Source of the DNA: a virus
Taxonomy: Duplodnaviria; Caudoviricetes
DNA length: 64,000 bases
Reading direction: 5' to 3' (one strand)
IMG/VR virus record: IMGVR_UViG_3300032038_000028
Coordinates: 1 to 64,000 of that record
The position numbers and the translations under genes were made by a program. Of the stretch, positions 1-64,000 are shown piece by piece (within the stretch, counting starts at the first letter, position 1; each line of letters starts with the position of its first letter). Below the pieces are notes generated by a model. The model made no database searches. It was not told the origin of the DNA and worked only from the letters and a program-made list of their open reading frames with translations.

Positions 1-270
1 CCGACCGCAAGAGATTTTGAGATACACATTTATGTCTGCGTTCACAAGAGCCAGATGAATTTTATTGACGAGAACGGGCGCGGCCAGATCCGCAGAGACC
101 TGATCTGTTCCCGGATCGACGCCCTGCTCAACAACCGGACGGACATGGGTTTTCAGAAAATGAAACCCCAGCGCGGTTACAGGATCATCTTCTCCTCTGA
201 CTTCCGCACCAAGGACATGGTCTACAGGACGAAATGGGGTAATGCCATTGGCGAAGGGCTTGATCGATAG
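1..270 (+). CDS. Partial (5'-truncated) phage structural protein, probably tail completion/terminator-like
   Basis: Frame is open from base 1 (PTARDFEIHIYVCVHK...RRDLICSRIDALLN) to the stop at 270; lies just upstream of the tail tube gene. Confidence 0.5.
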   Translation, partial: PTARDFEIHIYVCVHKSQMNFIDENGRGQIRRDLICSRIDALLNNRTDMGFQKMKPQRGYRIIFSSDFRTKDMVYRTKWGNAIGEGLDR

Positions 271-1021
271 AGTCCCCGTGGAGCCGATTGATTTCGGCGC
301 GGCCTATTTCGGCGCTGACTACAAAGTCAATCCATTGATCACGGTACACCAGCCGACGATCGGGGAGATCATCCAGTACGGGGAAAAATCCTACTGGGGA
401 CTGGTCAACACGGTCACGGTAATTTCATCGGACATGAAGTCCGAGCTGGCAGACGACGGCGTCTACTGGGGCGACGTGCCGGACTTTGAACTGTTCAAGT
501 CCATCATGCACGGGATACCGGTAGAGCGCACGAGGATTCTGTTTGGCGACGTGGATTTCACGAAGATGGGGTGGTACCGGCAGGTTGAAAACGACAGCTA
601 CTGCATGTATGACCCGGACAGCGGCGTAAAGATCGATATCCTGATTTACAGTCATATTTTCAACTACGTGGCCACCATACACGGTATCAAGAAACAGCCG
701 GAGTATGCGGGCAACATGACGACCAGGAGATTCATGGTTGAAGAGGACAGGCTCAACAAGCAGCGTCAGCGGGACAAGGACTATAAGTCGACCCTGATGC
801 CGCTGGCGAGCTTTCTGGCCAACAGCCCCGGCTCAACGCTGGGCGTCAACGACATGAACGATCTGCACATTTTTCCGTTCTTCGATTCGGTCAGGCGTAT
901 CTGCACGATCAACTCGGCCAATCTGCTGTTAAACGGTATCTACGCCGGCAAGGTCAACCCGGACAAGATCCAGAAGAAATATCTGGATGGTCTGCGCGAC
1001 CTGTACGACGGCAAAGCTTAA
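242..1021 (+). CDS. Phage tail-region protein (259 aa), possible tail assembly chaperone
   Basis: Long ORF with genome-typical codon usage, overlapping the upstream gene; function inferred from position only. Confidence 0.55.
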   Translation: MPLAKGLIDRVPVEPIDFGAAYFGADYKVNPLITVHQPTIGEIIQYGEKSYWGLVNTVTVISSDMKSELADDGVYWGDVPDFELFKSIMHGIPVERTRILFGDVDFTKMGWYRQVENDSYCMYDPDSGVKIDILIYSHIFNYVATIHGIKKQPEYAGNMTTRRFMVEEDRLNKQRQRDKDYKSTLMPLASFLANSPGSTLGVNDMNDLHIFPFFDSVRRICTINSANLLLNGIYAGKVNPDKIQKKYLDGLRDLYDGKA

Positions 1022-1037
1022 TCACTTTATCAACAAT

Positions 1038-1062
1038 GGCGGCTCTAAGCGGGGCCGCCTTT
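1038..1062 (+). terminator. Intrinsic terminator-like hairpin
   Basis: GGCGGCTC-TAAGC-GGGGCCGCC followed by TTTT. Confidence 0.55.
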
Positions 1063-1106
1063 TGTATTGTTGAACACACTACAAACAAAGAAAGGATGTA
1101 TGAACT

Positions 1107-1922
1107 ATGGCTTTCGATATTTCTTCTTTCGTCATCGACCGCGCTATCCGCGGCACCATGTTCAAGAAGGGCACCTACGAAATGCTCTGGTCCCTGAATC
1201 AGATCACTGACCCCAGCATCTCCATGACCGCTGACAGCACCGACGCCGTTGACGCCATCGGTGTACCGATCATGACTTTCGAGCGTGCCAAGACCTGCGA
1301 ATTCTCCGGCACCAACGCCCTGTTCGATCTGGGCCTGCTGGCTGCTCAGTCTGGTACCGTGAAGAAGGCTGCTACCGCTCAGGACACCCTGCAGGTTTCC
1401 ATCTGCGAGACCCTCGACTGGGTTACCGGCACCGGCGCTGTGCTCAAGCACATCCCCGTCGGCACCGCTGGCGCTGAAGTTCCCTTCGCGTATGCCCTGA
1501 ATCCCGATGGCACCGTCGGCAAGAAGTACGAAGTCGGCGCCTCTGCCGGCGCTGGCGTGTTCTCCGTGAACGCCGCCACCAAGACCATCACCCCGCCCAC
1601 CGACGTGACCACCAGCTCCAAGGTTCTGGTGTTCTACGACTACATCGCTGACGGCACGGATGGCAACGGCGCTGTGCAGGCCACCGCGGATGCTATCAAC
1701 TTCCCGGATGCCGGCCGCTTCCTGCTGGAAGTTCTGGGCCACGACACCTGCGACATCACCACGAAGTACTACGCCTACGTGGACTTCCCGGCTGCCAAGC
1801 TCAGCTCCGAGTTCGATCTCGACCTGACCACCGACGGCCAGCACCCCTTCACCCTGCGCTGCATGCAGGACTACTGCGACTACGAGAAGAAGCTGTTCAC
1901 CGTCACCATCCCCGAACAGTAA
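1107..1922 (+). CDS. Major tail (tube) protein
   Basis: AAAGGA RBS, strongly biased codon usage typical of highly expressed genes, 271 aa beta-rich sequence (ERAKTCEFSGTNALFDL...FPAAKLSSEFDLDL...HPFTL), flanked by hairpins. Confidence 0.7.
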   Translation: MAFDISSFVIDRAIRGTMFKKGTYEMLWSLNQITDPSISMTADSTDAVDAIGVPIMTFERAKTCEFSGTNALFDLGLLAAQSGTVKKAATAQDTLQVSICETLDWVTGTGAVLKHIPVGTAGAEVPFAYALNPDGTVGKKYEVGASAGAGVFSVNAATKTITPPTDVTTSSKVLVFYDYIADGTDGNGAVQATADAINFPDAGRFLLEVLGHDTCDITTKYYAYVDFPAAKLSSEFDLDLTTDGQHPFTLRCMQDYCDYEKKLFTVTIPEQ

Positions 1923-1935
1923 TCGATAACACAAC

Positions 1936-1963
1936 GGCGGCAGGCCTCGTGAGGTCTGCCGCC
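1936..1963 (+). terminator. Stem-loop after the tail tube gene
   Basis: GGCGGCAGGCCTC-GT-GAGGTCTGCCGCC; no strong U tract. Confidence 0.45.
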
Positions 1964-1987
1964 TGATCATGTACGGAGGATGAAGCG

Positions 1988-2374
1988 ATGCAGGACAATC
2001 ACAAGCCAAATCACAAATGTCTGGCGTGCGGCAAGGAATACTACGCCTGTGACAGCTGTGACAAAAAGATCAACAAGACATGGCGGGCAGCCTGCTGCGC
2101 TGAAGGCCATTATCAGGCGTACTACGCCATGTGGCAGTACGCGCACGGGCAGCTCGACCGGAGCGCGGCCAGAGACATTCTGGCTGCACAGGACGCCCTG
2201 AGCTGGGAGAAGGCTCCCGGACGGGCGCTGATCGAAGAGATCATGAACACCGGTGAAGAAGCCGGTGACGAGGGCGAACCGGAGAAGGAAGTTTCCGAAG
2301 AACCGGAAGGGGAACAGGTGGAGCCCGAAAAAACACCCGCTGTGTCTGCGGGCAAAAAGAAGAGACGCAGATAA
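1988..2374 (+). CDS. Cys-rich (zinc finger-like) phage protein with acidic C-terminus
   Basis: GGAGG RBS; CLAC...CDSC...CC..H motif. Confidence 0.65.
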   Translation: MQDNHKPNHKCLACGKEYYACDSCDKKINKTWRAACCAEGHYQAYYAMWQYAHGQLDRSAARDILAAQDALSWEKAPGRALIEEIMNTGEEAGDEGEPEKEVSEEPEGEQVEPEKTPAVSAGKKKRRR

Positions 2375-2381
2375 AGCAGAA

Positions 2382-2411
2382 AGGAGTGGCTTTTCAACAG
2401 CCACTCTTTTC
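2382..2411 (+). terminator. Intrinsic terminator
   Basis: AGGAGTGGCT-TTTCAAC-AGCCACTCTTTTT. Confidence 0.6.
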
Positions 2412-2504
2412 GCAACTTTCTGGAAACCAAAGCCGAGGTTGTAATGACGGGGGTAGCACCTTCGTCATAGTTAGCAGGCATTTTTCTTTACAAAAGGAGA
2501 CGGC

Positions 2505-3023
2505 ATGAATACAGGAAAGAAATTTGAAAACAACTTCAAGGCGTCCGTCCCCAAAGAATTTTACTATCTGAGACTGCATGACCCGGCAGTCGGGTTTACT
2601 GGGGGCAATTCGTCCTACGCTGTCAGTAACCCCTTTGACTGCCTTATGTATACCGGGCAGAGGTTATACTGTCTGGAGCTGAAGAGCACCAAACAGAGTA
2701 TTACCTACTGGCGGGAAGACTTTGAAACGGACGGCAAAAAGCATACCTTTGAAATCAAGAAGCATCAGATCCAGGGGCTGCAGAAGGCAGCCGCCTTTCC
2801 CAGCATCTTCGCCGGACTGGTGATCAACTTCCGGCAGGCGGGGGAGACGTACTACATCCCGATCGACAGGTTCATCGCATACACGGACGTACTGGACAAG
2901 AAGAGTCTCAACGCAAAGGACGCCGCCGCGATGGGTGGTACTCCTATGGGAGTACGCAAGCTGAAGGTCAATGAGCGATATGACATACGGGGGCTGACGG
3001 AGGTGATGGAGCATGGCGGCTGA
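2505..3023 (+). CDS. RecU-like Holliday junction resolvase
   Basis: N-terminal GKKFE, PFDC...LELKST (PD-(D/E)xK), IKKHQI..L motif, AGLVINFR; AAGGAG RBS. Confidence 0.75.
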   Translation: MNTGKKFENNFKASVPKEFYYLRLHDPAVGFTGGNSSYAVSNPFDCLMYTGQRLYCLELKSTKQSITYWREDFETDGKKHTFEIKKHQIQGLQKAAAFPSIFAGLVINFRQAGETYYIPIDRFIAYTDVLDKKSLNAKDAAAMGGTPMGVRKLKVNERYDIRGLTEVMEHGG

Positions 3024-4554
3024 TAATTACAGCGACGTTGTACAGGCGCTGGCTCAACAGATCGTAGAAGCCTGTATGCAGACGCTGCGGAAGAACATGC
3101 AGGGCATGATCTCCAGCGCCGTAATCAGCGCGGATCAGATTGAGGGCGACGTCTCAAACGTCAATACATCCAATCTGGTGATGAATGTCGACAATATCAC
3201 CGGGCTGAATGACTTTGTGGCAGGGGCCATCCGCAACGCAGACATCGACATCAGCCAGATCGCCACGCTGGGCGAGGACGGCAAGCTATACCTGAATGAC
3301 GTGTATATCAACCGCAGTCAGGTTGACGAGCTGGAAGCCAGGTTTGCTGAGATCTGGACGGCGGACATCTATAACGCGAACATCCAACAGGCTGTTATTG
3401 ACGCACTGCATGCTAACTTCGCTCAGATTGCGGACGCACAGATCGGTCAGGCGAAAATTGATTCGGCGCAGATTACTGACCTTGAGGCAAAGGCGGCGAA
3501 GATCGCGCAGGCAGAGATCGGCGACGCCAAGATCGACTGGGCGCAGATCAAGGCCCTGACAGCGGACGACGTAATCATTCAGAAGGGTCTGGGCGGCAAG
3601 CTGTACATCGCGGACCTCGCCGTGACAGACGCCAACATGGTCAGCCTGACGGTTGGCCAGCTGGTGGTTAAGGGCAAGGAAGGCGGATACTATCAGGTGA
3701 CCGTCGAGGTCGGGCCGGATGGAGTCCCGACACTGCATGCCGAGGAAAGGATCCAGATCGGCAACGATGAGGTCGCCGACCTGTCGATCAACGCAGGGGA
3801 GAAGATCGTCGAGGGCAGTGTGACGGCGAAGACGCTGAACGCGGAGGACATCTTTGTCAACAACGCGATGATCAATAAAATGATCGCCAACAACATCAAC
3901 GTGTCCGAGCTGTTTGCCCGTCAGGCTTTTATCAACGAACTGAACGCTGTGGATATCGTCGGCAACGGATCCCTGCAGCTGGCGCTCAAGCAGCTTTACG
4001 ACGACACGATGAAAGAGGTTTCCATCAGGCTGTCTGACCAGGCGATCATTTCGACAGTAACGGGCAGTACGGAGTTTTCGGACGCAATCAACCAGCGCAC
4101 GAGGCAGACGGTAACGGTCACCTACTGTATCGGTGACAGCGGCACGGAGCCGCCGGGCGACGAAGCGGACTGGCAGAGCACCATCCCGGAAGCGGGCGGC
4201 GGAGACTACCTGTGGACGAAGACCCTGACGGAATACGCCAACGGGGGAGAGCCGTGCACCGTCTATACGGTGACGCAGTTCGGCGTGCGCGGCGCGGACG
4301 TCGTGGTGATCAAGATCACATCAGAATCTGGCATGACGTACCGGGCGGAGGAAGGATCCATGACCCTGACGGCCGACGTATATGCCGGCAGCAGGATGCT
4401 GTCACAGGCGGAGATTTATGCGCTGGGCGGCATTCAGTGGTTCATCGACGGAAGGCGGCTGACGGCGGACAGGCTGGACAACTGGCACCAGATCACGATT
4501 GATCCGGGCGCCATGGGGACGAAGGCCGTGATCTTCGCCAGACTGATGGGGTGA
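3013..4554 (+). CDS. Phage minor tail protein with short I-x-x-A repeats
   Basis: 513 aa; AQIADAQIGQAKIDSAQI repeats, GSVTAKTL, and C-terminal WQSTIP...YLWTKT motif typical of siphovirus tail proteins. Confidence 0.7.
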   Translation: MAADNYSDVVQALAQQIVEACMQTLRKNMQGMISSAVISADQIEGDVSNVNTSNLVMNVDNITGLNDFVAGAIRNADIDISQIATLGEDGKLYLNDVYINRSQVDELEARFAEIWTADIYNANIQQAVIDALHANFAQIADAQIGQAKIDSAQITDLEAKAAKIAQAEIGDAKIDWAQIKALTADDVIIQKGLGGKLYIADLAVTDANMVSLTVGQLVVKGKEGGYYQVTVEVGPDGVPTLHAEERIQIGNDEVADLSINAGEKIVEGSVTAKTLNAEDIFVNNAMINKMIANNINVSELFARQAFINELNAVDIVGNGSLQLALKQLYDDTMKEVSIRLSDQAIISTVTGSTEFSDAINQRTRQTVTVTYCIGDSGTEPPGDEADWQSTIPEAGGGDYLWTKTLTEYANGGEPCTVYTVTQFGVRGADVVVIKITSESGMTYRAEEGSMTLTADVYAGSRMLSQAEIYALGGIQWFIDGRRLTADRLDNWHQITIDPGAMGTKAVIFARLMG

Positions 4555-4558
4555 GATC

Positions 4559-4903
4559 ATGCAGGAAAAAATTGACGGCGTCGTCCAGAATGACGGCATT
4601 ATCAACTTTCTCGGCGGCAGAAACTTTATCGTGAAGAGCGCCGCGCCCGAGTTCGCTGTGGACTCCGGGCGGGAGAAGCCCATCGCGGACGTCGGCCAGG
4701 CGGACTATGCCATCCTGCCGCACGATGATCCCAACGAGCTGCCCTTCGTCATCGACTCGCTGATGACGTTTGAGAACAGGCGCATGTATGATACAGGATT
4801 CTATCCATCACAATTTCTTCCATATCAGTATCTGGCGGAGCAGGAGGATTGCCTGCTGACGAACGGTCTGTCAATGACGGGTCTGTTCAACGCGGAGATC
4901 TGA
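4559..4903 (+). CDS. Hypothetical protein (114 aa)
   Basis: ORF tightly packed in the operon, GGTGA RBS. Confidence 0.55.
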   Translation: MQEKIDGVVQNDGIINFLGGRNFIVKSAAPEFAVDSGREKPIADVGQADYAILPHDDPNELPFVIDSLMTFENRRMYDTGFYPSQFLPYQYLAEQEDCLLTNGLSMTGLFNAEI

Positions 4904-4928
4904 GTGGGATTCATCAGGAGGGTTGCGC

Positions 4929-7900
4929 ATGGCATACCAAAAAACTATATGGAGCCCGGGCGATACGATCTCATCGGCGGCGATGAACAAGATCGAAGAG
5001 GGAATCGCAGGGGTGGAAGCGGAGGTCGCCGAGGCGGGAAACGGGCTGGTATCCTATGCGGACGACCAGGGACTGACCACGGCACAGAAGGCGACTGCCC
5101 GCAGTAATATCGGCGCAGAAGCGGCCGGCGTGGCCGTGAAGTTTACCGAGGCACAGGTATTGACACCGGCGCAGAAAGCGCAGGCACAGGCCAACATCGG
5201 TCTGGAAAATATGGACGACATGGTCAGCGGCCGGGTGCGCTATGACGAGGCGCAGGAGCTGACCGAAGAAGAGAAGGCGCAGGCACAGGCCAACATCGGT
5301 CTGGATGACATCGGGTCGATGGTGACCGGGACAGTCAAGTACAGCGAGGCGCAGGAGTTGAGCCCGGAAGAGAAGGCGCAGGCGCTCGAAAACCTCGGGC
5401 TGGATCAGCTGGACAGTCTGACCGAAGGAACGGTCAAATACAGCGAAGCGCAGACGCTGAACAACACGGAGCGCGGTCAGGCCCGGAGCAACATCGGCGC
5501 AGCGGCGGCCAGTGAGCTGACCGACCTGAGCGGCGTGGTGTCCGAGCTGCAGCTGGCTGTAGACGCGGTCGGCAACGCGGTGACGAACATCACCCGGACG
5601 GAAGATGGCCTGCGCGTGGATTACTCCAGCGGGTCGAGCCAGACGATCGGGATCGATCAGGGGCTGGCCATCGACGCGGTGGAATACGACGCGAACCACT
5701 ATCTGCATTTCTATGACGAGGACGGCAACGACCTGTTCAACCCCGTCTTCATCGAGGGTGGCGGAGGCGGCGGTGCGAGCGGCTACGCGGTGCGCATCAT
5801 CAACGGGCTGACATCTACCACGCTGACCGTGGCGTCGAACCAGCGGACCGTGATCCCGTTCACCTACACGGAATACTACGGCTCCGAGCTGCAGAACCAG
5901 AACGGCCTGCTGACGGTGCAGTACAAGCTGGCGAGCGCGGCCAACTGGATTACCTACATCTCCAACCAGCAGATCCCGGCCAACGTGCAGCAGCGGCTGG
6001 ACGTGACCGACCTGCTGACAGAGGGCAGCGTGACCAACATCCGGCTGATCTGCGCCAACGGGCGGTCGGACGAGGATGCGCAGTCGAAGACCATCCAGTA
6101 CAACATCACGAGCGTGGCGCTGAATATCTCCACGACGTTCAACGCCTCCGCCACCTACACCGGCAACCTGACCATCCCCTACACCTGCACGGGCGCGGGC
6201 GTCAGGAAGACGGTATATCTGTATATTGATGGGGCGGAATATACCCATGTGGACGTCGGCGAGAGCCACAACCAGCAGCTGAGGATTCAGGTCAGGCTGG
6301 CCGGCAGCTACAGCTACGGGGCGCACAGCGCCAGACTGTGGTTTGCGACGCCCGAAGGGGCGACTTCCAACGAAGTACGCTTCCCGATTCTCTACGACAA
6401 TGGGGTCGGCGACGCCCCGATCGTCGGCGCTACCCTGCGGGACGACGTCATCGAAAACGGCGAGACGCTGTACCTGGACTACGTGTGCTATACGCCCGGC
6501 AGAGAGACGACCGAAAGCCTGTCGGTCAGGGTGTATTCATCCAACAACGGGGCGGAGACCAACTATTACGAGGCCTCCTTCAGCGACATCCAGAACAACA
6601 GAATGACCGCACTGCCGATCAGCCGGTATCCAGATCTCGGCACCGGGTACATCGAGCTGAGGAGCGGCACGACCACTTCGACCATCACCTTCACGGTGAC
6701 CGAGGTGCAGACGAGCTATGAGATCAACCCGGTGGAAACCGGCCTCGTCTACAGCTACCGGCCTGCCGGCTACACCAACAGCACCGTCGGACGCGAAGAG
6801 TACGTCTACGAGCTGGAAGACGCGGCGGGCAACGACGTCAACATCTATACCGAGCTGACGGATTTCAACTGGGTCAACGACGGCTACATTGACGGCGAAT
6901 CCCTGACCATCGCAGGGGCGGCCCGCATGAATATTCAGCTGCCGATTCTGACCACGGACTTCATCAACAAGGACAATCAAACCGTCGTACTGGACGCCGC
7001 GAGCGGAGCGACCGTGACGACCAGCGGACGTACGATCGAGTTTGAGTTCGAGCTGGACAACGTGACCAATCAGAACAGCGTAGTCTTCAGCTGCCTGGAC
7101 GCAAACGGGGTCGGCTTTGTGATCACGCCGCAGGTGTGCTATCTGCTGGCTGACGGTCAGGCTCCCGTACTGGACAGCACCGGCTTTATTGAAAACGAAG
7201 AATCTATCCCGTGCGCGTACATCAAGGACGAAAAGCACATCCGGGTATCCTTTGTCATTCAGCCGAAGACCTATACGCAGGACAACCGCTTCACCAGCTA
7301 CGCGAATATCTTCATCAACGGCGAGTACGCCAACAGCTATCTGTACGACGAAACGGCTGTGTACAACGGCACGGCCGGCATCACCATCGGATCGGACGAC
7401 TGCGTGACCAAGCTGTACGACGTCAGGATGTATAACCGCGGGCTGACGCGGGCAGAGGTGCTGCGCAACCACATGAACAGCGACATTGACATCCGCGACA
7501 GGATCATGCAGAACAGGTTCAATGACATCCTGAACAGCAACGGACATGTCGACTACGCAAAGGCCCGGCTCAAGTACCCGTGCTTGCTGTTCATCGGCAA
7601 CCTGTCCAACCACAAGAATGACCGCCAGTACATCGGCACCGTGCTGACCAAGCCGGACGGGGCAGGATCCTATCAGACGGAGTTCTCCATGCTGGACAGG
7701 GATCAGGCCGACCGCTTCGTATCTTCGATCAAGGTACAGGGCACGTCTTCCCAGCGGTTCATGCGCAAGAATTTCAAGGTGTATCTGGTCAGGAACAAAG
7801 CGGACGGCAGCGGGACGGAGAAGGTCAAGTACGTCCTGAAGGGCTACGACAGCAACAACCAGCCGCTGTCCAAGGGCGAGAGCACCCTGTGCTTTAAGAT

Positions 7901-10900
7901 GGACTACATGTCTACCGACCACGCCAACACCTTCAACGCCAACATCGCCGACACCCTGTTCAATGACAAGGAAGCCGGCAGTCTGGTACAGAACACGATC
8001 TGGGGCTTCAGGTGTCTACTGTTCAACATGGCAGCGGAAGATTATGACCCGGACACCCTGTTTGAAGACTATGCCCCGGACGTCATTCAGTTTGCGGGCG
8101 ACGGGTGTCTGAACAACGACAAGAGCAACGTCAGCTCCTTCGGCCTGAAGGACGACGGCGACGACGGGGCGGATACGCTTCAGCAGAAGTGGGAATTCAA
8201 GGACAACTCCAACCCGCTGTGCACGTTCACGACCGACCGGCTGATGGAAAAGATCTATGCGACGGACGGCACCAGCTATAAGCTGCAGGCCAGAAACGGT
8301 CTGGAAAGCTGCTACCCGGACGAAGGCGATCTGGATGACGCCGGCATTGATCCTGACTACAGCCACATTCAGGTACTGTTCTCCTGGGTGTATCAGCGCG
8401 CCAACTTCTGGGATGCTTCAACCCGGAGCGGTACCGGTGGCGTGTACGACGGCCGCAGCTATACGACGGAGCGGGCGCTCAAGCGGGCGATCTTCATTCG
8501 AGAGTTCCCGCGTCACTTCAACATGGAGCACGCGCTGATCTACTACCTGTTCATTGAATGGGTGGCGCTGTGTGATAACCGCGCCAAGAATATGTTCCTG
8601 AGCTGCAAGGACGTGCGGAGCGAATCGCTGGTGTTTACCGACACCTCCACGTCTATCTGGGACTGCGTAACGCCTGATACCGGCGTCGTGGACATCTCGA
8701 AGATCGACTGGGAGAACTCCACCTTCGGCGTCTGGTACACGGATCTGTACGACCTGGACTCCTGCTTCGGAGCGGAGAACAGCGGTTATATCCGCATCCC
8801 GTACTACGCGGACTGGAACTACATCCTGCCGAGAACCGGCACGCATCAGTTCAACGGCTACGACAGCCGGCTCTGGTGCATGTTTGAAGACGCCTTCGCC
8901 GACGAGATCAAGGCCCGGGCAAAGCTGCTGACCAGAAGCAACACCGGCAGCGGGACGCTCAACTACGCTGTGCTTCGGCAGGTGCATATCACCGAAAACG
9001 CTGAGCTGGTGTGCCCGGCCGTGGTCAACGAGGACATGGAGTACAAGTACGAAGACGCATGGACGAAGGGTTACTGGGATTACTCCGTGGACGTGGAGAA
9101 CCCGGTCTGGACGCAGACGAGCGCCTACAAGTATCTGCAGCGCGGCTCGCGTACGGAGCAGAAGGAATCCTTCATCTACCGGCGCTCGGTCATGCTGTAC
9201 TCCAAATACCAGTGCGACCAGTTCCTGAATGACCAGCTGGCCTTCAGGTGCGGTACGCCCGTCGCGATTGCCGACAGCACCATCTCCATGGCCGCCATTC
9301 AGGCCATGTGGCTTGGCGTCACCTACGGCGACAGCGGTTCGCCGCAGATGAGCGACAAGCGGGCTGCCGGGCAGACGGCCTCCATTGTTTCTCCGAACGT
9401 CCTCGGCCGGTCGGACAACATTCACATTCACGGCGCGAGCAACCTGACAGAACTGTCCAGTCTCGCGGCGTTTCACCCGTATGAGATCGGCCTGACCAAC
9501 GCGGGCAAACTGAAAACCCTGCTGATCGGATCCAACGCAGAGGGCTATACCAACGGCGACCTGTCCAGCCTGGACACCAGCGCGTGCGTGCTGCTGGATA
9601 CGCTGAACGTACAGGGCTGCACCGGCTTTACGGACACGCCCATCAACCTGACGGCCAACACGCTGATCAGGGCGGTGTATGCCGGTGGATCAACCGTGCC
9701 CTACTTCATGTTTGCCAACGGCGGCATTCTGGAGACGCTGGAGCTCGGACGGCCCAAGCGCATCGTGGTGCTGAACCAGCCGTACATGACGACATTCAGC
9801 TATGACAGTCTGGATGATCTGGTCATGCTGCGCGTGGAGAACACCCCGAACATGGGCGTGCTGGACATTCTGGCCGAAAAGCTGGCAGACCTGCGCCTTG
9901 GCATCCGTCTGGTTGGGATCGACGAGACCATTACCGGCTCGGACTTCTCTCTGCTCAGAGCGCTGACCAGCAGCGACGCACAGGGGAAACAGCTGAACGC
10001 GGACGGCAACCTGGTCAATGACCCGGAGGCATGGCCTGTGATCACGGGCACCATTCACTGCAACTACGTGGGCGACCGGACGCTGGCACTGCTGGGCGAA
10101 TACTACCCGAACCTTACGATCGACTATACGGACATCACGCCGCAGTACGTGGTGACGTTCGTCAACGAGGACGGCACACAGATTCTCGACAAGAAGGGCA
10201 ACCCGTACATTCAGTACGTGGATCAGGGCGGTACGCCGTATGACCCTGTAGCGGCTGGCGAAGTCTATACGCCGGTCAAGCAGGAAGACCAGCAGTACAC
10301 CTATACCTACAGCGGGTGGGATGACCTGAACAGCGCCGTGCTGGCCAACAAGACCATCAGGGCGCAGTATACAAACGTACCGAAGGTCTACACCGTGCGC
10401 TGGTTTGCCGCCAGAGGCGGAGAGCCGCTGAAGGTGCTGAACAACGTGACTTATGGCACCGAGGTCACCTACAACGCCAACCAGACCGTCTTCCCGACGC
10501 TGGATGACGAAGAGGCCAACCTGATCTACAAGGTCTTCACAGGCTGGGACAAGAGCACCGGCTTTATTACCGGAGACACTGATGTCTATGCCGTATGGGA
10601 CAGAGCTCCCATGATGATGCCAAAGACTGTAGAGCTGAAGGATATGACGCCGGCCCAGATCAGCGGTGTGGTGAAAAACAGACGGGCGGACGAATTCTGG
10701 GAACCCAAGGACTATATTGATATCCCGCTTGGCAAAGACTTCGAGTACAGCAACGTGAGAAGCGAAGTGGTGCTGCAGAACAAATTCTTCGGCGGCACCG
10801 TGGCGGAAGTCGTCAAGACCAACATCAAGTTGTTTGACGCGGACGCCCCGGACTTCACGCTGGCCATCGACTACGAGTTTACGGCCACCACGGCCAACGC

Positions 10901-12053
10901 TACGCTGGCAAGCTGTATGACGGAGGAGGGGGCCAAAGGCTTCCGCCTGCGCTACAACTCTGCGCCCGACATTCAGTGGGGCGACAAGCATCTGGTGATC
11001 GGCTACGGGATGCAGCGGGCCATCGTGGTGCTGCGGCATTACAAGGGATCCAACAACCTGTACGTGGTATCCAATAACCCGACCGCCGACTCCTATAACA
11101 ACACCGTGCTGATCGGTGAGCTGGTCAGGACGCAGTCTGCGGATACGGATGCTGTGCTTGCATTCGGTGGGCTGCCCATCGGATCCTCGTCCTACGACTA
11201 CCCGGCCACCGGATGGATTCACTGGTGCAAGATCTGGTACGCAGATCTCGGTAGCGTTGCTATCCGACAGCTGGCTACATGGCCGCACGAAACGCTGCGG
11301 ATGGAGTACATCGACTCCGGGCGGTACAGGCTTCCCGGAGATACAGCCGAGCGGTGCGCGGCATCGTTTATCGCCAACCACGGGCTGGCGCTGCTGAAGC
11401 AGATAAATCCAACTCAGAATAATACCGGCGGCTGGCCGTCGATGCCGATGCGTACCTTCCTGAACAGTATGTTCTTCAGCGCCCTGCCCTTTGCGTGGCA
11501 GGCCATGTTGACAACGGTCAGGGTGACATCAGTGGCTGGTAACTCCACCGACGCCGTGACGTCCGAAGACAAAGTTTATCTGGCATCCGGATATGAAATG
11601 AATACTCTGACAGGTACGACGTATGCGCAGGAGGGGTCGCCCATCGCATTCTATGCAACGAGACCGTCCTGTATTAAATTCTGCGGTCTGAAGATCTCTG
11701 AAGACGCGCAGATCATTTCCAGTCAGACAGACCCGACTCTGCTGGACGCGCTGTACACAATCCATGAGGGCGACGTCTGGATCAACGAGCAGTATTACGA
11801 TGTCGGCTATATGTACATCAGCGCCGAAACGGTCGCCAAGCACGGATATATCGGTTCCTATGCCATGAACTCGAGCGATCACATCGATGCTGCAGGGACA
11901 CAGGGAGGCAAATGGATTGCGGCCCGCAACCAGTGGACGCGTTCCGCGTCGACGGCTAATACTGTCAACTTCGCTATCGTCTCCTGGTACGGCGGTTCTA
12001 ACACATTCCCGACCACCAGCCGGATGCAGGTCGTTCCGTGCTTCTCTCTGTAA
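4929..12053 (+). CDS. Giant multidomain tail fibre/adhesin: N-terminal repeats, LamG-like, CotH kinase-like, LRR-like, InlB-B/Flg_new-like repeats and C-terminal DUF6273/C-type-lectin-like domain
   Basis: AGGAGG RBS before ATG 4929; motifs VQGTSS...KNFK, DNRAKNMF, YDLDSCFG (CotH-like); LDTSACVLLDTLNV (LRR-like); YVVTFVNEDG...YSGWD repeats; GGWPSMPMR and QWTRS...VVPCFSL at the C-terminus. Confidence 0.75.
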   Translation: MAYQKTIWSPGDTISSAAMNKIEEGIAGVEAEVAEAGNGLVSYADDQGLTTAQKATARSNIGAEAAGVAVKFTEAQVLTPAQKAQAQANIGLENMDDMVSGRVRYDEAQELTEEEKAQAQANIGLDDIGSMVTGTVKYSEAQELSPEEKAQALENLGLDQLDSLTEGTVKYSEAQTLNNTERGQARSNIGAAAASELTDLSGVVSELQLAVDAVGNAVTNITRTEDGLRVDYSSGSSQTIGIDQGLAIDAVEYDANHYLHFYDEDGNDLFNPVFIEGGGGGGASGYAVRIINGLTSTTLTVASNQRTVIPFTYTEYYGSELQNQNGLLTVQYKLASAANWITYISNQQIPANVQQRLDVTDLLTEGSVTNIRLICANGRSDEDAQSKTIQYNITSVALNISTTFNASATYTGNLTIPYTCTGAGVRKTVYLYIDGAEYTHVDVGESHNQQLRIQVRLAGSYSYGAHSARLWFATPEGATSNEVRFPILYDNGVGDAPIVGATLRDDVIENGETLYLDYVCYTPGRETTESLSVRVYSSNNGAETNYYEASFSDIQNNRMTALPISRYPDLGTGYIELRSGTTTSTITFTVTEVQTSYEINPVETGLVYSYRPAGYTNSTVGREEYVYELEDAAGNDVNIYTELTDFNWVNDGYIDGESLTIAGAARMNIQLPILTTDFINKDNQTVVLDAASGATVTTSGRTIEFEFELDNVTNQNSVVFSCLDANGVGFVITPQVCYLLADGQAPVLDSTGFIENEESIPCAYIKDEKHIRVSFVIQPKTYTQDNRFTSYANIFINGEYANSYLYDETAVYNGTAGITIGSDDCVTKLYDVRMYNRGLTRAEVLRNHMNSDIDIRDRIMQNRFNDILNSNGHVDYAKARLKYPCLLFIGNLSNHKNDRQYIGTVLTKPDGAGSYQTEFSMLDRDQADRFVSSIKVQGTSSQRFMRKNFKVYLVRNKADGSGTEKVKYVLKGYDSNNQPLSKGESTLCFKMDYMSTDHANTFNANIADTLFNDKEAGSLVQNTIWGFRCLLFNMAAEDYDPDTLFEDYAPDVIQFAGDGCLNNDKSNVSSFGLKDDGDDGADTLQQKWEFKDNSNPLCTFTTDRLMEKIYATDGTSYKLQARNGLESCYPDEGDLDDAGIDPDYSHIQVLFSWVYQRANFWDASTRSGTGGVYDGRSYTTERALKRAIFIREFPRHFNMEHALIYYLFIEWVALCDNRAKNMFLSCKDVRSESLVFTDTSTSIWDCVTPDTGVVDISKIDWENSTFGVWYTDLYDLDSCFGAENSGYIRIPYYADWNYILPRTGTHQFNGYDSRLWCMFEDAFADEIKARAKLLTRSNTGSGTLNYAVLRQVHITENAELVCPAVVNEDMEYKYEDAWTKGYWDYSVDVENPVWTQTSAYKYLQRGSRTEQKESFIYRRSVMLYSKYQCDQFLNDQLAFRCGTPVAIADSTISMAAIQAMWLGVTYGDSGSPQMSDKRAAGQTASIVSPNVLGRSDNIHIHGASNLTELSSLAAFHPYEIGLTNAGKLKTLLIGSNAEGYTNGDLSSLDTSACVLLDTLNVQGCTGFTDTPINLTANTLIRAVYAGGSTVPYFMFANGGILETLELGRPKRIVVLNQPYMTTFSYDSLDDLVMLRVENTPNMGVLDILAEKLADLRLGIRLVGIDETITGSDFSLLRALTSSDAQGKQLNADGNLVNDPEAWPVITGTIHCNYVGDRTLALLGEYYPNLTIDYTDITPQYVVTFVNEDGTQILDKKGNPYIQYVDQGGTPYDPVAAGEVYTPVKQEDQQYTYTYSGWDDLNSAVLANKTIRAQYTNVPKVYTVRWFAARGGEPLKVLNNVTYGTEVTYNANQTVFPTLDDEEANLIYKVFTGWDKSTGFITGDTDVYAVWDRAPMMMPKTVELKDMTPAQISGVVKNRRADEFWEPKDYIDIPLGKDFEYSNVRSEVVLQNKFFGGTVAEVVKTNIKLFDADAPDFTLAIDYEFTATTANATLASCMTEEGAKGFRLRYNSAPDIQWGDKHLVIGYGMQRAIVVLRHYKGSNNLYVVSNNPTADSYNNTVLIGELVRTQSADTDAVLAFGGLPIGSSSYDYPATGWIHWCKIWYADLGSVAIRQLATWPHETLRMEYIDSGRYRLPGDTAERCAASFIANHGLALLKQINPTQNNTGGWPSMPMRTFLNSMFFSALPFAWQAMLTTVRVTSVAGNSTDAVTSEDKVYLASGYEMNTLTGTTYAQEGSPIAFYATRPSCIKFCGLKISEDAQIISSQTDPTLLDALYTIHEGDVWINEQYYDVGYMYISAETVAKHGYIGSYAMNSSDHIDAAGTQGGKWIAARNQWTRSASTANTVNFAIVSWYGGSNTFPTTSRMQVVPCFSL
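5050..5510 (+). repeat. Five coding repeats (V[K/R]Y-x-EAQ-x-LT-x-x-[Q/E]KAQA-x-x-NIG)
   Basis: Visible in the translation and in DNA (gcgcaggcacaggccaacatcggtctgga occurs twice). Confidence 0.8.
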
Positions 12054-12072
12054 GCGAATGGGGGTGTAACGG

Positions 12073-12519
12073 TTGACGTACTACAAAGTGATTCAGGACG
12101 ACAAAGTCATCGACGCCGGTTTTACCTGGCTGACGTGGAACGTGAAGCACCGCTGTCTGATGATTTGCGGGGCCGACGCTGCGTGCTATGTACAGGGGCG
12201 CGACAGAAAAACCATTTACGCTGACACCTGGCTGACCCCGGTCAAACGGGGCTGGCCGGTGGGCGAGCCTGCGACGGTGGTCGTGATCGACGCCGTCGAA
12301 TATGACGAGATCATGGCGATGCTGGACGGCGGGGAGGAGATCCCCGTCGACCCGGTACCGCCGGAACCGGAACCCGTAGAGCCAGACGAACCGGTCGAGC
12401 CGGACGAGCGGCCCATGACGGTAGCGGAAATGCGGGAGAAAATTGTAGAACAGCAGGGCTCGATCGACATGCTGGTCGAGTGTCTGCTTGAAATGAGCGA
12501 GGTGGTTTACGGTGGGTAA
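12073..12519 (+). CDS. Phage tail-associated protein (XkdW-like position)
   Basis: TTG start; PE-rich linker; C-terminal ...LLEMSEVVY directly before a CD1375-like gene. Confidence 0.6.
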   Translation: MTYYKVIQDDKVIDAGFTWLTWNVKHRCLMICGADAACYVQGRDRKTIYADTWLTPVKRGWPVGEPATVVVIDAVEYDEIMAMLDGGEEIPVDPVPPEPEPVEPDEPVEPDERPMTVAEMREKIVEQQGSIDMLVECLLEMSEVVYGG

Positions 12520-12568
12520 ACTGCGATCGTTTATTTGCACGCTGCTATTTAACAAGGAGGGGGAAACT

Positions 12569-12700
12569 ATGATGGCGATGCTCTGGTGCCAGCAGATTTT
12601 GCTTGGCAAGAAGACCTTCGCGCAGGTACCCAAGCTGCTGAAGGACAAAGTCAGAGAGCTCCTGATCGACTCCGGTTACCCGGAGCTGGCCGAGGAGTAA
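12569..12700 (+). CDS. Small CD1375/XkdX-like protein
   Basis: AAGGAGG RBS; MMAMLW...GKKTFAQVPKLLKDKVRELL. Confidence 0.65.
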   Translation: MMAMLWCQQILLGKKTFAQVPKLLKDKVRELLIDSGYPELAEE

Positions 12701-12751
12701 GACCTGGGGAGGGCGGCTGTCAGACGACGGTCGCCCTCCTGCGAAAGGGGC

Positions 12752-13033
12752 ATGAATATGAATAAGAAAATCACCGACGGCGTCTGGCAGCTGAGCAGCG
12801 ACACGGTACTGGCTGACGGCAGATGGCAGAGCGCGGGCGCATCGGTTTATATGGTAGAAAGCGAGAGCAAGCTCGCTGACATCCCGGACGCCGTACCGGG
12901 AGATATGGCCTACACTGCCGGGTACGAAAACATATGGCAGCTGGGCACTGACGGCACGACATGGGCCACCGTCAGCATCGACATGCAGGAAGGTATGGGA
13001 TCTGTGCTGGCCCTCAGGCGCATGGGTGTCTGA
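12752..13033 (+). CDS. Accessory tail protein paralog 1 (shared ~70-aa module only)
   Basis: DGVWQLS...KLADIPDAVPGDMAYTAGYENIWQLGTDGTTW, homologous to the N-termini of the next two ORFs. Confidence 0.7.
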   Translation: MNMNKKITDGVWQLSSDTVLADGRWQSAGASVYMVESESKLADIPDAVPGDMAYTAGYENIWQLGTDGTTWATVSIDMQEGMGSVLALRRMGV

Positions 13034-13069
13034 CACGACAGCCGGCTCATCTGAATCGAAGGGAGAAGA

Positions 13070-13762
13070 ATGATCATGGCGAGCGAATATGTAGCCGATG
13101 GCGTCTATCGCGTCAGCGGATTAAAAACACAGATGAAGGACGGGGCCTGGTCATCTGACCCGGGGATGTATCTGGTAGCGGATCAGACGAAGCTGGCTTC
13201 TATCGAAGGTGCGACCCCGGGCGACCGGGCGTTTACTGCCGGGTACAGGAAGGTCTGGCAGCTGGCGGCGGACGGGACGACGTGGGTCGAGCTCCCGGCG
13301 ACCATTGCCTCTGCAGTGGCTCAGGCGGCTGCGAGTGCGAGCGCTGCGGCTGCGGATGCGGCGAGGGCCGCGAGTGCGGCGGCGTCTATCCCGACGGATT
13401 ACGATACCGTGCGCAGCGACGTAGCTGTCCTGAAAACCGAGGCTGCAAAGAGCCTCACGGTCAATGCGGTGCCGGCCTCTGCGCTGACTCTTGGCGGCGG
13501 ATGGGTGGATCTCGCGATGACCGTGGACTGCGATGAAATACTGGCGGTGGCGGCAACCGGAAGGTGTGTGATCAATCTGCAGTACAACGACTATACGAAG
13601 GTTGTCTGTACGCAGAGAGAAACCGTTCAGTACCCGAACCTTACTCCGCAAGTGTTCTTCACCGGCATGTCGCTGGATACCCCAATGTATATTATCAACG
13701 TCAAGATTACGGCTGACGGCGCACAGGCCGCAGTCATCGGGACTGTTGCCATCTCTACCTGA
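13070..13762 (+). CDS. Accessory tail protein paralog 2 (shared module, Ala-rich linker, unique ~100-aa C-domain)
   Basis: ADGVYRVSG...PGDRAFTAGY..VWQL..DGTTWVELP, then AAASASAAA and IPTDY. Confidence 0.75.
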   Translation: MIMASEYVADGVYRVSGLKTQMKDGAWSSDPGMYLVADQTKLASIEGATPGDRAFTAGYRKVWQLAADGTTWVELPATIASAVAQAAASASAAAADAARAASAAASIPTDYDTVRSDVAVLKTEAAKSLTVNAVPASALTLGGGWVDLAMTVDCDEILAVAATGRCVINLQYNDYTKVVCTQRETVQYPNLTPQVFFTGMSLDTPMYIINVKITADGAQAAVIGTVAIST

Positions 13763-13781
13763 TTGTAAAGGAGTATGAGTT

Positions 13782-15632
13782 ATGACGAATGAATTGATCG
13801 CTGACGGCATCTATCGCGTCAGTGGTATGGAGACCTCGCTGAAAAACGGGGCATGGGTGTCGGACGCCGGGACGTATCTGGTGACCAACCAGACGAAGCT
13901 CGCTGATATTCCCGATGCCCGTCCGGGCGACATCGCCTTTACAGCGGGATACGGCCACATCTGGCAGCTGGATGTGGACGGCACGACCTGGGTGGAGCTG
14001 CCGAAAACTGCCGCCGGTACTGCGGCTTCTCAGGCTGCGGCCAGTGCGACCGCTGCTGCCGGAAGCGCCTCTGCCGCGGCTGCGAGCGCCAGCCAGGCGC
14101 AGACTGTTGCCGCCTCTATCCCCGCGGATTACACCTCTCTGAGCAACTCCGTGGTTGATTTAAAGAGCGCCTTAGACGATACAGAAAACGCTATCGGATC
14201 TGAAAATAATATAATAAACGTCGATATAACACCAGTTAGCGGACACAGATACTATTATGATTATCCAAACCCCGGCTTCAATGATATTTCAGATGTTGGC
14301 ATGACTTATTTTTCGACTATTTTAAACGTGCAAGCAGGGCAGATTTATTATTACAGCGGCCGTGTATATAACTATGATAAACAGTATTCTGTTATCGTTA
14401 CGGATGACAATAACACCGTGCTTTTATACGATCTTGGTTATACGTCAGATACAAATGTTGTTGATTATCAGTTTACAATTCCACAAAATGGCACAAAGTT
14501 GTATATCACATCTTACAAAAGCGATTCCGACCCACTTACCAGCGCGCTTGCGTTAAAGATGCTTAAAAAACAGTTGTTCCATGTAAACCGCATCACAGAA
14601 GAAATCGGCGGGGTAATTCCGGAATACTATACAGCGAACGATTGGTTGCAGAGCAAAATGAAAAACATCAATGATAAATGTGGATTTATAAACGGCGTGG
14701 TTTTCCCATTTATCACAGATGTTCATTTTGCCAATAACGCAGGAAACAGCAAGTTTTTACTCCGAGAAATCCTCGAAAAAACGGCATGTTCCTTTGTAAT
14801 CGGCGGCGGGGATTATCAAGGGGGATTCGGTGGGGCCGAAGATTTGTCTGCCCAATTCAAGGCTATGTTTGATTTTACTGGATATGTCGGGCATGACAGA
14901 TTTTTCTCCGTTGCAGGGAATCATGATTTTTATGAGCAAGAAAGTATTGGAAGCAGTACAAGGATAAACGCCACATATGGCGAGGTTTACAATGCCATCT
15001 TCCGTCCGTCTGAGCGTTGGCAACGTGAAAGGATGCCGGGTGGGTATTACTGCATAGATATTGATTCACAAAAAACACGCTTTATCATGCTCAATTCTCA
15101 TGAGCCATCTCCGGTAGCAAGCGGAACAGAAATAGATGGACTGATAAGAGTAAGGCCGGAGCAGATTCAATGGTTGATTTCTGCCCTGACTGAGAAAACA
15201 GGATATAGAATTATTGTTATAAGCCATGCAACATCCGACCCTGATATGCCAGACTATTCAGCAACAATAGAAAACGTTCAGAAAGTCCTCGTTGCATATG
15301 CAAATCATACTACTGACACTATAAGGTTTACTGATACGTGGAGCGTAAATGTTGATTTTACTAATGCTCAAAACACGATAATATGCCACATCAATGGACA
15401 TTCGCATGTTGATGCGAGCCATGTGGATAGGAATGTGTTATCAATATGCACCACATGCGACGCCTGTTTGCAAGATGACGGATATGGTGCAGTAATGGGA
15501 ACAGTAACAGAACAGGCTTTCGATGTTTTCTGTATTGATTATGATGCTATGACTATAAAGGCTGTGAGAGTTGGCAGAGGCAGTAATAGAGCGTGGGCGT
15601 ATGTCAATGAAGCGTGGCAAATTGTTAATTAA
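13782..15632 (+). CDS. Accessory tail protein paralog 3 fused to a calcineurin-like metallophosphoesterase
   Basis: Shared N-terminal module; metallophosphoesterase motifs DVH, GGD, GNHD, SH, GHSH; abrupt switch to AT-rich DNA after ...VVDLKSAL. Confidence 0.85.
   Translation: MTNELIADGIYRVSGMETSLKNGAWVSDAGTYLVTNQTKLADIPDARPGDIAFTAGYGHIWQLDVDGTTWVELPKTAAGTAASQAAASATAAAGSASAAAASASQAQTVAASIPADYTSLSNSVVDLKSALDDTENAIGSENNIINVDITPVSGHRYYYDYPNPGFNDISDVGMTYFSTILNVQAGQIYYYSGRVYNYDKQYSVIVTDDNNTVLLYDLGYTSDTNVVDYQFTIPQNGTKLYITSYKSDSDPLTSALALKMLKKQLFHVNRITEEIGGVIPEYYTANDWLQSKMKNINDKCGFINGVVFPFITDVHFANNAGNSKFLLREILEKTACSFVIGGGDYQGGFGGAEDLSAQFKAMFDFTGYVGHDRFFSVAGNHDFYEQESIGSSTRINATYGEVYNAIFRPSERWQRERMPGGYYCIDIDSQKTRFIMLNSHEPSPVASGTEIDGLIRVRPEQIQWLISALTEKTGYRIIVISHATSDPDMPDYSATIENVQKVLVAYANHTTDTIRFTDTWSVNVDFTNAQNTIICHINGHSHVDASHVDRNVLSICTTCDACLQDDGYGAVMGTVTEQAFDVFCIDYDAMTIKAVRVGRGSNRAWAYVNEAWQIVN
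14154..14175 (+). other. Putative recombination site L (GTTGATTTAAAG-AGCGCC-TTAG)
   Basis: 11/12 inverted match to 15639-15650; sits at the GC-to-AT transition inside the CDS. Confidence 0.65.
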
Positions 15633-15650
15633 ATAACACTTTAACTCAAC
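15629..15650 (-). other. Putative recombination site R (GTTGAGTTAAAG-TGTTAT-TTAA on the - strand)
   Basis: Inverted partner of site L; overlaps the stop codon; marks the return to GC-rich DNA; about 95 bp upstream of a tyrosine recombinase. Confidence 0.65.
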
Positions 15651-15665
15651 ACAGGCCCCGCTGAT

Positions 15666-15695
15666 TTGCAAAAAGCCGCACCCGCGTGCTATAAT
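15666..15695 (+). promoter_or_regulatory. Sigma70/SigA-type promoter for the recombinase
   Basis: TTGCAA-18 bp-TATAAT with extended TGn. Confidence 0.6.
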
Positions 15696-15744
15696 CCAGT
15701 CATCCCATCTGGGGGATAATTTTATAGAAACGGGGTGCGGCGCC

Positions 15745-16725
15745 ATGTCTATGGAAGCCAGAGCTACTTTCATGCACAGTCTCGAACAGAGGCTGTCTTC
15801 TTTATTAACGGCCGACGATATGAAGCGCGTGATGACAGAGGTGGCAGAGAACCTTGACGGGTACGAGCTGACCGACAACCGGGGCGAGCCGGACGATAAC
15901 GACGACCTGCTGGACGCCTACCTGGCGACCATGGCCGTACAGGGCCGCAGCCCGAAAACCATTGAGCGGTACCGGTACGTGCTGCAGCGCATGATGACCG
16001 CGCTCAGGACGGGCACCCGGCGAATCACGGTGTACCACCTGAGGCGGTATCTCGCAGATGAGAAGGCACGCGGGATCAGCGACAGCACGCTGGATGGTAT
16101 CAGGCAGGTGTTCTCAGCGTACTTCAACTGGCTGCAGAAGGAGTCCCTGATACAGGTCAACCCCACTACCAACCTCGGCGCGATACGGCGACCGAAGAAG
16201 ATCAGAGAAGTCTACAGCGAATCAGAACTCGCCCGGCTCAAGATGGGTGCGCAGAGTGCCCGCGACCGGGCGATCATTTATTTTCTGGAGTCTACCGGAT
16301 GCCGCATCAACGAGGTGGTGCAGCTCAACCGGGACGACATCAACTTCTCCAAGCTGGAATGCAAAGTGTTGGGTAAGGGTAACAAGGAGCGCACGGTGTA
16401 CCTCAACGAGGTAGCGGCCATGATGCTTCAGACATATCTGGATCAGCGGACGGACGACCTGCCCGCTCTTTTTATTGGCAAAGGGACCGAGCGCATGCAT
16501 GCCGGCGGGGTGAGAGCCATGCTCTGTAAGCTGGGCGCGGCTACGCGGGTAGCTCACGTCCATCCCCATCGTTTCAGGAGGACGCTGGCGACCAACCTCA
16601 TCCGGCGCGGCATGGTGATCCAGGAGGTCGCCGCCATCCTCGGGCACGACAAACTCGATACGACCATGAAGTACGTCGTGCTTAATCAGGATGACGTCCA
16701 GCACTCCTACCAGAAGTTTTCTTAA
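15745..16725 (+). CDS. Tyrosine recombinase (XerC/D-like)
   Basis: Catalytic residues TGCR, GKGNKER, HRFR, LGH...Y; N-terminal SAM-like core-binding domain (SPKTIERY). Confidence 0.92.
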   Translation: MSMEARATFMHSLEQRLSSLLTADDMKRVMTEVAENLDGYELTDNRGEPDDNDDLLDAYLATMAVQGRSPKTIERYRYVLQRMMTALRTGTRRITVYHLRRYLADEKARGISDSTLDGIRQVFSAYFNWLQKESLIQVNPTTNLGAIRRPKKIREVYSESELARLKMGAQSARDRAIIYFLESTGCRINEVVQLNRDDINFSKLECKVLGKGNKERTVYLNEVAAMMLQTYLDQRTDDLPALFIGKGTERMHAGGVRAMLCKLGAATRVAHVHPHRFRRTLATNLIRRGMVIQEVAAILGHDKLDTTMKYVVLNQDDVQHSYQKFS

Positions 16726-16740
16726 AAGAGGGGTGAGCCC

Positions 16741-17421
16741 TTGAAGATTCAGGTCAACATCACCCGGCAGGAGAACGCTGACTATTTCAGCGCGGCTGTC
16801 GGGGATACTGTAGAGGTAGAACTCGAAGACTATGTGGCGGCCGTAACGGCGTCCGAGCTCGCATCAGGCGGGACGGAAGGATGCCGGGCACAGGCAGTGG
16901 CCGCAAGGACGTTCGCTGTCAACCACGGCGTGCTGAAGGGCAAGGCCATCTCGGACAGCTCTTCTACGGCACAGGCCTACCGGGCCAGCCGGAACGACCC
17001 GGCGAAGTACCCGACCGCTGTACAGGCGGCGAAGGATACGGCCGGGGAGATCCTGACGTACAAAGGCAGCGCGATCAGCGCGGTGTACTCGGCCGGCAAC
17101 GGCGGGCGCACGGTATCATCGAAGGAGCGGTGGGGAGGCGACAGGCCTTACCTGATCGCACAGGACGACCCGTGGGACGCAGCGGCCGGAGGTGGACGCA
17201 CAGGACACGGCGTAGGCATGAGCCAGCGCGGAGCCCGATACGCCGCATCACAAGGCAGAACCTACCGGGAGATTCTGGCGTTCTATTATCCCGGCACACA
17301 GATCGAGACGATTGACAAAGGGGGTGGTCGCATGATATCAGCTTCTGATTTTGTCGAGAAGGTTAAAATACCGCTCGCCGAAAGATGGGGCTATATCCTA
17401 TCTACGACACACACGGAGTAA
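16741..17421 (+). CDS. SpoIID/LytB-domain cell wall hydrolase (N-terminal part of lysin)
   Basis: EDYVAAV..SE, AQAVAARTF, QAY, GHGVGMSQ.GA, ILAFYYPG motifs. Confidence 0.85.
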   Translation: MKIQVNITRQENADYFSAAVGDTVEVELEDYVAAVTASELASGGTEGCRAQAVAARTFAVNHGVLKGKAISDSSSTAQAYRASRNDPAKYPTAVQAAKDTAGEILTYKGSAISAVYSAGNGGRTVSSKERWGGDRPYLIAQDDPWDAAAGGGRTGHGVGMSQRGARYAASQGRTYREILAFYYPGTQIETIDKGGGRMISASDFVEKVKIPLAERWGYILSTTHTE

Positions 17422-18494
17422 TCTGGACGGCGGAGAAGCAGGCGGCTGCGACCAGAGAGCAGACGGTCGCCTACGGAAAACAATGGATCGGCCGCATGGT
17501 GACCGACTGCAGCGGGCTGATCTACTGGGCCTGCATGCAGCTGGGCGAGAAGGTTGTGCATCACGCGACCTACCTGTACACCGACTGGAGCAGGCCGAAG
17601 GGCAAGCTGGTCAGCATCCCGGTCAACGCCGCCGGGGAAACCAAAGGGCGCGACGACGGCCAGCCCATCAAACCCGGGACGCTGGTGTTTCTCAAGGGCA
17701 ACAAAGAGAAGATTCACCACACCGGGGTCTATATCGGCGACAACACCGTCATTGAAGCAAAGGGCACAAAGTCCGGCGTGACGACGAGCCAGCTCAGTCA
17801 CTGGGAGTACTGGGGTGAGCTCAAGGTGCTGGACTATACAGGCGCGAAGACGCCGGAAAGCGGAGAGAAACCCATGAGCAGAACCATGCGGGCGGTGGTC
17901 AATAACCCGCACAACAAACTGAATGTACGCAAGGAGCCGTCCCAGGCGGCGGCCAAGGTCTGTCAGGTGCTGAAGGGCACCATCGTTGACGTCGTCGAGC
18001 AGACGAACGCCGAGTGGTGGAAGATCAGCTATAACGGAAAGACGGGCTACACGATGGCGAAGTACCTGCAGCTGCAGGGGCCGGCAGAGGAACCTGTCGC
18101 AGAGGAACCTGTGATCGAGTGGCCCGCTGAGGTTGAACCCGTAGCGGCTGAGCCTGTGGCAGAAGAGCCGCAGAAGAAGGAATCCCTGCTGGACAAGATC
18201 AGGGGGATCTTCGGCGGCCGGAAGGAAGAGCTGCCGGAGGAAGCGCCAGAGGAGCTGCCCGAAGACGAAGAGGCCGAAGACGCACCCTTCGACAAGGTGG
18301 TCGGCCCTGAGACGGTACAGGCGCAGCTGGTGGGGATCGCCGGGGATCTGGACATCCTGACCCGGCTGGTGAACGACGCCAAGGCTACGCTGAACCCGGA
18401 AGAGCTGGTCGAGATCCTGAACGCGCTGGACAAGGTGCTGCCGGAAATCCAGCAGGCCAAGGACGATATGTGGACTATGATTACCGTAGGATAA
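17332..18494 (+). pseudogene. NlpC/P60 peptidase + SH3 domain lysin, split by a frameshift near 17398-17402
   Basis: DCSGL and HTGVYIG...IEAKG (NlpC/P60), LNVRKEPS...WWKISYNGKTGY (SH3b); its natural N-terminus MISASDFVEK...WGYI is in a different frame. Confidence 0.7.
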
Positions 18495-18504
18495 GGAGAA
18501 AAGC

Positions 18505-18981
18505 ATGATTTTGAAGATTACACAACTGTCAGCACCGTGGGAAACGTATTACAAGAAGCTCCAGGCACTGCTCGGAGAAGACCCGGAAATTTCCCTGAAG
18601 TTTGATAAGGCCGCAGGGGTCATTAAGATCTATGTGGACAACGCCAAAAAAGCGGACGCACTGGATCGTCTGCTGATCGCCAGGAAGGTCTTCGGGAATG
18701 TCAAAATCAACATCACAGTGATCCCTTCCAACAAGGTATACCATGGGGAATATGAGGATCTGTATGACTGCGCGTTTGACGGCAACCCGGTTTTCGTCGG
18801 CACGCAGTATGCCTCTCTGCCTGAGGGCGGCGACCTGTCCTATGTCATCTGGAGCCGGGAAGTGGCTCAGTTCTTCAACGACAACCTTGCGGACTATCAG
18901 GGCAACCAGACCATGCTCTACGAGCAGATCGCCCGGGACGTGCTGAAATATGAGCCCGCAGTATACCACTGCACCGAGTGA
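18505..18981 (+). CDS. Hypothetical phage protein (158 aa)
   Basis: AAGGAG RBS, long ORF. Confidence 0.7.
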   Translation: MILKITQLSAPWETYYKKLQALLGEDPEISLKFDKAAGVIKIYVDNAKKADALDRLLIARKVFGNVKINITVIPSNKVYHGEYEDLYDCAFDGNPVFVGTQYASLPEGGDLSYVIWSREVAQFFNDNLADYQGNQTMLYEQIARDVLKYEPAVYHCTE

Positions 18982-19023
18982 TTATAGAGGAGGGGATGCG
19001 ATACGGCAAGCACATTATCGAAT

Positions 19024-20373
19024 ATGCGGGGCAAGTTTGCGCGGATTGAAGCGTTGTCGCCGCGTCCCGAAGGAGCTTACCGGCTGGCGGTCAGAATGAA
19101 ATCCAGCGTCCCGATGTCGGTGACGATGGAGGCGCTCGGAACGTGGGGAATCTTCGATATCACCACGGACTGGGAGCTGTACAGTCTGCTGATCGCCGAG
19201 CCGGCGGGCGACTACATCGACCTGTACCCGCTGTCGGACGACACGCTGTATGTAGAGGACATGCAGCTGACGTACGGGAAGGACGCCTATGACTGGCGGC
19301 CCGCGCCGGAAGACGACGTAACGTATGACTGGACGTGTGTGTCGGTGGACGAGGCAACGATCGCCAACATCCGCGACATCGTCAGCTATACGGAGTACTC
19401 CTGTCTGGTCAACGCAGGGGACCCCGCGCCCGCTGCTCCTACGACCAACCCGCCGCCCGCGCCATGGGTGCAGAGCGGTGCGCTGGACGGGGCTTATCAG
19501 GCGACCGCCCGGACGACGGGCGACGGCATCAGCGGGGCTACGGTCAACGCCATCCTGTTTGCGCATGCAGTGGAAGGAGCCGCCGGGTTGTACAGGCTTG
19601 TCTATGACGGAGCCGCGTGGCGGCTGGACGGCAGCGTCGTCAAACTGTCCGACTACGGGGTGGGGGTCGCAGGATCACCCATGGCCGGGGACACGGTGGC
19701 AGTGGAACTGAAGTTTGCTGCCGGCATGGAGATGTACCGGTGCGCCGTTACACTGTACAGCGACGGGTCTTTCAGCTGGGGAGAAGTAACGCTGTCTGAT
19801 GCCTTCGATGCGGCCCGGGCGGCCATGAATACCAGCACGAAATACCAGACGCAGGTGCAGCAGCTGCTGGACAGCTGGGACGTGAGCGTGCGAAGGACGG
19901 AAGTCGACGAAGAGACGCATGAAACTGTGGCTGGCATGCTGGGGCGCATTCAGGTAACAGAGAGCACGATCAGCAACCTGATCGACGAAATGCAGAAGGG
20001 CGACAACGGGCTGAATGAGCGGATCACCAGCCTGCAGACGCAGACCAGCCGCGACATTACGAACACGTTCACACAGGCCAAGGAGTACGCCGACGAGCAG
20101 TACGGCGTGGCGAGAGACTATGTGACGACCGCCCAGACATGGCAGCGGTTCAGCGCGGACGGGATTGAGCAGGGGAAGCTCGGCAGCCCGTTCAAGAGCA
20201 GGCTGAACAACGAAGAACTGGGCTTCTATGAGAACGAGCAGAAGGTTGCCTACATCAGCAACCACAAATTCATGATCACCGTCGGGGAGGTCGAAGACTC
20301 CCTGATGATCGGCAACTTTGAATTTACGAGCAGCGAGAACGGGCTCGGCATTATTTACGGGAGACGGGGGTGA
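19024..20373 (+). CDS. Phage tail/baseplate protein with C-terminal coiled coil
   Basis: DWRPAPED motif; C-terminal FSADGIEQG...LNNEELGFYE...VAYISN typical of siphovirus tail proteins; true start may be 19003. Confidence 0.7.
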   Translation: MRGKFARIEALSPRPEGAYRLAVRMKSSVPMSVTMEALGTWGIFDITTDWELYSLLIAEPAGDYIDLYPLSDDTLYVEDMQLTYGKDAYDWRPAPEDDVTYDWTCVSVDEATIANIRDIVSYTEYSCLVNAGDPAPAAPTTNPPPAPWVQSGALDGAYQATARTTGDGISGATVNAILFAHAVEGAAGLYRLVYDGAAWRLDGSVVKLSDYGVGVAGSPMAGDTVAVELKFAAGMEMYRCAVTLYSDGSFSWGEVTLSDAFDAARAAMNTSTKYQTQVQQLLDSWDVSVRRTEVDEETHETVAGMLGRIQVTESTISNLIDEMQKGDNGLNERITSLQTQTSRDITNTFTQAKEYADEQYGVARDYVTTAQTWQRFSADGIEQGKLGSPFKSRLNNEELGFYENEQKVAYISNHKFMITVGEVEDSLMIGNFEFTSSENGLGIIYGRRG

Positions 20374-20379
20374 TGACAG

Positions 20380-21951
20380 ATGGCTGTAATTGAGATACAG
20401 GGAAACCCATCACCCTTTCAGGGCAAGACGCAGATGTATGTTTCAAGCTCCGGCAGCGGCACAGCGCAGCATATTTCTGTCAGCGTAACACCGTCTAAAC
20501 ACATCATACAGTTTGATCTGAGCCGGCTCGGTGCGAACCCCGAAGTGCGCTCTGCAACGCTGACGTTCACCTCCACGCACAGCGAGAAGGACTCGATCGG
20601 CGTAGTGATGGGCAGTGTCAGCAAAAGCTGCAAACCGGAGACGGCGCTGGATGTCACCGCTGCGGTACAAAACGGCGTTGACTCGGCCACGATTTCGTTC
20701 TATGCCTATCTGCCGAACCCCAAAAGCCAGACGGTACAGTCCACCATCACTGTGGTGCTGCGGGTGGAGACCACGGGTGAGGACCCCGGATCAGACCTCC
20801 GGTCGAATCTGACCGTCGCGGAGACAACGGTTGACTTCGGCGGCGCTGTACACCTGACCATTGAACAGGCCCGGGCGTCGAGCGCGCCTTCGCACAGCTA
20901 CTGGTTTACGATTGGCAAGAAGAGCAGCGACCCGCGGACTCTTCCGGCCGGAGTAACCACGGCGACCATCAATGTGCCGACAGACGAAGACTGGCTGGCG
21001 GAACTGTCGGACACCACGGCGGGGACCATGACCATTACGCTGGACACACTATACGACGGGCAGTCGGTGGGCATGCGCGAGCACACGATGCAGGTGACGG
21101 TACCGGCGTCGATGGGTCTCACGATGAACAATGTGTCTTACAGTATTGTCAACCCAGACACCCTGACGGGTAACGAGATTCTGACAGGCGTCACCCGGCT
21201 CCAGTTCAATATCGGAACGCTGGCAGGCAGCAGGGGCGCCACCATCGCTTCTGTCCGTTACGCGGGCTGGGGCGACGCCATCACGATCAGCAGGCCCACC
21301 AGCACGGAGAACATCACCCAGCTGAGCACTGTCGTGCAGCAGACGGGGGTGCTGAAGCTCCTGATCACGGCAACGGATACCCGCGGCAGGACGATCAGCC
21401 GGGAGTTGAGTACGACGGCCCCCGCTACTCCGTATACGCCGCCATCCTTTACTTCTGTTGCCTGCGTGAGATGCGACACGGACGGCACACCGCTGGATCG
21501 CGGATCGACGGCAAAGGTACGGGCTGCCTTTCAGTGTGATACCACGGCTATCGCCGGCAACACGGTCAGGGGTGAAGTTTCTCTGCGGCAGGCAGGGGCC
21601 TCCGACTGGCTGATTGACAAAGCTACGCTGCCGAACGGCACAGAGAAGATCTTTGACACGCTGACGCTGGACACCATGCTGAGCTACGAGATCGTGCTGG
21701 TGATCACGGACAACGTCATGAGCGCCCAGCAGGTGGTGCGCCTGACAGCGCTTCAGTATATGCTGCACTTCTCCAACAACGGCCGGTCAATCGGCGTCGG
21801 GCAGGTAGCGGCAGACCTGGCGGATACTGACCCCGGCCAGCTGACCGTCAACCCGGACTGGACAGTGGCTTTCGGTACTAACGTGATGATCGGCAGCCAG
21901 ACGCTGGCAGAGTATATACAGAGCATCGTAACGGCGATGCAGGGGAGTTGA
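20380..21951 (+). CDS. DUF859-like siphovirus minor structural protein
   Basis: GSRGATI, TATDTRGRT, PYTPP...RCDTDGT motifs. Confidence 0.7.
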   Translation: MAVIEIQGNPSPFQGKTQMYVSSSGSGTAQHISVSVTPSKHIIQFDLSRLGANPEVRSATLTFTSTHSEKDSIGVVMGSVSKSCKPETALDVTAAVQNGVDSATISFYAYLPNPKSQTVQSTITVVLRVETTGEDPGSDLRSNLTVAETTVDFGGAVHLTIEQARASSAPSHSYWFTIGKKSSDPRTLPAGVTTATINVPTDEDWLAELSDTTAGTMTITLDTLYDGQSVGMREHTMQVTVPASMGLTMNNVSYSIVNPDTLTGNEILTGVTRLQFNIGTLAGSRGATIASVRYAGWGDAITISRPTSTENITQLSTVVQQTGVLKLLITATDTRGRTISRELSTTAPATPYTPPSFTSVACVRCDTDGTPLDRGSTAKVRAAFQCDTTAIAGNTVRGEVSLRQAGASDWLIDKATLPNGTEKIFDTLTLDTMLSYEIVLVITDNVMSAQQVVRLTALQYMLHFSNNGRSIGVGQVAADLADTDPGQLTVNPDWTVAFGTNVMIGSQTLAEYIQSIVTAMQGS

Positions 21952-21957
21952 TAACCG

Positions 21958-22347
21958 ATGCATGAGTATGATTATCAGATACCGCCGCAGGCCGTGTGGG
22001 AATGGGACGACGGCCAGAGCATGTACCCGCCGAACACCGACGAGCCCATGCTGATCTACCGGGGAGCGGACAGCAGATTCACCCCACCGGTCAGCGAGAC
22101 GACCGAAGAGGGAGAGCTGGTGCTGACCATCCGTTCCCGGGACGGGCGGCATGTGTGGCATCAGACGCTGGCCGACCTGACCACGGAGATCACCGTGCCT
22201 GCCTCTGTCACAAAGGACATGCAGGAGGGGCGGCATTACTATTTCTATGACATCATGGCTGTGGGCGATGAAACCATCTTCACCGTACAGCCGCTGACAC
22301 CCGTCGAGGTACACCCGACTGCCGGCGGCGCACAGTACCGGAGGTGA
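21958..22347 (+). CDS. Hypothetical tail-region protein
   Basis: GGGAG RBS, operon packing. Confidence 0.6.
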   Translation: MHEYDYQIPPQAVWEWDDGQSMYPPNTDEPMLIYRGADSRFTPPVSETTEEGELVLTIRSRDGRHVWHQTLADLTTEITVPASVTKDMQEGRHYYFYDIMAVGDETIFTVQPLTPVEVHPTAGGAQYRR

Positions 22348-22351
22348 GAGC

Positions 22352-23341
22352 ATGGAGACCATCAGACTGGAGCTGCTTGACAAAAGTCAAGTGTATTACA
22401 TCCCGGTGTCGAGCGAGAACGAGGTGACGGAGATCGTCATCGACATGAGCCGGGCATATGAAGACTGGCCGCTGGGCGAGGGCGAGATCTGGTACAGGCG
22501 GCCGGACGGAGAGTTTTACCTCAAGGATGTGACGCAGGAGGGCGGCGTGCTGACGGCGGTGCTGACGGACGTTGACACGGCCATCAGCGGCATCGCGAAG
22601 GTGGAAGGCTGGTGGGTGGATGGCACCCATTTGAAGAAGAGCCCGGAATACCGGCTCGGCATTCACCAGAGCTTTACCACGCCGGATGAGATCCGCTCTG
22701 CCAGAGCACAGGCGCTGACCCTGCTGGCTGAGTGCGAAGAGCTGCTGGCTACGATGACGGAGACCCGGGACGCCACCTACGAGGCCAGAGACATGGCGGC
22801 AGTGGCCCGGGACGAAGCGATGGAGAGCGCAGAGCAGGCGGCTCAGTACGCACAGGACGCAGACGACGCGGCGCAGCTGGCGAATGAGTACGCGGAGAAC
22901 GCGGCGACGTCGGCCACGGCTGCTGCTCAGTCTGCGACGAATGCTTCCGGCAGCGCGGCTATCGCCCAGCAGGAGCGCATCGACGCCCAGACGGCGGCGC
23001 AGAACGCGGCGACTGACCGGGCGGCTATTGCGGGCGCAACGGACAACGCGGCGGCTTCTGCGGCTGCGGCACAGCAGTACGCCCAGCTGGCGATGCGCGA
23101 ACACAACGGGGCAGACGCTGCGTATCAGGCGGCGCTCGGCGAGCAGGACAAGGCGCAGGAGGCCAGGCGCGACGCACAGACTGCCCAGATGGCGGCAGAG
23201 GCGGCGAAGGACGGGGCGGTCAGCGCGATGAACACGGCGGCCGAAAACTCCGACCAGACCGAGCAGCTGTACGCAACGTTTCTGCAGCAGTACGAATCAA
23301 TCGACCAGAGACTGACGGCGCTGGAACAACAGCTGCCGTAA
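22352..23341 (+). CDS. BppU-like baseplate/fibre protein with Ala-rich coiled coil
   Basis: ENEVTEIVID...RRPDG...LTDVDTAISG N-domain, followed by long Ala/Gln-rich helix. Confidence 0.65.
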   Translation: METIRLELLDKSQVYYIPVSSENEVTEIVIDMSRAYEDWPLGEGEIWYRRPDGEFYLKDVTQEGGVLTAVLTDVDTAISGIAKVEGWWVDGTHLKKSPEYRLGIHQSFTTPDEIRSARAQALTLLAECEELLATMTETRDATYEARDMAAVARDEAMESAEQAAQYAQDADDAAQLANEYAENAATSATAAAQSATNASGSAAIAQQERIDAQTAAQNAATDRAAIAGATDNAAASAAAAQQYAQLAMREHNGADAAYQAALGEQDKAQEARRDAQTAQMAAEAAKDGAVSAMNTAAENSDQTEQLYATFLQQYESIDQRLTALEQQLP

Positions 23342-23354
23342 AGGAGGAAGGACT

Positions 23355-23636
23355 ATGGATACGTTTTTCACATGGGAATATCTGCTGACCTTTGCCGGCT
23401 GCGTGCTGGCGACCGGTCTGCTCACACAGGGGATCAAGGCCGCGCTGCCCAAGGTGCATGCGCAGCTGATCAGCTACATTATCGCGCTGGCCATCCTGGT
23501 CGTCGGTCAGATTGCTACCGGTGAAATGACCGGCTGGGAAGCGGTGGCGCTTGACCTGATCAACGCGATGGTGGTCAGCCTGTCTGCCAACGGCGGGTAT
23601 GACGCCATCAAGAATATCGCAAAGGCTGACGCCTGA
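23355..23636 (+). CDS. Holin-like membrane protein
   Basis: 93 aa with about three hydrophobic segments, C-terminal ANGGYD; AAGGAGG RBS. Confidence 0.7.
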   Translation: MDTFFTWEYLLTFAGCVLATGLLTQGIKAALPKVHAQLISYIIALAILVVGQIATGEMTGWEAVALDLINAMVVSLSANGGYDAIKNIAKADA

Positions 23637-23650
23637 AAAGGAGAAACACA

Positions 23651-24139
23651 ATGAAGCAAAGCGATTTCACGTTCAAAGAGAAGGTTTCCTACGGCGAAAT
23701 GCTGGAGATGGCCAGCAAATATGTGAGCAACCTGTACGAAGATCCGGACAAACGTCTGACCATGGCCATCGGGGCCGAGTACCTGTGGCTGCAGGCGGCC
23801 ATGCGGCTGTTCACCAACTACGGGGCAACGGACGGTGTGGACGACCTCGAGGGCTTCATGGAGATGGTGTTCTCCGTGGGCGTCGAACGGTTTAAAAACT
23901 GGCTGATGGAAGGCGCCGGGGTGGAAAAGTACCGGGCGTTTGAACGGATGACGGAGCGCGGCGCCCAGCTGTATCTGGACATGGGGCCGCTGGAAACACT
24001 GGTGGATGAAGCGGGGCGGGCCCTGCGTCATCTCAACCGGCTGATCGAAGAAGGCGGCGAACTGACAACCGAAAGGGCTGTGGAACTGCTTCAGCAGTTT
24101 GTGGCCGAACAGGAAAAGGAAACGCCGCCCGAAGAATAA
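23651..24139 (+). CDS. Hypothetical protein (possible tail chaperone)
   Basis: AAGGAG RBS, 162 aa. Confidence 0.6.
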   Translation: MKQSDFTFKEKVSYGEMLEMASKYVSNLYEDPDKRLTMAIGAEYLWLQAAMRLFTNYGATDGVDDLEGFMEMVFSVGVERFKNWLMEGAGVEKYRAFERMTERGAQLYLDMGPLETLVDEAGRALRHLNRLIEEGGELTTERAVELLQQFVAEQEKETPPEE

Positions 24140-24153
24140 AGGAGTGTGCGTTT

Positions 24154-24582
24154 ATGGAGAATTTTCAGATTACGACCGTGGTGCAATGGCTGTCATCGAT
24201 GATCGGCGCGGTGACGGCCATCGCCGCGGCTGTGCTCAGTGTCAGTAAAAAGGCCCGGCAGGGTGTGAAGAACCTGATCAGGCGGGACACCAACGTCGAC
24301 GAGATCAAGATTGAACTCAACGGAATCAACACGGAACTGGTCACGATGCGGGAAGCCATCGGGCGGATCGAAGAGGAGAACGGGCGTCAGCGGGAAGCCC
24401 ACCTGGCAGAGCTGCGCAACGGGATCACGGGAATATACTACAAGCATCTGGATGATCGGAAGCTGGCGGCGTATGAGAAGGAAGACATGCTGAAAATGTA
24501 TGACGTATATGCAAAATGGAACGGTAACTCCTACGTACACACGATCGTCAAGGAAATGACAGAGTGGAATGTAGAGGCGTAA
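24154..24582 (+). CDS. Membrane-anchored holin-associated protein
   Basis: N-terminal TM segment, coiled coil, LRNGI...Y..Y...GN motif common in phage lysis modules. Confidence 0.6.
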   Translation: MENFQITTVVQWLSSMIGAVTAIAAAVLSVSKKARQGVKNLIRRDTNVDEIKIELNGINTELVTMREAIGRIEEENGRQREAHLAELRNGITGIYYKHLDDRKLAAYEKEDMLKMYDVYAKWNGNSYVHTIVKEMTEWNVEA

Positions 24583-24589
24583 AAGGGGA

Positions 24590-24618
24590 TTGCACAGGAC
24601 GAGCCTGTGTGGTATAAT
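24590..24618 (+). promoter_or_regulatory. SigA-type promoter
   Basis: TTGCAC-17 bp-TATAAT with extended TGn. Confidence 0.7.
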
Positions 24619-24702
24619 CATATATGGGGAGCGGTTATCTCCTTCTGCAGTGGTGTGTGGATGAGTTACAAGGTGGCCGCTCCCTTTTATATTTGCTGAC
24701 CT

Positions 24703-24779
24703 GCCGCGCTGTGCCGAACGCATGGCGCGGCTTTTTTGATTTTGAAAGCTACGGCCGGGGCATAAAGTCCCGGCTTTTT
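24703..24779 (+). terminator. Two tandem intrinsic terminators
   Basis: GCCGCGCTGTGC-CGAAC-GCATGGCGCGGC-TTTTTT and GCCGGGGC-ATAAA-GTCCCGGC-TTTTT. Confidence 0.7.
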
Positions 24780-24790
24780 GCATAGGGGGT

Positions 24791-25240
24791 GTGGGGATGG
24801 ACGCTACGTCTGCGCTCAAAGAAGCAATTATTCAGATAGGCATGGCTATGTTTGCGGACAAATTTGAAACGGCGCTTTCTGATGGAGGCGAGCTGTATGA
24901 GCAGATTATGATAGGAGCTATTGCCAGCGCGAATACATGGTATGGGTTGTATAAGCCAAAGATCTACCATCGCGGGTACACTTTGTCGCAACGTGGCAAT
25001 ATCAAGATCACCCACTCTGAGATTCAGGTGAGTGGCACACAATTACATTCAACAGTCAGTGTCGCCAACGTTGCACCGCACGCGGCCTATGAGCGCGGTT
25101 TTGAGATGGTTAACCACGAATGGAGGCCGGGCGGGGATCTAACCGGGTCGGTGCCCAGCGAGGTATCGATGACGTGGGAGCCGCCGGCGGATGTTGTGTC
25201 TGACATTGTGCAGCAGGCAGCGCAAGCGGTGTTTGGATAA
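24791..25240 (+). CDS. Hypothetical protein preceding the tape measure gene
   Basis: 149-aa ORF; YKPKIYHR motif; position. Confidence 0.55.
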   Translation: MGMDATSALKEAIIQIGMAMFADKFETALSDGGELYEQIMIGAIASANTWYGLYKPKIYHRGYTLSQRGNIKITHSEIQVSGTQLHSTVSVANVAPHAAYERGFEMVNHEWRPGGDLTGSVPSEVSMTWEPPADVVSDIVQQAAQAVFG

Positions 25241-25263
25241 ATGAGAGGACGGATGTGAGATAA

Positions 25264-28200
25264 ATGACTGAAAAAGATGTTCAGGCAACGGGTAATGGTA
25301 TTTTTAATATCGGGGATATACAGGTTGTCCAAGGCGGCAAGGATGGTGCCACAACGATACATGTTGTTGTCGAATCCAAAGATAATGGTGGGCGCGACAA
25401 CCAGAACAATATGCCGGATATGTCAGGTTTTATCAGTGCCGCAGAGGCTCTACAGGCATCTGTAGACCGCCTGACTGAGGCAACCAACGGAGAGCTCCAG
25501 GCGACCGGAGTATATCAGGCACTGCGCGATGAAATTGCGGGCCTCAGGTCTGGCGACAGCAAGTATTACAATGCCAGACGTGGGGAGGCGATGTCTGCTG
25601 AGGGGGCTCGATGGCTTGAGCAGTTGCTGAACGACCCGCACATTGCCGATATGCCAGCCGCTATGCGGGCGCTATGGAATGACATCATGGAAGACCATGG
25701 CGAGAATATCTCAGACTCCTGGCGTCAAAGGGCGAAAAATGCTGTCAGCATGATGGACAATGTCAGCCAGATGATCACCGGCCTCTGGAGCGAAGACGAT
25801 ATCAGGCATCCTGAACGATATAATAGTAAAATTACGATCCCGGAGCTGCGGATGACCCCGGAGAAAATGCGTGCCCAAAACCGGGCGCAGCTCGAAGCTA
25901 TTGCTCAGAATACCATGGCATATGTCAGAGAGAGCAGAGCGCTGGAAGACGAACTGCTGGCCAAGACAAAGGGGCAGCAACAGCAGCCGCCAGCAGCGGA
26001 ACGCACACGGGAGCGCCGCGAAAAACAGCAGGATGAGCAGAGGGCAGCGCAGCGCGAACAACGTGAGACCGGCGGCCGGAAAGAGACATCAATCAAAGCT
26101 GACAAGGTGCAAGTCAGCAGCGACAAAGCACCGGAAGTCAGCGGTGGGCAGTCGGACCAAGGGTCGGAGCGTAAGACGGGCAAAGCGCAGGCCCGCGGAG
26201 CGCTTGAAGATGCTGTCCGAGATCTCGAGCAGAAGGGTGGCGCTGGTGGTGCTCCGGGCGGTAGCGGCAAGGCGCCGGTTGGCGGTGCCGGTGGCGGAGC
26301 AGGAGGTGGCAGTGGTACTCCACCCGTAGTGCCGCCCACCGGTGGCAGTGGCAGTACGCCGCCTGTCGACCGAAACACAGTCAGGTATTTTGACAACCTG
26401 ACGGAGCTGAACAAATCCCTGCGTGAAGACTATAAACTCGGCGGGATTGCTGATGACATCGTCAAACAGCTCGGTTCGCTCAAATCGTCTGCGTCGGATA
26501 TTTCTGCGACATTTGACGGCAAAGGCAACCTGAGTGGCATTTCGCTGAATGCAAAGAGCGTAGCTCTTGGCGACGTCAAAACTGCCAGGTTGCAGTATGG
26601 TGTAACGGGTTCGCCGGAAGAAGGATACGCATGGAGCGGAGCAGCATCGAGGACACTGGCCAGCCCGCAGAAACTGAAAGATCTACAGAAAGCGCTGAAC
26701 AGCGATACGGCCGCGCAGCAGGAGCGTCTGAATACATGGCTGAAACATGATGCGCTGGCGCTGAATGCGGACGGGCGTAACACCATGCGCGAGCGCCTGC
26801 TGGACAACATTTCTGACTATGTATATCAGAATGCTAAGGGCCAGACTAAACTCGGGCACAAAGACGCGGCTACCGGTAAGGTCACCAACCTGACCAGAGA
26901 CGAGCTGAAGGGGCTTACGGATAACCTCGACACATTCGATCAGCGGATGTCTGCGATCAATAAAGGTATGCGTCAGGATCTCGTGTCCCGCGGCATTGAT
27001 GATATACAGGGTAAGTTTGATAAGCGCGTCGGGATGGTAGCGGGGTTGAAAGACCGGCTGAATGCGATCGGCATCAACCCGAATGATGCAAAGGCCGTGT
27101 TTGGCAATGGCGAAAGCGTCAAAAAGCTTTTCGGCGATATCAATAAGGCGACGCAGAGTTTTCAGAAACACACCGGCAATATCGAAGCACAGGTTGAAGA
27201 TTACAACAAACTCCATGACCTGACGCGCAGGGCACAGCAGGCGGTACAGCAGGAAGAAAGCCAGTCACGGGCAGCGGTTTCCGGCGCACAGCGCAGCGCC
27301 CGCATCCAGAGCAGGAAGGACGCGGCCAACAGGGCACTCGGTATGCCTGGAGCGGAGCAGAACGCGAAGCAGGCAGAAAATCTTCGTCAGGCAATGACAC
27401 AGCTGGACAAAGCGAAGACGCCGGCCGAAACCGTTGCTGCTCTGGCAAACGTCAAGAAATACACGGACGATCTGACGCGCAGCACCAGGGAATACGGTAA
27501 GCAGGCAGATAAAGCTGAGGCCACCCAGACCAGGATGGCAAATGCCGACAAGCAGATCGCCGACATGGGCGCAAAGCTGAAGGCGGCGGGGCTTGATAAG
27601 CCGCAGAGTCTGAAGGACGCAGAGGCCGCCAGCCGCTACTACGGCTCGTCGAAGGACGCCGCGAAGCAGCAGGGCTGGGCCGATAAAACGCTGGAGCATC
27701 TCGGCACTGCGAACACTGAAGTTTCCAAGGCACTCAAACAGTTTGAAAGCTCGTCGAAGAAAGCCGAAAGTCAGTACCAGCGGATGATGAAGAATGATCT
27801 GCTTGGCAGCGGCGACCGGAAGGCTATCGAAAAAGCCTACGGCGACTACTCGGCGAAGCAGAATCAGTCTACGCTTGAGAAGCTGCAGACGGCCATGAAT
27901 ACGGCCACGGCCAACATAGCGGCTTCTGATAAGAGCAACAAAACCGAAGAGCTGCGGGCGAGAGTTGCCAGCAAGCGCGTGGATCTGGAAGCGTCCAGCA
28001 GACGGGCAGGCGGCCGTGACTCCGGGAAGTGGAGCAAGGAGCAGGTTACCCTTGCAAAAGCGGCCAGCGCTAATCTGACGGCGGCCGAACAGGCATTGAG
28101 CGACGGCGGTATTAAAAACGCAAGATCTTATCTCTCCAGAGCGACAACCCAGATCGGGCAGCTGAATAAACAGCTTGGCGAGACAGAGCGGGTTGCCAAC

Positions 28201-31200
28201 AAAGCCGCCGCTGCGCAAAAGCAGAATGATGCAGAGGCAGAGAGGAGCGCAAAAGAGCAGACCCGCCAGGCGGTACAGACCGAAGCCGCTCAGACCAGAG
28301 CGGAACGCAATGCGTTTTATGGGAACGTCAACGAGGCTGCCAGAGATCGTATGGATCTGGCCAAGGCGACCTACGCGGCGACCGGGGACGCCAAGGATCT
28401 GAAGAAATACCAGAACGAAGTCAACAACGTACAGTGGGCCGAAAAGGTCGAGCAGATGAAGGCCTACCAGGAACAGCTTAGCCTGCTGATGAACCCGACC
28501 GGAACGCCGGGACGTAATGACAGCGCCAACTGGGCGGTGGCTCAGCAGCAGCAGCTTCAGAATCTGATGAATCTGCAGCAGCAGTTCCAGAGCATCCGTC
28601 ATAATGGACGCGATCAGTCTGCGGCTGATACTGTGCTTGGGCAGATGAGGGCAGAAACCCAGCAGCTGATGCACGACCTGAACGCGACCGAGAAGATCAA
28701 GCAGGCGATGGCAAAGACCACCGGCGGAAAAAATTACTCCCGCGTTGATCAGGATCTGCGTGACAACCTGAATCAGGCAATGGATGCCATGATGAGCGCC
28801 GCGCCAGATCAGTTTGCCGCGAAGATGAACGCCGTACAGGAAGCGCTAAAGGCGGTCAACACTTCCATGCAGGCGATCGGCGCACAGGATTACTGGGCTC
28901 AGCAGTCTGCCGCGCTGGATCAGTATCAGGCGAAGCTGAACAGCATGAACCAGCGCAATGGCGGCATGGACAGCTGGACGGAAAGCCAGAGGAGTACATC
29001 TGCCGGCATTCAGCAGGCTCTCGATGCGGCGAGGGCGGCAATGAGCGCCAAGGACATGGGCGCCTATCAGGCCGCGATGGGCCGGGTGCAGGGAAACAGC
29101 AGGCTGCTTGACACCTCCCTGACCAACATCAGCAGGCTGGCGGGCGGAGCCAAACCACCTGTAGACGCGCTGACGCGGTCGCTGATGAACATCGCCGCAC
29201 CCATGATGCTGTGGCGCAGATTCACCGGCTACATGAAGAAGGCGGCGCAGAACGTCTCCGCGATCGACAGCCAGATGGCCGACCTGAAGAAGGTCACCAG
29301 CAACACCAGCGCCGAGTATGATCAGTTCCTGACCAGCACGGGCAAGAACGCTGTGGCTATCGGCTCCTCGATCAGCGACCTGGTTGCGACGACGAGCACG
29401 TTTGCGCACATGGGCTACGGGTTGACCGAGTCTCAGGCGCTGGGCGTAACGGCGACGAAGTTTGCCAACGTAGGCGGCTTTAAGAATACGACCGACGCGG
29501 CAGATACCATGATCGCGGCCATCAAGGGCTTCAGCGACCTGGAGATCGGCGACGCGGATATCGTTGGCGATAAGCTGACCGCAGTGGCCAACAACTACGC
29601 GGTCACCGTAGAAGATATCTCTAACGGCCTGCAGAAGTCAGCCTCTGCGCTGAACGTTGCGGGCAACAACATTGACCAGAGCACGGCCATGATCACGGCC
29701 ATCGCTGAGGTCACCAGAGACGCTGGAGCTGCGGGCTCAGCGCTGAAGGTTCTCAGTATGAGAATTCGTGGTGCAAAGGCGGAGCTCGAAGATGCTGGCG
29801 AATCTACAGAAGGCATGGCCAGCAGTACGGCCAAGATGCGTGCCGAAGTCATGGGGCTGACCAATGTTGACGGTAAAGGCGGCGTCGACATCATGGCCGA
29901 CGAGGAGACCTTCCGGAGCACCTATGACATCATGAACGATATCGCTCAAGTCTGGGGTAAGATGAGCGATATCAACCGCAGCGCCCTGCTGGAGAAACTG
30001 GCCGGCAAGGTCAGGTCAAACCAGGCAGCGGCCCTGCTTGAAAACTTTGAGACGGCCAGGAACGCTCTGGAAACCGCCCAGCAATCAGAGGGCACCATGA
30101 ACCGGGTGCATCAGAGATGGCTGGACTCCGTAGAAGCGCGCAAGGCCCAGTTTGAAGCAGCGCAGGAAACCGCATCGATGACGGCTATGCCCGCCAACAC
30201 TCTGAAGGGACTGTATCAGGCTGGGACAGTTGGCATGAATATGCTAAACAGCTTGATGGGTAACATCTTCGGGCTGGGCGTTGGATCTGGCAGTCATGGC
30301 GTAGCGGCTGGCATTATGGGTGCGGCCTCCATGCTCAGGTCTGGCAACGGTAACATCTGGGCTGGCATTGGCAACGCATTTAACCTGCACAGGGGCGGAC
30401 GCGGACAGGCAGATATTATTGCGGCCTACAACCGGGCGTATCAGGACGCCACAAACCCGCTGACCTATAACAATAAAGAGGCATCGCTGGCGGCCGCGCA
30501 GATCAACGGTCGTACGGCGAACAAATACACGCAGCGGCTTATCGAACAGGCCGAAGGGACTGTGGATGCTACCAAAGCTACGGGTGGGCTGATCAGCTCG
30601 CTCAAGAGTTTTACAAAGAATGCAATCGGCGGCATCGCAACGTTTGCTGCTATCAACGCCGGGGTGGCCCTGCTGAACGCCAGCATGGACTGGCTGAGCG
30701 AAAATGTCGTCAACCGCTCCGAACATCTCAACGCTGTCGCATCCTCTTCGTATGCTCAGTACGAAGAGACGAAACGTAATGCGGATGCGGTGATTGCGGA
30801 GCGTGATCAGGTCGGCCAGCAGGTACAGGAGCTGGAGAAGAAGCAGGCGGAAGGCACCATTACAACGCAGGAAACCTCGCGACTTGCTCAGCTGGAAAGC
30901 CAGCTAAGAGAACTTGAACATCAGGCAGCTGTGACAAGACAGCAGCAGGTGGCAGAGAGTGACCAGGCATTTACCGACTGGATGGCAGCTCGTGCATCGC
31001 GTGGGCAAAATGTCATGGGAACGTCTGCGATGTATAAGACGTTGGGTGCTATGCTTGGCAATGGCGGCTTTGATTCGGTTGGCGACGCTGTCACGTCGGT
31101 ATTGGGTAGCGTATGGGAGAGCACAAGCGGCTGGGCGACTGGCCTGTGGACCGGTATTAACCCCACTCACTCAATGCAGACCCTGTACCGTGAAGAAGCG

Positions 31201-34200
31201 GACAACGCCGGCGCTGTTAGAAACAGAGCAGATAGGCTGCTACAAACATATGGCGGCAACAAGGGCAACCTGACACCAGAGGGCGCTCGGGCTATCGCCA
31301 ACATGTACCAGAATATGCTGGGCTTCCAGAAGATGGCCGAAGGCTTTGATGAGACAAAGATGTCTACGGCCGAAGTAATGCAGGGCTATCGCTTTGCTCA
31401 GCAGCAGTATCAGGCAATCGAAGCCCAGATGAAAGAAAGCGCTGCTGCGTACGGCAATACGATGTATGAGGCGCTCAGTGGTGAAAAGGCTTTCCAGAAC
31501 ATCTTCAGCAACTGGGCAAATATCCAGATGCGCGCCACAAACGCCATGTATGGGGCCGAGCAGGAGACCAGACAGTATTTCCCGATGTATGCAGACCTTG
31601 TACGCAATGGTTTGAATTCACCGGCGTATAATACCGTCATGGCAAATGCCATCCGGGAGTCTCTGGCTATGCGCGAGATGCTTGCCGGGGAAGGCGAAGA
31701 CGCCAGCCTGCAGAAGTTTGACTTTCTAAACAGTCTGTTAAGAGCAGCCGGCTTTGAAGATGCCATGGACAGCATGCATGACATGGCCAGCAAAGGGCAA
31801 GACGCTGCCAGCATTACGGATCAGATCACTAAAAAGTTCGGTGCTCTCGGTACCCTGCTGGAAGGGCTACGGATCCCAATTGGAGATCTGGCCAATTTGA
31901 CCGTTGCGAGCGTGGAGGCTGCGAAACAGGCACCGGACGAAACGGCTGGCGGCGGCGCTGTCGCCGATACCATTGAGTCTTCCCAGGACAATATCAATGC
32001 GCTTCTGTCTGCCCAGCAGGCGGCTGCGAAGATCTGGAAGGACTCCGGCTTTACCGGTGCGCTGGACACGACATCCAAGGATTTCACCGAGCTGATGGCT
32101 ATGGACGGCGGCGCTTATCAGGCGGCGCTGGAGCGTGCTAACGGCGGGCTGTTCTTCAGCAAGGACGCCTTCGATAAGATCGTACAGCAGAAGTACAGGG
32201 AAGAGCTTGCTGCCCTGCGGCAGGACGTCCTGAAAACGCAGCAGAAGTACACCGAGGCGGCCACGAAGGTCGTCGAGGAAATGAAGAGCGGTACGGTCAG
32301 CCAGGAATCTTACGAAGCTATGCTCGGCTACGGCACGCAGCTGACTGAGTACGCCAACCGCATGGCTCAGATCAACTACGGCATGAGCGACATGGCCAAC
32401 TGGATCAGTAACAAAGGCGGGGCTGAATCTGGTGACGCTTATGACGAGCTGGGCGAAGCGATCAACGCTATCACCGGCGGAAAGTCGAGCGGCCTGACGG
32501 GCACGCGGGAATTCGCGGCTGCCATGCGGTTCGTGACTGGTAAGGAGATCGGGTCGGGCGCAGGTCAGGTTTTACTGGGTGACCTGAGCTCCAAGACTAT
32601 GTCGTACATGCAGGCGCTTGGCGCCGTGGATAAGAATGGCAAGCCCGATCAGGCGGCGCGGAGAAATGCACTGGCTGCCTTCCAGAAAGATATGAAAGCG
32701 GCCGGCATTCTCGATAAGACCGGCGCAGTTGCTGTTGCGGGCATGACGACCGGACAGATGGCCGACAAGTTTAACGAGAAATACGGCACACAGTTCGGCG
32801 CCGACTTTATGCAGAGCATCCTGATGGGCATCAATGATTACATTCAGGACCCTGCGGAAAAATATGATATCAGTACCGAAACACCGGAGTCGAAGCGCGC
32901 AGAGGAGGCGCGGAAGAATTTTCAGGACGCCGTAAAAGCATGGCGTGAAGCACCGGCGGATCTGGAGGACGCTCAGAAGCAGGCATTGCTGGATGGCGTG
33001 GTAGAGGCTGGCGAAGCGATGACCAAAGCCCAGCTTCAGGATATGGTTGCCAACGGCTCTACTGAGCAGGCGGCGGCAGCGGCGGCGACCCTGGCCAACC
33101 TGGATAAACAGGAAACGGCTGACCCGCTGACCTCTGTACTTGGCAAACTGGACGCGACATTATCCGCACTGAATACGACGCTGTCCAAAGAAAACAAGGA
33201 CGAGGAAGGCGGCAAGAAGGGTAAAGGGGCGGACGAATACCAGGATACCAAGGAAGTCCCCGACAAACCAGCCTTCACTTCTGGCAAATCCACGTTCGCC
33301 AGCGCAGAAGCAGAAGCAACTTCGCTGGCCGGGCTGACTCAGGAGATCAAGGATTACGAATCGAAGCACGGCGGGTCCGATGCGCTCACCGAACTGATAG
33401 GTGAAGCTGAAAATGAGGGCGCCAGCTACGATACTATTCTCGAAAAGTGGAATAATTATCGCAGCAACGTCGAAGAAGCTGAACAACAGGCGGTGCAGCA
33501 GGCGGCCGAAGAGGCGAAGTCCAGCAAATGGTCGTTTGGTAAACTGGCAGATCAGTATGACGACACAAAGACCATTCGCGATAAACCCAAGCGCGCATTT
33601 ACGACCGGCCCGTCCACGTTCCAGGATGCAGAGGAAGCCGGGAAGGCACTGGCAGATCTTGGCGAACAAGCCAAAGCTCTGGAAAAACAATATGGATCAT
33701 CGGACGCGCTTACTGAGTTGATCGGTGAGATTGAAACCGAAGGCGCGGACTATGACACCATGCTGAATAAGCTCAATAATGTCCGCAGCGACCTTGAAGA
33801 GGCGGCGGCAAACGCCACTGAAGCAGAAGCCGAAACGGCTAAGCAGCTGTCACGCAATGCGCTGGACAAGGGCAACGCTCTGCATGGTACGCTCAAAGAG
33901 CAGGAAGCCTCCGGGCTCGCGCAGGCTATTGAGCAACAGGTAGCAGAGGACCTGCAGGAACAGGCGGAAACCGCTACCCAGACGAGAACGGGCTTCAAGT
34001 TTGGCAAGCTCGCTGATCAGTACGACGAGGATATTGCAACTCCTAAGCCCGGCACCGACCAACAGGCTATTCGCGAGCAACTGCAGGAAACAATCACTCA
34101 GGCGCAGGATGCCGGTATTGTCATTGATGAGGCAACAGAAACTGTGGCCATGCAGATGGAAGATGTCAGCGAGTCCGGGGCGACAGCATCTACTGAACTG

Positions 34201-37200
34201 CTTAGAAACGCACAGAATAAGATTGCTCAGCTGCAGGGACTGCTCAAGGCCAATGAAGCCTCTACACTGGATGAAGCTATTGAGCCGAAAACTGAGAATG
34301 CCGAAGACACCACGGTCGCTACCGGCCTCGATCAGCCGCTGACCACGGAGACTGCTGTGTCTGGCGACGAAGAAAAAGCAGCGAAAGCGGCACTGAAGGC
34401 ACAGAAAAAACAGGAAGAGCTCGCAGAACTGCAGAGTATTGCGGAAGATGCATGGCTGAAGTCGTTCGAGGACACGCAAGACAGCGTACAGGAAACGGCG
34501 GATACCCAAATTGATACTGCGGAAGCGGAAGCCGAGGCTATGCGTCAGCGCATGAAGGATGCGGCCGATCTGGATCGTCGGGAACGGGCAGAGCAGGCGG
34601 CGAGTGACGCTGCGGCTGGCGAGGCATTGCAGGACAGGCTGGAGACGCAGTCGAAGCTCGATCAGCAGGCGCAGTGGCAGGAACAGCTGGCAGCTGCGGT
34701 TGAACAGGCTGGCGGTCTGGGCGGGATTACCGACCCGGCACTCCGCAAGTCGGTCGAAAACGCCACGAACGCGCTGATCGGATACAACACGGACGGCAAG
34801 GTTATCCCAGAACAGGATATCGCGGATCAGATCACCGAAGCCATCGACGGGATGCAGGAGTATCTGCAGACGCAGGAGCAGGAGGCTCTGGCGGAGCAAC
34901 GGGCTGCGCAAGACGAAAAGCTCGCGGAACTGGAACGGGAGCGCGCCGATCAGGAGGCCCAGGATCAAGAGGATCTTAATGCTGCCCTCCGCGAAACAGC
35001 AGAACAGACTGCCGAAACGGCTACAAAGAGCGGCTCAACCTTCCAGAGCATGGAGGACGTTGCCGCTGCCATGGCTAACCTCGACAACGAGGTCCGTGGA
35101 TTCGGTGGAGCCCATGATGTGACGCCGGAACAGCAGCAGACACTGGACGACATATCGACATCTCTGAACGGCGAGTACGCCAGTCTGAACGAGGCTGTAC
35201 AGGCATATGATAATGCCGTCGACGCGATGAATCAGTTGAGGAGCGACGTAGAGACCAGCGAACAGACGCAGGGTCTGACGCAAACTCCTCCTGCTTCTGC
35301 CGGCACGATCGCGGGCACAGAGTCCCCAGTCGATACCGTTACCTCTGCGTCGGTCGAGCCGGAAGAACTGAACGTCGAAACCAAATCAACGGCGGTTGAA
35401 TCCAAGAAGAGCACGAATGTCAATACAGGCACCGGCACATCCATGTCGGCGAGTGACATGGAGAACATGCGGCTGGATGCTCTCAGCACAATGTCGCGGC
35501 TGGAAGATATGTCGGCGAACAAAAAAGGCTCCGACGGGCAGCCGCTCAACCAGAATCAGCTGAGTGCGCTTGACAAGGCGGTCAGCCAGCTCGAGCAGGC
35601 GCTAACAGACGGCGGAGCGCAGGCGCTCCAGGACGCGCTGACCACTGCGCAAAAGGCGGAATCCGGTGTCCAGACGGAGCAGACTGCCACCTATACCGAA
35701 ACTGCGGTGACTCCGGCTGTTGAAGATGCGACAGCCACGGTACATGTGGAGACCGAAGAAGCACCGCCTGTTGTGCCTCCCGAAGAACCCACTGTTACCG
35801 TCCATACAAATGTGGAGGATCCTGGATCTATCAGCGTTCCCACGCCTCCGACAGTCACCATCCCGGTACAGTACGGCGACCCAGGTGAAATCCCGACCGG
35901 CGGCGGTGGTGGCGGCAAAGACGCAGTTCGCACCGTCAGCGCAGCCGCAGGGGGCACGGACGATGCAGCCGGCGGCATGACGCTGGTTGACGAGCTTGGC
36001 GCCGAGCTGATTGAGCACCGCTCCCGCGGCACCTATGAACTGGGCACCAACAACGGCGCACGCTTCGTAAAGCTGGATGCTGGCGACGTCGTACACAATG
36101 CAAAGGAAACCAGGAAGATCCTGAAGCGCGGCATGGCGATGGCCAACGGCGGCGTAGTGACAGGACGAGCAATGTCCAGCATAAGCAATGGCAAAGATAT
36201 GACCGGTGGCTCCGATCAGGCCGCGGCCATCGCCAAAGCCCAGCGTGATGCCGCAGCGGCACAGGAAGCAGCTGCAGCCGCGCTTAACTCTTCAGACAGG
36301 AAGGCCAAGGCACTTCTTGAGTGGATCAAGAAGGTGCTGGATTGGATCCCGACGTACCTGAACGAGTTGAAGAAAAAGACCACACAGTTTGTCGGAGCAG
36401 CGGACGACGCCGTACATTATCTGAGCCAGAACAAACTGCTGGACAGCGCCATCGAAAACATCGCAGAAGAAATTCAGGCGAACATCAGCTCGGTGGTCAG
36501 GTACCGCAGCTTCCTCAGGGAAATGCAGACGACGGGCGGGCTGTCAGATGAGATCGTTGCGAAGATTCAGAACGGCACGATTGATCTGGAGGCATACAAT
36601 AACGAGGAAACGGTAAAGGCTATTCAGGCCTACCAGCAGTACTGGGAAAAACTGGTTGCCTGTCAGGAAGCGCTTGCTACGCTGAATGATCAGATGGAAG
36701 CCCTGAGCCAGCAGAAGCTGGACAACGTCGTGTCCTACTTCGACAGGATCGACGGGTTGTTGCGCGACCAGCAGAAGCGGTTTGAAGGCCTGATTGACCT
36801 GAAGAAACAGTACGGCCAGGAGCTGACCGGCGCCGATTACATGGACTCTCTGACCAACATGGAGCAGATTCTGGCCAACGCTCAGAACGAAGAGCAGGCC
36901 CTGCTCAAGGAGCTGGAAGACCAGCTCGGTGTAGGCGGAGACATGGTACAGGCTATCCTGAACGGCGGTAAAGATGTATGGGAAGCCATTGCAGCTCATG
37001 TCAAGAAGGGTGTGGACGAAGGCGTCACCGACCTGCAGGAAGCCATTGACGAGAATCTGGTCTACCGGACGGTCGCGCATTACAATACCGGCACCGGTAC
37101 GGAAAAGCTCGGCTCCATGACTGATATTGCAGCTACTTCGGCGACACCGGAAGTCACCCAGCTGTCGCTGGCCGACGTACAGAAGATCGCCACCGGTGCG

Positions 37201-38556
37201 ATGAACATCAACCTGGATCAGGTGCCGGCGGCCCAGCGTGCAGCGGTGCAGGCGGCGATCAAGGGCACGACGAGCACGTTCAGCAACGCAACAAATAAGA
37301 ACACCAAAGTCCAGGCTATTCTGGATAAGATGCAGGCGTCCCAGCAACAGTACAGCAGCAAGCAGGTTAATCAGCAGGCCCTGCCGCCTGTAGAGATCTC
37401 TCTGGTCGATGTACCGGTCACCCCGGCTACGGATGAAGACATGGTTGCCATCGGCGAGATGCTGGGCATGAATGTGGCGGATGGCTCTGAAGAAGCGCTG
37501 AAGAATCTTGAGGCCATCAAGTCTCTCTTCACGACGTCGTGGGACAACCCGCTGGCTATCGGCAGCGACACCTGGTACTCCTACATGTCCACGCTGGAAA
37601 ACCTGAAGGAGTCGATCACCCAGACGAAGATTGAAATCAGTGAGATGAACGACACGATTGCTGACATCCCTCTGACCAACCTGAAGACTGGCTACGACTA
37701 TCTGGAAGAGATCCAGCGCAATCTGGAAGGCATGAACAACCTGCTGGATGCGCAGGGGTCGGACAAATACGCGGGGACGTATCGCAGCATGATCTCTGTC
37801 GGCATGCAGCAGATCGAAAACCTGCAGGAGCAGAACCGGCTGATCGAGGAGCAGATGAGCACACTCGATCCATTGTCTGAAAAGTATCAGGAGCTTCGCG
37901 GCGATCTGACGGGCAACCTCGACACGATCGCGGACATCCGCAAGAATCAGGAAGAGTGGAATGACGCCATCATCGACCTGCAGATCGAGCGGCTGAAGAA
38001 GCAGAACGACAGCTACAAGGAACAGCTCCGGCTGATGCAGGCGCTGGATGATCTGGACAAGGCGAGGCAGCGCAGGCTGCTGATCTACCACGAAGACACA
38101 GGCTTCCAGTACGAAGCGGACGAGGATGAGCTTGAGAGCGCACAGGAAGCGGCGAACGACGCCATCTTCAGCAGCATCGTCAGCGACCTCGAAAAGTCGA
38201 AGGCAGACAGCAACATCTACGGCCCGCTGGGCGAGAGGCTGATCAGCGGATCGAGCATCCTTGACTCTCTGGGCAACGTGCTTGTGCCGGTAGAGGACAA
38301 GCTGAGCGGGCTTGACTTCGAGCCCTACTACCAGAGCATCGTGTCCGGGTCTGAGCAGTCCGGCCTCCTCGAAGGCCTGCTGCAGAGCATCGACCTGAGC
38401 AAGCTGCTTGAAGCGTCGATTGGCGGTAACGTCAACATCGACATCGGCACCATGACCCTGAACGAGGTACAGAACGCAAAGGATCTGGGCGACGCGATTA
38501 TCAATCAGCTGCCCTCGTATCTGCTGCAGGCGCTGTACAAGAAGGGCGCGAATTAA
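25264..38556 (+). CDS. Tail tape measure protein (TP901-family core), 4430 aa
   Basis: Core MADLKKVT...ANNYAVT..DI..GLQKSASAL...GSALKVLSMRIRG at about 29.3-30.1 kb; largely helical; LVDELGAELI...GARFVKL..GDVVHN motif near the C-terminus. Confidence 0.9.
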   Translation: MTEKDVQATGNGIFNIGDIQVVQGGKDGATTIHVVVESKDNGGRDNQNNMPDMSGFISAAEALQASVDRLTEATNGELQATGVYQALRDEIAGLRSGDSKYYNARRGEAMSAEGARWLEQLLNDPHIADMPAAMRALWNDIMEDHGENISDSWRQRAKNAVSMMDNVSQMITGLWSEDDIRHPERYNSKITIPELRMTPEKMRAQNRAQLEAIAQNTMAYVRESRALEDELLAKTKGQQQQPPAAERTRERREKQQDEQRAAQREQRETGGRKETSIKADKVQVSSDKAPEVSGGQSDQGSERKTGKAQARGALEDAVRDLEQKGGAGGAPGGSGKAPVGGAGGGAGGGSGTPPVVPPTGGSGSTPPVDRNTVRYFDNLTELNKSLREDYKLGGIADDIVKQLGSLKSSASDISATFDGKGNLSGISLNAKSVALGDVKTARLQYGVTGSPEEGYAWSGAASRTLASPQKLKDLQKALNSDTAAQQERLNTWLKHDALALNADGRNTMRERLLDNISDYVYQNAKGQTKLGHKDAATGKVTNLTRDELKGLTDNLDTFDQRMSAINKGMRQDLVSRGIDDIQGKFDKRVGMVAGLKDRLNAIGINPNDAKAVFGNGESVKKLFGDINKATQSFQKHTGNIEAQVEDYNKLHDLTRRAQQAVQQEESQSRAAVSGAQRSARIQSRKDAANRALGMPGAEQNAKQAENLRQAMTQLDKAKTPAETVAALANVKKYTDDLTRSTREYGKQADKAEATQTRMANADKQIADMGAKLKAAGLDKPQSLKDAEAASRYYGSSKDAAKQQGWADKTLEHLGTANTEVSKALKQFESSSKKAESQYQRMMKNDLLGSGDRKAIEKAYGDYSAKQNQSTLEKLQTAMNTATANIAASDKSNKTEELRARVASKRVDLEASSRRAGGRDSGKWSKEQVTLAKAASANLTAAEQALSDGGIKNARSYLSRATTQIGQLNKQLGETERVANKAAAAQKQNDAEAERSAKEQTRQAVQTEAAQTRAERNAFYGNVNEAARDRMDLAKATYAATGDAKDLKKYQNEVNNVQWAEKVEQMKAYQEQLSLLMNPTGTPGRNDSANWAVAQQQQLQNLMNLQQQFQSIRHNGRDQSAADTVLGQMRAETQQLMHDLNATEKIKQAMAKTTGGKNYSRVDQDLRDNLNQAMDAMMSAAPDQFAAKMNAVQEALKAVNTSMQAIGAQDYWAQQSAALDQYQAKLNSMNQRNGGMDSWTESQRSTSAGIQQALDAARAAMSAKDMGAYQAAMGRVQGNSRLLDTSLTNISRLAGGAKPPVDALTRSLMNIAAPMMLWRRFTGYMKKAAQNVSAIDSQMADLKKVTSNTSAEYDQFLTSTGKNAVAIGSSISDLVATTSTFAHMGYGLTESQALGVTATKFANVGGFKNTTDAADTMIAAIKGFSDLEIGDADIVGDKLTAVANNYAVTVEDISNGLQKSASALNVAGNNIDQSTAMITAIAEVTRDAGAAGSALKVLSMRIRGAKAELEDAGESTEGMASSTAKMRAEVMGLTNVDGKGGVDIMADEETFRSTYDIMNDIAQVWGKMSDINRSALLEKLAGKVRSNQAAALLENFETARNALETAQQSEGTMNRVHQRWLDSVEARKAQFEAAQETASMTAMPANTLKGLYQAGTVGMNMLNSLMGNIFGLGVGSGSHGVAAGIMGAASMLRSGNGNIWAGIGNAFNLHRGGRGQADIIAAYNRAYQDATNPLTYNNKEASLAAAQINGRTANKYTQRLIEQAEGTVDATKATGGLISSLKSFTKNAIGGIATFAAINAGVALLNASMDWLSENVVNRSEHLNAVASSSYAQYEETKRNADAVIAERDQVGQQVQELEKKQAEGTITTQETSRLAQLESQLRELEHQAAVTRQQQVAESDQAFTDWMAARASRGQNVMGTSAMYKTLGAMLGNGGFDSVGDAVTSVLGSVWESTSGWATGLWTGINPTHSMQTLYREEADNAGAVRNRADRLLQTYGGNKGNLTPEGARAIANMYQNMLGFQKMAEGFDETKMSTAEVMQGYRFAQQQYQAIEAQMKESAAAYGNTMYEALSGEKAFQNIFSNWANIQMRATNAMYGAEQETRQYFPMYADLVRNGLNSPAYNTVMANAIRESLAMREMLAGEGEDASLQKFDFLNSLLRAAGFEDAMDSMHDMASKGQDAASITDQITKKFGALGTLLEGLRIPIGDLANLTVASVEAAKQAPDETAGGGAVADTIESSQDNINALLSAQQAAAKIWKDSGFTGALDTTSKDFTELMAMDGGAYQAALERANGGLFFSKDAFDKIVQQKYREELAALRQDVLKTQQKYTEAATKVVEEMKSGTVSQESYEAMLGYGTQLTEYANRMAQINYGMSDMANWISNKGGAESGDAYDELGEAINAITGGKSSGLTGTREFAAAMRFVTGKEIGSGAGQVLLGDLSSKTMSYMQALGAVDKNGKPDQAARRNALAAFQKDMKAAGILDKTGAVAVAGMTTGQMADKFNEKYGTQFGADFMQSILMGINDYIQDPAEKYDISTETPESKRAEEARKNFQDAVKAWREAPADLEDAQKQALLDGVVEAGEAMTKAQLQDMVANGSTEQAAAAAATLANLDKQETADPLTSVLGKLDATLSALNTTLSKENKDEEGGKKGKGADEYQDTKEVPDKPAFTSGKSTFASAEAEATSLAGLTQEIKDYESKHGGSDALTELIGEAENEGASYDTILEKWNNYRSNVEEAEQQAVQQAAEEAKSSKWSFGKLADQYDDTKTIRDKPKRAFTTGPSTFQDAEEAGKALADLGEQAKALEKQYGSSDALTELIGEIETEGADYDTMLNKLNNVRSDLEEAAANATEAEAETAKQLSRNALDKGNALHGTLKEQEASGLAQAIEQQVAEDLQEQAETATQTRTGFKFGKLADQYDEDIATPKPGTDQQAIREQLQETITQAQDAGIVIDEATETVAMQMEDVSESGATASTELLRNAQNKIAQLQGLLKANEASTLDEAIEPKTENAEDTTVATGLDQPLTTETAVSGDEEKAAKAALKAQKKQEELAELQSIAEDAWLKSFEDTQDSVQETADTQIDTAEAEAEAMRQRMKDAADLDRRERAEQAASDAAAGEALQDRLETQSKLDQQAQWQEQLAAAVEQAGGLGGITDPALRKSVENATNALIGYNTDGKVIPEQDIADQITEAIDGMQEYLQTQEQEALAEQRAAQDEKLAELERERADQEAQDQEDLNAALRETAEQTAETATKSGSTFQSMEDVAAAMANLDNEVRGFGGAHDVTPEQQQTLDDISTSLNGEYASLNEAVQAYDNAVDAMNQLRSDVETSEQTQGLTQTPPASAGTIAGTESPVDTVTSASVEPEELNVETKSTAVESKKSTNVNTGTGTSMSASDMENMRLDALSTMSRLEDMSANKKGSDGQPLNQNQLSALDKAVSQLEQALTDGGAQALQDALTTAQKAESGVQTEQTATYTETAVTPAVEDATATVHVETEEAPPVVPPEEPTVTVHTNVEDPGSISVPTPPTVTIPVQYGDPGEIPTGGGGGGKDAVRTVSAAAGGTDDAAGGMTLVDELGAELIEHRSRGTYELGTNNGARFVKLDAGDVVHNAKETRKILKRGMAMANGGVVTGRAMSSISNGKDMTGGSDQAAAIAKAQRDAAAAQEAAAAALNSSDRKAKALLEWIKKVLDWIPTYLNELKKKTTQFVGAADDAVHYLSQNKLLDSAIENIAEEIQANISSVVRYRSFLREMQTTGGLSDEIVAKIQNGTIDLEAYNNEETVKAIQAYQQYWEKLVACQEALATLNDQMEALSQQKLDNVVSYFDRIDGLLRDQQKRFEGLIDLKKQYGQELTGADYMDSLTNMEQILANAQNEEQALLKELEDQLGVGGDMVQAILNGGKDVWEAIAAHVKKGVDEGVTDLQEAIDENLVYRTVAHYNTGTGTEKLGSMTDIAATSATPEVTQLSLADVQKIATGAMNINLDQVPAAQRAAVQAAIKGTTSTFSNATNKNTKVQAILDKMQASQQQYSSKQVNQQALPPVEISLVDVPVTPATDEDMVAIGEMLGMNVADGSEEALKNLEAIKSLFTTSWDNPLAIGSDTWYSYMSTLENLKESITQTKIEISEMNDTIADIPLTNLKTGYDYLEEIQRNLEGMNNLLDAQGSDKYAGTYRSMISVGMQQIENLQEQNRLIEEQMSTLDPLSEKYQELRGDLTGNLDTIADIRKNQEEWNDAIIDLQIERLKKQNDSYKEQLRLMQALDDLDKARQRRLLIYHEDTGFQYEADEDELESAQEAANDAIFSSIVSDLEKSKADSNIYGPLGERLISGSSILDSLGNVLVPVEDKLSGLDFEPYYQSIVSGSEQSGLLEGLLQSIDLSKLLEASIGGNVNIDIGTMTLNEVQNAKDLGDAIINQLPSYLLQALYKKGAN

Positions 38557-38607
38557 AAAATGGGGCGGCCCCACAACGGGACTGCCCCTTCCCCTGGGGG
38601 TGAATAT

Positions 38608-39408
38608 ATGGCGGATATTATAATTGATCCAAAGTACCAAACCATCACCTGTGTGAATGATCCGGTTTATGCCAACATCAAAGTCAGGGTGGCATATGTT
38701 GATGAAGGACTCGCGGTGCATGAAATCCAGACGTATCAACTGCGCAGACGGTTTGCCGGGAGTAGCGACTACAAGGTACTCAAGAGCGGCACTGTCAGCA
38801 GCTCGGATGACCTGACCTACAGCTATGTGGACATGGAAGCCATCGCCGGTATCAGCTACACGTATGAAGCCTGTGTTTTTGACGCACGCGGCGCATGGCG
38901 CAGTGGCGTTGAGACGACTATTATATGTAAATTCGACGGCATTATTCTGGCCGACTCTACCGGGTCATGGCACAGCGCTTTCGGTACCAGCGAGAGCCGG
39001 TTTGCCATCAACACCCAGAAGAACCGACCGGTCAACTATATCGTGACGCTGTCCGGGAAATTCCCGCACAGGGTCAGCAACACACAGGCCAACTACTGGA
39101 CGGGCACCTGCTCTGCCATCTGGCTGCCGTGGGTGCCAGACCCGTCTGGCGAAGGCTGCATTGAGCCGTCCTTTGATCAGGCGGACGCATACCGGCAGGA
39201 GTTTATGGAGTGGCTGATGACAGACACGCAGAAGCTGCTCAAGACCAGCGACGGCAAGGCGATGATCGTCGGGATTGACGGCACACCGCAGGAATCCTAC
39301 AACGCGATCGCGGGCATGTCCGTTGTCACGTTTGACTGGACGCAGATCGGAGAGGTGGAACGGCCGACCGTGCCGTTTGATCACGGGGAAGCGTGGGTGA
39401 GCTCATGA
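38608..39408 (+). CDS. Distal tail (Dit)-like protein
   Basis: Immediately follows TMP; TLSGKFP...ANYWTG...WL...KLLK..DG...FDWTQIG. Confidence 0.6.
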   Translation: MADIIIDPKYQTITCVNDPVYANIKVRVAYVDEGLAVHEIQTYQLRRRFAGSSDYKVLKSGTVSSSDDLTYSYVDMEAIAGISYTYEACVFDARGAWRSGVETTIICKFDGIILADSTGSWHSAFGTSESRFAINTQKNRPVNYIVTLSGKFPHRVSNTQANYWTGTCSAIWLPWVPDPSGEGCIEPSFDQADAYRQEFMEWLMTDTQKLLKTSDGKAMIVGIDGTPQESYNAIAGMSVVTFDWTQIGEVERPTVPFDHGEAWVSS

Positions 39409-40994
39409 GTTATTCATCGGAAGACTCCCAGCTGATCAACCAGACCAATCATGTCGTACGGTACAAGCTGGAGCTGCTGAACAAATACCTGCAGGTGGAG
39501 AGCGAACTGACCGGCGACACGGCGGACGTGAATTTCAACATCGACGCCACGACGGATATCAGGCGGACGGCAGACCTGACCATGGTAGTGACCGACCAGA
39601 GCTGGATGACGGACAACTTCGAGATTGGCTGGGTTGACAAGCTGGTCAGATTCAGCATCGGCTTGCAGAAGCTGGACGGCACATGGAAGTGGTACGCTCT
39701 TGGAACGCTGCTGCTGTCCTCGGACGCCTTCAGGTTTGACACGGCGACGCAGGAAATGCATATGTCGCTGGTCGACCTGATGGCCTACGGGACGTCGGAG
39801 CGGGGGAGTCAGATCGGCACCGGGGTGAAGTATGTATATAATACAGACATCCCGCGACTGCTGACCGACACCATCTCCCGGTTCTTCCCCTACAAGGACG
39901 TTGAGATCGAGGAATTCCCGGACGTGCTGCCCTATGATCTGACCTTCGGCATCGGCTCCTACCCCTACGACATCCTGCGGACGGCGCTGGCGCTCTTCCC
40001 GTGGTACGAGCAGTTCTATGACGCCAACGGGACATACCACGCGCAGAAAATCCCGATGCATGTCAACGAGCCGTGCCTGCTGGGGCCGGAAGATCTGGAC
40101 GACCTGATCATCGCGGAGAACAGATCCTTTGATTTCAGCAACATCAAGAACACGACCGAGATCTACGGCAAGTCAATCAAAAGCCACTACACGGCAACGA
40201 GCTGCGTGCTGAACGGGCAGACATACACGCTGGGCTTTGTGCTGTCCACGATGGAGACGCTGGAGAACAATAAGAAGTACGGCTTTACCCCGGCAGAGGA
40301 TTCCCCGGCGTCGCCGAAAATTCACATTGATCTGACGGATGACCAGCAGCAGAGCACGGCGGATCTTCTGGATTCAAACGGAAATGAGCTGGCGGCCGGT
40401 GCGCTCAAGGCGGGATATTCCTACGTGGCCCGGTGTCTGGACGTGCCGGAAACGATTGACAACGAGACCCGGATCGTAAAGAAATTCTACCTGCTGGGGC
40501 AGAAGGAAATCCATGTGATCGTCCGGGAGATGAATGAGATACCGTCAGCGGCTGTCATCGCAGCGGATCAGACACTCAACGACTGCGTGGATATCCGCTA
40601 CGTGCGCAACGCTGACAGCCCGTACGCCTGCGACAGGAATGACGCAGAGGGTATGACGACAGAGATGACCATTGCGGCGGGACAGATCAGGCAGGTACTG
40701 TACGACGGCGAGTACGCTGGCATCTACACCACGGAGCTAGCCTACCAGCGCGGGGAATATGAGAATTATCTCAAGTGCCGGATGAACACCGACGTGGAGC
40801 TGACCACGGTGCTGATCCCGTTTATCGACGTGAATCAGAAAATCGAATACCACTCGCCGATCACGGGCGAGCCACACCAGTACATCGTCAAGTCAGTGAA
40901 TATGGACGTCGCCAACTTCACGATGACCATGAAGCTGGCGAGATTTTATAACTGGTACCCGAAGGAGGAAGCATATGAAGCCAGTAATTCTTAA
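39405..40994 (+). CDS. Tail/baseplate hub protein
   Basis: IDATTDIRRTADL, LPYDL.F..G, IPFIDVNQKIEY motifs; ATGA overlap with upstream gene. Confidence 0.65.
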   Translation: MSYSSEDSQLINQTNHVVRYKLELLNKYLQVESELTGDTADVNFNIDATTDIRRTADLTMVVTDQSWMTDNFEIGWVDKLVRFSIGLQKLDGTWKWYALGTLLLSSDAFRFDTATQEMHMSLVDLMAYGTSERGSQIGTGVKYVYNTDIPRLLTDTISRFFPYKDVEIEEFPDVLPYDLTFGIGSYPYDILRTALALFPWYEQFYDANGTYHAQKIPMHVNEPCLLGPEDLDDLIIAENRSFDFSNIKNTTEIYGKSIKSHYTATSCVLNGQTYTLGFVLSTMETLENNKKYGFTPAEDSPASPKIHIDLTDDQQQSTADLLDSNGNELAAGALKAGYSYVARCLDVPETIDNETRIVKKFYLLGQKEIHVIVREMNEIPSAAVIAADQTLNDCVDIRYVRNADSPYACDRNDAEGMTTEMTIAAGQIRQVLYDGEYAGIYTTELAYQRGEYENYLKCRMNTDVELTTVLIPFIDVNQKIEYHSPITGEPHQYIVKSVNMDVANFTMTMKLARFYNWYPKEEAYEASNS

Positions 40995-41190
40995 AGCAGA
41001 CCAGAGCGGCAAGATCCTGATCACGGCAGAGGAGATCGAGAAGATTGTTTCGGACGCCTATGATCAGGGTTATCAGGACGGCAAGGGATCTGTGGTGACG
41101 GTCACCTGCGATCCGCAGACGACGTGGAACAAATGGCCGCCCAACATCACCTGCGACAGCGTTACGTTCTCCAGCGTAGATAGTCACTGA
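40975..41190 (+). CDS. Hypothetical protein (71 aa)
   Basis: AAGGAGG RBS; AYDQGYQDG motif. Confidence 0.55.
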   Translation: MKPVILKADQSGKILITAEEIEKIVSDAYDQGYQDGKGSVVTVTCDPQTTWNKWPPNITCDSVTFSSVDSH

Positions 41191-41204
41191 GAGACTGTAG
41201 CGAC

Positions 41205-41278
41205 ATGTGACGGGGCCTTGACCACACGGGTGGATAAGTTGTAAGGGTCTGAAGACAGGCGTCTCTACACGTCGCTGA
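41205..41278 (+). repeat. 74-bp inverted repeat, copy A
   Basis: 58/74 ungapped identity (manual count) to the reverse complement of 43024-43097, including an exact 20-bp core GGTGGATAAGTTGTAAGGGT. Confidence 0.9.
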
Positions 41279-41285
41279 AGCAAGT

Positions 41286-41335
41286 AAAAAAAGGGATAAC
41301 AGGCGAACTCAATCGCTTGCTATCCCTTATTTTTT
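41286..41335. terminator. Bidirectional terminator ending the structural operon
   Basis: AAAAAAAGGGATA...CAGGCGA/TCGCTTG...TATCCCTT-ATTTTTT. Confidence 0.7.
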
Positions 41336-41478
41336 CTGGTGCGTACTGTGTGCTCAACTGAAAACAGGGTGCCCCAGCGTTCAGGTCAGCATACAACACG
41401 GCGTATAATATACGGTTTTTTCTGATTCTGTCAAAGACCAAAAAGACAAAAGACCCTGATTTCACAGAGTCCTTTGAA

Positions 41479-41525
41479 TGGTGGGACCAGTAGAACTCGA
41501 ATCTACGACCTCCACGATGTCAACG
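41479..41525 (-). other. attP core: 3' half of tRNA-Val(GAC)
   Basis: - strand reads CGTTGACATCGTGGAGGTCGTAGATTCGAGTTCTACTGGTCCCACCA (anticodon loop with GAC, T-arm, acceptor 3' strand, CCA); no 5' half; 44 bp from the integrase stop. Confidence 0.88.
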
Positions 41526-41539
41526 GACGTGAAAAATGT

Positions 41540-41590
41540 TTTGCATAAAAATGAGGTATCACATGGGCGTTATTTGCATAAAAATGCAGT
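41540..41590. promoter_or_regulatory. Two ARG-box-like sites (direct repeat TTTGCATAAAAATG) beside the attP core
   Basis: 41573-41590 TTTGCATAAAAATGCAGT fits the ARG-box consensus WNTGMATWWWWATKCANW at all 18 positions; 41540-41557 is a partial match. Confidence 0.55.
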
Positions 41591-42682
41591 ATTGACGGCG
41601 CCCCTGTACTTGAGAATTCCTTCCTTCCGAGCCGTCGCGTAGATGGTTTCGACCATACGGGTGTCGGCGTGTCCAAGCAGGTCGGCAACCTGTGCGGATG
41701 TCATACCGGACTCCTTGAGCTGGGTGGCGAAGGTGGCCCGCCAGTCATGGTTGTTGTAGCCGGTCATCCTGAGCTTCTTGAATACGGCCCGCATCGTCCG
41801 CTGAAACGTGGAGATGGAAGCAGGCTGCTTCGGGGTGCGGCCTTCGATTACGAAACCGGAGCGGCGCTGCTCTGGGCGGAGGATGTCGGCCAGTGCGTCC
41901 GGGATCAGGAAGATGCGCTCGGAGCTGGCTGTCTTGGGGTGATCTTTAATCACGGTGCGTTTGTTGTCCGGGTAGACGACGACGCGGGTGATGTGGCCGT
42001 AGCCTTCTTTCAGGTTGATGTCTTCCCAGCGCAGGCCAAGGATCTCTTCCCGGCGCATACCGGTATACACGAGAAGGGCGGCGTACAGGCGCTCCCGCCG
42101 GTCGGTGAGCCCGGGCACTTCGGCACGGATGCGGGTCACCTCTGCGTCTGTCACAGCCTTGTGATGGTGGGACGGGACGCCGTGGTTGCGCAGCAGGACA
42201 GGTTTGTAGGGCGAATCCCGGATGACGTGCAGCGCCTCTGCCACCCGGAGGATGCGGCCGAGAAAACCGCCGATGCGCTCAATGGTGCGCCTGGTGATGT
42301 CCTGCCTGAAGCCGTTCTGCGAGCCGTGGGCCAGCCAGTCGTACAGATTCTGAATGTCGACGATGGTGATCTGATCAATAGGAACGCGGCCGAGGAACGG
42401 GTAGATGTAGCTCTCCAGATAGCGGGAATAGTTGCGCTGGGTGGTCAGCTCCAGGTTGTCGATAAAGGACGAGCGGAAAGTGTGCTCGACGAATTCGATC
42501 AGAGTAGGGGCGTGCGTGCGGGGTGTGGTTGGTATCAATAAATCAGTGCTTAACATGGTGGCATCCTTTCCCCGTGTTATACCCTGAACAGAACACTGAG
42601 GTATCATATTGTCAAGGTACGCCGGGGCAGTCAGCCCCATGTCGTTTCCAGTATAGCCTGTGGGGCCGCGGTTGTCAATCAT
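41570..42682 (-). CDS. int: Phage integrase (tyrosine recombinase)
   Basis: TGMRREE, PKT, HDWR, LGH...Y catalytic motifs; adjacent to tRNA-derived attP; an internal start (MLSTDL...) is also possible. Confidence 0.92.
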   Translation of the reverse strand: MIDNRGPTGYTGNDMGLTAPAYLDNMIPQCSVQGITRGKDATMLSTDLLIPTTPRTHAPTLIEFVEHTFRSSFIDNLELTTQRNYSRYLESYIYPFLGRVPIDQITIVDIQNLYDWLAHGSQNGFRQDITRRTIERIGGFLGRILRVAEALHVIRDSPYKPVLLRNHGVPSHHHKAVTDAEVTRIRAEVPGLTDRRERLYAALLVYTGMRREEILGLRWEDINLKEGYGHITRVVVYPDNKRTVIKDHPKTASSERIFLIPDALADILRPEQRRSGFVIEGRTPKQPASISTFQRTMRAVFKKLRMTGYNNHDWRATFATQLKESGMTSAQVADLLGHADTRMVETIYATARKEGILKYRGAVNTAFLCK

Positions 42683-42756
42683 AACTTTCTCCGGTACTGT
42701 AACTTAAACAGAGTTGTAAAAGGCCCGGCCGGCGGTGATGCCAGTCGGGCGCGGGG

Positions 42757-42957
42757 TCAGTTGAGACCTGCCAGCTTCAGGTTGTGCAGGAGGAACCTGT
42801 ACCCATCGAGCAGATCAAGGATCAGATCAACGGTGCCCGTTTGCAGGGCGACGGTGTCTTCGTTGAGCGACGTAGCGTGTTCGATCTCGTCGATCACGGT
42901 GCAGATCCCGTCGTTTTCGCCGATGACGTCGCCTACGGTTTGAAATTCGTTTCGCAT
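42757..42957 (-). CDS. Hypothetical acidic protein (66 aa)
   Basis: AAGGAG RBS; followed by a hairpin at about 42722-42750. Confidence 0.55.
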   Translation of the reverse strand: MRNEFQTVGDVIGENDGICTVIDEIEHATSLNEDTVALQTGTVDLILDLLDGYRFLLHNLKLAGLN

Positions 42958-43023
42958 AGCTTCTCCTTGTGGTAATGCATTTCGGCAATTTTTGGAAATA
43001 TTGCCAATGTGTATAGAGGAACC

Positions 43024-43097
43024 TCAGCGACGTGTGACGGGGCCTGTCGTGATACCCTTACAACTTATCCACCTGCATGGGTGAGGGGCCGTCACAT
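43024..43097 (-). repeat. 74-bp inverted repeat, copy B
   Basis: Partner of 41205-41278; contains ACCCTTACAACTTATCCACC. Confidence 0.9.
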
Positions 43098-43157
43098 TGA
43101 GCTGAGGCGGCTCAGAGACTACGTGAAAAACGGGCGCAGACTTTCAGGAGAAAACCC

Positions 43158-43186
43158 TTGTGAGCCTGCGCCCTGTATGTTATAAT
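43158..43186 (+). promoter_or_regulatory. SigA-type promoter of the small toxin-like ORF
   Basis: TTGTGA-17 bp-TATAAT with extended TGn. Confidence 0.7.
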
Positions 43187-43263
43187 GCGGGTGCTGTGGC
43201 TGGTACCGAAGCCTGTGAAGCCGACAAAGCATAAAGCCATTCTTATGCAGAGGAGGTGATCGC

Positions 43264-43344
43264 ATGACTGAGTATCAACTTCTGGTGCTTGTCATCATGA
43301 TCGCGCAGTTAGCCTTTGAGGTATTAGCGTACCTGAAAGACTGA
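43264..43344 (+). CDS. 26-aa hydrophobic peptide, candidate type I toxin (MTEYQLLVLVIMIAQLAFEVLAYLKD)
   Basis: Strong RBS GAGGAGGTGA, own promoter, single TM helix with charged end, structured 3' UTR and terminator; absent from the ORF track (too short). Confidence 0.65.
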   Translation: MTEYQLLVLVIMIAQLAFEVLAYLKD

Positions 43345-43444
43345 CACAGTAAGCGAACCTTCCGGGACTGCATGCGCCTGGAAGACGCCGTCTGAGGACT
43401 GATCAACCACACAGACGGCGCAGAATGCAAAATCCAGACGCAGC

Positions 43445-43491
43445 AGAACGGTATGTGTGACGTCGCGCATACCGTTTCTTTTTTTTTTTTT
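43445..43491 (+). terminator. Strong intrinsic terminator
   Basis: AACGGTATGTGTGA-CG-TCGCGCATACCGTT followed by a long T run. Confidence 0.8.
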
Positions 43492-43517
43492 ACAGCTGCC
43501 CGCATCACAACCGCACG

Positions 43518-44120
43518 TTACTTGCCGGTGCTGCCCAGACCGCCGTTACGGGCTTCAGTGGTCTCGTCGTCGTCGGTCGTGCCGAAGGGCAGGATCACGC
43601 CCTGACAGATGGCCTGACCGGCCCTGATCTCAACGGGCGGGTTGCCCGGGATATCAGAGCGGATGTTGACGAAGATGTCACCCTCGTTGTCGGAGAAAAT
43701 GTAGTCTCTGTCGATGAGGCCAACACAATTTCCCAGACGGCTGTACTGTTTGATGCCCAGCCCGGACTTCGGGATCATGATCAGGCAGAAGTCGGGGTGC
43801 AGCTCGCACTGAATGCCAGTCGGGAAGGTGATGCCGCGGGGGTTGACCGTCATGTTGCTCATCGCAAAGGGGATGGGGGAGAAGAAGTCATACCCGGCGG
43901 AACCGGTAGTGGCGCGGACGGGCAGCTTGATGGCGTCATAGGCTTCCTTCATGACGGCGTCGGGCAGGTTAAAGCCGCAGTCGATCATGTCGTGCCTGAA
44001 CTGCTCGAAGGACACCTTGCGGAACTTCGCCACCTTGCGGAAGGTATAGTGGCGGTCGATCTCTTCGGGGGTGACTTCGTTGGGAGTGGTGGTAGAGGCG
44101 GCCTTGGTTTTGGTAGCCAT
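43518..44120 (-). CDS. dut: Trimeric dUTPase
   Basis: GSAGYDF, PKSGLG, GLIDRDY, ICQG, RNGGLGSTG; GAAAGGAG RBS before MATKTK. Confidence 0.92.
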   Translation of the reverse strand: MATKTKAASTTTPNEVTPEEIDRHYTFRKVAKFRKVSFEQFRHDMIDCGFNLPDAVMKEAYDAIKLPVRATTGSAGYDFFSPIPFAMSNMTVNPRGITFPTGIQCELHPDFCLIMIPKSGLGIKQYSRLGNCVGLIDRDYIFSDNEGDIFVNIRSDIPGNPPVEIRAGQAICQGVILPFGTTDDDETTEARNGGLGSTGK

Positions 44121-44424
44121 AGTGGTTTCTCCTTTCGATGGTTGGTGCGGCGGCACGAATCGGACGTGCCATTAAGTCCAGTAGTGTGCGGGTGCTCTTG
44201 CTGAGAACCAGACACCGCGAGCTTTACTTTTCGCATACGGAAAAGCGCTGAGAGTAAAGATTCCTGATGTCGGAAGTAAAGGCCGTGCGGAGCTTCGCAC
44301 TCCTGCAGCACGTCTGCCGGGATGTCAGTGACTATTTTAACGTGGTACGCCCCCACATGTTCCCGCATACGGACGCCGTGTATTGTCTTCCACTGCGTTT
44401 ATCTTTCGCCAACGGCCGCATAAG

Positions 44425-45036
44425 TTAAAAAGTTGAAGCATCAACTGAACGATCAACATAGTACTCGTATTTTCGGCAACTTCTCTTCGGCGTATCTATA
44501 TGTGCGAATCCATAAAAAGTCAGCGGTTGCTTAACCAAGGCGCGTTCCAAGGCTTTGTCAATCTGTATTCGTAGCGGAAAGGTGAACGTACATGTATCAT
44601 CGTCCTTCCCTTCGCATCGTACAAAAACATACACCGGCATCGTGCAACTGATTTCTATGAGTGCGACATATAACCCCTGATCATCAAAAACGAAATCGTC
44701 GTCAGCGAATATAATGTCACCAGCATTAGGCTGAGGGCATAAGACTCTTCGATCGCCATTATCATCTTCATCAGTCAACTTATCAACAGTTGGCAAAACA
44801 CAGTATGCTATGATTTCGTCATCAGGAATTGATCGATACATGCCAAAGGAACTCTGAATTAAGAATACATCGGCGCTCTCGCTCCATAAAGCAATAACAT
44901 ATACTTTATCATCTATGAACGCGTAGTCGGTATATTCTTCGTCAAATTCTTTGAGGCACGTCTGTGTTTGCACAACACATACGCAGTCGCCCCCTGACGG
45001 TCTGCCTAGATGCTGCCAATATATTGGATCGTACAT
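44425..45036 (-). CDS. Low-GC hypothetical protein (moron-like)
   Basis: 203-aa ORF, GAGGAG RBS, visibly AT-richer than its flanks. Confidence 0.6.
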   Translation of the reverse strand: MYDPIYWQHLGRPSGGDCVCVVQTQTCLKEFDEEYTDYAFIDDKVYVIALWSESADVFLIQSSFGMYRSIPDDEIIAYCVLPTVDKLTDEDDNGDRRVLCPQPNAGDIIFADDDFVFDDQGLYVALIEISCTMPVYVFVRCEGKDDDTCTFTFPLRIQIDKALERALVKQPLTFYGFAHIDTPKRSCRKYEYYVDRSVDASTF

Positions 45037-45089
45037 ATTGATCTCCTCTGGTGTGTTATTACACAGTAAACCGCGTTTACTGTGGAAAA

Positions 45090-45368
45090 TCAGAACGTGA
45101 TCTGCTCGGTGCTGGGCGTCCCGTACATGCGGAAGTTGTCCAGCGCGGGTGGGAATTCACCGTCATTGGTGGTGTTCAGCAGGAACAGCTCGGTCGGATG
45201 CTCGGTGGCCATGTAGAGCAGGCCGAGCATGGAGCGGGCGTTGACCCGGTGCGTGCCGTCTTTGCTTTCGACGACGTAGTTGCTGTCTTCGCCGGCCATC
45301 AGCTTGAGGAAATCGAGAATGGCTGGCTGGGTGTCAAGGGCGATATGTGCCCGGATGTAAGGCTTCAT
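45090..45368 (-). CDS. HPr/Crh-like protein
   Basis: 92 aa; RVNARSMLGLL matches the HPr Ser46 signature; no recognisable His15 (GLHARP) motif. Confidence 0.65.
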   Translation of the reverse strand: MKPYIRAHIALDTQPAILDFLKLMAGEDSNYVVESKDGTHRVNARSMLGLLYMATEHPTELFLLNTTNDGEFPPALDNFRMYGTPSTEQITF

Positions 45369-45918
45369 AGGCTTCCCTTCTTTCTTTGACGTGCTTTTCA
45401 GCGTCTGCGATGATTTTGTCGGGGTCGTAGGGGATGTTGGGGTCAGGCCACGGCTCCCTGTACTCTTCGTTGTATCGGAGGATCTTGGCCCGCAGCGTGT
45501 CCAGCTGCTCGGAGATGTCGATGCCGGAATATTCCCGGGCGGAAATCAGCCCGTAGACCAGCGGCCATCCCCACAGGGTTTCGTGCTCGCTGGTCAGGAA
45601 GAGCCCGACATACTTGTTGTCCCACACCGGCTCGGTGCCGTCGTAGTGCAGGAAGATCATGTCGTCCTTGAACAGATGGTTGTGGTGCGGGAGACGGCAG
45701 GGCCGGTAGATCAGGTTGGTTACCCGGCTGGTGTCGACGTAGCGTGTGTTCCAGTAAGTGAGCTCGACGTACCACGGCGGGAGATCTTCGGGCCGGATCT
45801 TCGTGGGGTAGATCCCGTTCGACAGGAGAAACTCCGGTGGCTCGAAGCACTGCTCCATCTTGCCGTGGGTGTAGTAGTGGGCCTTAAAGCGGCGGTTGAC
45901 CTTCTCGATGTCGTTCAC
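45334..45918 (-). CDS. Hypothetical protein (194 aa)
   Basis: Coupled to neighbouring genes, AAGGAGG RBS. Confidence 0.6.
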   Translation of the reverse strand: MNDIEKVNRRFKAHYYTHGKMEQCFEPPEFLLSNGIYPTKIRPEDLPPWYVELTYWNTRYVDTSRVTNLIYRPCRLPHHNHLFKDDMIFLHYDGTEPVWDNKYVGLFLTSEHETLWGWPLVYGLISAREYSGIDISEQLDTLRAKILRYNEEYREPWPDPNIPYDPDKIIADAEKHVKERREAYEALHPGTYRP

Positions 45919-46436
45919 AGGATCCCCTCCTTTACTCTGTCCATAATGTCCTCGGCCATGACGTCACTGAAACAGGTGATGGTGACGCTACTCATACCGT
46001 AGTAGATGGCAACGACTTCGCGCCAGCAGGCGGACTCGACGATGGTAGCGACGATCTGCCCGCCGCCAGGTACGGTGTCGATCATGACGGAGTCGCCGTG
46101 GAGATAGACTTCCATGACGGCCTCCTGAAAGATTTTGACGTAGCGCTCCTCGACCTGATCGTGCAGGATCCTGCTGCGCCTGCCGAGATGCTTCTCGCCG
46201 TAGCGGTCGATATATGGGGTCAGGCCCAGCGTGTCCAGATCTTTTGACAGCTGACCCTGATTGCACCCCAGCCCGCGCTCGGCCAGCCATTCTGTCAGGG
46301 CGACCTGACCGGTGTAGACTTCCTTGCGGGCGAATTCGAGGATGGCCTTCAGGCGCTTGCGGCGCAACTCTTTGAAATACTCAACGCCCTGGTTATTGAT
46401 GATGGCGACCTGTTTGGCGCCCTGTTCGGATGGCAT
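45915..46436 (-). CDS. ArgR/AhrC-like repressor homolog
   Basis: Winged-helix pattern R..AILE....TGQ..L...L...G...NQGQLSKDL..LGL and C-terminal domain IDTVPGGGQIVA..VE...W.EVV; canonical GTIAGDDT appears as AIYYGMSS. Confidence 0.75.
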   Translation of the reverse strand: MPSEQGAKQVAIINNQGVEYFKELRRKRLKAILEFARKEVYTGQVALTEWLAERGLGCNQGQLSKDLDTLGLTPYIDRYGEKHLGRRSRILHDQVEERYVKIFQEAVMEVYLHGDSVMIDTVPGGGQIVATIVESACWREVVAIYYGMSSVTITCFSDVMAEDIMDRVKEGIL

Positions 46437-46508
46437 AGTAGCTTCCTTTCTGCTTTTTTCACCAGTAAATGTGGTCGGATAAGAGTTGGTGGAGCAAATC
46501 ATGGTATT

Positions 46509-47183
46509 TCATGACGCCACCTGCTCTTCCTGCTTGTGGTGTCTGTAGTGCTTTTGTACCGGCGCAGTGAAGGCGCGCTCGACGTCCCAATGATACCGAA
46601 ATATGCGCTGCCACAGTGTCACCACTTTGATTCCAAACGTCGCGGCCCAGTCGGACAAACATCGCGTAACGCCATGATAGGTGATCTTGATGTTATTGCG
46701 TCTATTACGCTGCTGCTCGGCCATGGTAATCCATCGGCAGTTGACAGGGTTATATCCTTCGTTGACGTCGATGCGGTCAAGGGTCAGATTCTCCTGATAC
46801 CCGGTGCGCTCCGCCCACTGCATGAAGTTCGCAAAATCATGCCACTCCTCGCAGACGGAGACCCCGCGCCCGCCGTAGTTGTCGTAATTCGTGCTGTGCG
46901 GGTTTTCGCATCTTGTGTGCATATTTGTCCAGATGCTATATAAGCGTGAGTAGCACTGGCCGTGTATTGTGTGAGCTGCCCTCACCCGTTCCTTCTGCAG
47001 GCATCCGCAGGATGTTGTGCGCCCTCTGCGCAGATCGGAGCCCCGAACATCCTTCTCGTTGCCGCAGTCACACAGACAGCGCCATCTGGCAGTACCATGC
47101 TTATCACACGCAGGATCAGCACGCCCGACTACCACCAACCTGCCGAAGCGCTGGCCTGTCAGATCAATAAAGGCACGCATCAA
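46509..47183 (-). CDS. HNH-type homing endonuclease
   Basis: DLTGQRFGRL, CLCDCG, SCGC, YGGRG..VCEEW, TLDRID.N..Y.P.NCRW. Confidence 0.8.
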   Translation of the reverse strand: MMRAFIDLTGQRFGRLVVVGRADPACDKHGTARWRCLCDCGNEKDVRGSDLRRGRTTSCGCLQKERVRAAHTIHGQCYSRLYSIWTNMHTRCENPHSTNYDNYGGRGVSVCEEWHDFANFMQWAERTGYQENLTLDRIDVNEGYNPVNCRWITMAEQQRNRRNNIKITYHGVTRCLSDWAATFGIKVVTLWQRIFRYHWDVERAFTAPVQKHYRHHKQEEQVAS

Positions 47184-47662
47184 ATCACCTCTCCATACTG
47201 GTTATCAGACGCCAGATCCACGCCGAGCACTTCGTCAAAGTGCGGCTGCTGTCCGGGGACATACCGGCCGTATTTCATCACGATCTGTACGCCGCTGATA
47301 CCCTTCAGCTCGTCGAAGAAGCCGAGCCTCTGCACTTCGCACTTGGTGTAGCCGGTATAGATCACGAAGGTGGTCTGAACGCCGCGCTCGACGGCACGGC
47401 GGATCAGACGGCACACTTCATGGATCTGAAGCAGAGGCTCCAGACCTGCGATCACGATGGCTTTGGTGATGGGGTCGGTCAGATAGGCGTCAAGAATCTC
47501 GTCGTCCGGGATCTCGGTAACCGGCAGCCTGGCGACCGGGTGGTTCTGGCAGACATACGGGTTGTCCGGGCAGCACTTCCAGTCGCAGAAGCAGGCGGCG
47601 AGATACAGGGACGGTTCTTTGTAGTCTTGAAAACGCTCTGTCAGCATCTTTCTGACTCTCAT
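47180..47662 (-). CDS. nrdG: Anaerobic ribonucleotide reductase activase (radical SAM)
   Basis: CDWKC...CQN, GLEP, IYTGY, GRY, LASDNQ; directly downstream of nrdD. Confidence 0.8.
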   Translation of the reverse strand: MRVRKMLTERFQDYKEPSLYLAACFCDWKCCPDNPYVCQNHPVARLPVTEIPDDEILDAYLTDPITKAIVIAGLEPLLQIHEVCRLIRRAVERGVQTTFVIYTGYTKCEVQRLGFFDELKGISGVQIVMKYGRYVPGQQPHFDEVLGVDLASDNQYGEVI

Positions 47663-47667
47663 AGGCT

Positions 47668-49428
47668 TTACTCCGTCAGCTGGTTGCGGTCTTTGAATTC
47701 GTTGGCTTTGCCGCGGTTGAAGTTGTCGACATCCCGCAGGTAACCCGTAATGCGCTGGAATTTATGCAGGCGTTGTTTGCAGATGGGGCATTTATCTACG
47801 CGCTCCATCACATAGCCGTGCTCCGGGCAGTACCGGGAGATGGGGGAAATGCTCATGTAAGGGACGTTGTAGGTCTCGAACATGGCTTTGACGATTTCCT
47901 TTGCATGCTCGCCGGGAATGGCACCATCCATGTAACAGTGGATAACCGTACCGCCGGTAAAGAGCGTCTGAAGATCATTCTGATGGGCGAATGTGGAGTT
48001 GATATCCTTGACGTCGCCTACCCACAGGTGGCAGGAGTTGGTGTAGTAGACATCCTTGCCGCCGGGGCCCTGCGTGATGATGTCCGGGTAATCCTTCTTG
48101 TCGATCAGGGCAAGGCGGTGCGAGGTGGCCTCTGCGGGGGTAGCTTCCAGGTTCCACAGGTTTCCGGTTTCTTCCTGATACTGAACCAGCCTGTCGCGCA
48201 TGTGATTGAGCACGTCCCGCATCAAGGCATGGCCTTCTTCGCTGCGGATGTCCTTGCCGAGCAGGTTCAAGCACATCTCGTTACCGCCCACCAGACCGAT
48301 GGTGCTGAAGTGATTGCGCAGGGTACCGACATACTCGATAAAGGCAGGTATCAGCTTGGCGTCGATGACGTTTTCCTGCAGCCATTTGCGCTTGATTTCC
48401 AGACTGTCTCTGGCGATGTCCATGTATTTATCCAGAGACTCCCAGAACTTCGCTTGATCGCCGTGGGCTTCGTAGGCCATGCGCGGCAGATTCAGGGTAA
48501 CCACGCCGATGGAGCCGGTGCTGTCTCCGGAGCCGAACAGACCGCCGTTTCTGCGGCGGAGCTCACGCAGGTCAAGCCTGAGCCGGCAGCACATACTCCT
48601 GGCGTCGGACGGATCCATATCTGAGTTGATGAAGTTGGCAAAATAGGGCGTGCCGTACTTCCCGGCCATCTCCCAGAGCAGCTTGTTGTTGGGATTATCC
48701 CAGTCGAAGCGCTTGTGGATGTTGTAGGTGGGGATCGGGTAGGCAAACAGCTTGCCTTCTGCGTCGCCGTTCAGCATGATCTCAAAGAAAACCCGGTTGA
48801 GCAGATCCATTTCCTGCTGGCAGTCCCCGTAGGTGAAGCTGACCAGATCACCGCCGACGATGGCGTAGTCGTCAATCATGTCGGCAGGAGGCGTCAAGTC
48901 GAACGTCAGGTTGAAGAAGGCCGGCTCAGCCCCGCCGCGGCTGTTGCTGTTGACGGAGAAGATGAAGTTCTGCATCGACTGCTTGACTTCGTTGTAGCTG
49001 AGCTTGTCCGCCTTGATGAACGGAGCAAGCAGGGTGTCGAAGCTGTTAAAAGCAACGGCTCCCATGATCTCGTTCTGAAACACGGTGACCAGATTCGCGC
49101 ACTGGTTGAGCACGGAATCAAAGTGCTTGGCCGGGGCGGATACGGGGATGTTGGACACGCCACGGACGCCTTTATAGAGGATGTCCTTCAGGGAGTACCC
49201 GCAGCAGTACAGCGTCAGCCCGCCCAGATCGTGGATATGAATATGGCCATCGACGTAGGCCTGAGAGATGTACTCCGGGTACACCTCCCGGAGCCAGTAG
49301 TCCTTGCTGACCTCGGCGGTCATGTATTTGTTGAGCGCTCCGAAGGAAAACGGGCTGTTGGAATTCTCCTTGGTGCGCCAGTCGGACTTCTTCAGGTACG
49401 CTTCGACGATGGCCTTGGAATTCTTCAT
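47668..49428 (-). CDS. nrdD: Class III ribonucleotide reductase (short form, no ATP cone)
   Basis: HIHDL, RSMCCRL, EATPAE, YYTNS, CPEHG...CPIC, RITGY glycyl-radical motif. Confidence 0.93.
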   Translation of the reverse strand: MKNSKAIVEAYLKKSDWRTKENSNSPFSFGALNKYMTAEVSKDYWLREVYPEYISQAYVDGHIHIHDLGGLTLYCCGYSLKDILYKGVRGVSNIPVSAPAKHFDSVLNQCANLVTVFQNEIMGAVAFNSFDTLLAPFIKADKLSYNEVKQSMQNFIFSVNSNSRGGAEPAFFNLTFDLTPPADMIDDYAIVGGDLVSFTYGDCQQEMDLLNRVFFEIMLNGDAEGKLFAYPIPTYNIHKRFDWDNPNNKLLWEMAGKYGTPYFANFINSDMDPSDARSMCCRLRLDLRELRRRNGGLFGSGDSTGSIGVVTLNLPRMAYEAHGDQAKFWESLDKYMDIARDSLEIKRKWLQENVIDAKLIPAFIEYVGTLRNHFSTIGLVGGNEMCLNLLGKDIRSEEGHALMRDVLNHMRDRLVQYQEETGNLWNLEATPAEATSHRLALIDKKDYPDIITQGPGGKDVYYTNSCHLWVGDVKDINSTFAHQNDLQTLFTGGTVIHCYMDGAIPGEHAKEIVKAMFETYNVPYMSISPISRYCPEHGYVMERVDKCPICKQRLHKFQRITGYLRDVDNFNRGKANEFKDRNQLTE

Positions 49429-49434
49429 AGTCGG

Positions 49435-49647
49435 TCACTCCTTTTTATATTTAGCCAGCCAGGCGAGGGCGGCAGTCTCATAGAGGATTTCTCCGTCGAC
49501 CTCGATGGCCGGAACACTGTCAAGATTTCGGGCGACGATCTGATCTACGTCGCTGATTTTTGTGTATTCAATGCCGCGCTTCTTCAGCATCTCGCTGAGG
49601 AAAGCACAGCGGTGGCATCCATCCACCCCGTACAGGATTACTTTCAT
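49435..49647 (-). CDS. Glutaredoxin/NrdH-like redoxin
   Basis: CHRC (CxxC), SVPAIEVDG. Confidence 0.8.
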   Translation of the reverse strand: MKVILYGVDGCHRCAFLSEMLKKRGIEYTKISDVDQIVARNLDSVPAIEVDGEILYETAALAWLAKYKKE

Positions 49648-50141
49648 CGGTCCTCTCCCATCCTTTTTCCAAATTCTACGATGCGCGGGTCGTTGCGGTT
49701 GTCGGAGAGACGCTCCTCGTCCGTGCCGTAAACAACCGGCTTCTGACGCTTGGCATCTTCCGCCATCCGGTCAAGCACTTCGCTGACAAAATGGATGGCG
49801 CCGGCGATGTCCCACCGGGTGATCATTACGACGGCAGCAGCCAGAGGAGGATCCAGCTCCTTGTCCCGGGCAAAGGCCACCGGGTCGATCTGCGGGGTAT
49901 AATCCGCCCACTCCGTCTCCCGGGGGTAGGTGGTGTTGGTAACGAGCTTCTTCAGGTATTCGAGCGCCTTGCGCAGATCCTGTTCGAGCGCGTCCTTGTG
50001 CCCGGCCCGGACGAGATACTTGACGGCGTTGCCCCGCAGGAAATCCAACCGCCAGTCGGAGATGAAGTCCCAGGTTTCAATGGTTCCTCTCGTGTAGTAC
50101 ACGGGATGGGAGACCGCCTGCTCAATCTGCTGTGTCGTCAT
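49644..50141 (-). CDS. DUF3310-family protein
   Basis: VSHP.YY...IE..DFI...GNAVKYL.RAG.K...DL.KA..YL. Confidence 0.8.
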   Translation of the reverse strand: MTTQQIEQAVSHPVYYTRGTIETWDFISDWRLDFLRGNAVKYLVRAGHKDALEQDLRKALEYLKKLVTNTTYPRETEWADYTPQIDPVAFARDKELDPPLAAAVVMITRWDIAGAIHFVSEVLDRMAEDAKRQKPVVYGTDEERLSDNRNDPRIVEFGKRMGEDR

Positions 50142-50799
50142 TCTGATAAACCTCGCTTAAATGTTTATGCCGTCCGCACCCCTGCCGCTCCGGGCAGAAG
50201 GGATAGTCGGCGTTGATTTCACACTTGGGGACAAGGTACGGCCCGATCAACGGTACCTCTGCTTCGGCGGCAGCTGCCATCTCCCCGGCAAGCTCGCGGA
50301 TTTCCCACTGGGCTCTGGTACATAGCCGCTCATGGCAGAAGTGCATCAGCTCCCGGGCGTTCATGGTAACCGTCAGCTCCGTCTCGCAGGCGTTGGGCAG
50401 GACGAAGCGGGCGTCTTCCGGCGGCATGCCGTAGTCGAGCAGGCGGCCGTAAGCGTTGCGGATGTAATCGATCACGTTGTTGTACAGCTGCCGGGCCGCA
50501 TCGTTGTGAGCGATGGAGGGAGGGGTAACCACGCCGAAATTATTCTCTTTGCAGTAGCGCTGAGAGCGTACGGAAAAGCTCATCAGGCGGTGTCTGGTCA
50601 GCTGGGCCAGCAGGGCACGGCTGACGCCTTCGATACGGAAGGTAAAATTCATGTGCTCCCAGACCGACAGGTGGCCGGTGCGGGCACAGGCTTTGAGGAT
50701 CCGCCCGTCTTCGGACGGCTGGCTGTCATAACAGGTGGACGCCGCCTGCTCACAGGTAGCGACCGGGTCGCTCGTGACAGCGATCAGTTCAACATACAT
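50122..50799 (-). CDS. thyX: Flavin-dependent thymidylate synthase
   Basis: GH.SVWEH, RHRLMSFSVRSQRY (RHRX7S), EDARFVLPN, AQWEIR. Confidence 0.95.
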   Translation of the reverse strand: MYVELIAVTSDPVATCEQAASTCYDSQPSEDGRILKACARTGHLSVWEHMNFTFRIEGVSRALLAQLTRHRLMSFSVRSQRYCKENNFGVVTPPSIAHNDAARQLYNNVIDYIRNAYGRLLDYGMPPEDARFVLPNACETELTVTMNARELMHFCHERLCTRAQWEIRELAGEMAAAAEAEVPLIGPYLVPKCEINADYPFCPERQGCGRHKHLSEVYQNDDTAD

Positions 50800-51154
50800 C
50801 CCTTTTCCTCCCGGCAGAAGCCTGCATATCCAGTACGTTCAGCATATGACGCAGTGCTTTTCTGATGGTGTCCAGCTCAGCGTCGCCGTGCATCACGATC
50901 TCAATGGCAGAAGCACCAGCGTGATTTGAGACGTCGATAGACCACTGAGTGCTTCCCATATCTTCGAGGCGCAGATAGGTGCAGCAACCGGAATCGCCAC
51001 CGTGGTATCCGTTTGTGCCGGCCTCGGCCTCCAGGATGTTGCAGTCTGCGATCTCTGTGCCCCATGTCTGTACCTCGCAGCCGTCGACCAGACGGGTACG
51101 ATTTACCAGCTGTTCCTGCGTCGTTGCAATGATTTCATTTTCAGTCATGGTCAT
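50789..51154 (-). CDS. Hypothetical protein
   Basis: GGAGG RBS; EAGTNGYHGGD motif. Confidence 0.55.
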   Translation of the reverse strand: MTMTENEIIATTQEQLVNRTRLVDGCEVQTWGTEIADCNILEAEAGTNGYHGGDSGCCTYLRLEDMGSTQWSIDVSNHAGASAIEIVMHGDAELDTIRKALRHMLNVLDMQASAGRKRDVC

Positions 51155-51347
51155 GTCCTCCTGCTTTGTAATAGCTGGCGCAGATCTCGCCGAAGTCAGC
51201 GATGGATGCGCCGTAGTATTTATGTTTCGGGATTTCCCAGTTGATACAGCTCTGCTTGCGGTAACACCCGGCGACACAGTCCATGGCGCCGCAGTACGTA
51301 ATGTCGTCCGGCCACGCTGGCGGCTCGGGCAGACGGAAATCAGTCAT
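51141..51347 (-). CDS. Small Cys-containing hypothetical protein
   Basis: DITYC...C...CYR pattern; overlaps neighbouring genes. Confidence 0.5.
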   Translation of the reverse strand: MTDFRLPEPPAWPDDITYCGAMDCVAGCYRKQSCINWEIPKHKYYGASIADFGEICASYYKAGGHDHD

Positions 51348-51558
51348 CGTTGTATCCATAATCTTCCATGTCATCCGGGACGCACCCGGACATTCCTTCT
51401 GCGTAATCCCACAGCTCTCCGCGGATATCTGTCCCGCGGGCGATGTGGTCGGAGATGAGCGCTGTGTACAGCAGGCGCTCAAGTTCTTCGTGCTCACGGA
51501 TCTCTTTCTTCAGCGCTGAGACCGTGGGCGCGGCGCGCTGTGCTGGCAACGGCAGCAC
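51340..51558 (-). CDS. Hypothetical protein (72 aa)
   Basis: AAAGGGGG RBS, operon packing. Confidence 0.45.
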   Translation of the reverse strand: MLPLPAQRAAPTVSALKKEIREHEELERLLYTALISDHIARGTDIRGELWDYAEGMSGCVPDDMEDYGYNDD

Positions 51559-51573
51559 CCCCTTTCCAAGGTG

Positions 51574-54500
51574 TCAGCTGGCTTCTGCCAGCCTGTAACG
51601 GCACAGGTAGTAATATGTCCGCCCGTTGTAGGTCTTCGGGTACCATGAGTTGGTGTAGACCGGTTTGCCGCTGCCGGTCTCCGGGACGACGCGCAGGATG
51701 TCGCCCTTGGCGAACTGCTCCAGATAGCTGCCGTCCTTGATCGTCCACTCATGGGTGCCACCGTCCTTCAGGCTGACTGCCGTAAAGGAGTAGGCCCACG
51801 GCTTGCCTGTCTTCTTGGACGTCAGGACGCGCACGTCGGACGTGACGTAGAGGAGAGCTTTGCCGTCGTTCCCCAGCGGTTCGACGTAGCCGAGGTACTC
51901 CATCTGGGCGCGGGCCCTTTCGGATGGCTTCGGCGGCGGGAGATGCTGAGAGCGGACATGGGCTTCGCACAGGGACAGGAGCTTCGGCATGTCGGTGATC
52001 GTCCAGCTCTTGAGCGTACCCGCCTTGCCCTGGTCGGTAGCGGCCGACTCAATGATGCCCGACAGGCGGTAGGCTTCCACCTTGTCCTTGGCGACGCGGG
52101 TGAGCGTGCCCTTGTTGAGCTCGGTGAAGTAGGCGTTGATGGCGGTCAGCTCCGACGGATTGCCGAAGGCGGCGAAGAAGTCGAGCTGGATCAGGATGTC
52201 GAGCTGCAGGGAATTGAGGCTGGTCTCCTGGTCGATCACCTTCAGGACATCCATGAAGGAAGCGTCCTGCGGCAGATGCTGAGCGGCTTCGTACAGCTGG
52301 TCAGCCACGTCTGCGTTCAGATGCTTGATGGACAGCAGCCCCTTGTAGATGACGCCGTTTTCGGTATCGAACATGTAGTCGGCCCGGCTGTGGCCCCATC
52401 GTGGCGGGGAAACGGTGACGCCGTGGCTTCTGGCGTAGGCGATGACGGCCGCCGTCTTATCCGCCTTGTCGGCGTAGACGTTGAGCGCCGCCGCTACGAA
52501 GGGGAGCGGGTAGTGATAGCGCAGATAGCCGATGGCATAGCCGATCATTGCATAGGCCAGGGCGTGGTTGCGGCTGAAGCTGTAGGAAGAGGCGTCCAGT
52601 ATGGTCTGAATGAACGGCTTGACGATCTGCTGTGCCTTCTCCTTGGTGACGTCGTCGTAATGGGCCGGAGCGTATTCGACAAAGCGCCGCTCGATCTCCG
52701 GCAGAAGGGATTCCGTGCCCTTCTTCTTGGCGATGGCGCGGCGGACGCTGTCGGCTTCGCTGCCGGAGTAGCCGCAGAAGAGCTCCAGCCATTTCATAAC
52801 TGTTTCCTGATAGGTTGCGAACCCGGCTTCGTCTGCGAGGAAATCATTCAGCGCCTTACAGCCGTTGTCGCGCACCTTCCCTTCCGCTACCTGATCACGG
52901 TAGGATGCGCTGCCGGGCCGGAGAAGGCCAGAGGCGAATGCGAACCAGTCGATCATGCGGAAGCCAGGGTTGCGGGAGCGGGCCAGAGCGATGATGTCGG
53001 GGGACAGAAACTTCTTCAGATAGGCCGTGGCCTGTGCGGATTCAAACTGGAAGATGCAGGTCGTGTCTTCCCGGATGGACTGCCAGACCTTTGCGTCTTC
53101 CATGTCCATGTTGTCCGGCGTCAGCCGTTCGATGCCGGCGTAACGGCAGGCGCGGTTGATCAGGTCGTTGGAATCCAGCCCGAGCTCGTCCATCTTGACC
53201 AGATTCAGGCTGTCCAGCTCCTTCATGTTGAGGCAGGTGATGGGGTAGTTGGAGCCGGAGGAGGTACACAGACCGATCTCTGCGGCGACGTCGTGGTCGG
53301 TGACCAGCACGCCGCAGGGGTGAGACCCGTAGGAAACGACAGTGCCGCTGACAATATCCACGTACTCAAACAGCTCCGGGTATTTTGCCCGCACCTCGTC
53401 CGGTACATTCCCATCTGCGTCCACCGCCTTGGTCAGCTTATCCACTTCATCCAGCGGCAGGTTGTCTGCCCGGGCGATGTCGCGGATGGCGCCCTTGGTG
53501 GCGATGGTGTTGAAGGTGATGATCTCCGCCGTCTGAATCCCGGAGAAACCCATCTTGTCGTCCAGCAGATATTTCTTGGCCAGCTCCCGGTCTGCTTCGG
53601 CGTAGTCCACGTCGATGTCGGCGAGGGATACGCGCTCCGGGTTCATGAAGCGGAAGAAGTTGAGGCCGTACTCCATGGCGTCCACGTCGGTAATACCGGT
53701 GACGTAGGCACACATGGAGCCGGTGACGGATCCTCTGCCGTAGCCGGTGGCGATGCCGTGTTCCTGTTCCCACATGTGCTGGTGATACTTGAGCGCCATG
53801 TAGGGGGAGGCGCCGCACTTTTCAAACACGGCCAGCTCCTCGTCCAGACGGCGGAACAGGGCTTCCCGCCCGTGCCGCTGCATGGCGTAGGGGTGGCGCT
53901 CCGCTGCCTGATACACTTCGTCCCGCCAGAGCTTCACCGGGTCGGCAAAGACGTTGGGGTATTTGATGGAGCGGTCGACGGTGAAGGGCTCAATCATGTC
54001 GGCGAAGTGATTGGTCTCGTCGATGGCGGCCAGGAAGACAGCTTCGGGCAGGGAATTCTGAGCACGGTAAGCGTTGACCAGCTCGTCGTAGCTCATAAAG
54101 CGCAGGTTCCAGTCCGCTTCGTTGTCAAACCGGACGCCCTTGCCCTGCTGGAGCTTGACCCTGCCCCGGGCATGGCGCTCGTTGAGGGCGTGACTGTCTG
54201 TCCCGGCGATCAGCGGGATGCCATAGCGTTTGGAGTAATCCCACAGCTTCTGGTTGTACTGGGCCTGCTCGGCGACCAGATGGTGCTGGATCTCCAGCCA
54301 GCAGCGGCTCCTGTTTGCCCGCATGAAGCGGAGAAACCGCTCCTCGTCTTCCGACTTACCGTTGAGCGGGCCGCCCAGACAGGCGGAGGTGACGAGGATG
54401 TTGTCCGATGTCCCCTCCAGATCGTCCATGAAGATGCGGGGAACGTAGTAGAAGTGAGTGGTCTCCTTGCGCTCGAAGGAACCGGAGACCAGACGGTTCA

Positions 54501-54801
54501 GCTCCAGAAAGCCGTCGTAATTCCGGGCGTACAGGATGACGTGATAGTTGTCGCGCACCTTTTCCTCCGGGTGCATGGTGACATAGGCTTCCACGCCGTG
54601 CAGATACTTCATCCCGGCCTGCTCGACAGATTCTTTTTTGTGCAGCCACTCGTCGATGTTCCCGTGTTCCGAAAAGCCGAAGGCCTTTATGCCCAGCTCC
54701 GCCGCCCGGGCGGTGTACTGGTAGTACCGGGACACCGAGTCGATGTTGGTGGTGCAGTTGGACAGCATGGTATGTACGTGATAGGGGACGTAATTCTTCA
54801 T
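51574..54801 (-). CDS. dnaE: DNA polymerase III alpha subunit (family C)
   Basis: PHP domain (HVHT, EHGN, TDSH), GRGS, FFRFMNPERVSLADIDVD, HPCG, FQFES, YSFSRNHA. Confidence 0.95.
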   Translation of the reverse strand: MKNYVPYHVHTMLSNCTTNIDSVSRYYQYTARAAELGIKAFGFSEHGNIDEWLHKKESVEQAGMKYLHGVEAYVTMHPEEKVRDNYHVILYARNYDGFLELNRLVSGSFERKETTHFYYVPRIFMDDLEGTSDNILVTSACLGGPLNGKSEDEERFLRFMRANRSRCWLEIQHHLVAEQAQYNQKLWDYSKRYGIPLIAGTDSHALNERHARGRVKLQQGKGVRFDNEADWNLRFMSYDELVNAYRAQNSLPEAVFLAAIDETNHFADMIEPFTVDRSIKYPNVFADPVKLWRDEVYQAAERHPYAMQRHGREALFRRLDEELAVFEKCGASPYMALKYHQHMWEQEHGIATGYGRGSVTGSMCAYVTGITDVDAMEYGLNFFRFMNPERVSLADIDVDYAEADRELAKKYLLDDKMGFSGIQTAEIITFNTIATKGAIRDIARADNLPLDEVDKLTKAVDADGNVPDEVRAKYPELFEYVDIVSGTVVSYGSHPCGVLVTDHDVAAEIGLCTSSGSNYPITCLNMKELDSLNLVKMDELGLDSNDLINRACRYAGIERLTPDNMDMEDAKVWQSIREDTTCIFQFESAQATAYLKKFLSPDIIALARSRNPGFRMIDWFAFASGLLRPGSASYRDQVAEGKVRDNGCKALNDFLADEAGFATYQETVMKWLELFCGYSGSEADSVRRAIAKKKGTESLLPEIERRFVEYAPAHYDDVTKEKAQQIVKPFIQTILDASSYSFSRNHALAYAMIGYAIGYLRYHYPLPFVAAALNVYADKADKTAAVIAYARSHGVTVSPPRWGHSRADYMFDTENGVIYKGLLSIKHLNADVADQLYEAAQHLPQDASFMDVLKVIDQETSLNSLQLDILIQLDFFAAFGNPSELTAINAYFTELNKGTLTRVAKDKVEAYRLSGIIESAATDQGKAGTLKSWTITDMPKLLSLCEAHVRSQHLPPPKPSERARAQMEYLGYVEPLGNDGKALLYVTSDVRVLTSKKTGKPWAYSFTAVSLKDGGTHEWTIKDGSYLEQFAKGDILRVVPETGSGKPVYTNSWYPKTYNGRTYYYLCRYRLAEAS

Positions 54802-54944
54802 GACTGCTCCTGTTGGTTGATGATGGGGTGTCTGGCGAACACTTCCTCCAGTGTCCAGCCCTGCTTATACATGTCCCAGACGTCAAAATACTGAAGGCCC
54901 GTCATTTCAGCCACCTGACGGATGGTGAATTCCCAGTCCGGCAT
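54798..54944 (-). CDS. Small 48-aa protein (MPDWEFTIRQVAEMTG...), HTH-like
   Basis: Overlaps the helicase stop (TGATG) and the dnaE start (ATGA); absent from the ORF track. Confidence 0.55.
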   Translation of the reverse strand: MPDWEFTIRQVAEMTGLQYFDVWDMYKQGWTLEEVFARHPIINQQEQS

Positions 54945-56893
54945 CAGAAAGGCTCTCCTCCCTGTCCGCTCAACGTCAGGTACTTCTGCATATCGAAGAA
55001 TGGAAGCTCGTCCTCATGCTCCTCCTTATCCCAGTTATAATGTTTCGCCAGCATTTCCGGCGAATCATAGAAACGGCGGGACGGGATGTCGTAGAACAGC
55101 GGGATGATCTTGCCCAGAGCGCTTCCAAACCTGTCCTTGATGACGCGGAGCTGGACGTTGCAGTTGGTAAAGGGTTTTCTTCGCCCGGTCTTGCCGAGCT
55201 CCCGGTCTGAGTCCTGTACGCGGTACAGCGAGAAGATGCGGTGTGCCAGGTTGGCGCTGGACGTTACGCCGGACAGATCGAACAGATCAACCGGCCTGAT
55301 CTCCATCATCTTCTTCGGGTGCAGGACGATCAGGAGAATGATATCCAGCCGCCGCGCCATCTCGACGCAGTCCCGGATGAAGACGTCCTGTTTGTGGTAT
55401 TTGTTTTCCTCATTGGCTTCCAGATCCACGCTGGTCATGTTGTCCAGTACAACTGTGCGGACACCGTAGCGTTTCACACAGGCTTCAATGGATTCCATGA
55501 TGCGGGAAATCTGCGGAGACTCCGTATCCTTGTAGAAGTAGAGCTGGCCTTCATAATACTGATTGATGCGCCTGCTGGCCTCCGGCTTGATACGGTATAC
55601 CGTACGCCCGTCCTTCTGCTCGCTGATCAGGTTGGCCTGCCCGGCATGTACGAAGTCAATCCACGATTTAAGAAGTGGGTTGTTAAGCTCCCCGGAGTAC
55701 ACGAACGTCGGAAAACCCTGATCCACTGACTGGTTGATGATGGTGGACAGGAAGGAGCTTTTGCCGGAGCCGGTGATCCCAGTAATCAGATTGGTGGTTC
55801 CGCAGAACAGTTTGCCGATCGAAGAATCCAGCTCCTCGAATCCTGTTTTGATGCCGTCCACGTCGTCCATGTTGAATTCCCTGACCTTGGTGTAGTCAGC
55901 GGCCGACATAATTTCCCGTTCCTTTGCGCTGTTGATGGCGTCGATGACGGCCTGCTTCCCGCCCCTGGCCAGCAGCTCGTTGAGATCCTTGACGTGATGC
56001 GGAACGCCGTTATCGTCCGTCCAGTGGTCGGGCACATCCACCACCTTGCAGCGGTATTCGCCAAGGCGCCGCGTAGCTTCCTTGACAAACTTCTGCCCGG
56101 CCTCGTCGTTGTCATGGATCAGGATGATCTCGGAAAACTGCTCCAGCCACGCCCAGTTCTGCGTGATGAACTGCAAATTTCCGTCCCCCATCGGGATGGA
56201 TGTCGAGTTGGTGAACCCGCACTCATATGCGGCTGCGCAGTCGCCTTCTCCGCAGCAGATGATCAGGGGTTGGGTGATGTTGATGTGGTTCATATTGAAC
56301 AGCAGGTGCATGGTGTCGCTCTTCATCCACCAGCACTTCATCTTGTCCACGCCCTTGCGGATAGGCCGGCTGGGCCGCACCTTGACGCAGCGGAGCACAT
56401 CTTCCAGATCCCAGTAGCAGAAGCAGGTGTTGCCGCCGGTGTCCTGCATGATACCAAGAGCGTCGATGGTTTCAGGAGAGATACAGCGTTTCCGCCAGTA
56501 GGCGTAGACTTCATCCTTGTTGTCGGCCCATTCCGGCTTGGGGTAGGCGTAGTCCCGGTCGGTCGGGATGCCGCGGTAGGAGAAGTTGTGCGGCATATCA
56601 GCTTCCTGGAACAGCTTTTCGGCCGCCTGCAGGAAGGTATCTCCTGCGCTCATCCATGCGTCGATGACGTCGTAGGTGGCATGGCATCCGAAACAGTAGA
56701 AGTTGTGGGCTCTCGGGTTATAGGAACAGCTTGGGGTGTCGTCGTGATGGGCAGGGTTGGGGCAGCACCCGATCCGGCGCTGAGGGTTATACTTTTCCAG
56801 CTTCATGACATCGGCGATGATCTCGGCATTCCGGTCGCCCAGACGCTCTTTTGCTTCTTCGATTCTTTCCCGGCTGATATTGGAGTCCATCAA
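54944..56893 (-). CDS. Bifunctional primase-helicase (Zn-binding + TOPRIM + SF4 helicase)
   Basis: CCP..H.D.TPS...CFGC, EGD, DND.AG, Walker A GITGSGKS, LDN, HPKK. Confidence 0.9.
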   Translation of the reverse strand: MMDSNISRERIEEAKERLGDRNAEIIADVMKLEKYNPQRRIGCCPNPAHHDDTPSCSYNPRAHNFYCFGCHATYDVIDAWMSAGDTFLQAAEKLFQEADMPHNFSYRGIPTDRDYAYPKPEWADNKDEVYAYWRKRCISPETIDALGIMQDTGGNTCFCYWDLEDVLRCVKVRPSRPIRKGVDKMKCWWMKSDTMHLLFNMNHINITQPLIICCGEGDCAAAYECGFTNSTSIPMGDGNLQFITQNWAWLEQFSEIILIHDNDEAGQKFVKEATRRLGEYRCKVVDVPDHWTDDNGVPHHVKDLNELLARGGKQAVIDAINSAKEREIMSAADYTKVREFNMDDVDGIKTGFEELDSSIGKLFCGTTNLITGITGSGKSSFLSTIINQSVDQGFPTFVYSGELNNPLLKSWIDFVHAGQANLISEQKDGRTVYRIKPEASRRINQYYEGQLYFYKDTESPQISRIMESIEACVKRYGVRTVVLDNMTSVDLEANEENKYHKQDVFIRDCVEMARRLDIILLIVLHPKKMMEIRPVDLFDLSGVTSSANLAHRIFSLYRVQDSDRELGKTGRRKPFTNCNVQLRVIKDRFGSALGKIIPLFYDIPSRRFYDSPEMLAKHYNWDKEEHEDELPFFDMQKYLTLSGQGGEPF

Positions 56894-56902
56894 ATCACCG
56901 CC

Positions 56903-57655
56903 TTATTTGTAGTCGCATACGGATCTGGTGTCGCAGAGGTTATGACAGAAGAACCAGTCCGGCATGGGAAGGAAGACCTTGGAGTTCTCGATCCGCTTGA
57001 TGCTGTCGATGGCCCAGTTGACGGCTTCTAGCTCGCCGGCTGCCGAATACGGTTCCTCGATACGGATGCCGGACTTGAAACAGTTGAAGACCAGCTTGGT
57101 CACCTGCCCGAACTTCAGCTCCCGGCAGGCATGGGCATATAAATAGAGCTGGCGCAGATACCGATCCAGCTCCTGATCCTTGATGGTGGGTTTGCGTTTG
57201 CCGGAGCGCGGCTGCAGGTCATGGCTCTTGTGATCCATGATGACCAGCCCGCCATTTTCACGGTAGAGCAGGTCGGCAATGCCGATGAAGCGGTACTTGC
57301 CGACATGGAATTTCAGCCGCTGCTCGACGCCGACGATGTCGTCCGGCGTGTAGATGTCCTGGGCGAAGTAGTTGAGTCCGCTGGTGAGGTAACGGCTTCT
57401 GCGTTTGGAATCCGTTTCCGGCAGGGTGATGAACTGGCGGATGAAAGTAGGGATGATCTGTTCCTTTTGGATCTCGCCCTTGTACCAGCGCTCGTGAAGC
57501 TCGTGGACGAGGGAGCCGTAGGCGGAGAAGAAATTCTGTTCCCCGCGCTGGGCTTCCCCGTACAGATACTTCTGAGCGAAGCCCCACGGGCATTGCTCGA
57601 AGGACTGGAGTCTGGAGTAGCTCCAGACCCAGTCGTCAAAAAGTATGCTTGCCAT
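56903..57655 (-). CDS. PD-(D/E)XK exonuclease (RecB/Cas4-like)
   Basis: WSYSRL..FEQCP, GIADL...DHKS, QLYLY, C-terminal C...C.....C. Confidence 0.85.
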   Translation of the reverse strand: MASILFDDWVWSYSRLQSFEQCPWGFAQKYLYGEAQRGEQNFFSAYGSLVHELHERWYKGEIQKEQIIPTFIRQFITLPETDSKRRSRYLTSGLNYFAQDIYTPDDIVGVEQRLKFHVGKYRFIGIADLLYRENGGLVIMDHKSHDLQPRSGKRKPTIKDQELDRYLRQLYLYAHACRELKFGQVTKLVFNCFKSGIRIEEPYSAAGELEAVNWAIDSIKRIENSKVFLPMPDWFFCHNLCDTRSVCDYK

Positions 57656-57667
57656 GACGGCACCGCC

Positions 57668-58045
57668 TTAGAAGGGCAGCTCGTCGGTGTCTTCTTCCAC
57701 TGCAGGAGCAGCCTTGGGCGCGGCAGCAGAAGACTTTGTTCCGGATCCACCCTTGCTGTCGGCCATCTCGAAGTCCCAGACGCAGAAGGTGTAGCGGTTG
57801 ATTTTCTTTTCCTTGTCATACTGAGAGGTGACGCTGGTCTGCAGGAGCTTGACGCGATCCTTCTCCTTCAGCTTCGCTGCTTTCCTGGCGGCGTCTCCGC
57901 TGAAGAAAGCGTAGTCACCGAAGTCGTTGATGTACTCGCCAGTCTTCTTGTCCTTATAGGACGTGGAAATACGGACCTTCATGGAAGATCCACGGGTAGG
58001 TTTGACTTCCCAGACGGTTGCAAAAGCGTTGTCACGAAATGCCAT
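57668..58045 (-). CDS. ssb: Single-stranded DNA-binding protein
   Basis: OB-fold-sized, acidic C-terminal DELPF tail. Confidence 0.8.
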   Translation of the reverse strand: MAFRDNAFATVWEVKPTRGSSMKVRISTSYKDKKTGEYINDFGDYAFFSGDAARKAAKLKEKDRVKLLQTSVTSQYDKEKKINRYTFCVWDFEMADSKGGSGTKSSAAAPKAAPAVEEDTDELPF

Positions 58046-58060
58046 AGTGCTGGTTCCTCC

Positions 58061-58786
58061 TTACTTCTGTTGCTTATCCAGATAAGCGCTGACGGCGGCG
58101 TAGATGTTCTGCGCGTCCTCAAGCGACTTGATCTTCAGGTAGTTGCTGGACGGTTTTCCGTCGATCTTCAGGTTCTTCTTGATCAGGGCGGTGATCTCAG
58201 CCTTGTTTTCCTCGGTCAGGTTGGCGCGGATCAGGGTGTCCAGCTGGCCGACCAGCAGGGTGACGGCTGCGGCTTCCTCTGCATCCGCTGCTTCGCTCTT
58301 CTTGCGTTTCCATTCGTCGGGATCATCTTCCGGCGTGGCGATGCCGAAAAACTTCATCATGAAGTAGCGGTTGGAGTAGGTGAAGGAAGAGCCGACGGCC
58401 TGAGAGTCGTCCGCCTGCGATCCGACGAGCGGCCAGGGGACGACGATCGCATCGTCCGGGTTGTCAGTGTTGACGACCCTGAAGTTCAGCCAGCCGCGCA
58501 CGCAGTATTCCGACTGCGGATCGTCGATGTAGGACTGGGTCGCCTTGTCGAACTTCTTCTTGATGAAGTCCCGGCGCTCGATGCTGAAGGACGACATGTC
58601 CGGGATGGGGTAAATGAAGAGGTTGTACTTGTCCAGACCGGCTTTGACCTTGGCCAGAACCTCGTCTTCTGATACGTAGCGGTAGCCGTAGCCGGACTTG
58701 TTCTTGGCGATGACGTCCGCAATGGAGCGGACCTTCGCCAGCTTCTGCCACAGATTCATGGTGGCGGTGTCGATGCTTTCTGCCAT
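58061..58786 (-). CDS. ERF-family single-strand annealing recombinase
   Basis: GYGYRY, GSSFTY..RY....FGIA...DDPD. Confidence 0.85.
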   Translation of the reverse strand: MAESIDTATMNLWQKLAKVRSIADVIAKNKSGYGYRYVSEDEVLAKVKAGLDKYNLFIYPIPDMSSFSIERRDFIKKKFDKATQSYIDDPQSEYCVRGWLNFRVVNTDNPDDAIVVPWPLVGSQADDSQAVGSSFTYSNRYFMMKFFGIATPEDDPDEWKRKKSEAADAEEAAAVTLLVGQLDTLIRANLTEENKAEITALIKKNLKIDGKPSSNYLKIKSLEDAQNIYAAVSAYLDKQQK

Positions 58787-58872
58787 ACAAACTCCTTTGC
58801 AGTTTCAATAAAAAAGGTCAGCCGGCCGGGATGACTCAGGTCAACTGACGCATAATAAGGGAGTATCCTATA

Positions 58873-60015
58873 TCAGGATGCAAAAGACTCGTCTCCGGCG
58901 ACCAGACGATCGCGGATCTGTTCGAGGCGGTCGATCAGGTTGTTGACCATCAGGTACGCCGTTCCGGCGCGGTCTCCGCACAGAGGGCGCGGATCATTGG
59001 CGACCTCAGAGAAGGCACTCATACAGGCGGAGATCAGAGAGCTGACCAGTTCGATGTCCGCCCCTGCCTGAGCTTCGTCTGCATCCTTCATGTACTGGTC
59101 GCGTTCCTCAGTGAGCCGGGCAATCTCGGCGGAATCCCCGCCCTGTTCGTCGAGCAGTTTTTCCATGGCGTCCATACGCTTCTCGTGATCCGCTTCAGCT
59201 TTTTTCAGCTGACGCTTCGCTTCCTGAAGCGCCTCGTAAGTGTTGCGTTCCTTGGTTTGCAGATCTTGAATCTTCTGACGCAGTTCCAGTTCCCCGTCGC
59301 CATTCTGGTACTCGGCAAGTCTTGCCTGAAGCTCTTCGACCTTCTGTGCCTGCGGGATATACTTCTCCGTCAGTTCCTTTGCCCGTTTCCGGATCTCCTC
59401 CTGTGTATACTTTTGCATGGAGTCCAACTGCATCACAAGCTCCACCTGTTGCTCCGGCGGGAGTTTTGCGATCACATCGTAGGCGACACGCGGTGGAATT
59501 ACACCGCATTCCACCATGTCCTGCACAGGCTCCGGCATCACAGACAACGCTTTCGCACAGTTGGCAACCTTTTTATCGATGCCAAGATGTTCCTGAATAT
59601 CCTTGCGGCTGACGGTGCCCGCACCGGGCTTTCCGCCAGAGGAACGTTTATCCGCGCCGTAGATCCGCTCATACTCTTTCATGATCCGTCCGAGCTTGAC
59701 GGAAGGAAAGTTGATTATCCCGCGCTGGCGGAGATTGGATTCCATCAGGGCCAGCAGGATATCGTCTTCCGGGCATTCGCCTTTCGGCTGGTAAACGTAG
59801 CAGCGGACGGTGGGAATGTTCAGTGCCAGACAGGCGCGCCAGCGCTGATGACCGGAGATGATAGTGCCATCTTCGGTAATCATCAGTGGATGCAGGATGC
59901 CTTCCCGCTGGACGGAGGTCAGGAACTCTTCCCACTTCTCTCCCTCGATATCGTCGAACAGGTACTCATTCATCGGATGCGGCTTCAGGTCAGCGACTTT
60001 CTTTTCAATCAGCAT
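58873..60015 (-). CDS. ParB/Srx N-terminal domain protein with coiled coil
   Basis: LKPHP.N, GILHPL, ISGHQRWRAC, ESNLRQR. Confidence 0.85.
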   Translation of the reverse strand: MLIEKKVADLKPHPMNEYLFDDIEGEKWEEFLTSVQREGILHPLMITEDGTIISGHQRWRACLALNIPTVRCYVYQPKGECPEDDILLALMESNLRQRGIINFPSVKLGRIMKEYERIYGADKRSSGGKPGAGTVSRKDIQEHLGIDKKVANCAKALSVMPEPVQDMVECGVIPPRVAYDVIAKLPPEQQVELVMQLDSMQKYTQEEIRKRAKELTEKYIPQAQKVEELQARLAEYQNGDGELELRQKIQDLQTKERNTYEALQEAKRQLKKAEADHEKRMDAMEKLLDEQGGDSAEIARLTEERDQYMKDADEAQAGADIELVSSLISACMSAFSEVANDPRPLCGDRAGTAYLMVNNLIDRLEQIRDRLVAGDESFAS

Positions 60016-60345
60016 TTGCTTTGTTCTCCTTCACAGTTTCTGGGAACCGGTTCCGCGGACAGTATAACGCCGTTCCGGCAAATCCGTGCTGCAAGATTTT
60101 GACGATTTTCAAAAAATTTTTTGTCGACTATTTATGCTGATGGATCAGGCTGATTTGCCGATCCTCAGAATACAGATGCACGATTTGTACAGTTTGGTAT
60201 TTTCTGTACATGCAAATTCATAATTCGTTCATATCTAACAAAGTGACTGTGATTCCAGCAAGAATGACACCGAAGAAGGTGCCGGCTCCGAAAGCGAAGA
60301 ATGCGATCATCCACGGATTCATGGTCATCACTCCCCAGTCACTGG

Positions 60346-60498
60346 TTACAGATACGGATTCATCTGCGTATAGGTTTTGGCACCGGGCAACTCTTTCTTC
60401 TTCCGGCGGCGGATGACATCACGGAGCCAGAAGAGGGCGGCGGCGAATCCAAGGGCGAAGGCGGCGATTCCGATCAGGACAATCCAGTACCAGCTCAT
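60346..60498 (-). CDS. Small membrane protein
   Basis: MSWYWIVLIGIAAFALGFAAALFWL plus basic tail; AAAGGAG RBS. Confidence 0.55.
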   Translation of the reverse strand: MSWYWIVLIGIAAFALGFAAALFWLRDVIRRRKKKELPGAKTYTQMNPYL

Positions 60499-60512
60499 AG
60501 GCTTTTCTCCTT

Positions 60513-60923
60513 TCAGGCGCCGAACATGATGTCGCCATTCGGCAGGTGGACGGTGACACACTGCGAAGTTTTACCCGCGCACTTCGGCTTTTCGGGGACC
60601 GGGACTCCCTTTCCGCGGTAGTAGGTATTCCGGTCATCCATGTAGGCGACGTGCGTGACGCCGATGACGGGCTCCAGTCGGGAGACGTTGGCCAGCTGCA
60701 GGACGAAGTCGAGCACTTCCTGTGTGGGGATGATGGCGATGATGGAATCCACCACGCCGGGCATCTCCCCGTTCTTCGTCTTGCACATGACGTGGTCGCC
60801 TTTTTTGACACCGTCTACAGGAACGCGGAACAGGTAACGGGTTCCGTTCTGGAGAACCTGTGCCAGTCCGATGGGGAACTTGAGGTCGGTATACTGCGTT
60901 GCGGTTTCAGTGTTCTGCTTCAT
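60513..60923 (-). CDS. Hypothetical protein (136 aa)
   Basis: AAAGGAG RBS; YLF...VKKGD.V.C.T..G. Confidence 0.6.
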   Translation of the reverse strand: MKQNTETATQYTDLKFPIGLAQVLQNGTRYLFRVPVDGVKKGDHVMCKTKNGEMPGVVDSIIAIIPTQEVLDFVLQLANVSRLEPVIGVTHVAYMDDRNTYYRGKGVPVPEKPKCAGKTSQCVTVHLPNGDIMFGA

Positions 60924-60936
60924 AGCGTTTCTCCTT

Positions 60937-61122
60937 TCATTCCTCTGCGGTCAGCAGGTAGGACACGTCGCCCTGTACCCACACGTAACCGTTCTGCTCG
61001 ACGGTGGCGGCCATGACGATGGCTGTCATGTTCTCTGTCACGGTAAAGGTTGCGACGTTGTCGCGGTTGATCCAGATGGGTCGGCCTTCCAGGTCGACGC
61101 ACTGCACAAAAGGGTTTTTCAT
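60937..61122 (-). CDS. Hypothetical protein (61 aa)
   Basis: AAAGGA RBS; GRPIWIN motif. Confidence 0.55.
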   Translation of the reverse strand: MKNPFVQCVDLEGRPIWINRDNVATFTVTENMTAIVMAATVEQNGYVWVQGDVSYLLTAEE

Positions 61123-61271
61123 ATGGTTCCTTTCTCCGGCTCAGCGGATTCCGACAGGATGACTGATGTCATATATATGCACACGGGCCGGCTGACTGCG
61201 AATCAACAGGCCCGTGAAACAGAGGAGGGCGGTGAACACGATCACCGCAAAGGCTGATATCAGCGTACGTT

Positions 61272-61490
61272 TCATGCGTATGGATCCTTTCCGTATTTCT
61301 CAATGTATTCCGGCTCAAACGGATCGGCCTGACTGGTACAGCAGGAGCAGCCGATGACGTCTCCGCCGCTGTCCAGTACGAAATACTCCGGGTCTTCTTC
61401 ATTACAATAGGGGCAGTATACGTGATCCCCTTCCGGCGGGCCGAACAGCTCGGCTTCCCGGATCCACGGGGCGTCCGGCAGTTGCTTCAT
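61272..61490 (-). CDS. Zinc-finger-like hypothetical protein
   Basis: CPYC...GCSCC. Confidence 0.6.
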   Translation of the reverse strand: MKQLPDAPWIREAELFGPPEGDHVYCPYCNEEDPEYFVLDSGGDVIGCSCCTSQADPFEPEYIEKYGKDPYA

Positions 61491-61496
61491 ACTTCA

Positions 61497-61901
61497 TCAC
61501 TTCCCGATAATTCTTCCGCGTTCTTCCCCGCGGCACATGTACAGGCGTTTTGAATTCTTCTCGGTGATCTTCCGCATCTGCCCGACGACTTCTCCAAAGC
61601 GCTTGACTGCGTCCGGGTTGGCATTGGCCCATGCAACCAGTGGCTGCAGCAGCTCGTACTGATCCTTGGCGACCCGGCGCTTCCGCCGTACCTTGCCGAG
61701 GCGCTGGGCCAGCTTGGCCCGTTCCGCGTAGGGCGGGGTCAGCAGCTCCAGCTCGTGCAGGATATCCTGCTGGGTGCCTTCGTGTTCCAGAATCTCGTCT
61801 GAAAGAGACGCCGCTTCCCTGTCCGCTGTACGGATCAGATCCCACGCGGCTTCAACGTCTTTGATGGTGATCAATCTGAGTCTCTCCTTTCTGAAAGGCA
61901 T
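61497..61901 (-). CDS. Coiled-coil hypothetical protein (likely true start is the TTG near 61874)
   Basis: QQDILHELEL...RRKRRVAKD; GAAAGGAG RBS before LITIK. Confidence 0.6.
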   Translation of the reverse strand: MPFRKERLRLITIKDVEAAWDLIRTADREAASLSDEILEHEGTQQDILHELELLTPPYAERAKLAQRLGKVRRKRRVAKDQYELLQPLVAWANANPDAVKRFGEVVGQMRKITEKNSKRLYMCRGEERGRIIGK

Positions 61902-61952
61902 AAAAAAAGAGTGCCCGATGTCGGGCAGTTGGGGGTCTGTGATTTATTTAAT

Positions 61953-62171
61953 TCACTCTTCGCAAATTGCTTCCAATCCATAGTCAACCTCTATGCTATT
62001 TATTTTTTGTTTATTATTTACCGCGAAGTGTGACACACCACCACACCGTTTGCAAAAATACGTTACACAACTGAGCGCACCAGATATAGTCGCTCCTCTT
62101 TCCATTTGACCGTTACACCAGAAACATTGAATCTCTAATGGTATAAATGTGTTTCTGCTGTTCATATTCAA
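61953..62171 (-). CDS. Low-GC Zn-ribbon protein
   Basis: CFWC...CKRC; AGGAG RBS. Confidence 0.5.
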   Translation of the reverse strand: MNMNSRNTFIPLEIQCFWCNGQMERGATISGALSCVTYFCKRCGGVSHFAVNNKQKINSIEVDYGLEAICEE

Positions 62172-62347
62172 AACTCCTATTTATTTAACCATGTTGTTTC
62201 CTGTTGTACTCTTCAATTGTGAAATCCAGCTCACGGTTGAAGTCTTGCAGCAGGCATTCATCGCATGAATGACAACAATCAATGCAATAATAATCGATCA
62301 ACTTGCTGACGTCTGATGTGGTCATTTTCTGTGGATCAACAGGCATC

Positions 62348-62959
62348 TTACGCGCTCACCTCTGACAGGTAGTCCTTCCTGATCATCGTCAGCTCGGCGA
62401 TGAAGGCGTCCAGCGATCCTGCGTCGAAGATGGCGACCTCCGACGATCCATTGGTAACCGTCAGGGTGCCGGTCTTTCCGTCCGTTTCCACTTCGTACTG
62501 GCACTCCAGACCCTTCAGCTTCACCGTACGTCTGCTGCTTACGACAGTGCAGACTGGAGTGCGGGCTGTGACAACAGGGGCTGCAGTCACAGGTGCCGCC
62601 GGGACTTCCACAGGAGCCTGCGCTTCCGGCTGAAGTTTCTTTTTCCGGTTGGGCCCGAGATCAGCAATGTACTTTTTAACGGTCTTCCAGCTCAGGCCGA
62701 CATGTTCCGCAATGGTGTTGATCGACTTGCCGTCCAGGTACATCTCCCGCATGGAATCAACGAGCTTGGTGGTCACGACACAACGCTTGCCCTTCCTCGG
62801 CTGGACGGGCTGGCGAATGTCCGGGCCGATATAGCGGAGGATGGTGGCAGGATGAACGTCCAGTCTCTCGGCGATCTGCCGGTTGGTGAGATGATCCTCG
62901 TTCCGCATGTGCAGAAGCTCGGCAACAGAAACAGATTTTGTCAGCGGTTCCTTTACCAT
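62348..62959 (-). CDS. Double helix-turn-helix DNA-binding protein
   Basis: TNRQIAERLDVHPATILRY and SINTIAEHVGLSWKTVKKY. Confidence 0.75.
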   Translation of the reverse strand: MVKEPLTKSVSVAELLHMRNEDHLTNRQIAERLDVHPATILRYIGPDIRQPVQPRKGKRCVVTTKLVDSMREMYLDGKSINTIAEHVGLSWKTVKKYIADLGPNRKKKLQPEAQAPVEVPAAPVTAAPVVTARTPVCTVVSSRRTVKLKGLECQYEVETDGKTGTLTVTNGSSEVAIFDAGSLDAFIAELTMIRKDYLSEVSA

Positions 62960-62977
62960 ATGCGATTCTCCTTCCAA

Positions 62978-63005
62978 TAAAAAAGCACCCGGCGACCGGA
63001 TGCTG
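62978..63005 (-). terminator. Intrinsic terminator in the leader of the HTH gene
   Basis: - strand AGCATCCGG-TCG-CCGGGTGCT-TTTTT. Confidence 0.6.
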
Positions 63006-63017
63006 TTTTGTGGTTCC

Positions 63018-63046
63018 ATTATACAGTTTTGTGTGGGTGGTGTCAA
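63018..63046 (-). promoter_or_regulatory. Consensus SigA promoter
   Basis: - strand TTGACA-17 bp-TATAAT. Confidence 0.85.
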
Positions 63047-63052
63047 ATGAAG

Positions 63053-63086
63053 AGGGCTAACCGGGACGTACGTCCCGGTTAGCCCT
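63053..63086. repeat. Perfect 34-bp palindrome
   Basis: AGGGCTAACCGGGACGT|ACGTCCCGGTTAGCCCT with no spacer. Confidence 0.95.
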
Positions 63087-63178
63087 AATAATGTCTCTTA
63101 CCGGGGTAGTTGCCCCGATTACATTGTAACTCTGCAACGATCTTTGCCAGCTCCGCGGCCTCCGTTTCCGTCAAACCG

Positions 63179-63451
63179 CTATTCTATGGCCGACCCCAGG
63201 CTGTCGAGCGCTTCGCCTATACTCACGAGCACGTCGTCCAGCGTGAGCCCCGCATCGTCCAAATTCACCACAGCCTCCTCGCCCTTCTCATACCGCTCCG
63301 ACCCCTGCAGATTCTCCGGAATACAGTCCAGCGCCTCCTGTTCCTCGTCCTGTATATCCCCGACGACGCTCCGCAGTTCTTCCAGCCTTGATCTCACATC
63401 ACAGATCTCATCGAACACGGTGCTGATTCTCTCTCTGCGTTCCTTATTCAT
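63179..63451 (-). CDS. Hypothetical phage protein
   Basis: MNKERR...DEEQEALD.IPENLQ.SERYE. Confidence 0.7.
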   Translation of the reverse strand: MNKERRERISTVFDEICDVRSRLEELRSVVGDIQDEEQEALDCIPENLQGSERYEKGEEAVVNLDDAGLTLDDVLVSIGEALDSLGSAIE

Positions 63452-63656
63452 CCTGCTCCGCCTCCCATTTCTTCTGCTCGTCCACAAACTCGTTCCACCA
63501 TTCCGCGAAATCCTCTGCGGTCAGATCTTCCGGGACATCATACCCGGCGGCACGGAAACGCACCAGATCGCTGGCGGCGGTTTTTACGTCCAGCTCCAGA
63601 TCATATCCTACACGGCTGTTCAGCCAGTAATTTTTTACCCATTCATACGGCGTCAT
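63444..63656 (-). CDS. Hypothetical protein (70 aa)
   Basis: GGAGGAG RBS, overlaps neighbours. Confidence 0.55.
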   Translation of the reverse strand: MTPYEWVKNYWLNSRVGYDLELDVKTAASDLVRFRAAGYDVPEDLTAEDFAEWWNEFVDEQKKWEAEQDE

Positions 63657-63955
63657 CTGCTGCTCCTCCTCTCCACAATGTAGCCGCGCAGGGTGCGCTT
63701 GGGATCGTCCTGCCAGTCCCGGTCGGCCGGATACCAGACAGGGAGGATGACAGAATCAGCGTAGCAGGAGAAAGCGGAATCATGCCTTTCCCGGTACCGT
63801 TCATCCCGGCACAGCTGCTCGGCTTCCTTCCGGGTGATCTGCTCGCAACCTGCCTGCTTTGCCCGCTCTTCCTGCTCGGGCGTCTCAGTGTATCCCAAAG
63901 AGTACTGGTTGGCGAAGTCTCCGCGCCTGATCCAGTAATGTTTCTTCATACGCAT
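63653..63955 (-). CDS. Hypothetical protein (100 aa)
   Basis: AAGGAG RBS, ATGA overlap. Confidence 0.55.
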   Translation of the reverse strand: MRMKKHYWIRRGDFANQYSLGYTETPEQEERAKQAGCEQITRKEAEQLCRDERYRERHDSAFSCYADSVILPVWYPADRDWQDDPKRTLRGYIVERRSSR

Positions 63956-64000
63956 TCTCCTTACCGTCCGAGGATGACGTCAGAGATCACGGCGTGATCC

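Follow-up and report, generated by a model that had tools for sequence, protein, structure and literature searches.

Clean, in-frame replacement of the tips of phage fibres is an old question, which is usually answered by chance recombination with subsequent selection. Among the closest described systems, the Rin shufflon of Bifidobacterium prophages holds four to five alternative tips in each genome and inverts them at one type of 11-nt site, and inversions have been seen between relatives (Mavrich et al. 2018, PMC6109161). In the pneumococcal tvr locus, TvrR acts on hsdS segments by excision and reintegration (Kwun et al. 2018, PMC6265443), and PsrA/CreX is the invertase of the ivr/cod locus (PMC7096588).

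We analysed a fibre locus of a ~113-kb gut phage (full genome 112,852 nt). The window, that is, the whole stretch of DNA under study, comprises the first 64,000 nt of the record IMGVR_UViG_3300032038_000028; other loci are cited by L followed by three digits. Like the Rin shufflon, this locus has a constant N-terminus of a receptor-binding protein (RBP), a variable C-terminus and, although the phage also encodes a separate integrase, a Xer-like tyrosine recombinase of the armless kind; it carries one short crossover site inside the gene and another just past the 3′ end. Unlike the Rin shufflon, it has one tip per genome and two sites with different spacers; we saw no inversion, and the tips vary from one genome to another. 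On balance, we lean towards the explanation proposed by an earlier inspection of the DNA (the sequence-only reading), in which the slot that holds the fibre tip would be a two-site, spacer-restricted cassette exchange.

Organization of the fibre-tip slot

The fibre-like gene (616 aa, 13782-15632, plus strand) is the third of three tandem genes that share an N-terminal module of ~75 aa. The first (12752..13033, plus strand, 93 aa) has no payload, is similar in DNA to 13896-13992 and is conserved in relatives as a gene of 91-93 aa. The second (13070..13762, plus strand, 230 aa) consists of the N-module and an Ala-rich linker and is 69% identical in nucleotides to 13782-14067. Its joint, ..VAVLKTEA, is spelled CTG AAA ACC and has no L-type site; this paralogue falls within the conserved left flank of the relatives and serves as a non-swapping internal control.

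The constant part of the fibre-like gene, as defined by identity among relatives (13782..14155, plus strand), comprises the N-terminal module and an Ala-rich coiled-coil linker that runs up to ..IPADYTSLSNSV. The left site, L, had been read as GTTGATTTAAAGAGCGCCTTAG (14154-14175); in our delimitation (14156..14179, plus strand) it consists of an outer arm, a spacer and a weak cassette-side arm, TGATTTAAA / GAGCGC / CTTAGACGA, which in frame encode D-L-K-S-A-L. The right site, R, read as TTAAATAACACTTTAACTCAAC (15629-15650), is delimited as TTAATTAAA / TAACAC / TTTAACTCA(AC) (15625..15650, plus strand). The positions that had been assigned to the gene, to both sites and to the recombinase all proved correct. 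The claim that the block ends at a stop codon in R holds in the window, where the TAA (15630-15632) lies within the left arm of the site, and does not hold generally, as R is not tied to a stop.

Between the sites lies the exchangeable payload (14171..15632, plus strand, aa 131-616, 41% GC), a beta-rich part of ~170 aa followed by a calcineurin-like metallophosphoesterase (about nt 14709-15410). The latter matches PF00149 Metallophos at aa 310-543 (E 3.5e-7, 31.3 bits against a gathering score of 21.5) and also phrog_7158; a PDB sequence search with the payload gave no match. Relatives of this payload, at 64-70% amino acid identity, are fused to different N-termini in other phages. We found no near-identical cassette in two different backbones, and the closest pair, at only 70% amino acid identity, is too diverged to show a recent transfer between backbones.

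The GC content along the fibre gene falls from 0.60 to 0.41 and then returns to 0.59. Maximum likelihood places the change points at 14155 (support 14124-14179) and 15731 (support 15642-15827). The left break thus falls exactly at L, bearing out the abrupt switch from GC-rich to AT-rich DNA that had been described there, while the right one is blurred because the recombinase promoter is itself AT-rich.

The intact tyrosine recombinase with its own promoter, said to begin 95 nt after R, was also confirmed. Its gene (15745-16725, plus strand, 326 aa) encodes a Xer-type enzyme by Pfam, NCBIfam, alignment and PDB matches, and follows directly upon a fibre gene with a constant N-terminus, as in the Rin arrangement. 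The protein matches the Phage_integrase and SAM-like families (Pfam, E 1e-31), with a SAM-like core-binding domain (PF02899/PF13495) at aa 55-135 and PF00589 at aa 167-314, and has no lambda-type arm-binding domain. The catalytic set R-K-H-R-H/W-Y is complete (R187, K211/K214, H275, R278, H301 and Y310, invariant in the alignment). The best PDB matches are the XerC-like 4a8e, XerA 5hxy and XerD 1a0p; all NCBIfam Xer equivalog scores are below their cut-offs, and the enzyme is therefore not a true XerC/D/A. Nor is it an IntI (scores of 59 bits for TIGR02249, cut-off 265, and 44 for NF011946, cut-off 435), and the reading of the locus as an integron was rejected on these scores.

The control region of the recombinase (15666..15741, plus strand) contains a promoter-like TTGCAA-18-TATAAT with TG (15666-15695), a terminator-like hairpin in the leader (15702-15717) and a 20-nt imperfect inverted repeat (15675-15694 / 15722-15741) that links the promoter to the ribosome-binding region. 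Its predicted RNA fold has -41.7 kcal/mol (z -3.2), and the leader inverted repeat is retained in lineage 2 (L009 I1). Lysis-type genes (SpoIID domain; NlpC/P60 + SH3) follow at 16741..18494 (plus strand), a right flank that is conserved in lineage 1 and 95% identical in nucleotides in L007 and L008. The separate integrase was confirmed (41570..42682, minus strand; PF00589 and NCBIfam matches), so the slot recombinase is not required for integration; a third tyrosine recombinase lies near 83 kb of the genome.

The nearest cellular relatives of the slot recombinase (35-42% identity) reside inside hsdS shufflons of type I R-M loci; L075, L044 and L049, for example, sit between Methylase_S genes with HsdM and HsdR. 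Around the slot recombinase itself we found no hsdS segments, its neighbours being the fibre gene and the lysis genes. Among the GTDB genomes there was no close prophage relative (best 42% identity). A relative with 33% identity, in Terrisporobacter phage TPELB_ph1, has the last tail gene on one side and the holin on the other; a 13-nt inverted repeat there belongs to a terminator hairpin and was not counted as a site. A 'Bacteriophage sp.' contig (L027), considered as a fibre locus, turned out to be an hsdS inverton.

A family of sites with position-specific spacers

The outer arms of L and R match as inverted repeats, as had been noted: the reverse complement of the R outer arm agrees with the L arm at 11 of 12 positions. 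A search of all 112,852 nt of the genome, allowing at most one mismatch, found the 12-nt motif GTTGAKTTAAAG nowhere but at L and R, inverted, at the edges of the AT-rich block. When an 18-nt L/R inverted match was compared with shuffled sequence, p was about 0.02 for this phage, and the match was weak in lineage 2 (p 0.3). The main weight rests on the related loci. The idea that L and R covary as inverted repeats between backbones was dropped, the matrix of own-versus-other scores not being diagonal; partial L/R matches across backbones arise from a common palindromic core.

This core, which fits both edges, consists of 9-nt inverted arms around 6 nt (TGAyTTAAA, 6 nt, TTTAAmTCA). As spacer, L has GAGCGC, R has TAACAC and R of the sister lineages has GGAAAC, and the spacer type is fixed by position in five backbones; the spacers of L and R differ at all six positions. 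The same inverted arms with different spacers around a replaceable segment are a feature of heterospecific two-site cassette exchange, and this feature is present here.

We scanned for the core with a palindromic model of 16 fixed positions, in which at least 13 matched positions counted as a match; R of the window scores 15/16. In 215 kb of fibre loci there were 21 matches compared to 4.0 in shuffles, a figure to be read with the fact that these same loci had served to build the model; the parts of the evidence that do not depend on it are the inner arms, the foreign backbones and the control DNA. Outside the AT-rich L026, all 17 matches sit at L, at R or (L013) between the fibre stop and the holin. 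The hsdS control loci (877 kb) showed no excess of matches (39, with 25-46 in shuffles). The cassette-side arms, which had not been used in building the model, match the arm consensus at 6-8 of 8 positions at R. Among the 15 L sites, the cassette-side arm reaches a score of at least 6 in five (null probability 0.009 per site), good second arms being present in L006, L023 and L005, and is weak in the other 10, the window's own included (4/8). The two-arm layout is thus stronger than the sequence-only reading had stated, as the cassette-side arms also fit the consensus.

In five phage backbones that are unrelated to one another, the edges of fibre tips carry the core. Both the L and the R type recur around the tips in the foreign L012, L108, L005/L006 and L013, and an identical R core is shared by L008, L011, L024, L109 and the unrelated backbone L006. 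Wherever the contig of a relative extends far enough, the recombinase comes after the slot. It does so in three diverged lineages, which retain 74-79% identity in this gene and have different right-hand neighbours; the homologue survey that had been suggested as a check thus found the gene accompanying the slot. The same sites also exist in phages that lack a neighbouring recombinase; around those of L012 and L108, 3-6 kb of DNA contain none.

The leucine codon of DLKSA is TTA in four backbones, this one and three others, where TTA makes up 0.4-6% of leucine codons (0.4% in the backbone of this phage). Retention of the rare codon here, together with CTG at the joint of the non-swapping paralogue, indicates that the constraint acts on the level of DNA. 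DLKSA also precedes unrelated C-termini in many fibre proteins that have other N-termini, and as a joint motif of the protein it accounts for part of the conservation of L.

The sequence-only reading had described one L/R pair. The pair was confirmed, and we observed extra R-type sites in direct order that bracket sub-cassettes in an integron-like manner. Extra segments in L008 (207 nt), L010 (514 nt, with an RHH gene) and L023, and probably in L007, lie between copies of the R left arm and spacer; these arrays are short, with one extra site of the same spacer per locus, and we observed no circles. Such repeats would also be expected if the recombinase only inserted and excised small cassettes at direct-order R-type sites, like an integron or the tvr locus, and the L joint were used by homologous recombination. 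R does lie beside the recombinase promoter, as attI lies beside intI, and TvrR acts by excision and reintegration (PMC6265443). However, L has the arm of R, and a good second arm in the three loci named above, features that one would hardly expect unless L were itself a site, and we regard this division of labour as improbable.

Replacement of tips between fixed breakpoints

The 18 proteins of lineage 1 are 95-99% identical in the N-terminus up to ..VDLKSA and then diverge completely, with about 17 different continuations that are either unrelated C-termini or inserts of several genes. Among these are metallophosphoesterases, SGNH hydrolases, an M14 peptidase, unknown domains and a short tail with a DGR. 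Five pairs of proteins have identical N-termini of 130 aa and unrelated tips. In lineage 2 the constant N-terminal part has about 70-78% identity. DNA homology to the window stops at 14170-14174 in all nine related loci and resumes at 15629-15642 in all eight whose contigs reach the right edge, with 1.4-3.6 kb of unrelated DNA in between. The breakpoints, therefore, vary within 5 nt on the left and 14 nt on the right, at the palindromic cores. Thus, tips are replaced in the population at exactly these sites, and three expectations of the sequence-only reading were borne out among the relatives: a common N-terminus up to a DLKSA junction before unrelated C-termini, cassettes bounded by conserved L and R with position-specific spacers, and a GC break that coincides with L. 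Its picture of a swap of a single payload domain was right in that tips are exchanged and too narrow in that cassettes can carry extra genes.

IMG/VR has few relatives, megablast against GenBank phages found nothing, and a metagenome scan with the R flank yielded one short contig, L109. Two loci with 17-mer matches (L020 and L021) were discarded as chance matches in AT-rich phages.

The 11/12 inverted repeat, which is unique in the genome and lies exactly at both edges, could also belong to a simple switch, in which the recombinase flips the L-R segment and turns the payload off, so that the fibre ends 17-65 residues after the arm. Phage tyrosine invertases exist, as the Rin shufflon shows (PMC6109161), and the hsdS-locus relatives of the enzyme form a group that includes invertases (PMC7096588). 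We consider such a switch very improbable. About 26 assemblies or proteins included neither an inverted nor an empty form, in keeping with the earlier expectation that L and R would not invert. Likewise, 38 near-length and 11 shorter homologues and the related loci yielded no inverted-state product. The reverse strand after R encodes no alternative tip, being open for only 17-65 junk codons; a minus-strand ORF of 61 aa in L007, examined as a tip in frame with R, meets a stop after 26 codons. The same genome holds no alternative C-terminal segments, the arm motif being confined to L and R in 112.8 kb. The complete difference between the spacers also argues against inversion, and inversion cannot account for 17 different cassettes in identical flanks.

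Ordinary tail-fibre mosaicism is a more serious alternative. Here, homologous or short-homology recombination, by host RecA or a phage single-strand annealing protein, would act at the ..DLKSA joint and at a short 3′ element, and the recombinase would have another job or none at this locus. Consistent with this, a four-gamete test revealed ordinary homologous recombination with scattered breakpoints inside the 390-nt N-terminal region, so exchange among close relatives needs no special enzyme. The occurrence of DLKSA before unrelated C-termini in other fibre proteins, and of the same payload and L/R-like motifs in L012 and L108 with no recombinase nearby, points the same way. However, identity at the joints extends over only about 11-17 nt, and scattered breakpoints lacking site architecture, the mark of ordinary mosaicism, were not found at the cassette edges of the loci compared. 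Mosaicism does not predict the layout of tyrosine-recombinase cores, two inverted arms around 6 nt, which extends to the non-coding R side and the cassette side; the rare TTA codon held in four backbones and the linkage of the recombinase to the slot through three rearranged contexts also speak against it. Taken together, we judge it unlikely.

Proposed exchange mechanism and comparison with known systems

In the two-site exchange that we favour, the gene product would be a tail-fibre-like virion protein made of a constant N-terminal anchor, a coiled-coil linker and an exchangeable tip. In the DNA, the segment for the tip, which in some loci is followed by extra genes, lies between sites with the same arms and different 6-nt spacers, L in frame within the D-L-K-S-A codons and R just upstream of the promoter of the dedicated Xer-type recombinase. 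We infer that this enzyme binds and recombines L and R and obeys the spacer rule. It would pair like with like, LxL and RxR, the partner being a co-resident phage or prophage; two such crossovers would replace the tip in frame, and the unlike spacers would prevent inversion or deletion of the cassette. The extra direct-order R-type sites may let small cassettes enter or leave, as in integrons.

A wider picture is possible, and we offer it tentatively. Many unrelated temperate gut Firmicutes phages may share the L (..DLKSA joint) and R pair as a common currency. A phage that encodes the enzyme could then lift in-frame host-recognition or cell-wall-degrading tips from a resident prophage or co-infecting phage, enzyme-less ones included, and natural two-site exchange would run a distributed, integron-like pool of host-range genes.

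If the exchange model is true, a dedicated enzyme and two spacer-coded sites provide a defined mechanism for tip replacement, which would account for a turnover of tips much faster than that of other parts of the genome (N-termini of 95-99% identity beside unrelated tips). It would predict that phages with the same R spacer are the partners in tip trading, and the natural sites and enzyme would form a toolkit to retarget phages of gut anaerobes that are hard to engineer.

In the literature searched, no natural counterpart of heterospecific cassette exchange is described. The engineered lox/FRT version has the same design, in which equal arms with incompatible spacers flank a replaceable segment, and its logic predicts exchange without inversion or deletion. 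It is, however, a laboratory design with proven enzymes, whereas here catalysis is inferred and one arm is weak in many L sites.

With integrons, the slot shares a recombinase beside the insertion point, promoterless cassettes of unrelated function, in a few loci an extra cassette bounded by direct repeats, and site-bearing cassettes in genomes without the enzyme (as in CALINs). It differs in that the sites are short double-strand palindromic cores and not folded attC hairpins, and in that the first cassette is fused in frame to a structural gene.

The tvr and ivr/cod loci have a recombinase of the same class, swap segments for coding domains in frame and use two repeat types to guide the exchange. 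There, an attenuator and small regulator genes hold down the expression of the recombinase; the leader hairpins of the present locus may be compared to these, as may the RHH and HTH genes that precede the recombinase in L010 and L022. Those loci shuffle a restriction-specificity gene within one chromosome, whereas here the gene is a phage fibre gene and the pool extends over many phages; the hsdS-locus enzymes are only 35-42% identical to the slot recombinase. Finally, the serine-invertase fibre switches (Gin of Mu, Cin of P1 and Min of p15B) also change the host-recognising C-terminal end of a fibre by site-specific recombination, but their enzymes belong to another family, inversion is their sole mode of action, and both alternatives stay in the genome.

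Exchange of the fibre tip

The virus record is 112,852 nt long and rated complete; the window covers its first 64 kb. The fibre-like ORF in it (13782–15632, 616 aa) enters an AT-rich block, with GC falling from 0.60 to 0.41 and returning to 0.59, and a two-change-point fit placed the breaks at 14155 (support 14124–14179) and 15731 (support 15642–15827). The block's payload is a calcineurin-like metallophosphoesterase (aa 310–543), for which no relative was found among solved structures. We confirmed the positions of the two motifs that the sequence-only reading had placed at the block edges, the TAA stop lying inside the right one. Allowing at most one mismatch, the 12-mer GTTGAKTTAAAG has copies in the whole genome only at these two edges, which we call L (14156–14179) and R (15625–15650).

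A search of 5.8 billion proteins gave 38 relatives of the fibre protein. On alignment, 21 of these have residues 1–130 in common, and their divergence sets in at a single column directly after DLKSA. Among 18 proteins of lineage 1, close relatives, N-termini that are 95–99% identical lead into ∼17 different continuations; these include other metallophosphoesterases (∼25–29% identity), SGNH hydrolases, an M14 peptidase and several domains without a Pfam match. Five pairs carry unrelated tips on identical 130-aa N-termini. We compared the DNA of 10 relative loci with the window. Left homology ends at window 14170–14174 in all loci having the L joint, and right homology restarts at 15629–15642 in all loci whose contig extends there. 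The insert between the breakpoints measures 1.4–3.6 kb and in some cases encodes more than one domain; extra small ORFs lie within it in L007, L008 and L024, and an additional RHH gene pair on the opposite strand in L010. No near-identical cassette shared by two backbones was found.

Assemblers break contigs where variants coexist. The contigs of several relatives end no more than a few hundred bases from the slot, and contig ends 30–1000 nt from it are frequent (L008, L022, L023, L024 and L006). These breaks suggest that single samples contain several cassette variants side by side.

In L011 (6393–9963) the slot holds a diversity-generating retroelement, present also in L004 (77% identical): behind a 33-aa fibre tail come a DUF6273 gene and a reverse transcriptase, together with a 141-aa ORF and a 127-nt repeat pair. 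The L011 repeats (7565–7691 and 8178–8304, 85%) look like variable and template repeats. In the interval from the fibre stop to R, L024 (6660–6990) and L008 (2830–3036) have Cys-rich, zinc-ribbon-like micro-ORFs of 46 and ∼60 aa.

On the other side of the joint, a ∼75-aa N-terminal module is common to three tandem genes (window 12752–14150). This module (aa 49–95) is repeated 7–14 times in the giant proteins P0054–P0056 (2,000–3,300 aa; library search). The window has two giant ORFs, 4923–12053 (2,376 aa) and 25264–38556 (4,430 aa); the former weakly matches DUF6273 towards its C-terminus, and the fibre cluster directly follows it.

The recombinase beside the slot

An intact Xer-type tyrosine recombinase is encoded at 15745–16725, behind the region's best promoter-like site. 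It comes after the slot wherever a relative's contig extends that far. This linkage is kept in three lineages that are 21–26% divergent and have unlike right-hand neighbours, namely lysis genes in lineage 1 and a transglutaminase-like gene plus integrase in the diverged lineage 2; in L022 the recombinase is accompanied by its own divergent HTH gene. NCBIfam models excluded its being IntI or a true XerC/D. Its closest cellular relatives, among one genome per GTDB species, are only 35–42% identical, and those inspected have hsdS fragments of type I restriction systems on either side. The phage encodes two further tyrosine recombinases, an integrase (41570–42682) and, beyond the window, a 313-aa protein near 83.1–83.7 kb of the whole genome G000 (L016:1231–2172).

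In the recombinase leader (window 15660–15765) a terminator-like hairpin (15702–15717) directly follows the promoter. In read-through RNA, the promoter spacer and the ribosome-binding region pair to form a second, long hairpin (−41.7 kcal/mol, z −3.2), whose repeat is retained in lineage 2.

Boundary sites and a proposed mechanism of exchange

By their bases, L and R are two versions of one palindromic core. R in L008, L024 and L109 is TGACTTAAA / TAACAC / TTTAACTCA, its inverted arms matching at 8/9, while L consists of TGATTTAAA, GAGCGC and an arm supplied by the cassette. The latter is a perfect inverted copy in L006 (TTTAAATCA) and reads TTTAACTAA in L023 and TATAACGCA in L005; it is weaker at the remaining loci (the window's CTTAGACGA matches 4/8), and the second arm is poor at many L sites.

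We searched with a site model of two arms and a 6–7-nt gap, at least 13 of 16 fixed positions being matched. There were 21 matches in 215 kb of fibre loci versus 4.0 in shuffles; four lie in the AT-rich Terrisporobacter phage, and the remaining 17 all fall on an L or R site or, in L013, in the stretch from the fibre stop to the holin. Control DNA, 877 kb surrounding recombinases of hsdS loci, contained 39 matches versus 25–46 in shuffles. As the outer arms were used to define the model, the cassette-side arms are independent evidence: R inner arms match 6–8/8 beside unrelated cassette DNA, and L inner arms reach at least 6 in 5/15 sites, where in-frame positions of the same cassettes do so with probability 0.009.

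DLKSA often marks the joint in fibre proteins whose N-termini are quite unlike, so part of the L conservation is explained by protein selection. The codons of L are not accounted for in this way. The Leu of DLKSA is TTA in four backbones where TTA makes up 0.4%, 2.2%, 2.4% and 6.3% of Leu codons, and the paralogue at 13070–13762, whose homologous linker never swaps, has CTG AAA ACC at the joint. R is identical over 19 bases in the unrelated backbone L006, and L108 and L012 have R-like cores at the stop codon; because R is non-coding, this conservation is not a protein effect.

Spacers sort by position. Across five backbones every L has GAGCGC, single-base variants included. R sites carry TAACAC (lineage 1, L006), GGAAAC (lineage 2, L022) or a related spacer (GGATAC in L108, GGACAC in L012, GGCATC in L013). 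L012 and L108 have sites and no nearby recombinase; these sites may serve in trans or be relics.

The sequence-only reading had proposed a two-site, spacer-restricted cassette exchange. The GC break, the shared N-terminus with unrelated tips and the position-specific spacers that it called for were all found, and we consider the mechanism itself a shade better than an even bet. Unlike spacers block productive exchange by Cre, FLP, lambda Int and XerCD. The same rule, if extended to the slot recombinase, would fit the lack of any inverted or empty form. An inversion switch, in which an L–R flip truncates the fibre, is very improbable: the predicted product ends 17–65 residues past the arm, no inverted-state product or contig occurs among ∼26 relatives, and cross-genome tip variety cannot arise by inversion. 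Exchange by short homology alone is a rather unlikely account. The four-gamete test shows homologous recombination to be active in the flank, and cassettes surely move by it between close relatives. Yet the origin of each new in-frame fusion would need a crossover within ∼11–17 common bases at L and ∼16–20 at R, these bases are laid out as in tyrosine-recombinase cores, and the enzyme encoded alongside belongs to a domain-shuffling clade of recombinases. We give a mixed model only a small chance. Under the favoured two-site exchange, R-type sites may also take up small cassettes in an integron-like manner, as suggested by direct copies of the R left arm plus spacer around extra segments in L008, L010 and L023.

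Relation to known systems

Recombinases of hsdS loci rearrange coding segments in frame, PsrA by inversion (PMC7096588) and TvrR by excising and reintegrating them under the guidance of two repeat types (PMC6265443). A type I hsdS inverton is also present in a 'Bacteriophage sp.' from human faeces (L027; MT835621.1, 5047–5752), where 21-nt inverted repeats (86%) surround a reversed hsdS half-gene beside a 34% relative of the slot recombinase. Among GenBank phages, Terrisporobacter phage TPELB_ph1 has, besides another integrase, a 33% relative flanked by its last tail gene and its holin.

In the literature searched, we found no natural case of two-site cassette exchange described for a phage fibre gene. 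Small genes lie just before the recombinase on the opposite strand in two relatives, RHH plus a 100-aa ORF (L010:7143–7576) and HTH_26 (L022:7122–7331); they resemble TvrAT, the toxin-antitoxin-like regulators at the tvr locus of pneumococcus, and the leader hairpins recall the attenuator that limits tvrR expression there. The gene order is the same as that of the Rin shufflon of bifidobacterial prophages (PMC6109161).

Follow-up and report, generated by a model that had tools for sequence, protein, structure and literature searches.

ArgR-type boxes beside the tRNA-Val attachment site of a rumen Christensenellales phage and several related phages

Can the arginine repressor (ArgR), whose role as a recombination accessory factor is so far known only from plasmid dimer resolution, also take part in phage integration? 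This question is raised by a temperate ~113-kb phage of rumen Christensenellales (IMG/VR record IMGVR_UViG_3300032038_000028, 112,852 bp), of which we analyzed positions 1 to 64,000 (hereafter, the window). A preliminary description of this DNA reported two ARG-box-like repeats beside a tRNA-Val attP core, a phage-encoded ArgR-like protein without the arginine-binding motif, and an integrase with no recognizable arm-binding domain, and it proposed ArgR-controlled integration and excision. We confirm what it observed. Its interpretation, however, is supported only in part. The features of the locus are collected in the table below.

Features of the attP-int junction and the neighboring module (positions in the 64,000-nt window)
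Position	Strand	Feature	Basis
41447..41476	-	Intrinsic terminator directly after the CCA end of the tRNA fragment; resembles the host tRNA-Val terminator and is part of the host-like attP cassette	12-bp stem followed by a T run; similar terminators follow tRNA-Val at empty attB sites, for example locus L046
41479..41525	-	attP core: 3' half of tRNA-Val(GAC), from the anticodon loop to CCA	Identical to tRNA-Val in L007/G001 (a host-clade genome) and in six other Clostridia/Christensenellales MAG contigs; ARAGORN finds no complete tRNA in the window
41540..41557		Box 1: half ARG box (core TGCATAAAAATGAG, 2 mismatches), 18 nt from the anticodon loop	Lies within a ~21-nt stretch absent from the sister phages L044 and L045
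41573..41590		Box 2: perfect ARG box (core TGCATAAAAATGCA at 41575-41588), 51 nt from the anticodon loop	Overlaps the last six codons of int (TAFLCK; stop at 41570-41572)
41570..42556	-	Tyrosine integrase, 328 aa from M43, without the N-terminal arm-binding domain; the ORF as listed runs up to 42682	Pfam Phage_integrase and SAM_3; alignments with relatives; RBS GGAAAGGA plus ATG conserved in the armless clade
42650..42678	-	Conserved promoter (TTGACA-17-TATACT) upstream of int, read by ORF callers as an N-terminal extension (MIDN..YT)	Both hexamers invariant in 7 loci that carry three different int types; corresponding residues 1-40 disordered in the model of a relative
45915..46436	-	Phage ArgR homologue, 173 aa (ORF extends to 46502): winged HTH and ArgR C-domain, Asp-Asp pair replaced by Met-Ser	Profile, alignment, and fold comparisons; the start at 46436 agrees with homologue P0003
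43518..49428	-	Nucleotide-metabolism module: nrdD (47668-49428), nrdG-like (47180-47662), inserted HNH endonuclease (46509-47183), argR-like, a 194-aa ORF, a 92-aa ORF, and dUTPase (43518-44156)	Same gene order in loci L005, L007, L040-L043, and L097

The tRNA-derived core is a 47-nt stretch that is the reverse complement of the host tRNA half. The record is a free phage genome, so this site is attP. Two copies of TTTGCATAAAAATG lie 33 bp apart between this core and int. The sequence TGCATAAAAATG occurs at 41542 and 41575; no such pair was found in shuffled sequences, and only one copy with a single mismatch was found elsewhere in the window. The repeat extends to 20 nt with 18/20 identity. 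The core of box 2 is a perfect palindrome, whereas box 1 has two mismatches in its right half (ATGAG). Two points of the preliminary description require correction. Box 2 is not intergenic, and it does not fit the ARG-box consensus at every position if the Escherichia coli 18-mer WNTGAATWWWWATTCANW is the reference, to which it has 2 mismatches.

Box 2 does, however, match the operator pattern of the host clade, TGHATWWWWATDCA, exactly, and it fits the general form of an ARG box, an 18-bp imperfect palindrome with conserved TG.AT / AT.CA arms and a 4-nt A/T center. In G001 (3.3 Mb, with an identical tRNA-Val half and a related prophage), this pattern has only four exact hits, all in the argG and argC operators, and the same genome encodes a canonical ArgR. 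The sites are ARG boxes by the standard of the host clade's own arg operators, although their binding by ArgR is inferred from sequence alone. The phage genome has 3 exact hits, against 0.03 expected under a model that keeps local composition, and the reversed pattern has 0. Five other host-clade genomes have 1-3 exact hits per ~3 Mb; note that only 3 of the 8 exact-hit sites examined in these genomes (of 11 in all) sit next to arg-related genes. The canonical operator layout of two boxes separated by 2-3 bp (39 bp in all) is absent from the window, where the boxes start 33 bp apart with a 15-bp gap, rather than the canonical 20-21 bp. The host argC and argG boxes lie 43 and 52 bp apart.

The ArgR-like gene is real. 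The product scores 28.4 bits against the C-terminal oligomerization domain, Pfam Arg_repressor_C (PF02863; cut-off 25). Against the N-terminal winged-helix domain (PF01316), the single sequence scores 22.9 bits, below the cut-off of 27, but the family profile matches Bacillus subtilis AhrC (1f9n) over its full length (residues 4-147, E = 7e-14). All top fold hits of the model are ArgR, with TM 0.84-0.94 and rmsd 1.1-1.8 Å to ArgR C-domains. Compared with AhrC structures (1f9n, 2p5l, 2p5m), the C-domain matches at rmsd 1.1-1.6 Å and the N-domain at 1.4 Å to the AhrC N-domain bound to DNA (2p5l, TM 0.84). Identity is nevertheless only about 18%, the protein has a 20-45 aa N-terminal extension, and its TIGR01529 (argR_whole) score is 45.1 bits against a cut-off of 130, whereas a host ArgR (L025) scores 138.5. 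The arginine-binding motif GT[IM][AC]GDDT is missing: GTICGDDT in AhrC aligns with AIYYGMSS, and the segment reads G-[MLQWITP]-x-x in all 16 homologues and in the proteins P0140, P0142, and P0143. The phage protein belongs to a rare divergent clade that lacks the Asp-Asp pair.

The absence of an arm-binding domain, judged by eye in the preliminary description, was confirmed by comparison with relatives. The catalytic domain of a tyrosine recombinase, with R, H-x-x-R, H, and Y, is present (PF00589, 75.7 bits), with the conserved TGMRREE, HDWR, GHAD, and ETxY. An in-frame replacement removes about 25 aa, including the conserved MPSxYRxxY..G hairpin. The model of a relative, P0019, shows a beta-hairpin plus helix at residues 43-80, and most of this segment is deleted in the window protein. 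Its sisters P0021 and P0022 (78% and 75% identity) also lack the domain. Relatives of this integrase (L028, L034-L038, L065, and L084) have classical pairs of direct arm repeats between int and the core, and the window has none. Because this integrase has no arm-binding domain, the alternative that the boxes are ordinary integrase arm sites, also raised in the preliminary description, is unlikely here.

We then asked whether such boxes recur in related phages, and found that ARG-like boxes are concentrated at attP across this integrase family. In ten loci, 12 of 14 hits with at most 1 mismatch lie within 300 nt on either side of the anticodon-loop crossover, a zone that makes up 12% of the sequence (binomial P = 6e-10), and the reversed-pattern control gave 0 hits. 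Per-locus simulations on the flanks gave P = 0.01, <0.0002, and 0.0014. Locus L081 has a tandem pair 20 bp apart, 11 nt from the core, which is the canonical ArgR operator layout (PMC4381063) and the only such pair seen. In phage G159, the only two hits in 107 kb are at the int 3' end; in G158, 3 of 4 hits are at attP. The attPs of sister phages with a type-B integrase (L005, L041, and L043) have no hit even at 2 mismatches, and empty attB flanks have none. The recurrence of ARG-like boxes at attP in related phages, far more often than chance allows, gives the idea of ArgR acting at attP its first comparative support. The feature is not universal, however. No box was found on the arms of the G001 prophage (integrase 74% identical, argR-like gene present), nor in L074, L079, L050, or L067. 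The attPs of sister phages with a type-B integrase (L005, L041, and L043) have no hit even at 2 mismatches, and empty attB flanks have none.

The argR-like gene itself is not specifically tied to attP. It sits in the nrdD-nrdG-dut module in phages with three different integrase types, and four of these phages or prophages (L005, L041, L043, and the G001 prophage) have no ARG-like box at attP. Conversely, box-bearing attPs occur in G002 and G158, where no argR-like gene was found, although these records are only 86% and 70% complete. One further lineage, G159, has both features.

We consider it most likely, with moderate confidence, that the ligand of these boxes is the host's arginine-sensing ArgR hexamer, possibly joined by the phage copy. 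What the analysis shows is the sites and their enrichment, the ArgR fold without the Asp-Asp pair, and the loss of the arm-binding domain; binding of either protein and any effect on recombination are inferred. ArgR bends DNA by about 70-90 degrees. Bound on the phage-specific arm, on the anticodon side of the crossover, it would act as an accessory or regulatory DNA-bending factor in an IHF-like role, coupling integration or excision to arginine status. In the window's sub-lineage, the integrase has lost its arm-binding domain, the tRNA-derived core has been inverted and moved next to the int stop, and the ARG boxes are the only recognizable accessory sites left. The phage ArgR homologue, part of the nrdDG-dut early module, is a plausible second, arginine-independent ligand for the same boxes and for two other perfect boxes in the genome, but it is not obligatorily linked to attP, and a dedicated role for it is not shown. 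That it might poison host ArgR hexamers, as the preliminary description suggested, remains conjecture.

Several findings weigh against this reading, and the most skeptical alternative, which we regard as doubtful but not negligible, is that the boxes have no function. Box 2 lies in coding sequence and could be a chance product of the variable C-terminal codons of int, while box 1, which repeats the int 3' end in frame (TSFLCK against TAFLCK), could be a remnant of a small insertion or duplication made when the core cassette was inverted. The sister armless phages L044 and L045, in which the core lies 5-11 nt after the int stop, manage without box 1, so the boxes cannot be strictly essential for the armless integrase. 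The hits in L044 (2 mismatches) and L045 at 52-54 nt fall in conserved, AT-rich KYKN codons and may be by-products of coding. Three near-identical variants (the window, L027, and L053) give no power to detect constraint. On the other hand, the chance of an exact hit in the attP flanks is about 0.01 or lower, the family-wide enrichment has a clean control, and independent lineages place boxes on the phage-specific arm regardless of core orientation and of which tRNA half the phage carries (L065).

It is also possible, though unlikely, that the palindromes are bound by some other protein, such as a different host nucleoid or bending protein or an unrecognized phage directionality factor, and that their likeness to ARG boxes is a coincidence of AT-rich dyad symmetry. 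Phage attP arms commonly carry sites for host bending proteins, as for IHF in lambda; distances from the crossover vary (11, 18, 21, 30, and 51-54 nt); and some far arms carry variants with 3- or 5-nt centers (L084), which a strict ArgR site would not tolerate. Yet the key G4/C15 positions and the 4-nt W center are kept in most sites, L081 has the ArgR-typical pair, the same pattern picks out arg operators in the host clade, and no Xis-like HTH gene was found next to int in the window. Somewhat less likely still is that the arginine-blind phage homologue is the dedicated ligand, made together with the early and replication genes as a directionality factor or repressor of recombination, with host ArgR irrelevant. 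Two separate lineages, the window and G159 (L097:1240-1725), both have an ArgR-like gene 3-4 kb upstream of int and an exact ARG box at the int 3' end, the exact boxes in the phage exceed expectation, and the recognition-helix region is retained (SKD or SRD in the family, against SRD in AhrC). This reading is opposed by the phages that have only one of the two features, and by the gene's conserved neighbors, which are nrdG and dut rather than int, the integrase type varying next to it.

A bolder scenario is not excluded, but we consider it improbable on present evidence: host ArgR would be the IHF-equivalent architectural factor of a family of tRNA-Val integrases in phages of Clostridia, so that lysogeny and excision respond to arginine status, and the arginine-blind paralogue that some of these phages additionally encode in their early module would occupy the same attP/attR boxes on induction as an override or directionality factor. 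In the window lineage, this could have allowed the integrase to lose its arm-binding domain.

Among known systems, ColE1 cer offers an established precedent, with a tyrosine recombinase core site flanked by an ARG box, a recombinase (XerCD) without an arm-binding domain, and ArgR, alongside PepA, as a DNA-bending, arginine-dependent accessory factor (PMC5357621, PMC2409434). Here, the recombinase is a phage integrase, the site is a tRNA-derived attP, and the boxes lie 11-54 bp from the crossover; the ARG box within the ~180-bp accessory region of cer lies about 100 bp from the core. A cer-type mechanism cannot be transferred directly, because only attP and attR would carry boxes and the cer topological filter needs accessory sequences on both partners. 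In the lambda-type intasome, a host bending-protein site likewise lies on the phage arm next to the core, but the putative bender here is a metabolite-sensing hexamer rather than IHF, and the window integrase has lost the arm-binding domain and the arm repeats. At P1 loxP, a proposed upstream ARG box was neither bound by ArgR nor functional, and ArgR and PepA had no effect on Cre (PMC2409434). The boxes described here, likewise predicted from sequence, match the host's own operator pattern perfectly and recur in related phages.

ArgR is known as a recombination accessory factor only at plasmid cer sites, and the one proposed phage case was refuted. Our findings also define a rare phage clade of arginine-blind ArgR homologues, a natural integrase sub-lineage without an arm-binding domain, and a set of attP variants with and without boxes and with either core orientation, each testable in its own right. 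A conserved ARG-box signature on the attP arms of a whole integrase family would extend metabolite-sensing accessory control to phage integration in anaerobic Firmicutes, which lack a well-defined IHF-type partner for integrases. It would also give a direct molecular link between amino-acid status and the decision to lysogenize or excise in gut and rumen phages.

The window is the first 64 kb of an IMG/VR virus record of 112,852 bp that is rated 100% complete, and no complete tRNA gene is present in the window. We found that the same 45-47 nt that form the putative integration core occur in tRNA-Val genes of rumen Christensenellales and Clostridia MAGs. One of these MAGs, G001 (L, G and P numbers denote loci, genomes and proteins, respectively; G000 is the whole phage genome), holds a related prophage next to that tRNA. 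The site is therefore attP of a temperate phage of rumen Christensenellales. Searches for the core among viral contigs, and for the junction with the armless type of integrase among metagenome contigs, gave 0 hits each. Likewise, among seven genome contigs that carry this tRNA half, no lysogen with the arrangement of the window was found. The features of the region are collected in the following table.

Coordinates of features in the phage genome and in related loci
Feature	Location	Strand	Description
attP core	window 41479-41525		Exact reverse complement of the 3' half of tRNA-Val(GAC), from the anticodon loop to CCA
Terminator	window 41447-41476		Host-like intrinsic terminator following the core
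Box 1	window 41542		First copy of TGCATAAAAATG
Box 2	window 41575		Second copy of TGCATAAAAATG, within the perfect palindrome TGCATAAAAATGCA; last six codons of int (TAFLCK)
int stop	window 41570-41572
Promoter upstream of int	window 42650-42678	-	TTGACA-17-TATACT
argR-like gene	window 45915-46436		Start agrees with homologue P0003; the ORF extends to 46502
HNH homing-type endonuclease	window 46509-47183	-	phrog_374, E = 4e-80; inserted between nrdG and the argR-like gene
Promoter-like site, conserved stretch and terminator	window 41286-41434	-	TTGACA-16-TATATT (41434-41407) just after the tRNA terminator; about 100 nt conserved with L044 follow, ending at the bidirectional terminator 41286-41333
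Promoter-like site and small ORF	window 43158-43345	+	Extended -10 element (43158-43186) and an RBS precede a 26-codon hydrophobic ORF (MTEYQLLVLVIMIAQLAFEVLAYLKD), between the int cassette and dut
Hairpin element	window 41181-41280 and 43021-43125; G000 ~83952-84005 and ~92950-93050; L044 1-25 and ~1475-1500		75-100 nt, conserved motif CCCTTACAACTTATC[CG]ACC
Xer-like recombinase gene	G000 82883-83824		Next to one hairpin copy
Further ARG-type boxes	G000 76880-76930, 77590-77610, 81040-81130 (L002, a further stretch of the phage genome, 12880-12930, 13590-13610, 17040-17130)		Outside the window
attP core of L065	L065 3880-3990		5' half of tRNA-Val with its own promoter
Two very long ORFs	window 4923-12053 and 25264-38556	+	2,376 aa and 4,430 aa, in the structural region

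The repeated boxes beside attP that the preliminary description pointed out are indeed present. The two copies lie 33 bp apart, against a chance expectation for the window of 0.22 sites at up to one mismatch, and no shuffle reached the observed count. The repeat runs for 20 nt with 18/20 identity. Because the 33-bp units are alike only over these 20 nt, a simple tandem duplication remains no more than a possible origin of box 1. Box 2 is coding sequence and is not intergenic. It had been described as fitting the 18-bp ARG-box consensus at every position; however, it has two mismatches to the E. coli 18-mer, and a scan of the whole phage with that consensus returned no hit at one mismatch or fewer. 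A sigma-70 scan found no promoter over the boxes, and we reject reading them as promoter elements; no known RNA families were found in 40.5-47.5 kb.

We therefore replaced the E. coli consensus with a pattern derived from the arg operators of the host clade. G001 encodes a canonical ArgR, and its argG and argC leaders carry TGAATATATATGCA, TGTATTTTTATTCA, TGCATAAAAATACA and TGTATAATTATGCA. The pattern TGHATWWWWATDCA has exactly four exact hits in this 3.3-Mb genome, and they are these four. Five further host-clade genomes have one to three exact hits each, including sites next to argC, argG and an amino-acid-binding protein, but also sites next to unrelated genes. Box 2 is an exact hit, whereas box 1 has two mismatches in its right arm. 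The phage genome has three exact hits, at 41575, 76910 and 77593, against an expectation of 0.03 when 200-bp local composition is kept, and the reversed pattern gives none. Of the ARG-type boxes outside the window, one is a pair 21 bp apart that overlaps extended -10-like TGTGTATAAT motifs, one sits just upstream of a small-gene RBS, and one lies in an AT-rich region full of TATACA repeats, upstream of a 327-aa ORF and a Xer-like recombinase. Repeated GGTTCCGTTGAACC hairpins precede the RBSs in the same region. We searched for these regions (G000 76.9-81 kb) in G001 and G002, the genome of another related phage, through their flanking proteins, and nothing matched.

The phage-encoded ArgR homologue scores above the Pfam cut-off for Arg_repressor_C, and its family profile aligns to AhrC over residues 4-147 (E = 7e-14). 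An AlphaFold model (pLDDT above 90 for residues 41-195) finds only ArgR structures as its top 30 hits, for both domains. The GTICGDDT segment of AhrC aligns with AIYYGMSS, and all 16 homologues, as well as the more distant P0140, P0142 and P0143, lack the Asp pair. This clade is rare: among 1.84 billion representatives, six clusters reach E <= 1e-10, and there is then a gap before ordinary ArgRs at about 25% identity. The protein falls far below the equivalog cut-off, and PHROGs has no family for it or for its 194-aa and 92-aa neighbors. Its genomic context is constant, namely thyX, nrdD, nrdG, argR-like, a 194-aa ORF, a ~92-aa ORF and dut, followed by an integrase whose type varies (the tRNA-Val type, a second type at another tRNA, or a Tn916-type integrase with Xis). 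Where the window has the HNH endonuclease insertion, the relative L041 instead has an intein inside nrdD. The small hydrophobic ORF between the int cassette and dut could encode a small membrane peptide or be a type I toxin-like gene.

Relatives of the integrase at 74% (L007) and 52% (L028) identity have an N-terminal segment beginning MPSxYRxxYxY..G..., which models as a beta-hairpin plus helix and is the expected arm-binding domain. In the window, 97 nt replace 172 nt there, in frame. The same deletion is present in P0021 and P0022, at 78% and 75% identity, so the armless form is a maintained sub-lineage. The apparent N-terminal extension MIDN..YT, translated by gene callers, is a conserved promoter, the hexamers of which are invariant in seven loci upstream of three different integrase types. 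The boundary of integrase-cassette exchange lies just downstream of it. The armless clade shares an RBS and an ATG at M43, which gives a 328-aa integrase. In this clade, the tRNA-derived core is inverted relative to int and lies next to the int stop, 5-11 nt away in the sister phages L044 and L045 and 44 nt away in the window. All other relatives have the order int, paired arm repeats, terminator, then the CCA end of the core. Although the boxes occupy the position where relatives have arm repeats, we reject the reading of them as integrase arm sites for this phage, because its integrase lacks the arm-binding domain.

Hairpin elements also mark this cassette. Of the four copies in the phage, two inverted ones bracket the attP-int cassette, and the same motif brackets int-attP in L044, next to a 326-aa Xer-like recombinase. 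These could be cassette-exchange or inversion sites. The promoter-like site just after the tRNA terminator is strong, and the stretch that follows it could be a small RNA at the prophage end.

The preliminary interpretation, that ArgR and a phage-encoded copy of it could control integration and excision at these boxes, is supported only in part. Strict co-occurrence of the argR-like gene with attP boxes, a test that had been set beforehand, was not found. Four phages or prophages carry the gene but have no ARG-like box at attP: L005, L041 and L043, which have another integrase type and show no hit even at two mismatches, and the G001 prophage. The gene is therefore not tied to attP. Conversely, no such gene was found in G002 (86% complete) or G158 (70% complete), both of which have boxes at attP. 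The phage G159 has boxes and also encodes a divergent ArgR-like protein beside dut, about 4 kb from int.

ARG-like boxes nevertheless recur at attP of the tRNA-Val integrase family. L028/G002 has one box 11 nt from the core and one in the int 3' end. L044 has boxes at 30 nt and on the other side of the core, and L045 has one at 54 nt. L065, a relative whose core is the 5' rather than the 3' tRNA half, such that integration would replace the promoter-proximal part of the tRNA, has a box 21 nt away. L081/G158, at tRNA-Val(CAC), has a tandem pair 20 bp apart, 11 nt from the core, which is the canonical ArgR operator layout (PMC4381063). L084/G159 has an exact box and a one-mismatch box in the int 3' end, plus degenerate half-sites on the far arm. 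In G159 these are the only two hits in 107 kb, and in G158 three of four hits are at attP. Over ten loci, 12 of 14 hits lie within +-300 nt of the crossover, which is 12% of the sequence (binomial P = 6e-10), and the reversed pattern gives no hit anywhere. Simulations that keep flank composition give P = 0.01, <0.0002 and 0.0014. The feature is not universal in the family, however, as L074, L079, L050, L067 and the G001 prophage have no box. Some hits fall in the AT-rich KYKN codons, and box 1 lies in a ~21-nt insertion that L044 and L045 lack. We noted a possible helical phasing of box distances (11, 21, 30, 51-54 nt), but the sample is too small to rely on.

The concentration of ARG-type palindromes on the phage-specific arm holds regardless of core orientation and of which tRNA half the phage carries. 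They are absent from attB flanks and from the attP of another integrase type in sister phages. Together, this argues for a bound factor specific to this recombination system, and the sequence signature points to ArgR. Note that what the analysis establishes is the boxes and their enrichment at attP, whereas binding by ArgR and any role in recombination are inferred, and the P1 loxP precedent was negative (PMC2409434). We consider the model of ArgR acting at attP about as likely as not. A dedicated role for the phage copy, which may bind the same putative sites without arginine, is unlikely on present evidence. A cer-type topological filter cannot apply, because only attP and attR carry boxes. 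That the boxes also occur in phages without a detectable argR-like gene points to host ArgR as the common ligand. ArgR hexamers bend DNA by 70-90 degrees (PMC4381063) and assist Xer at cer (PMC5357621), so an IHF-like accessory or regulatory role for ArgR in the integration of these phages, although inferred, is mechanistically plausible.
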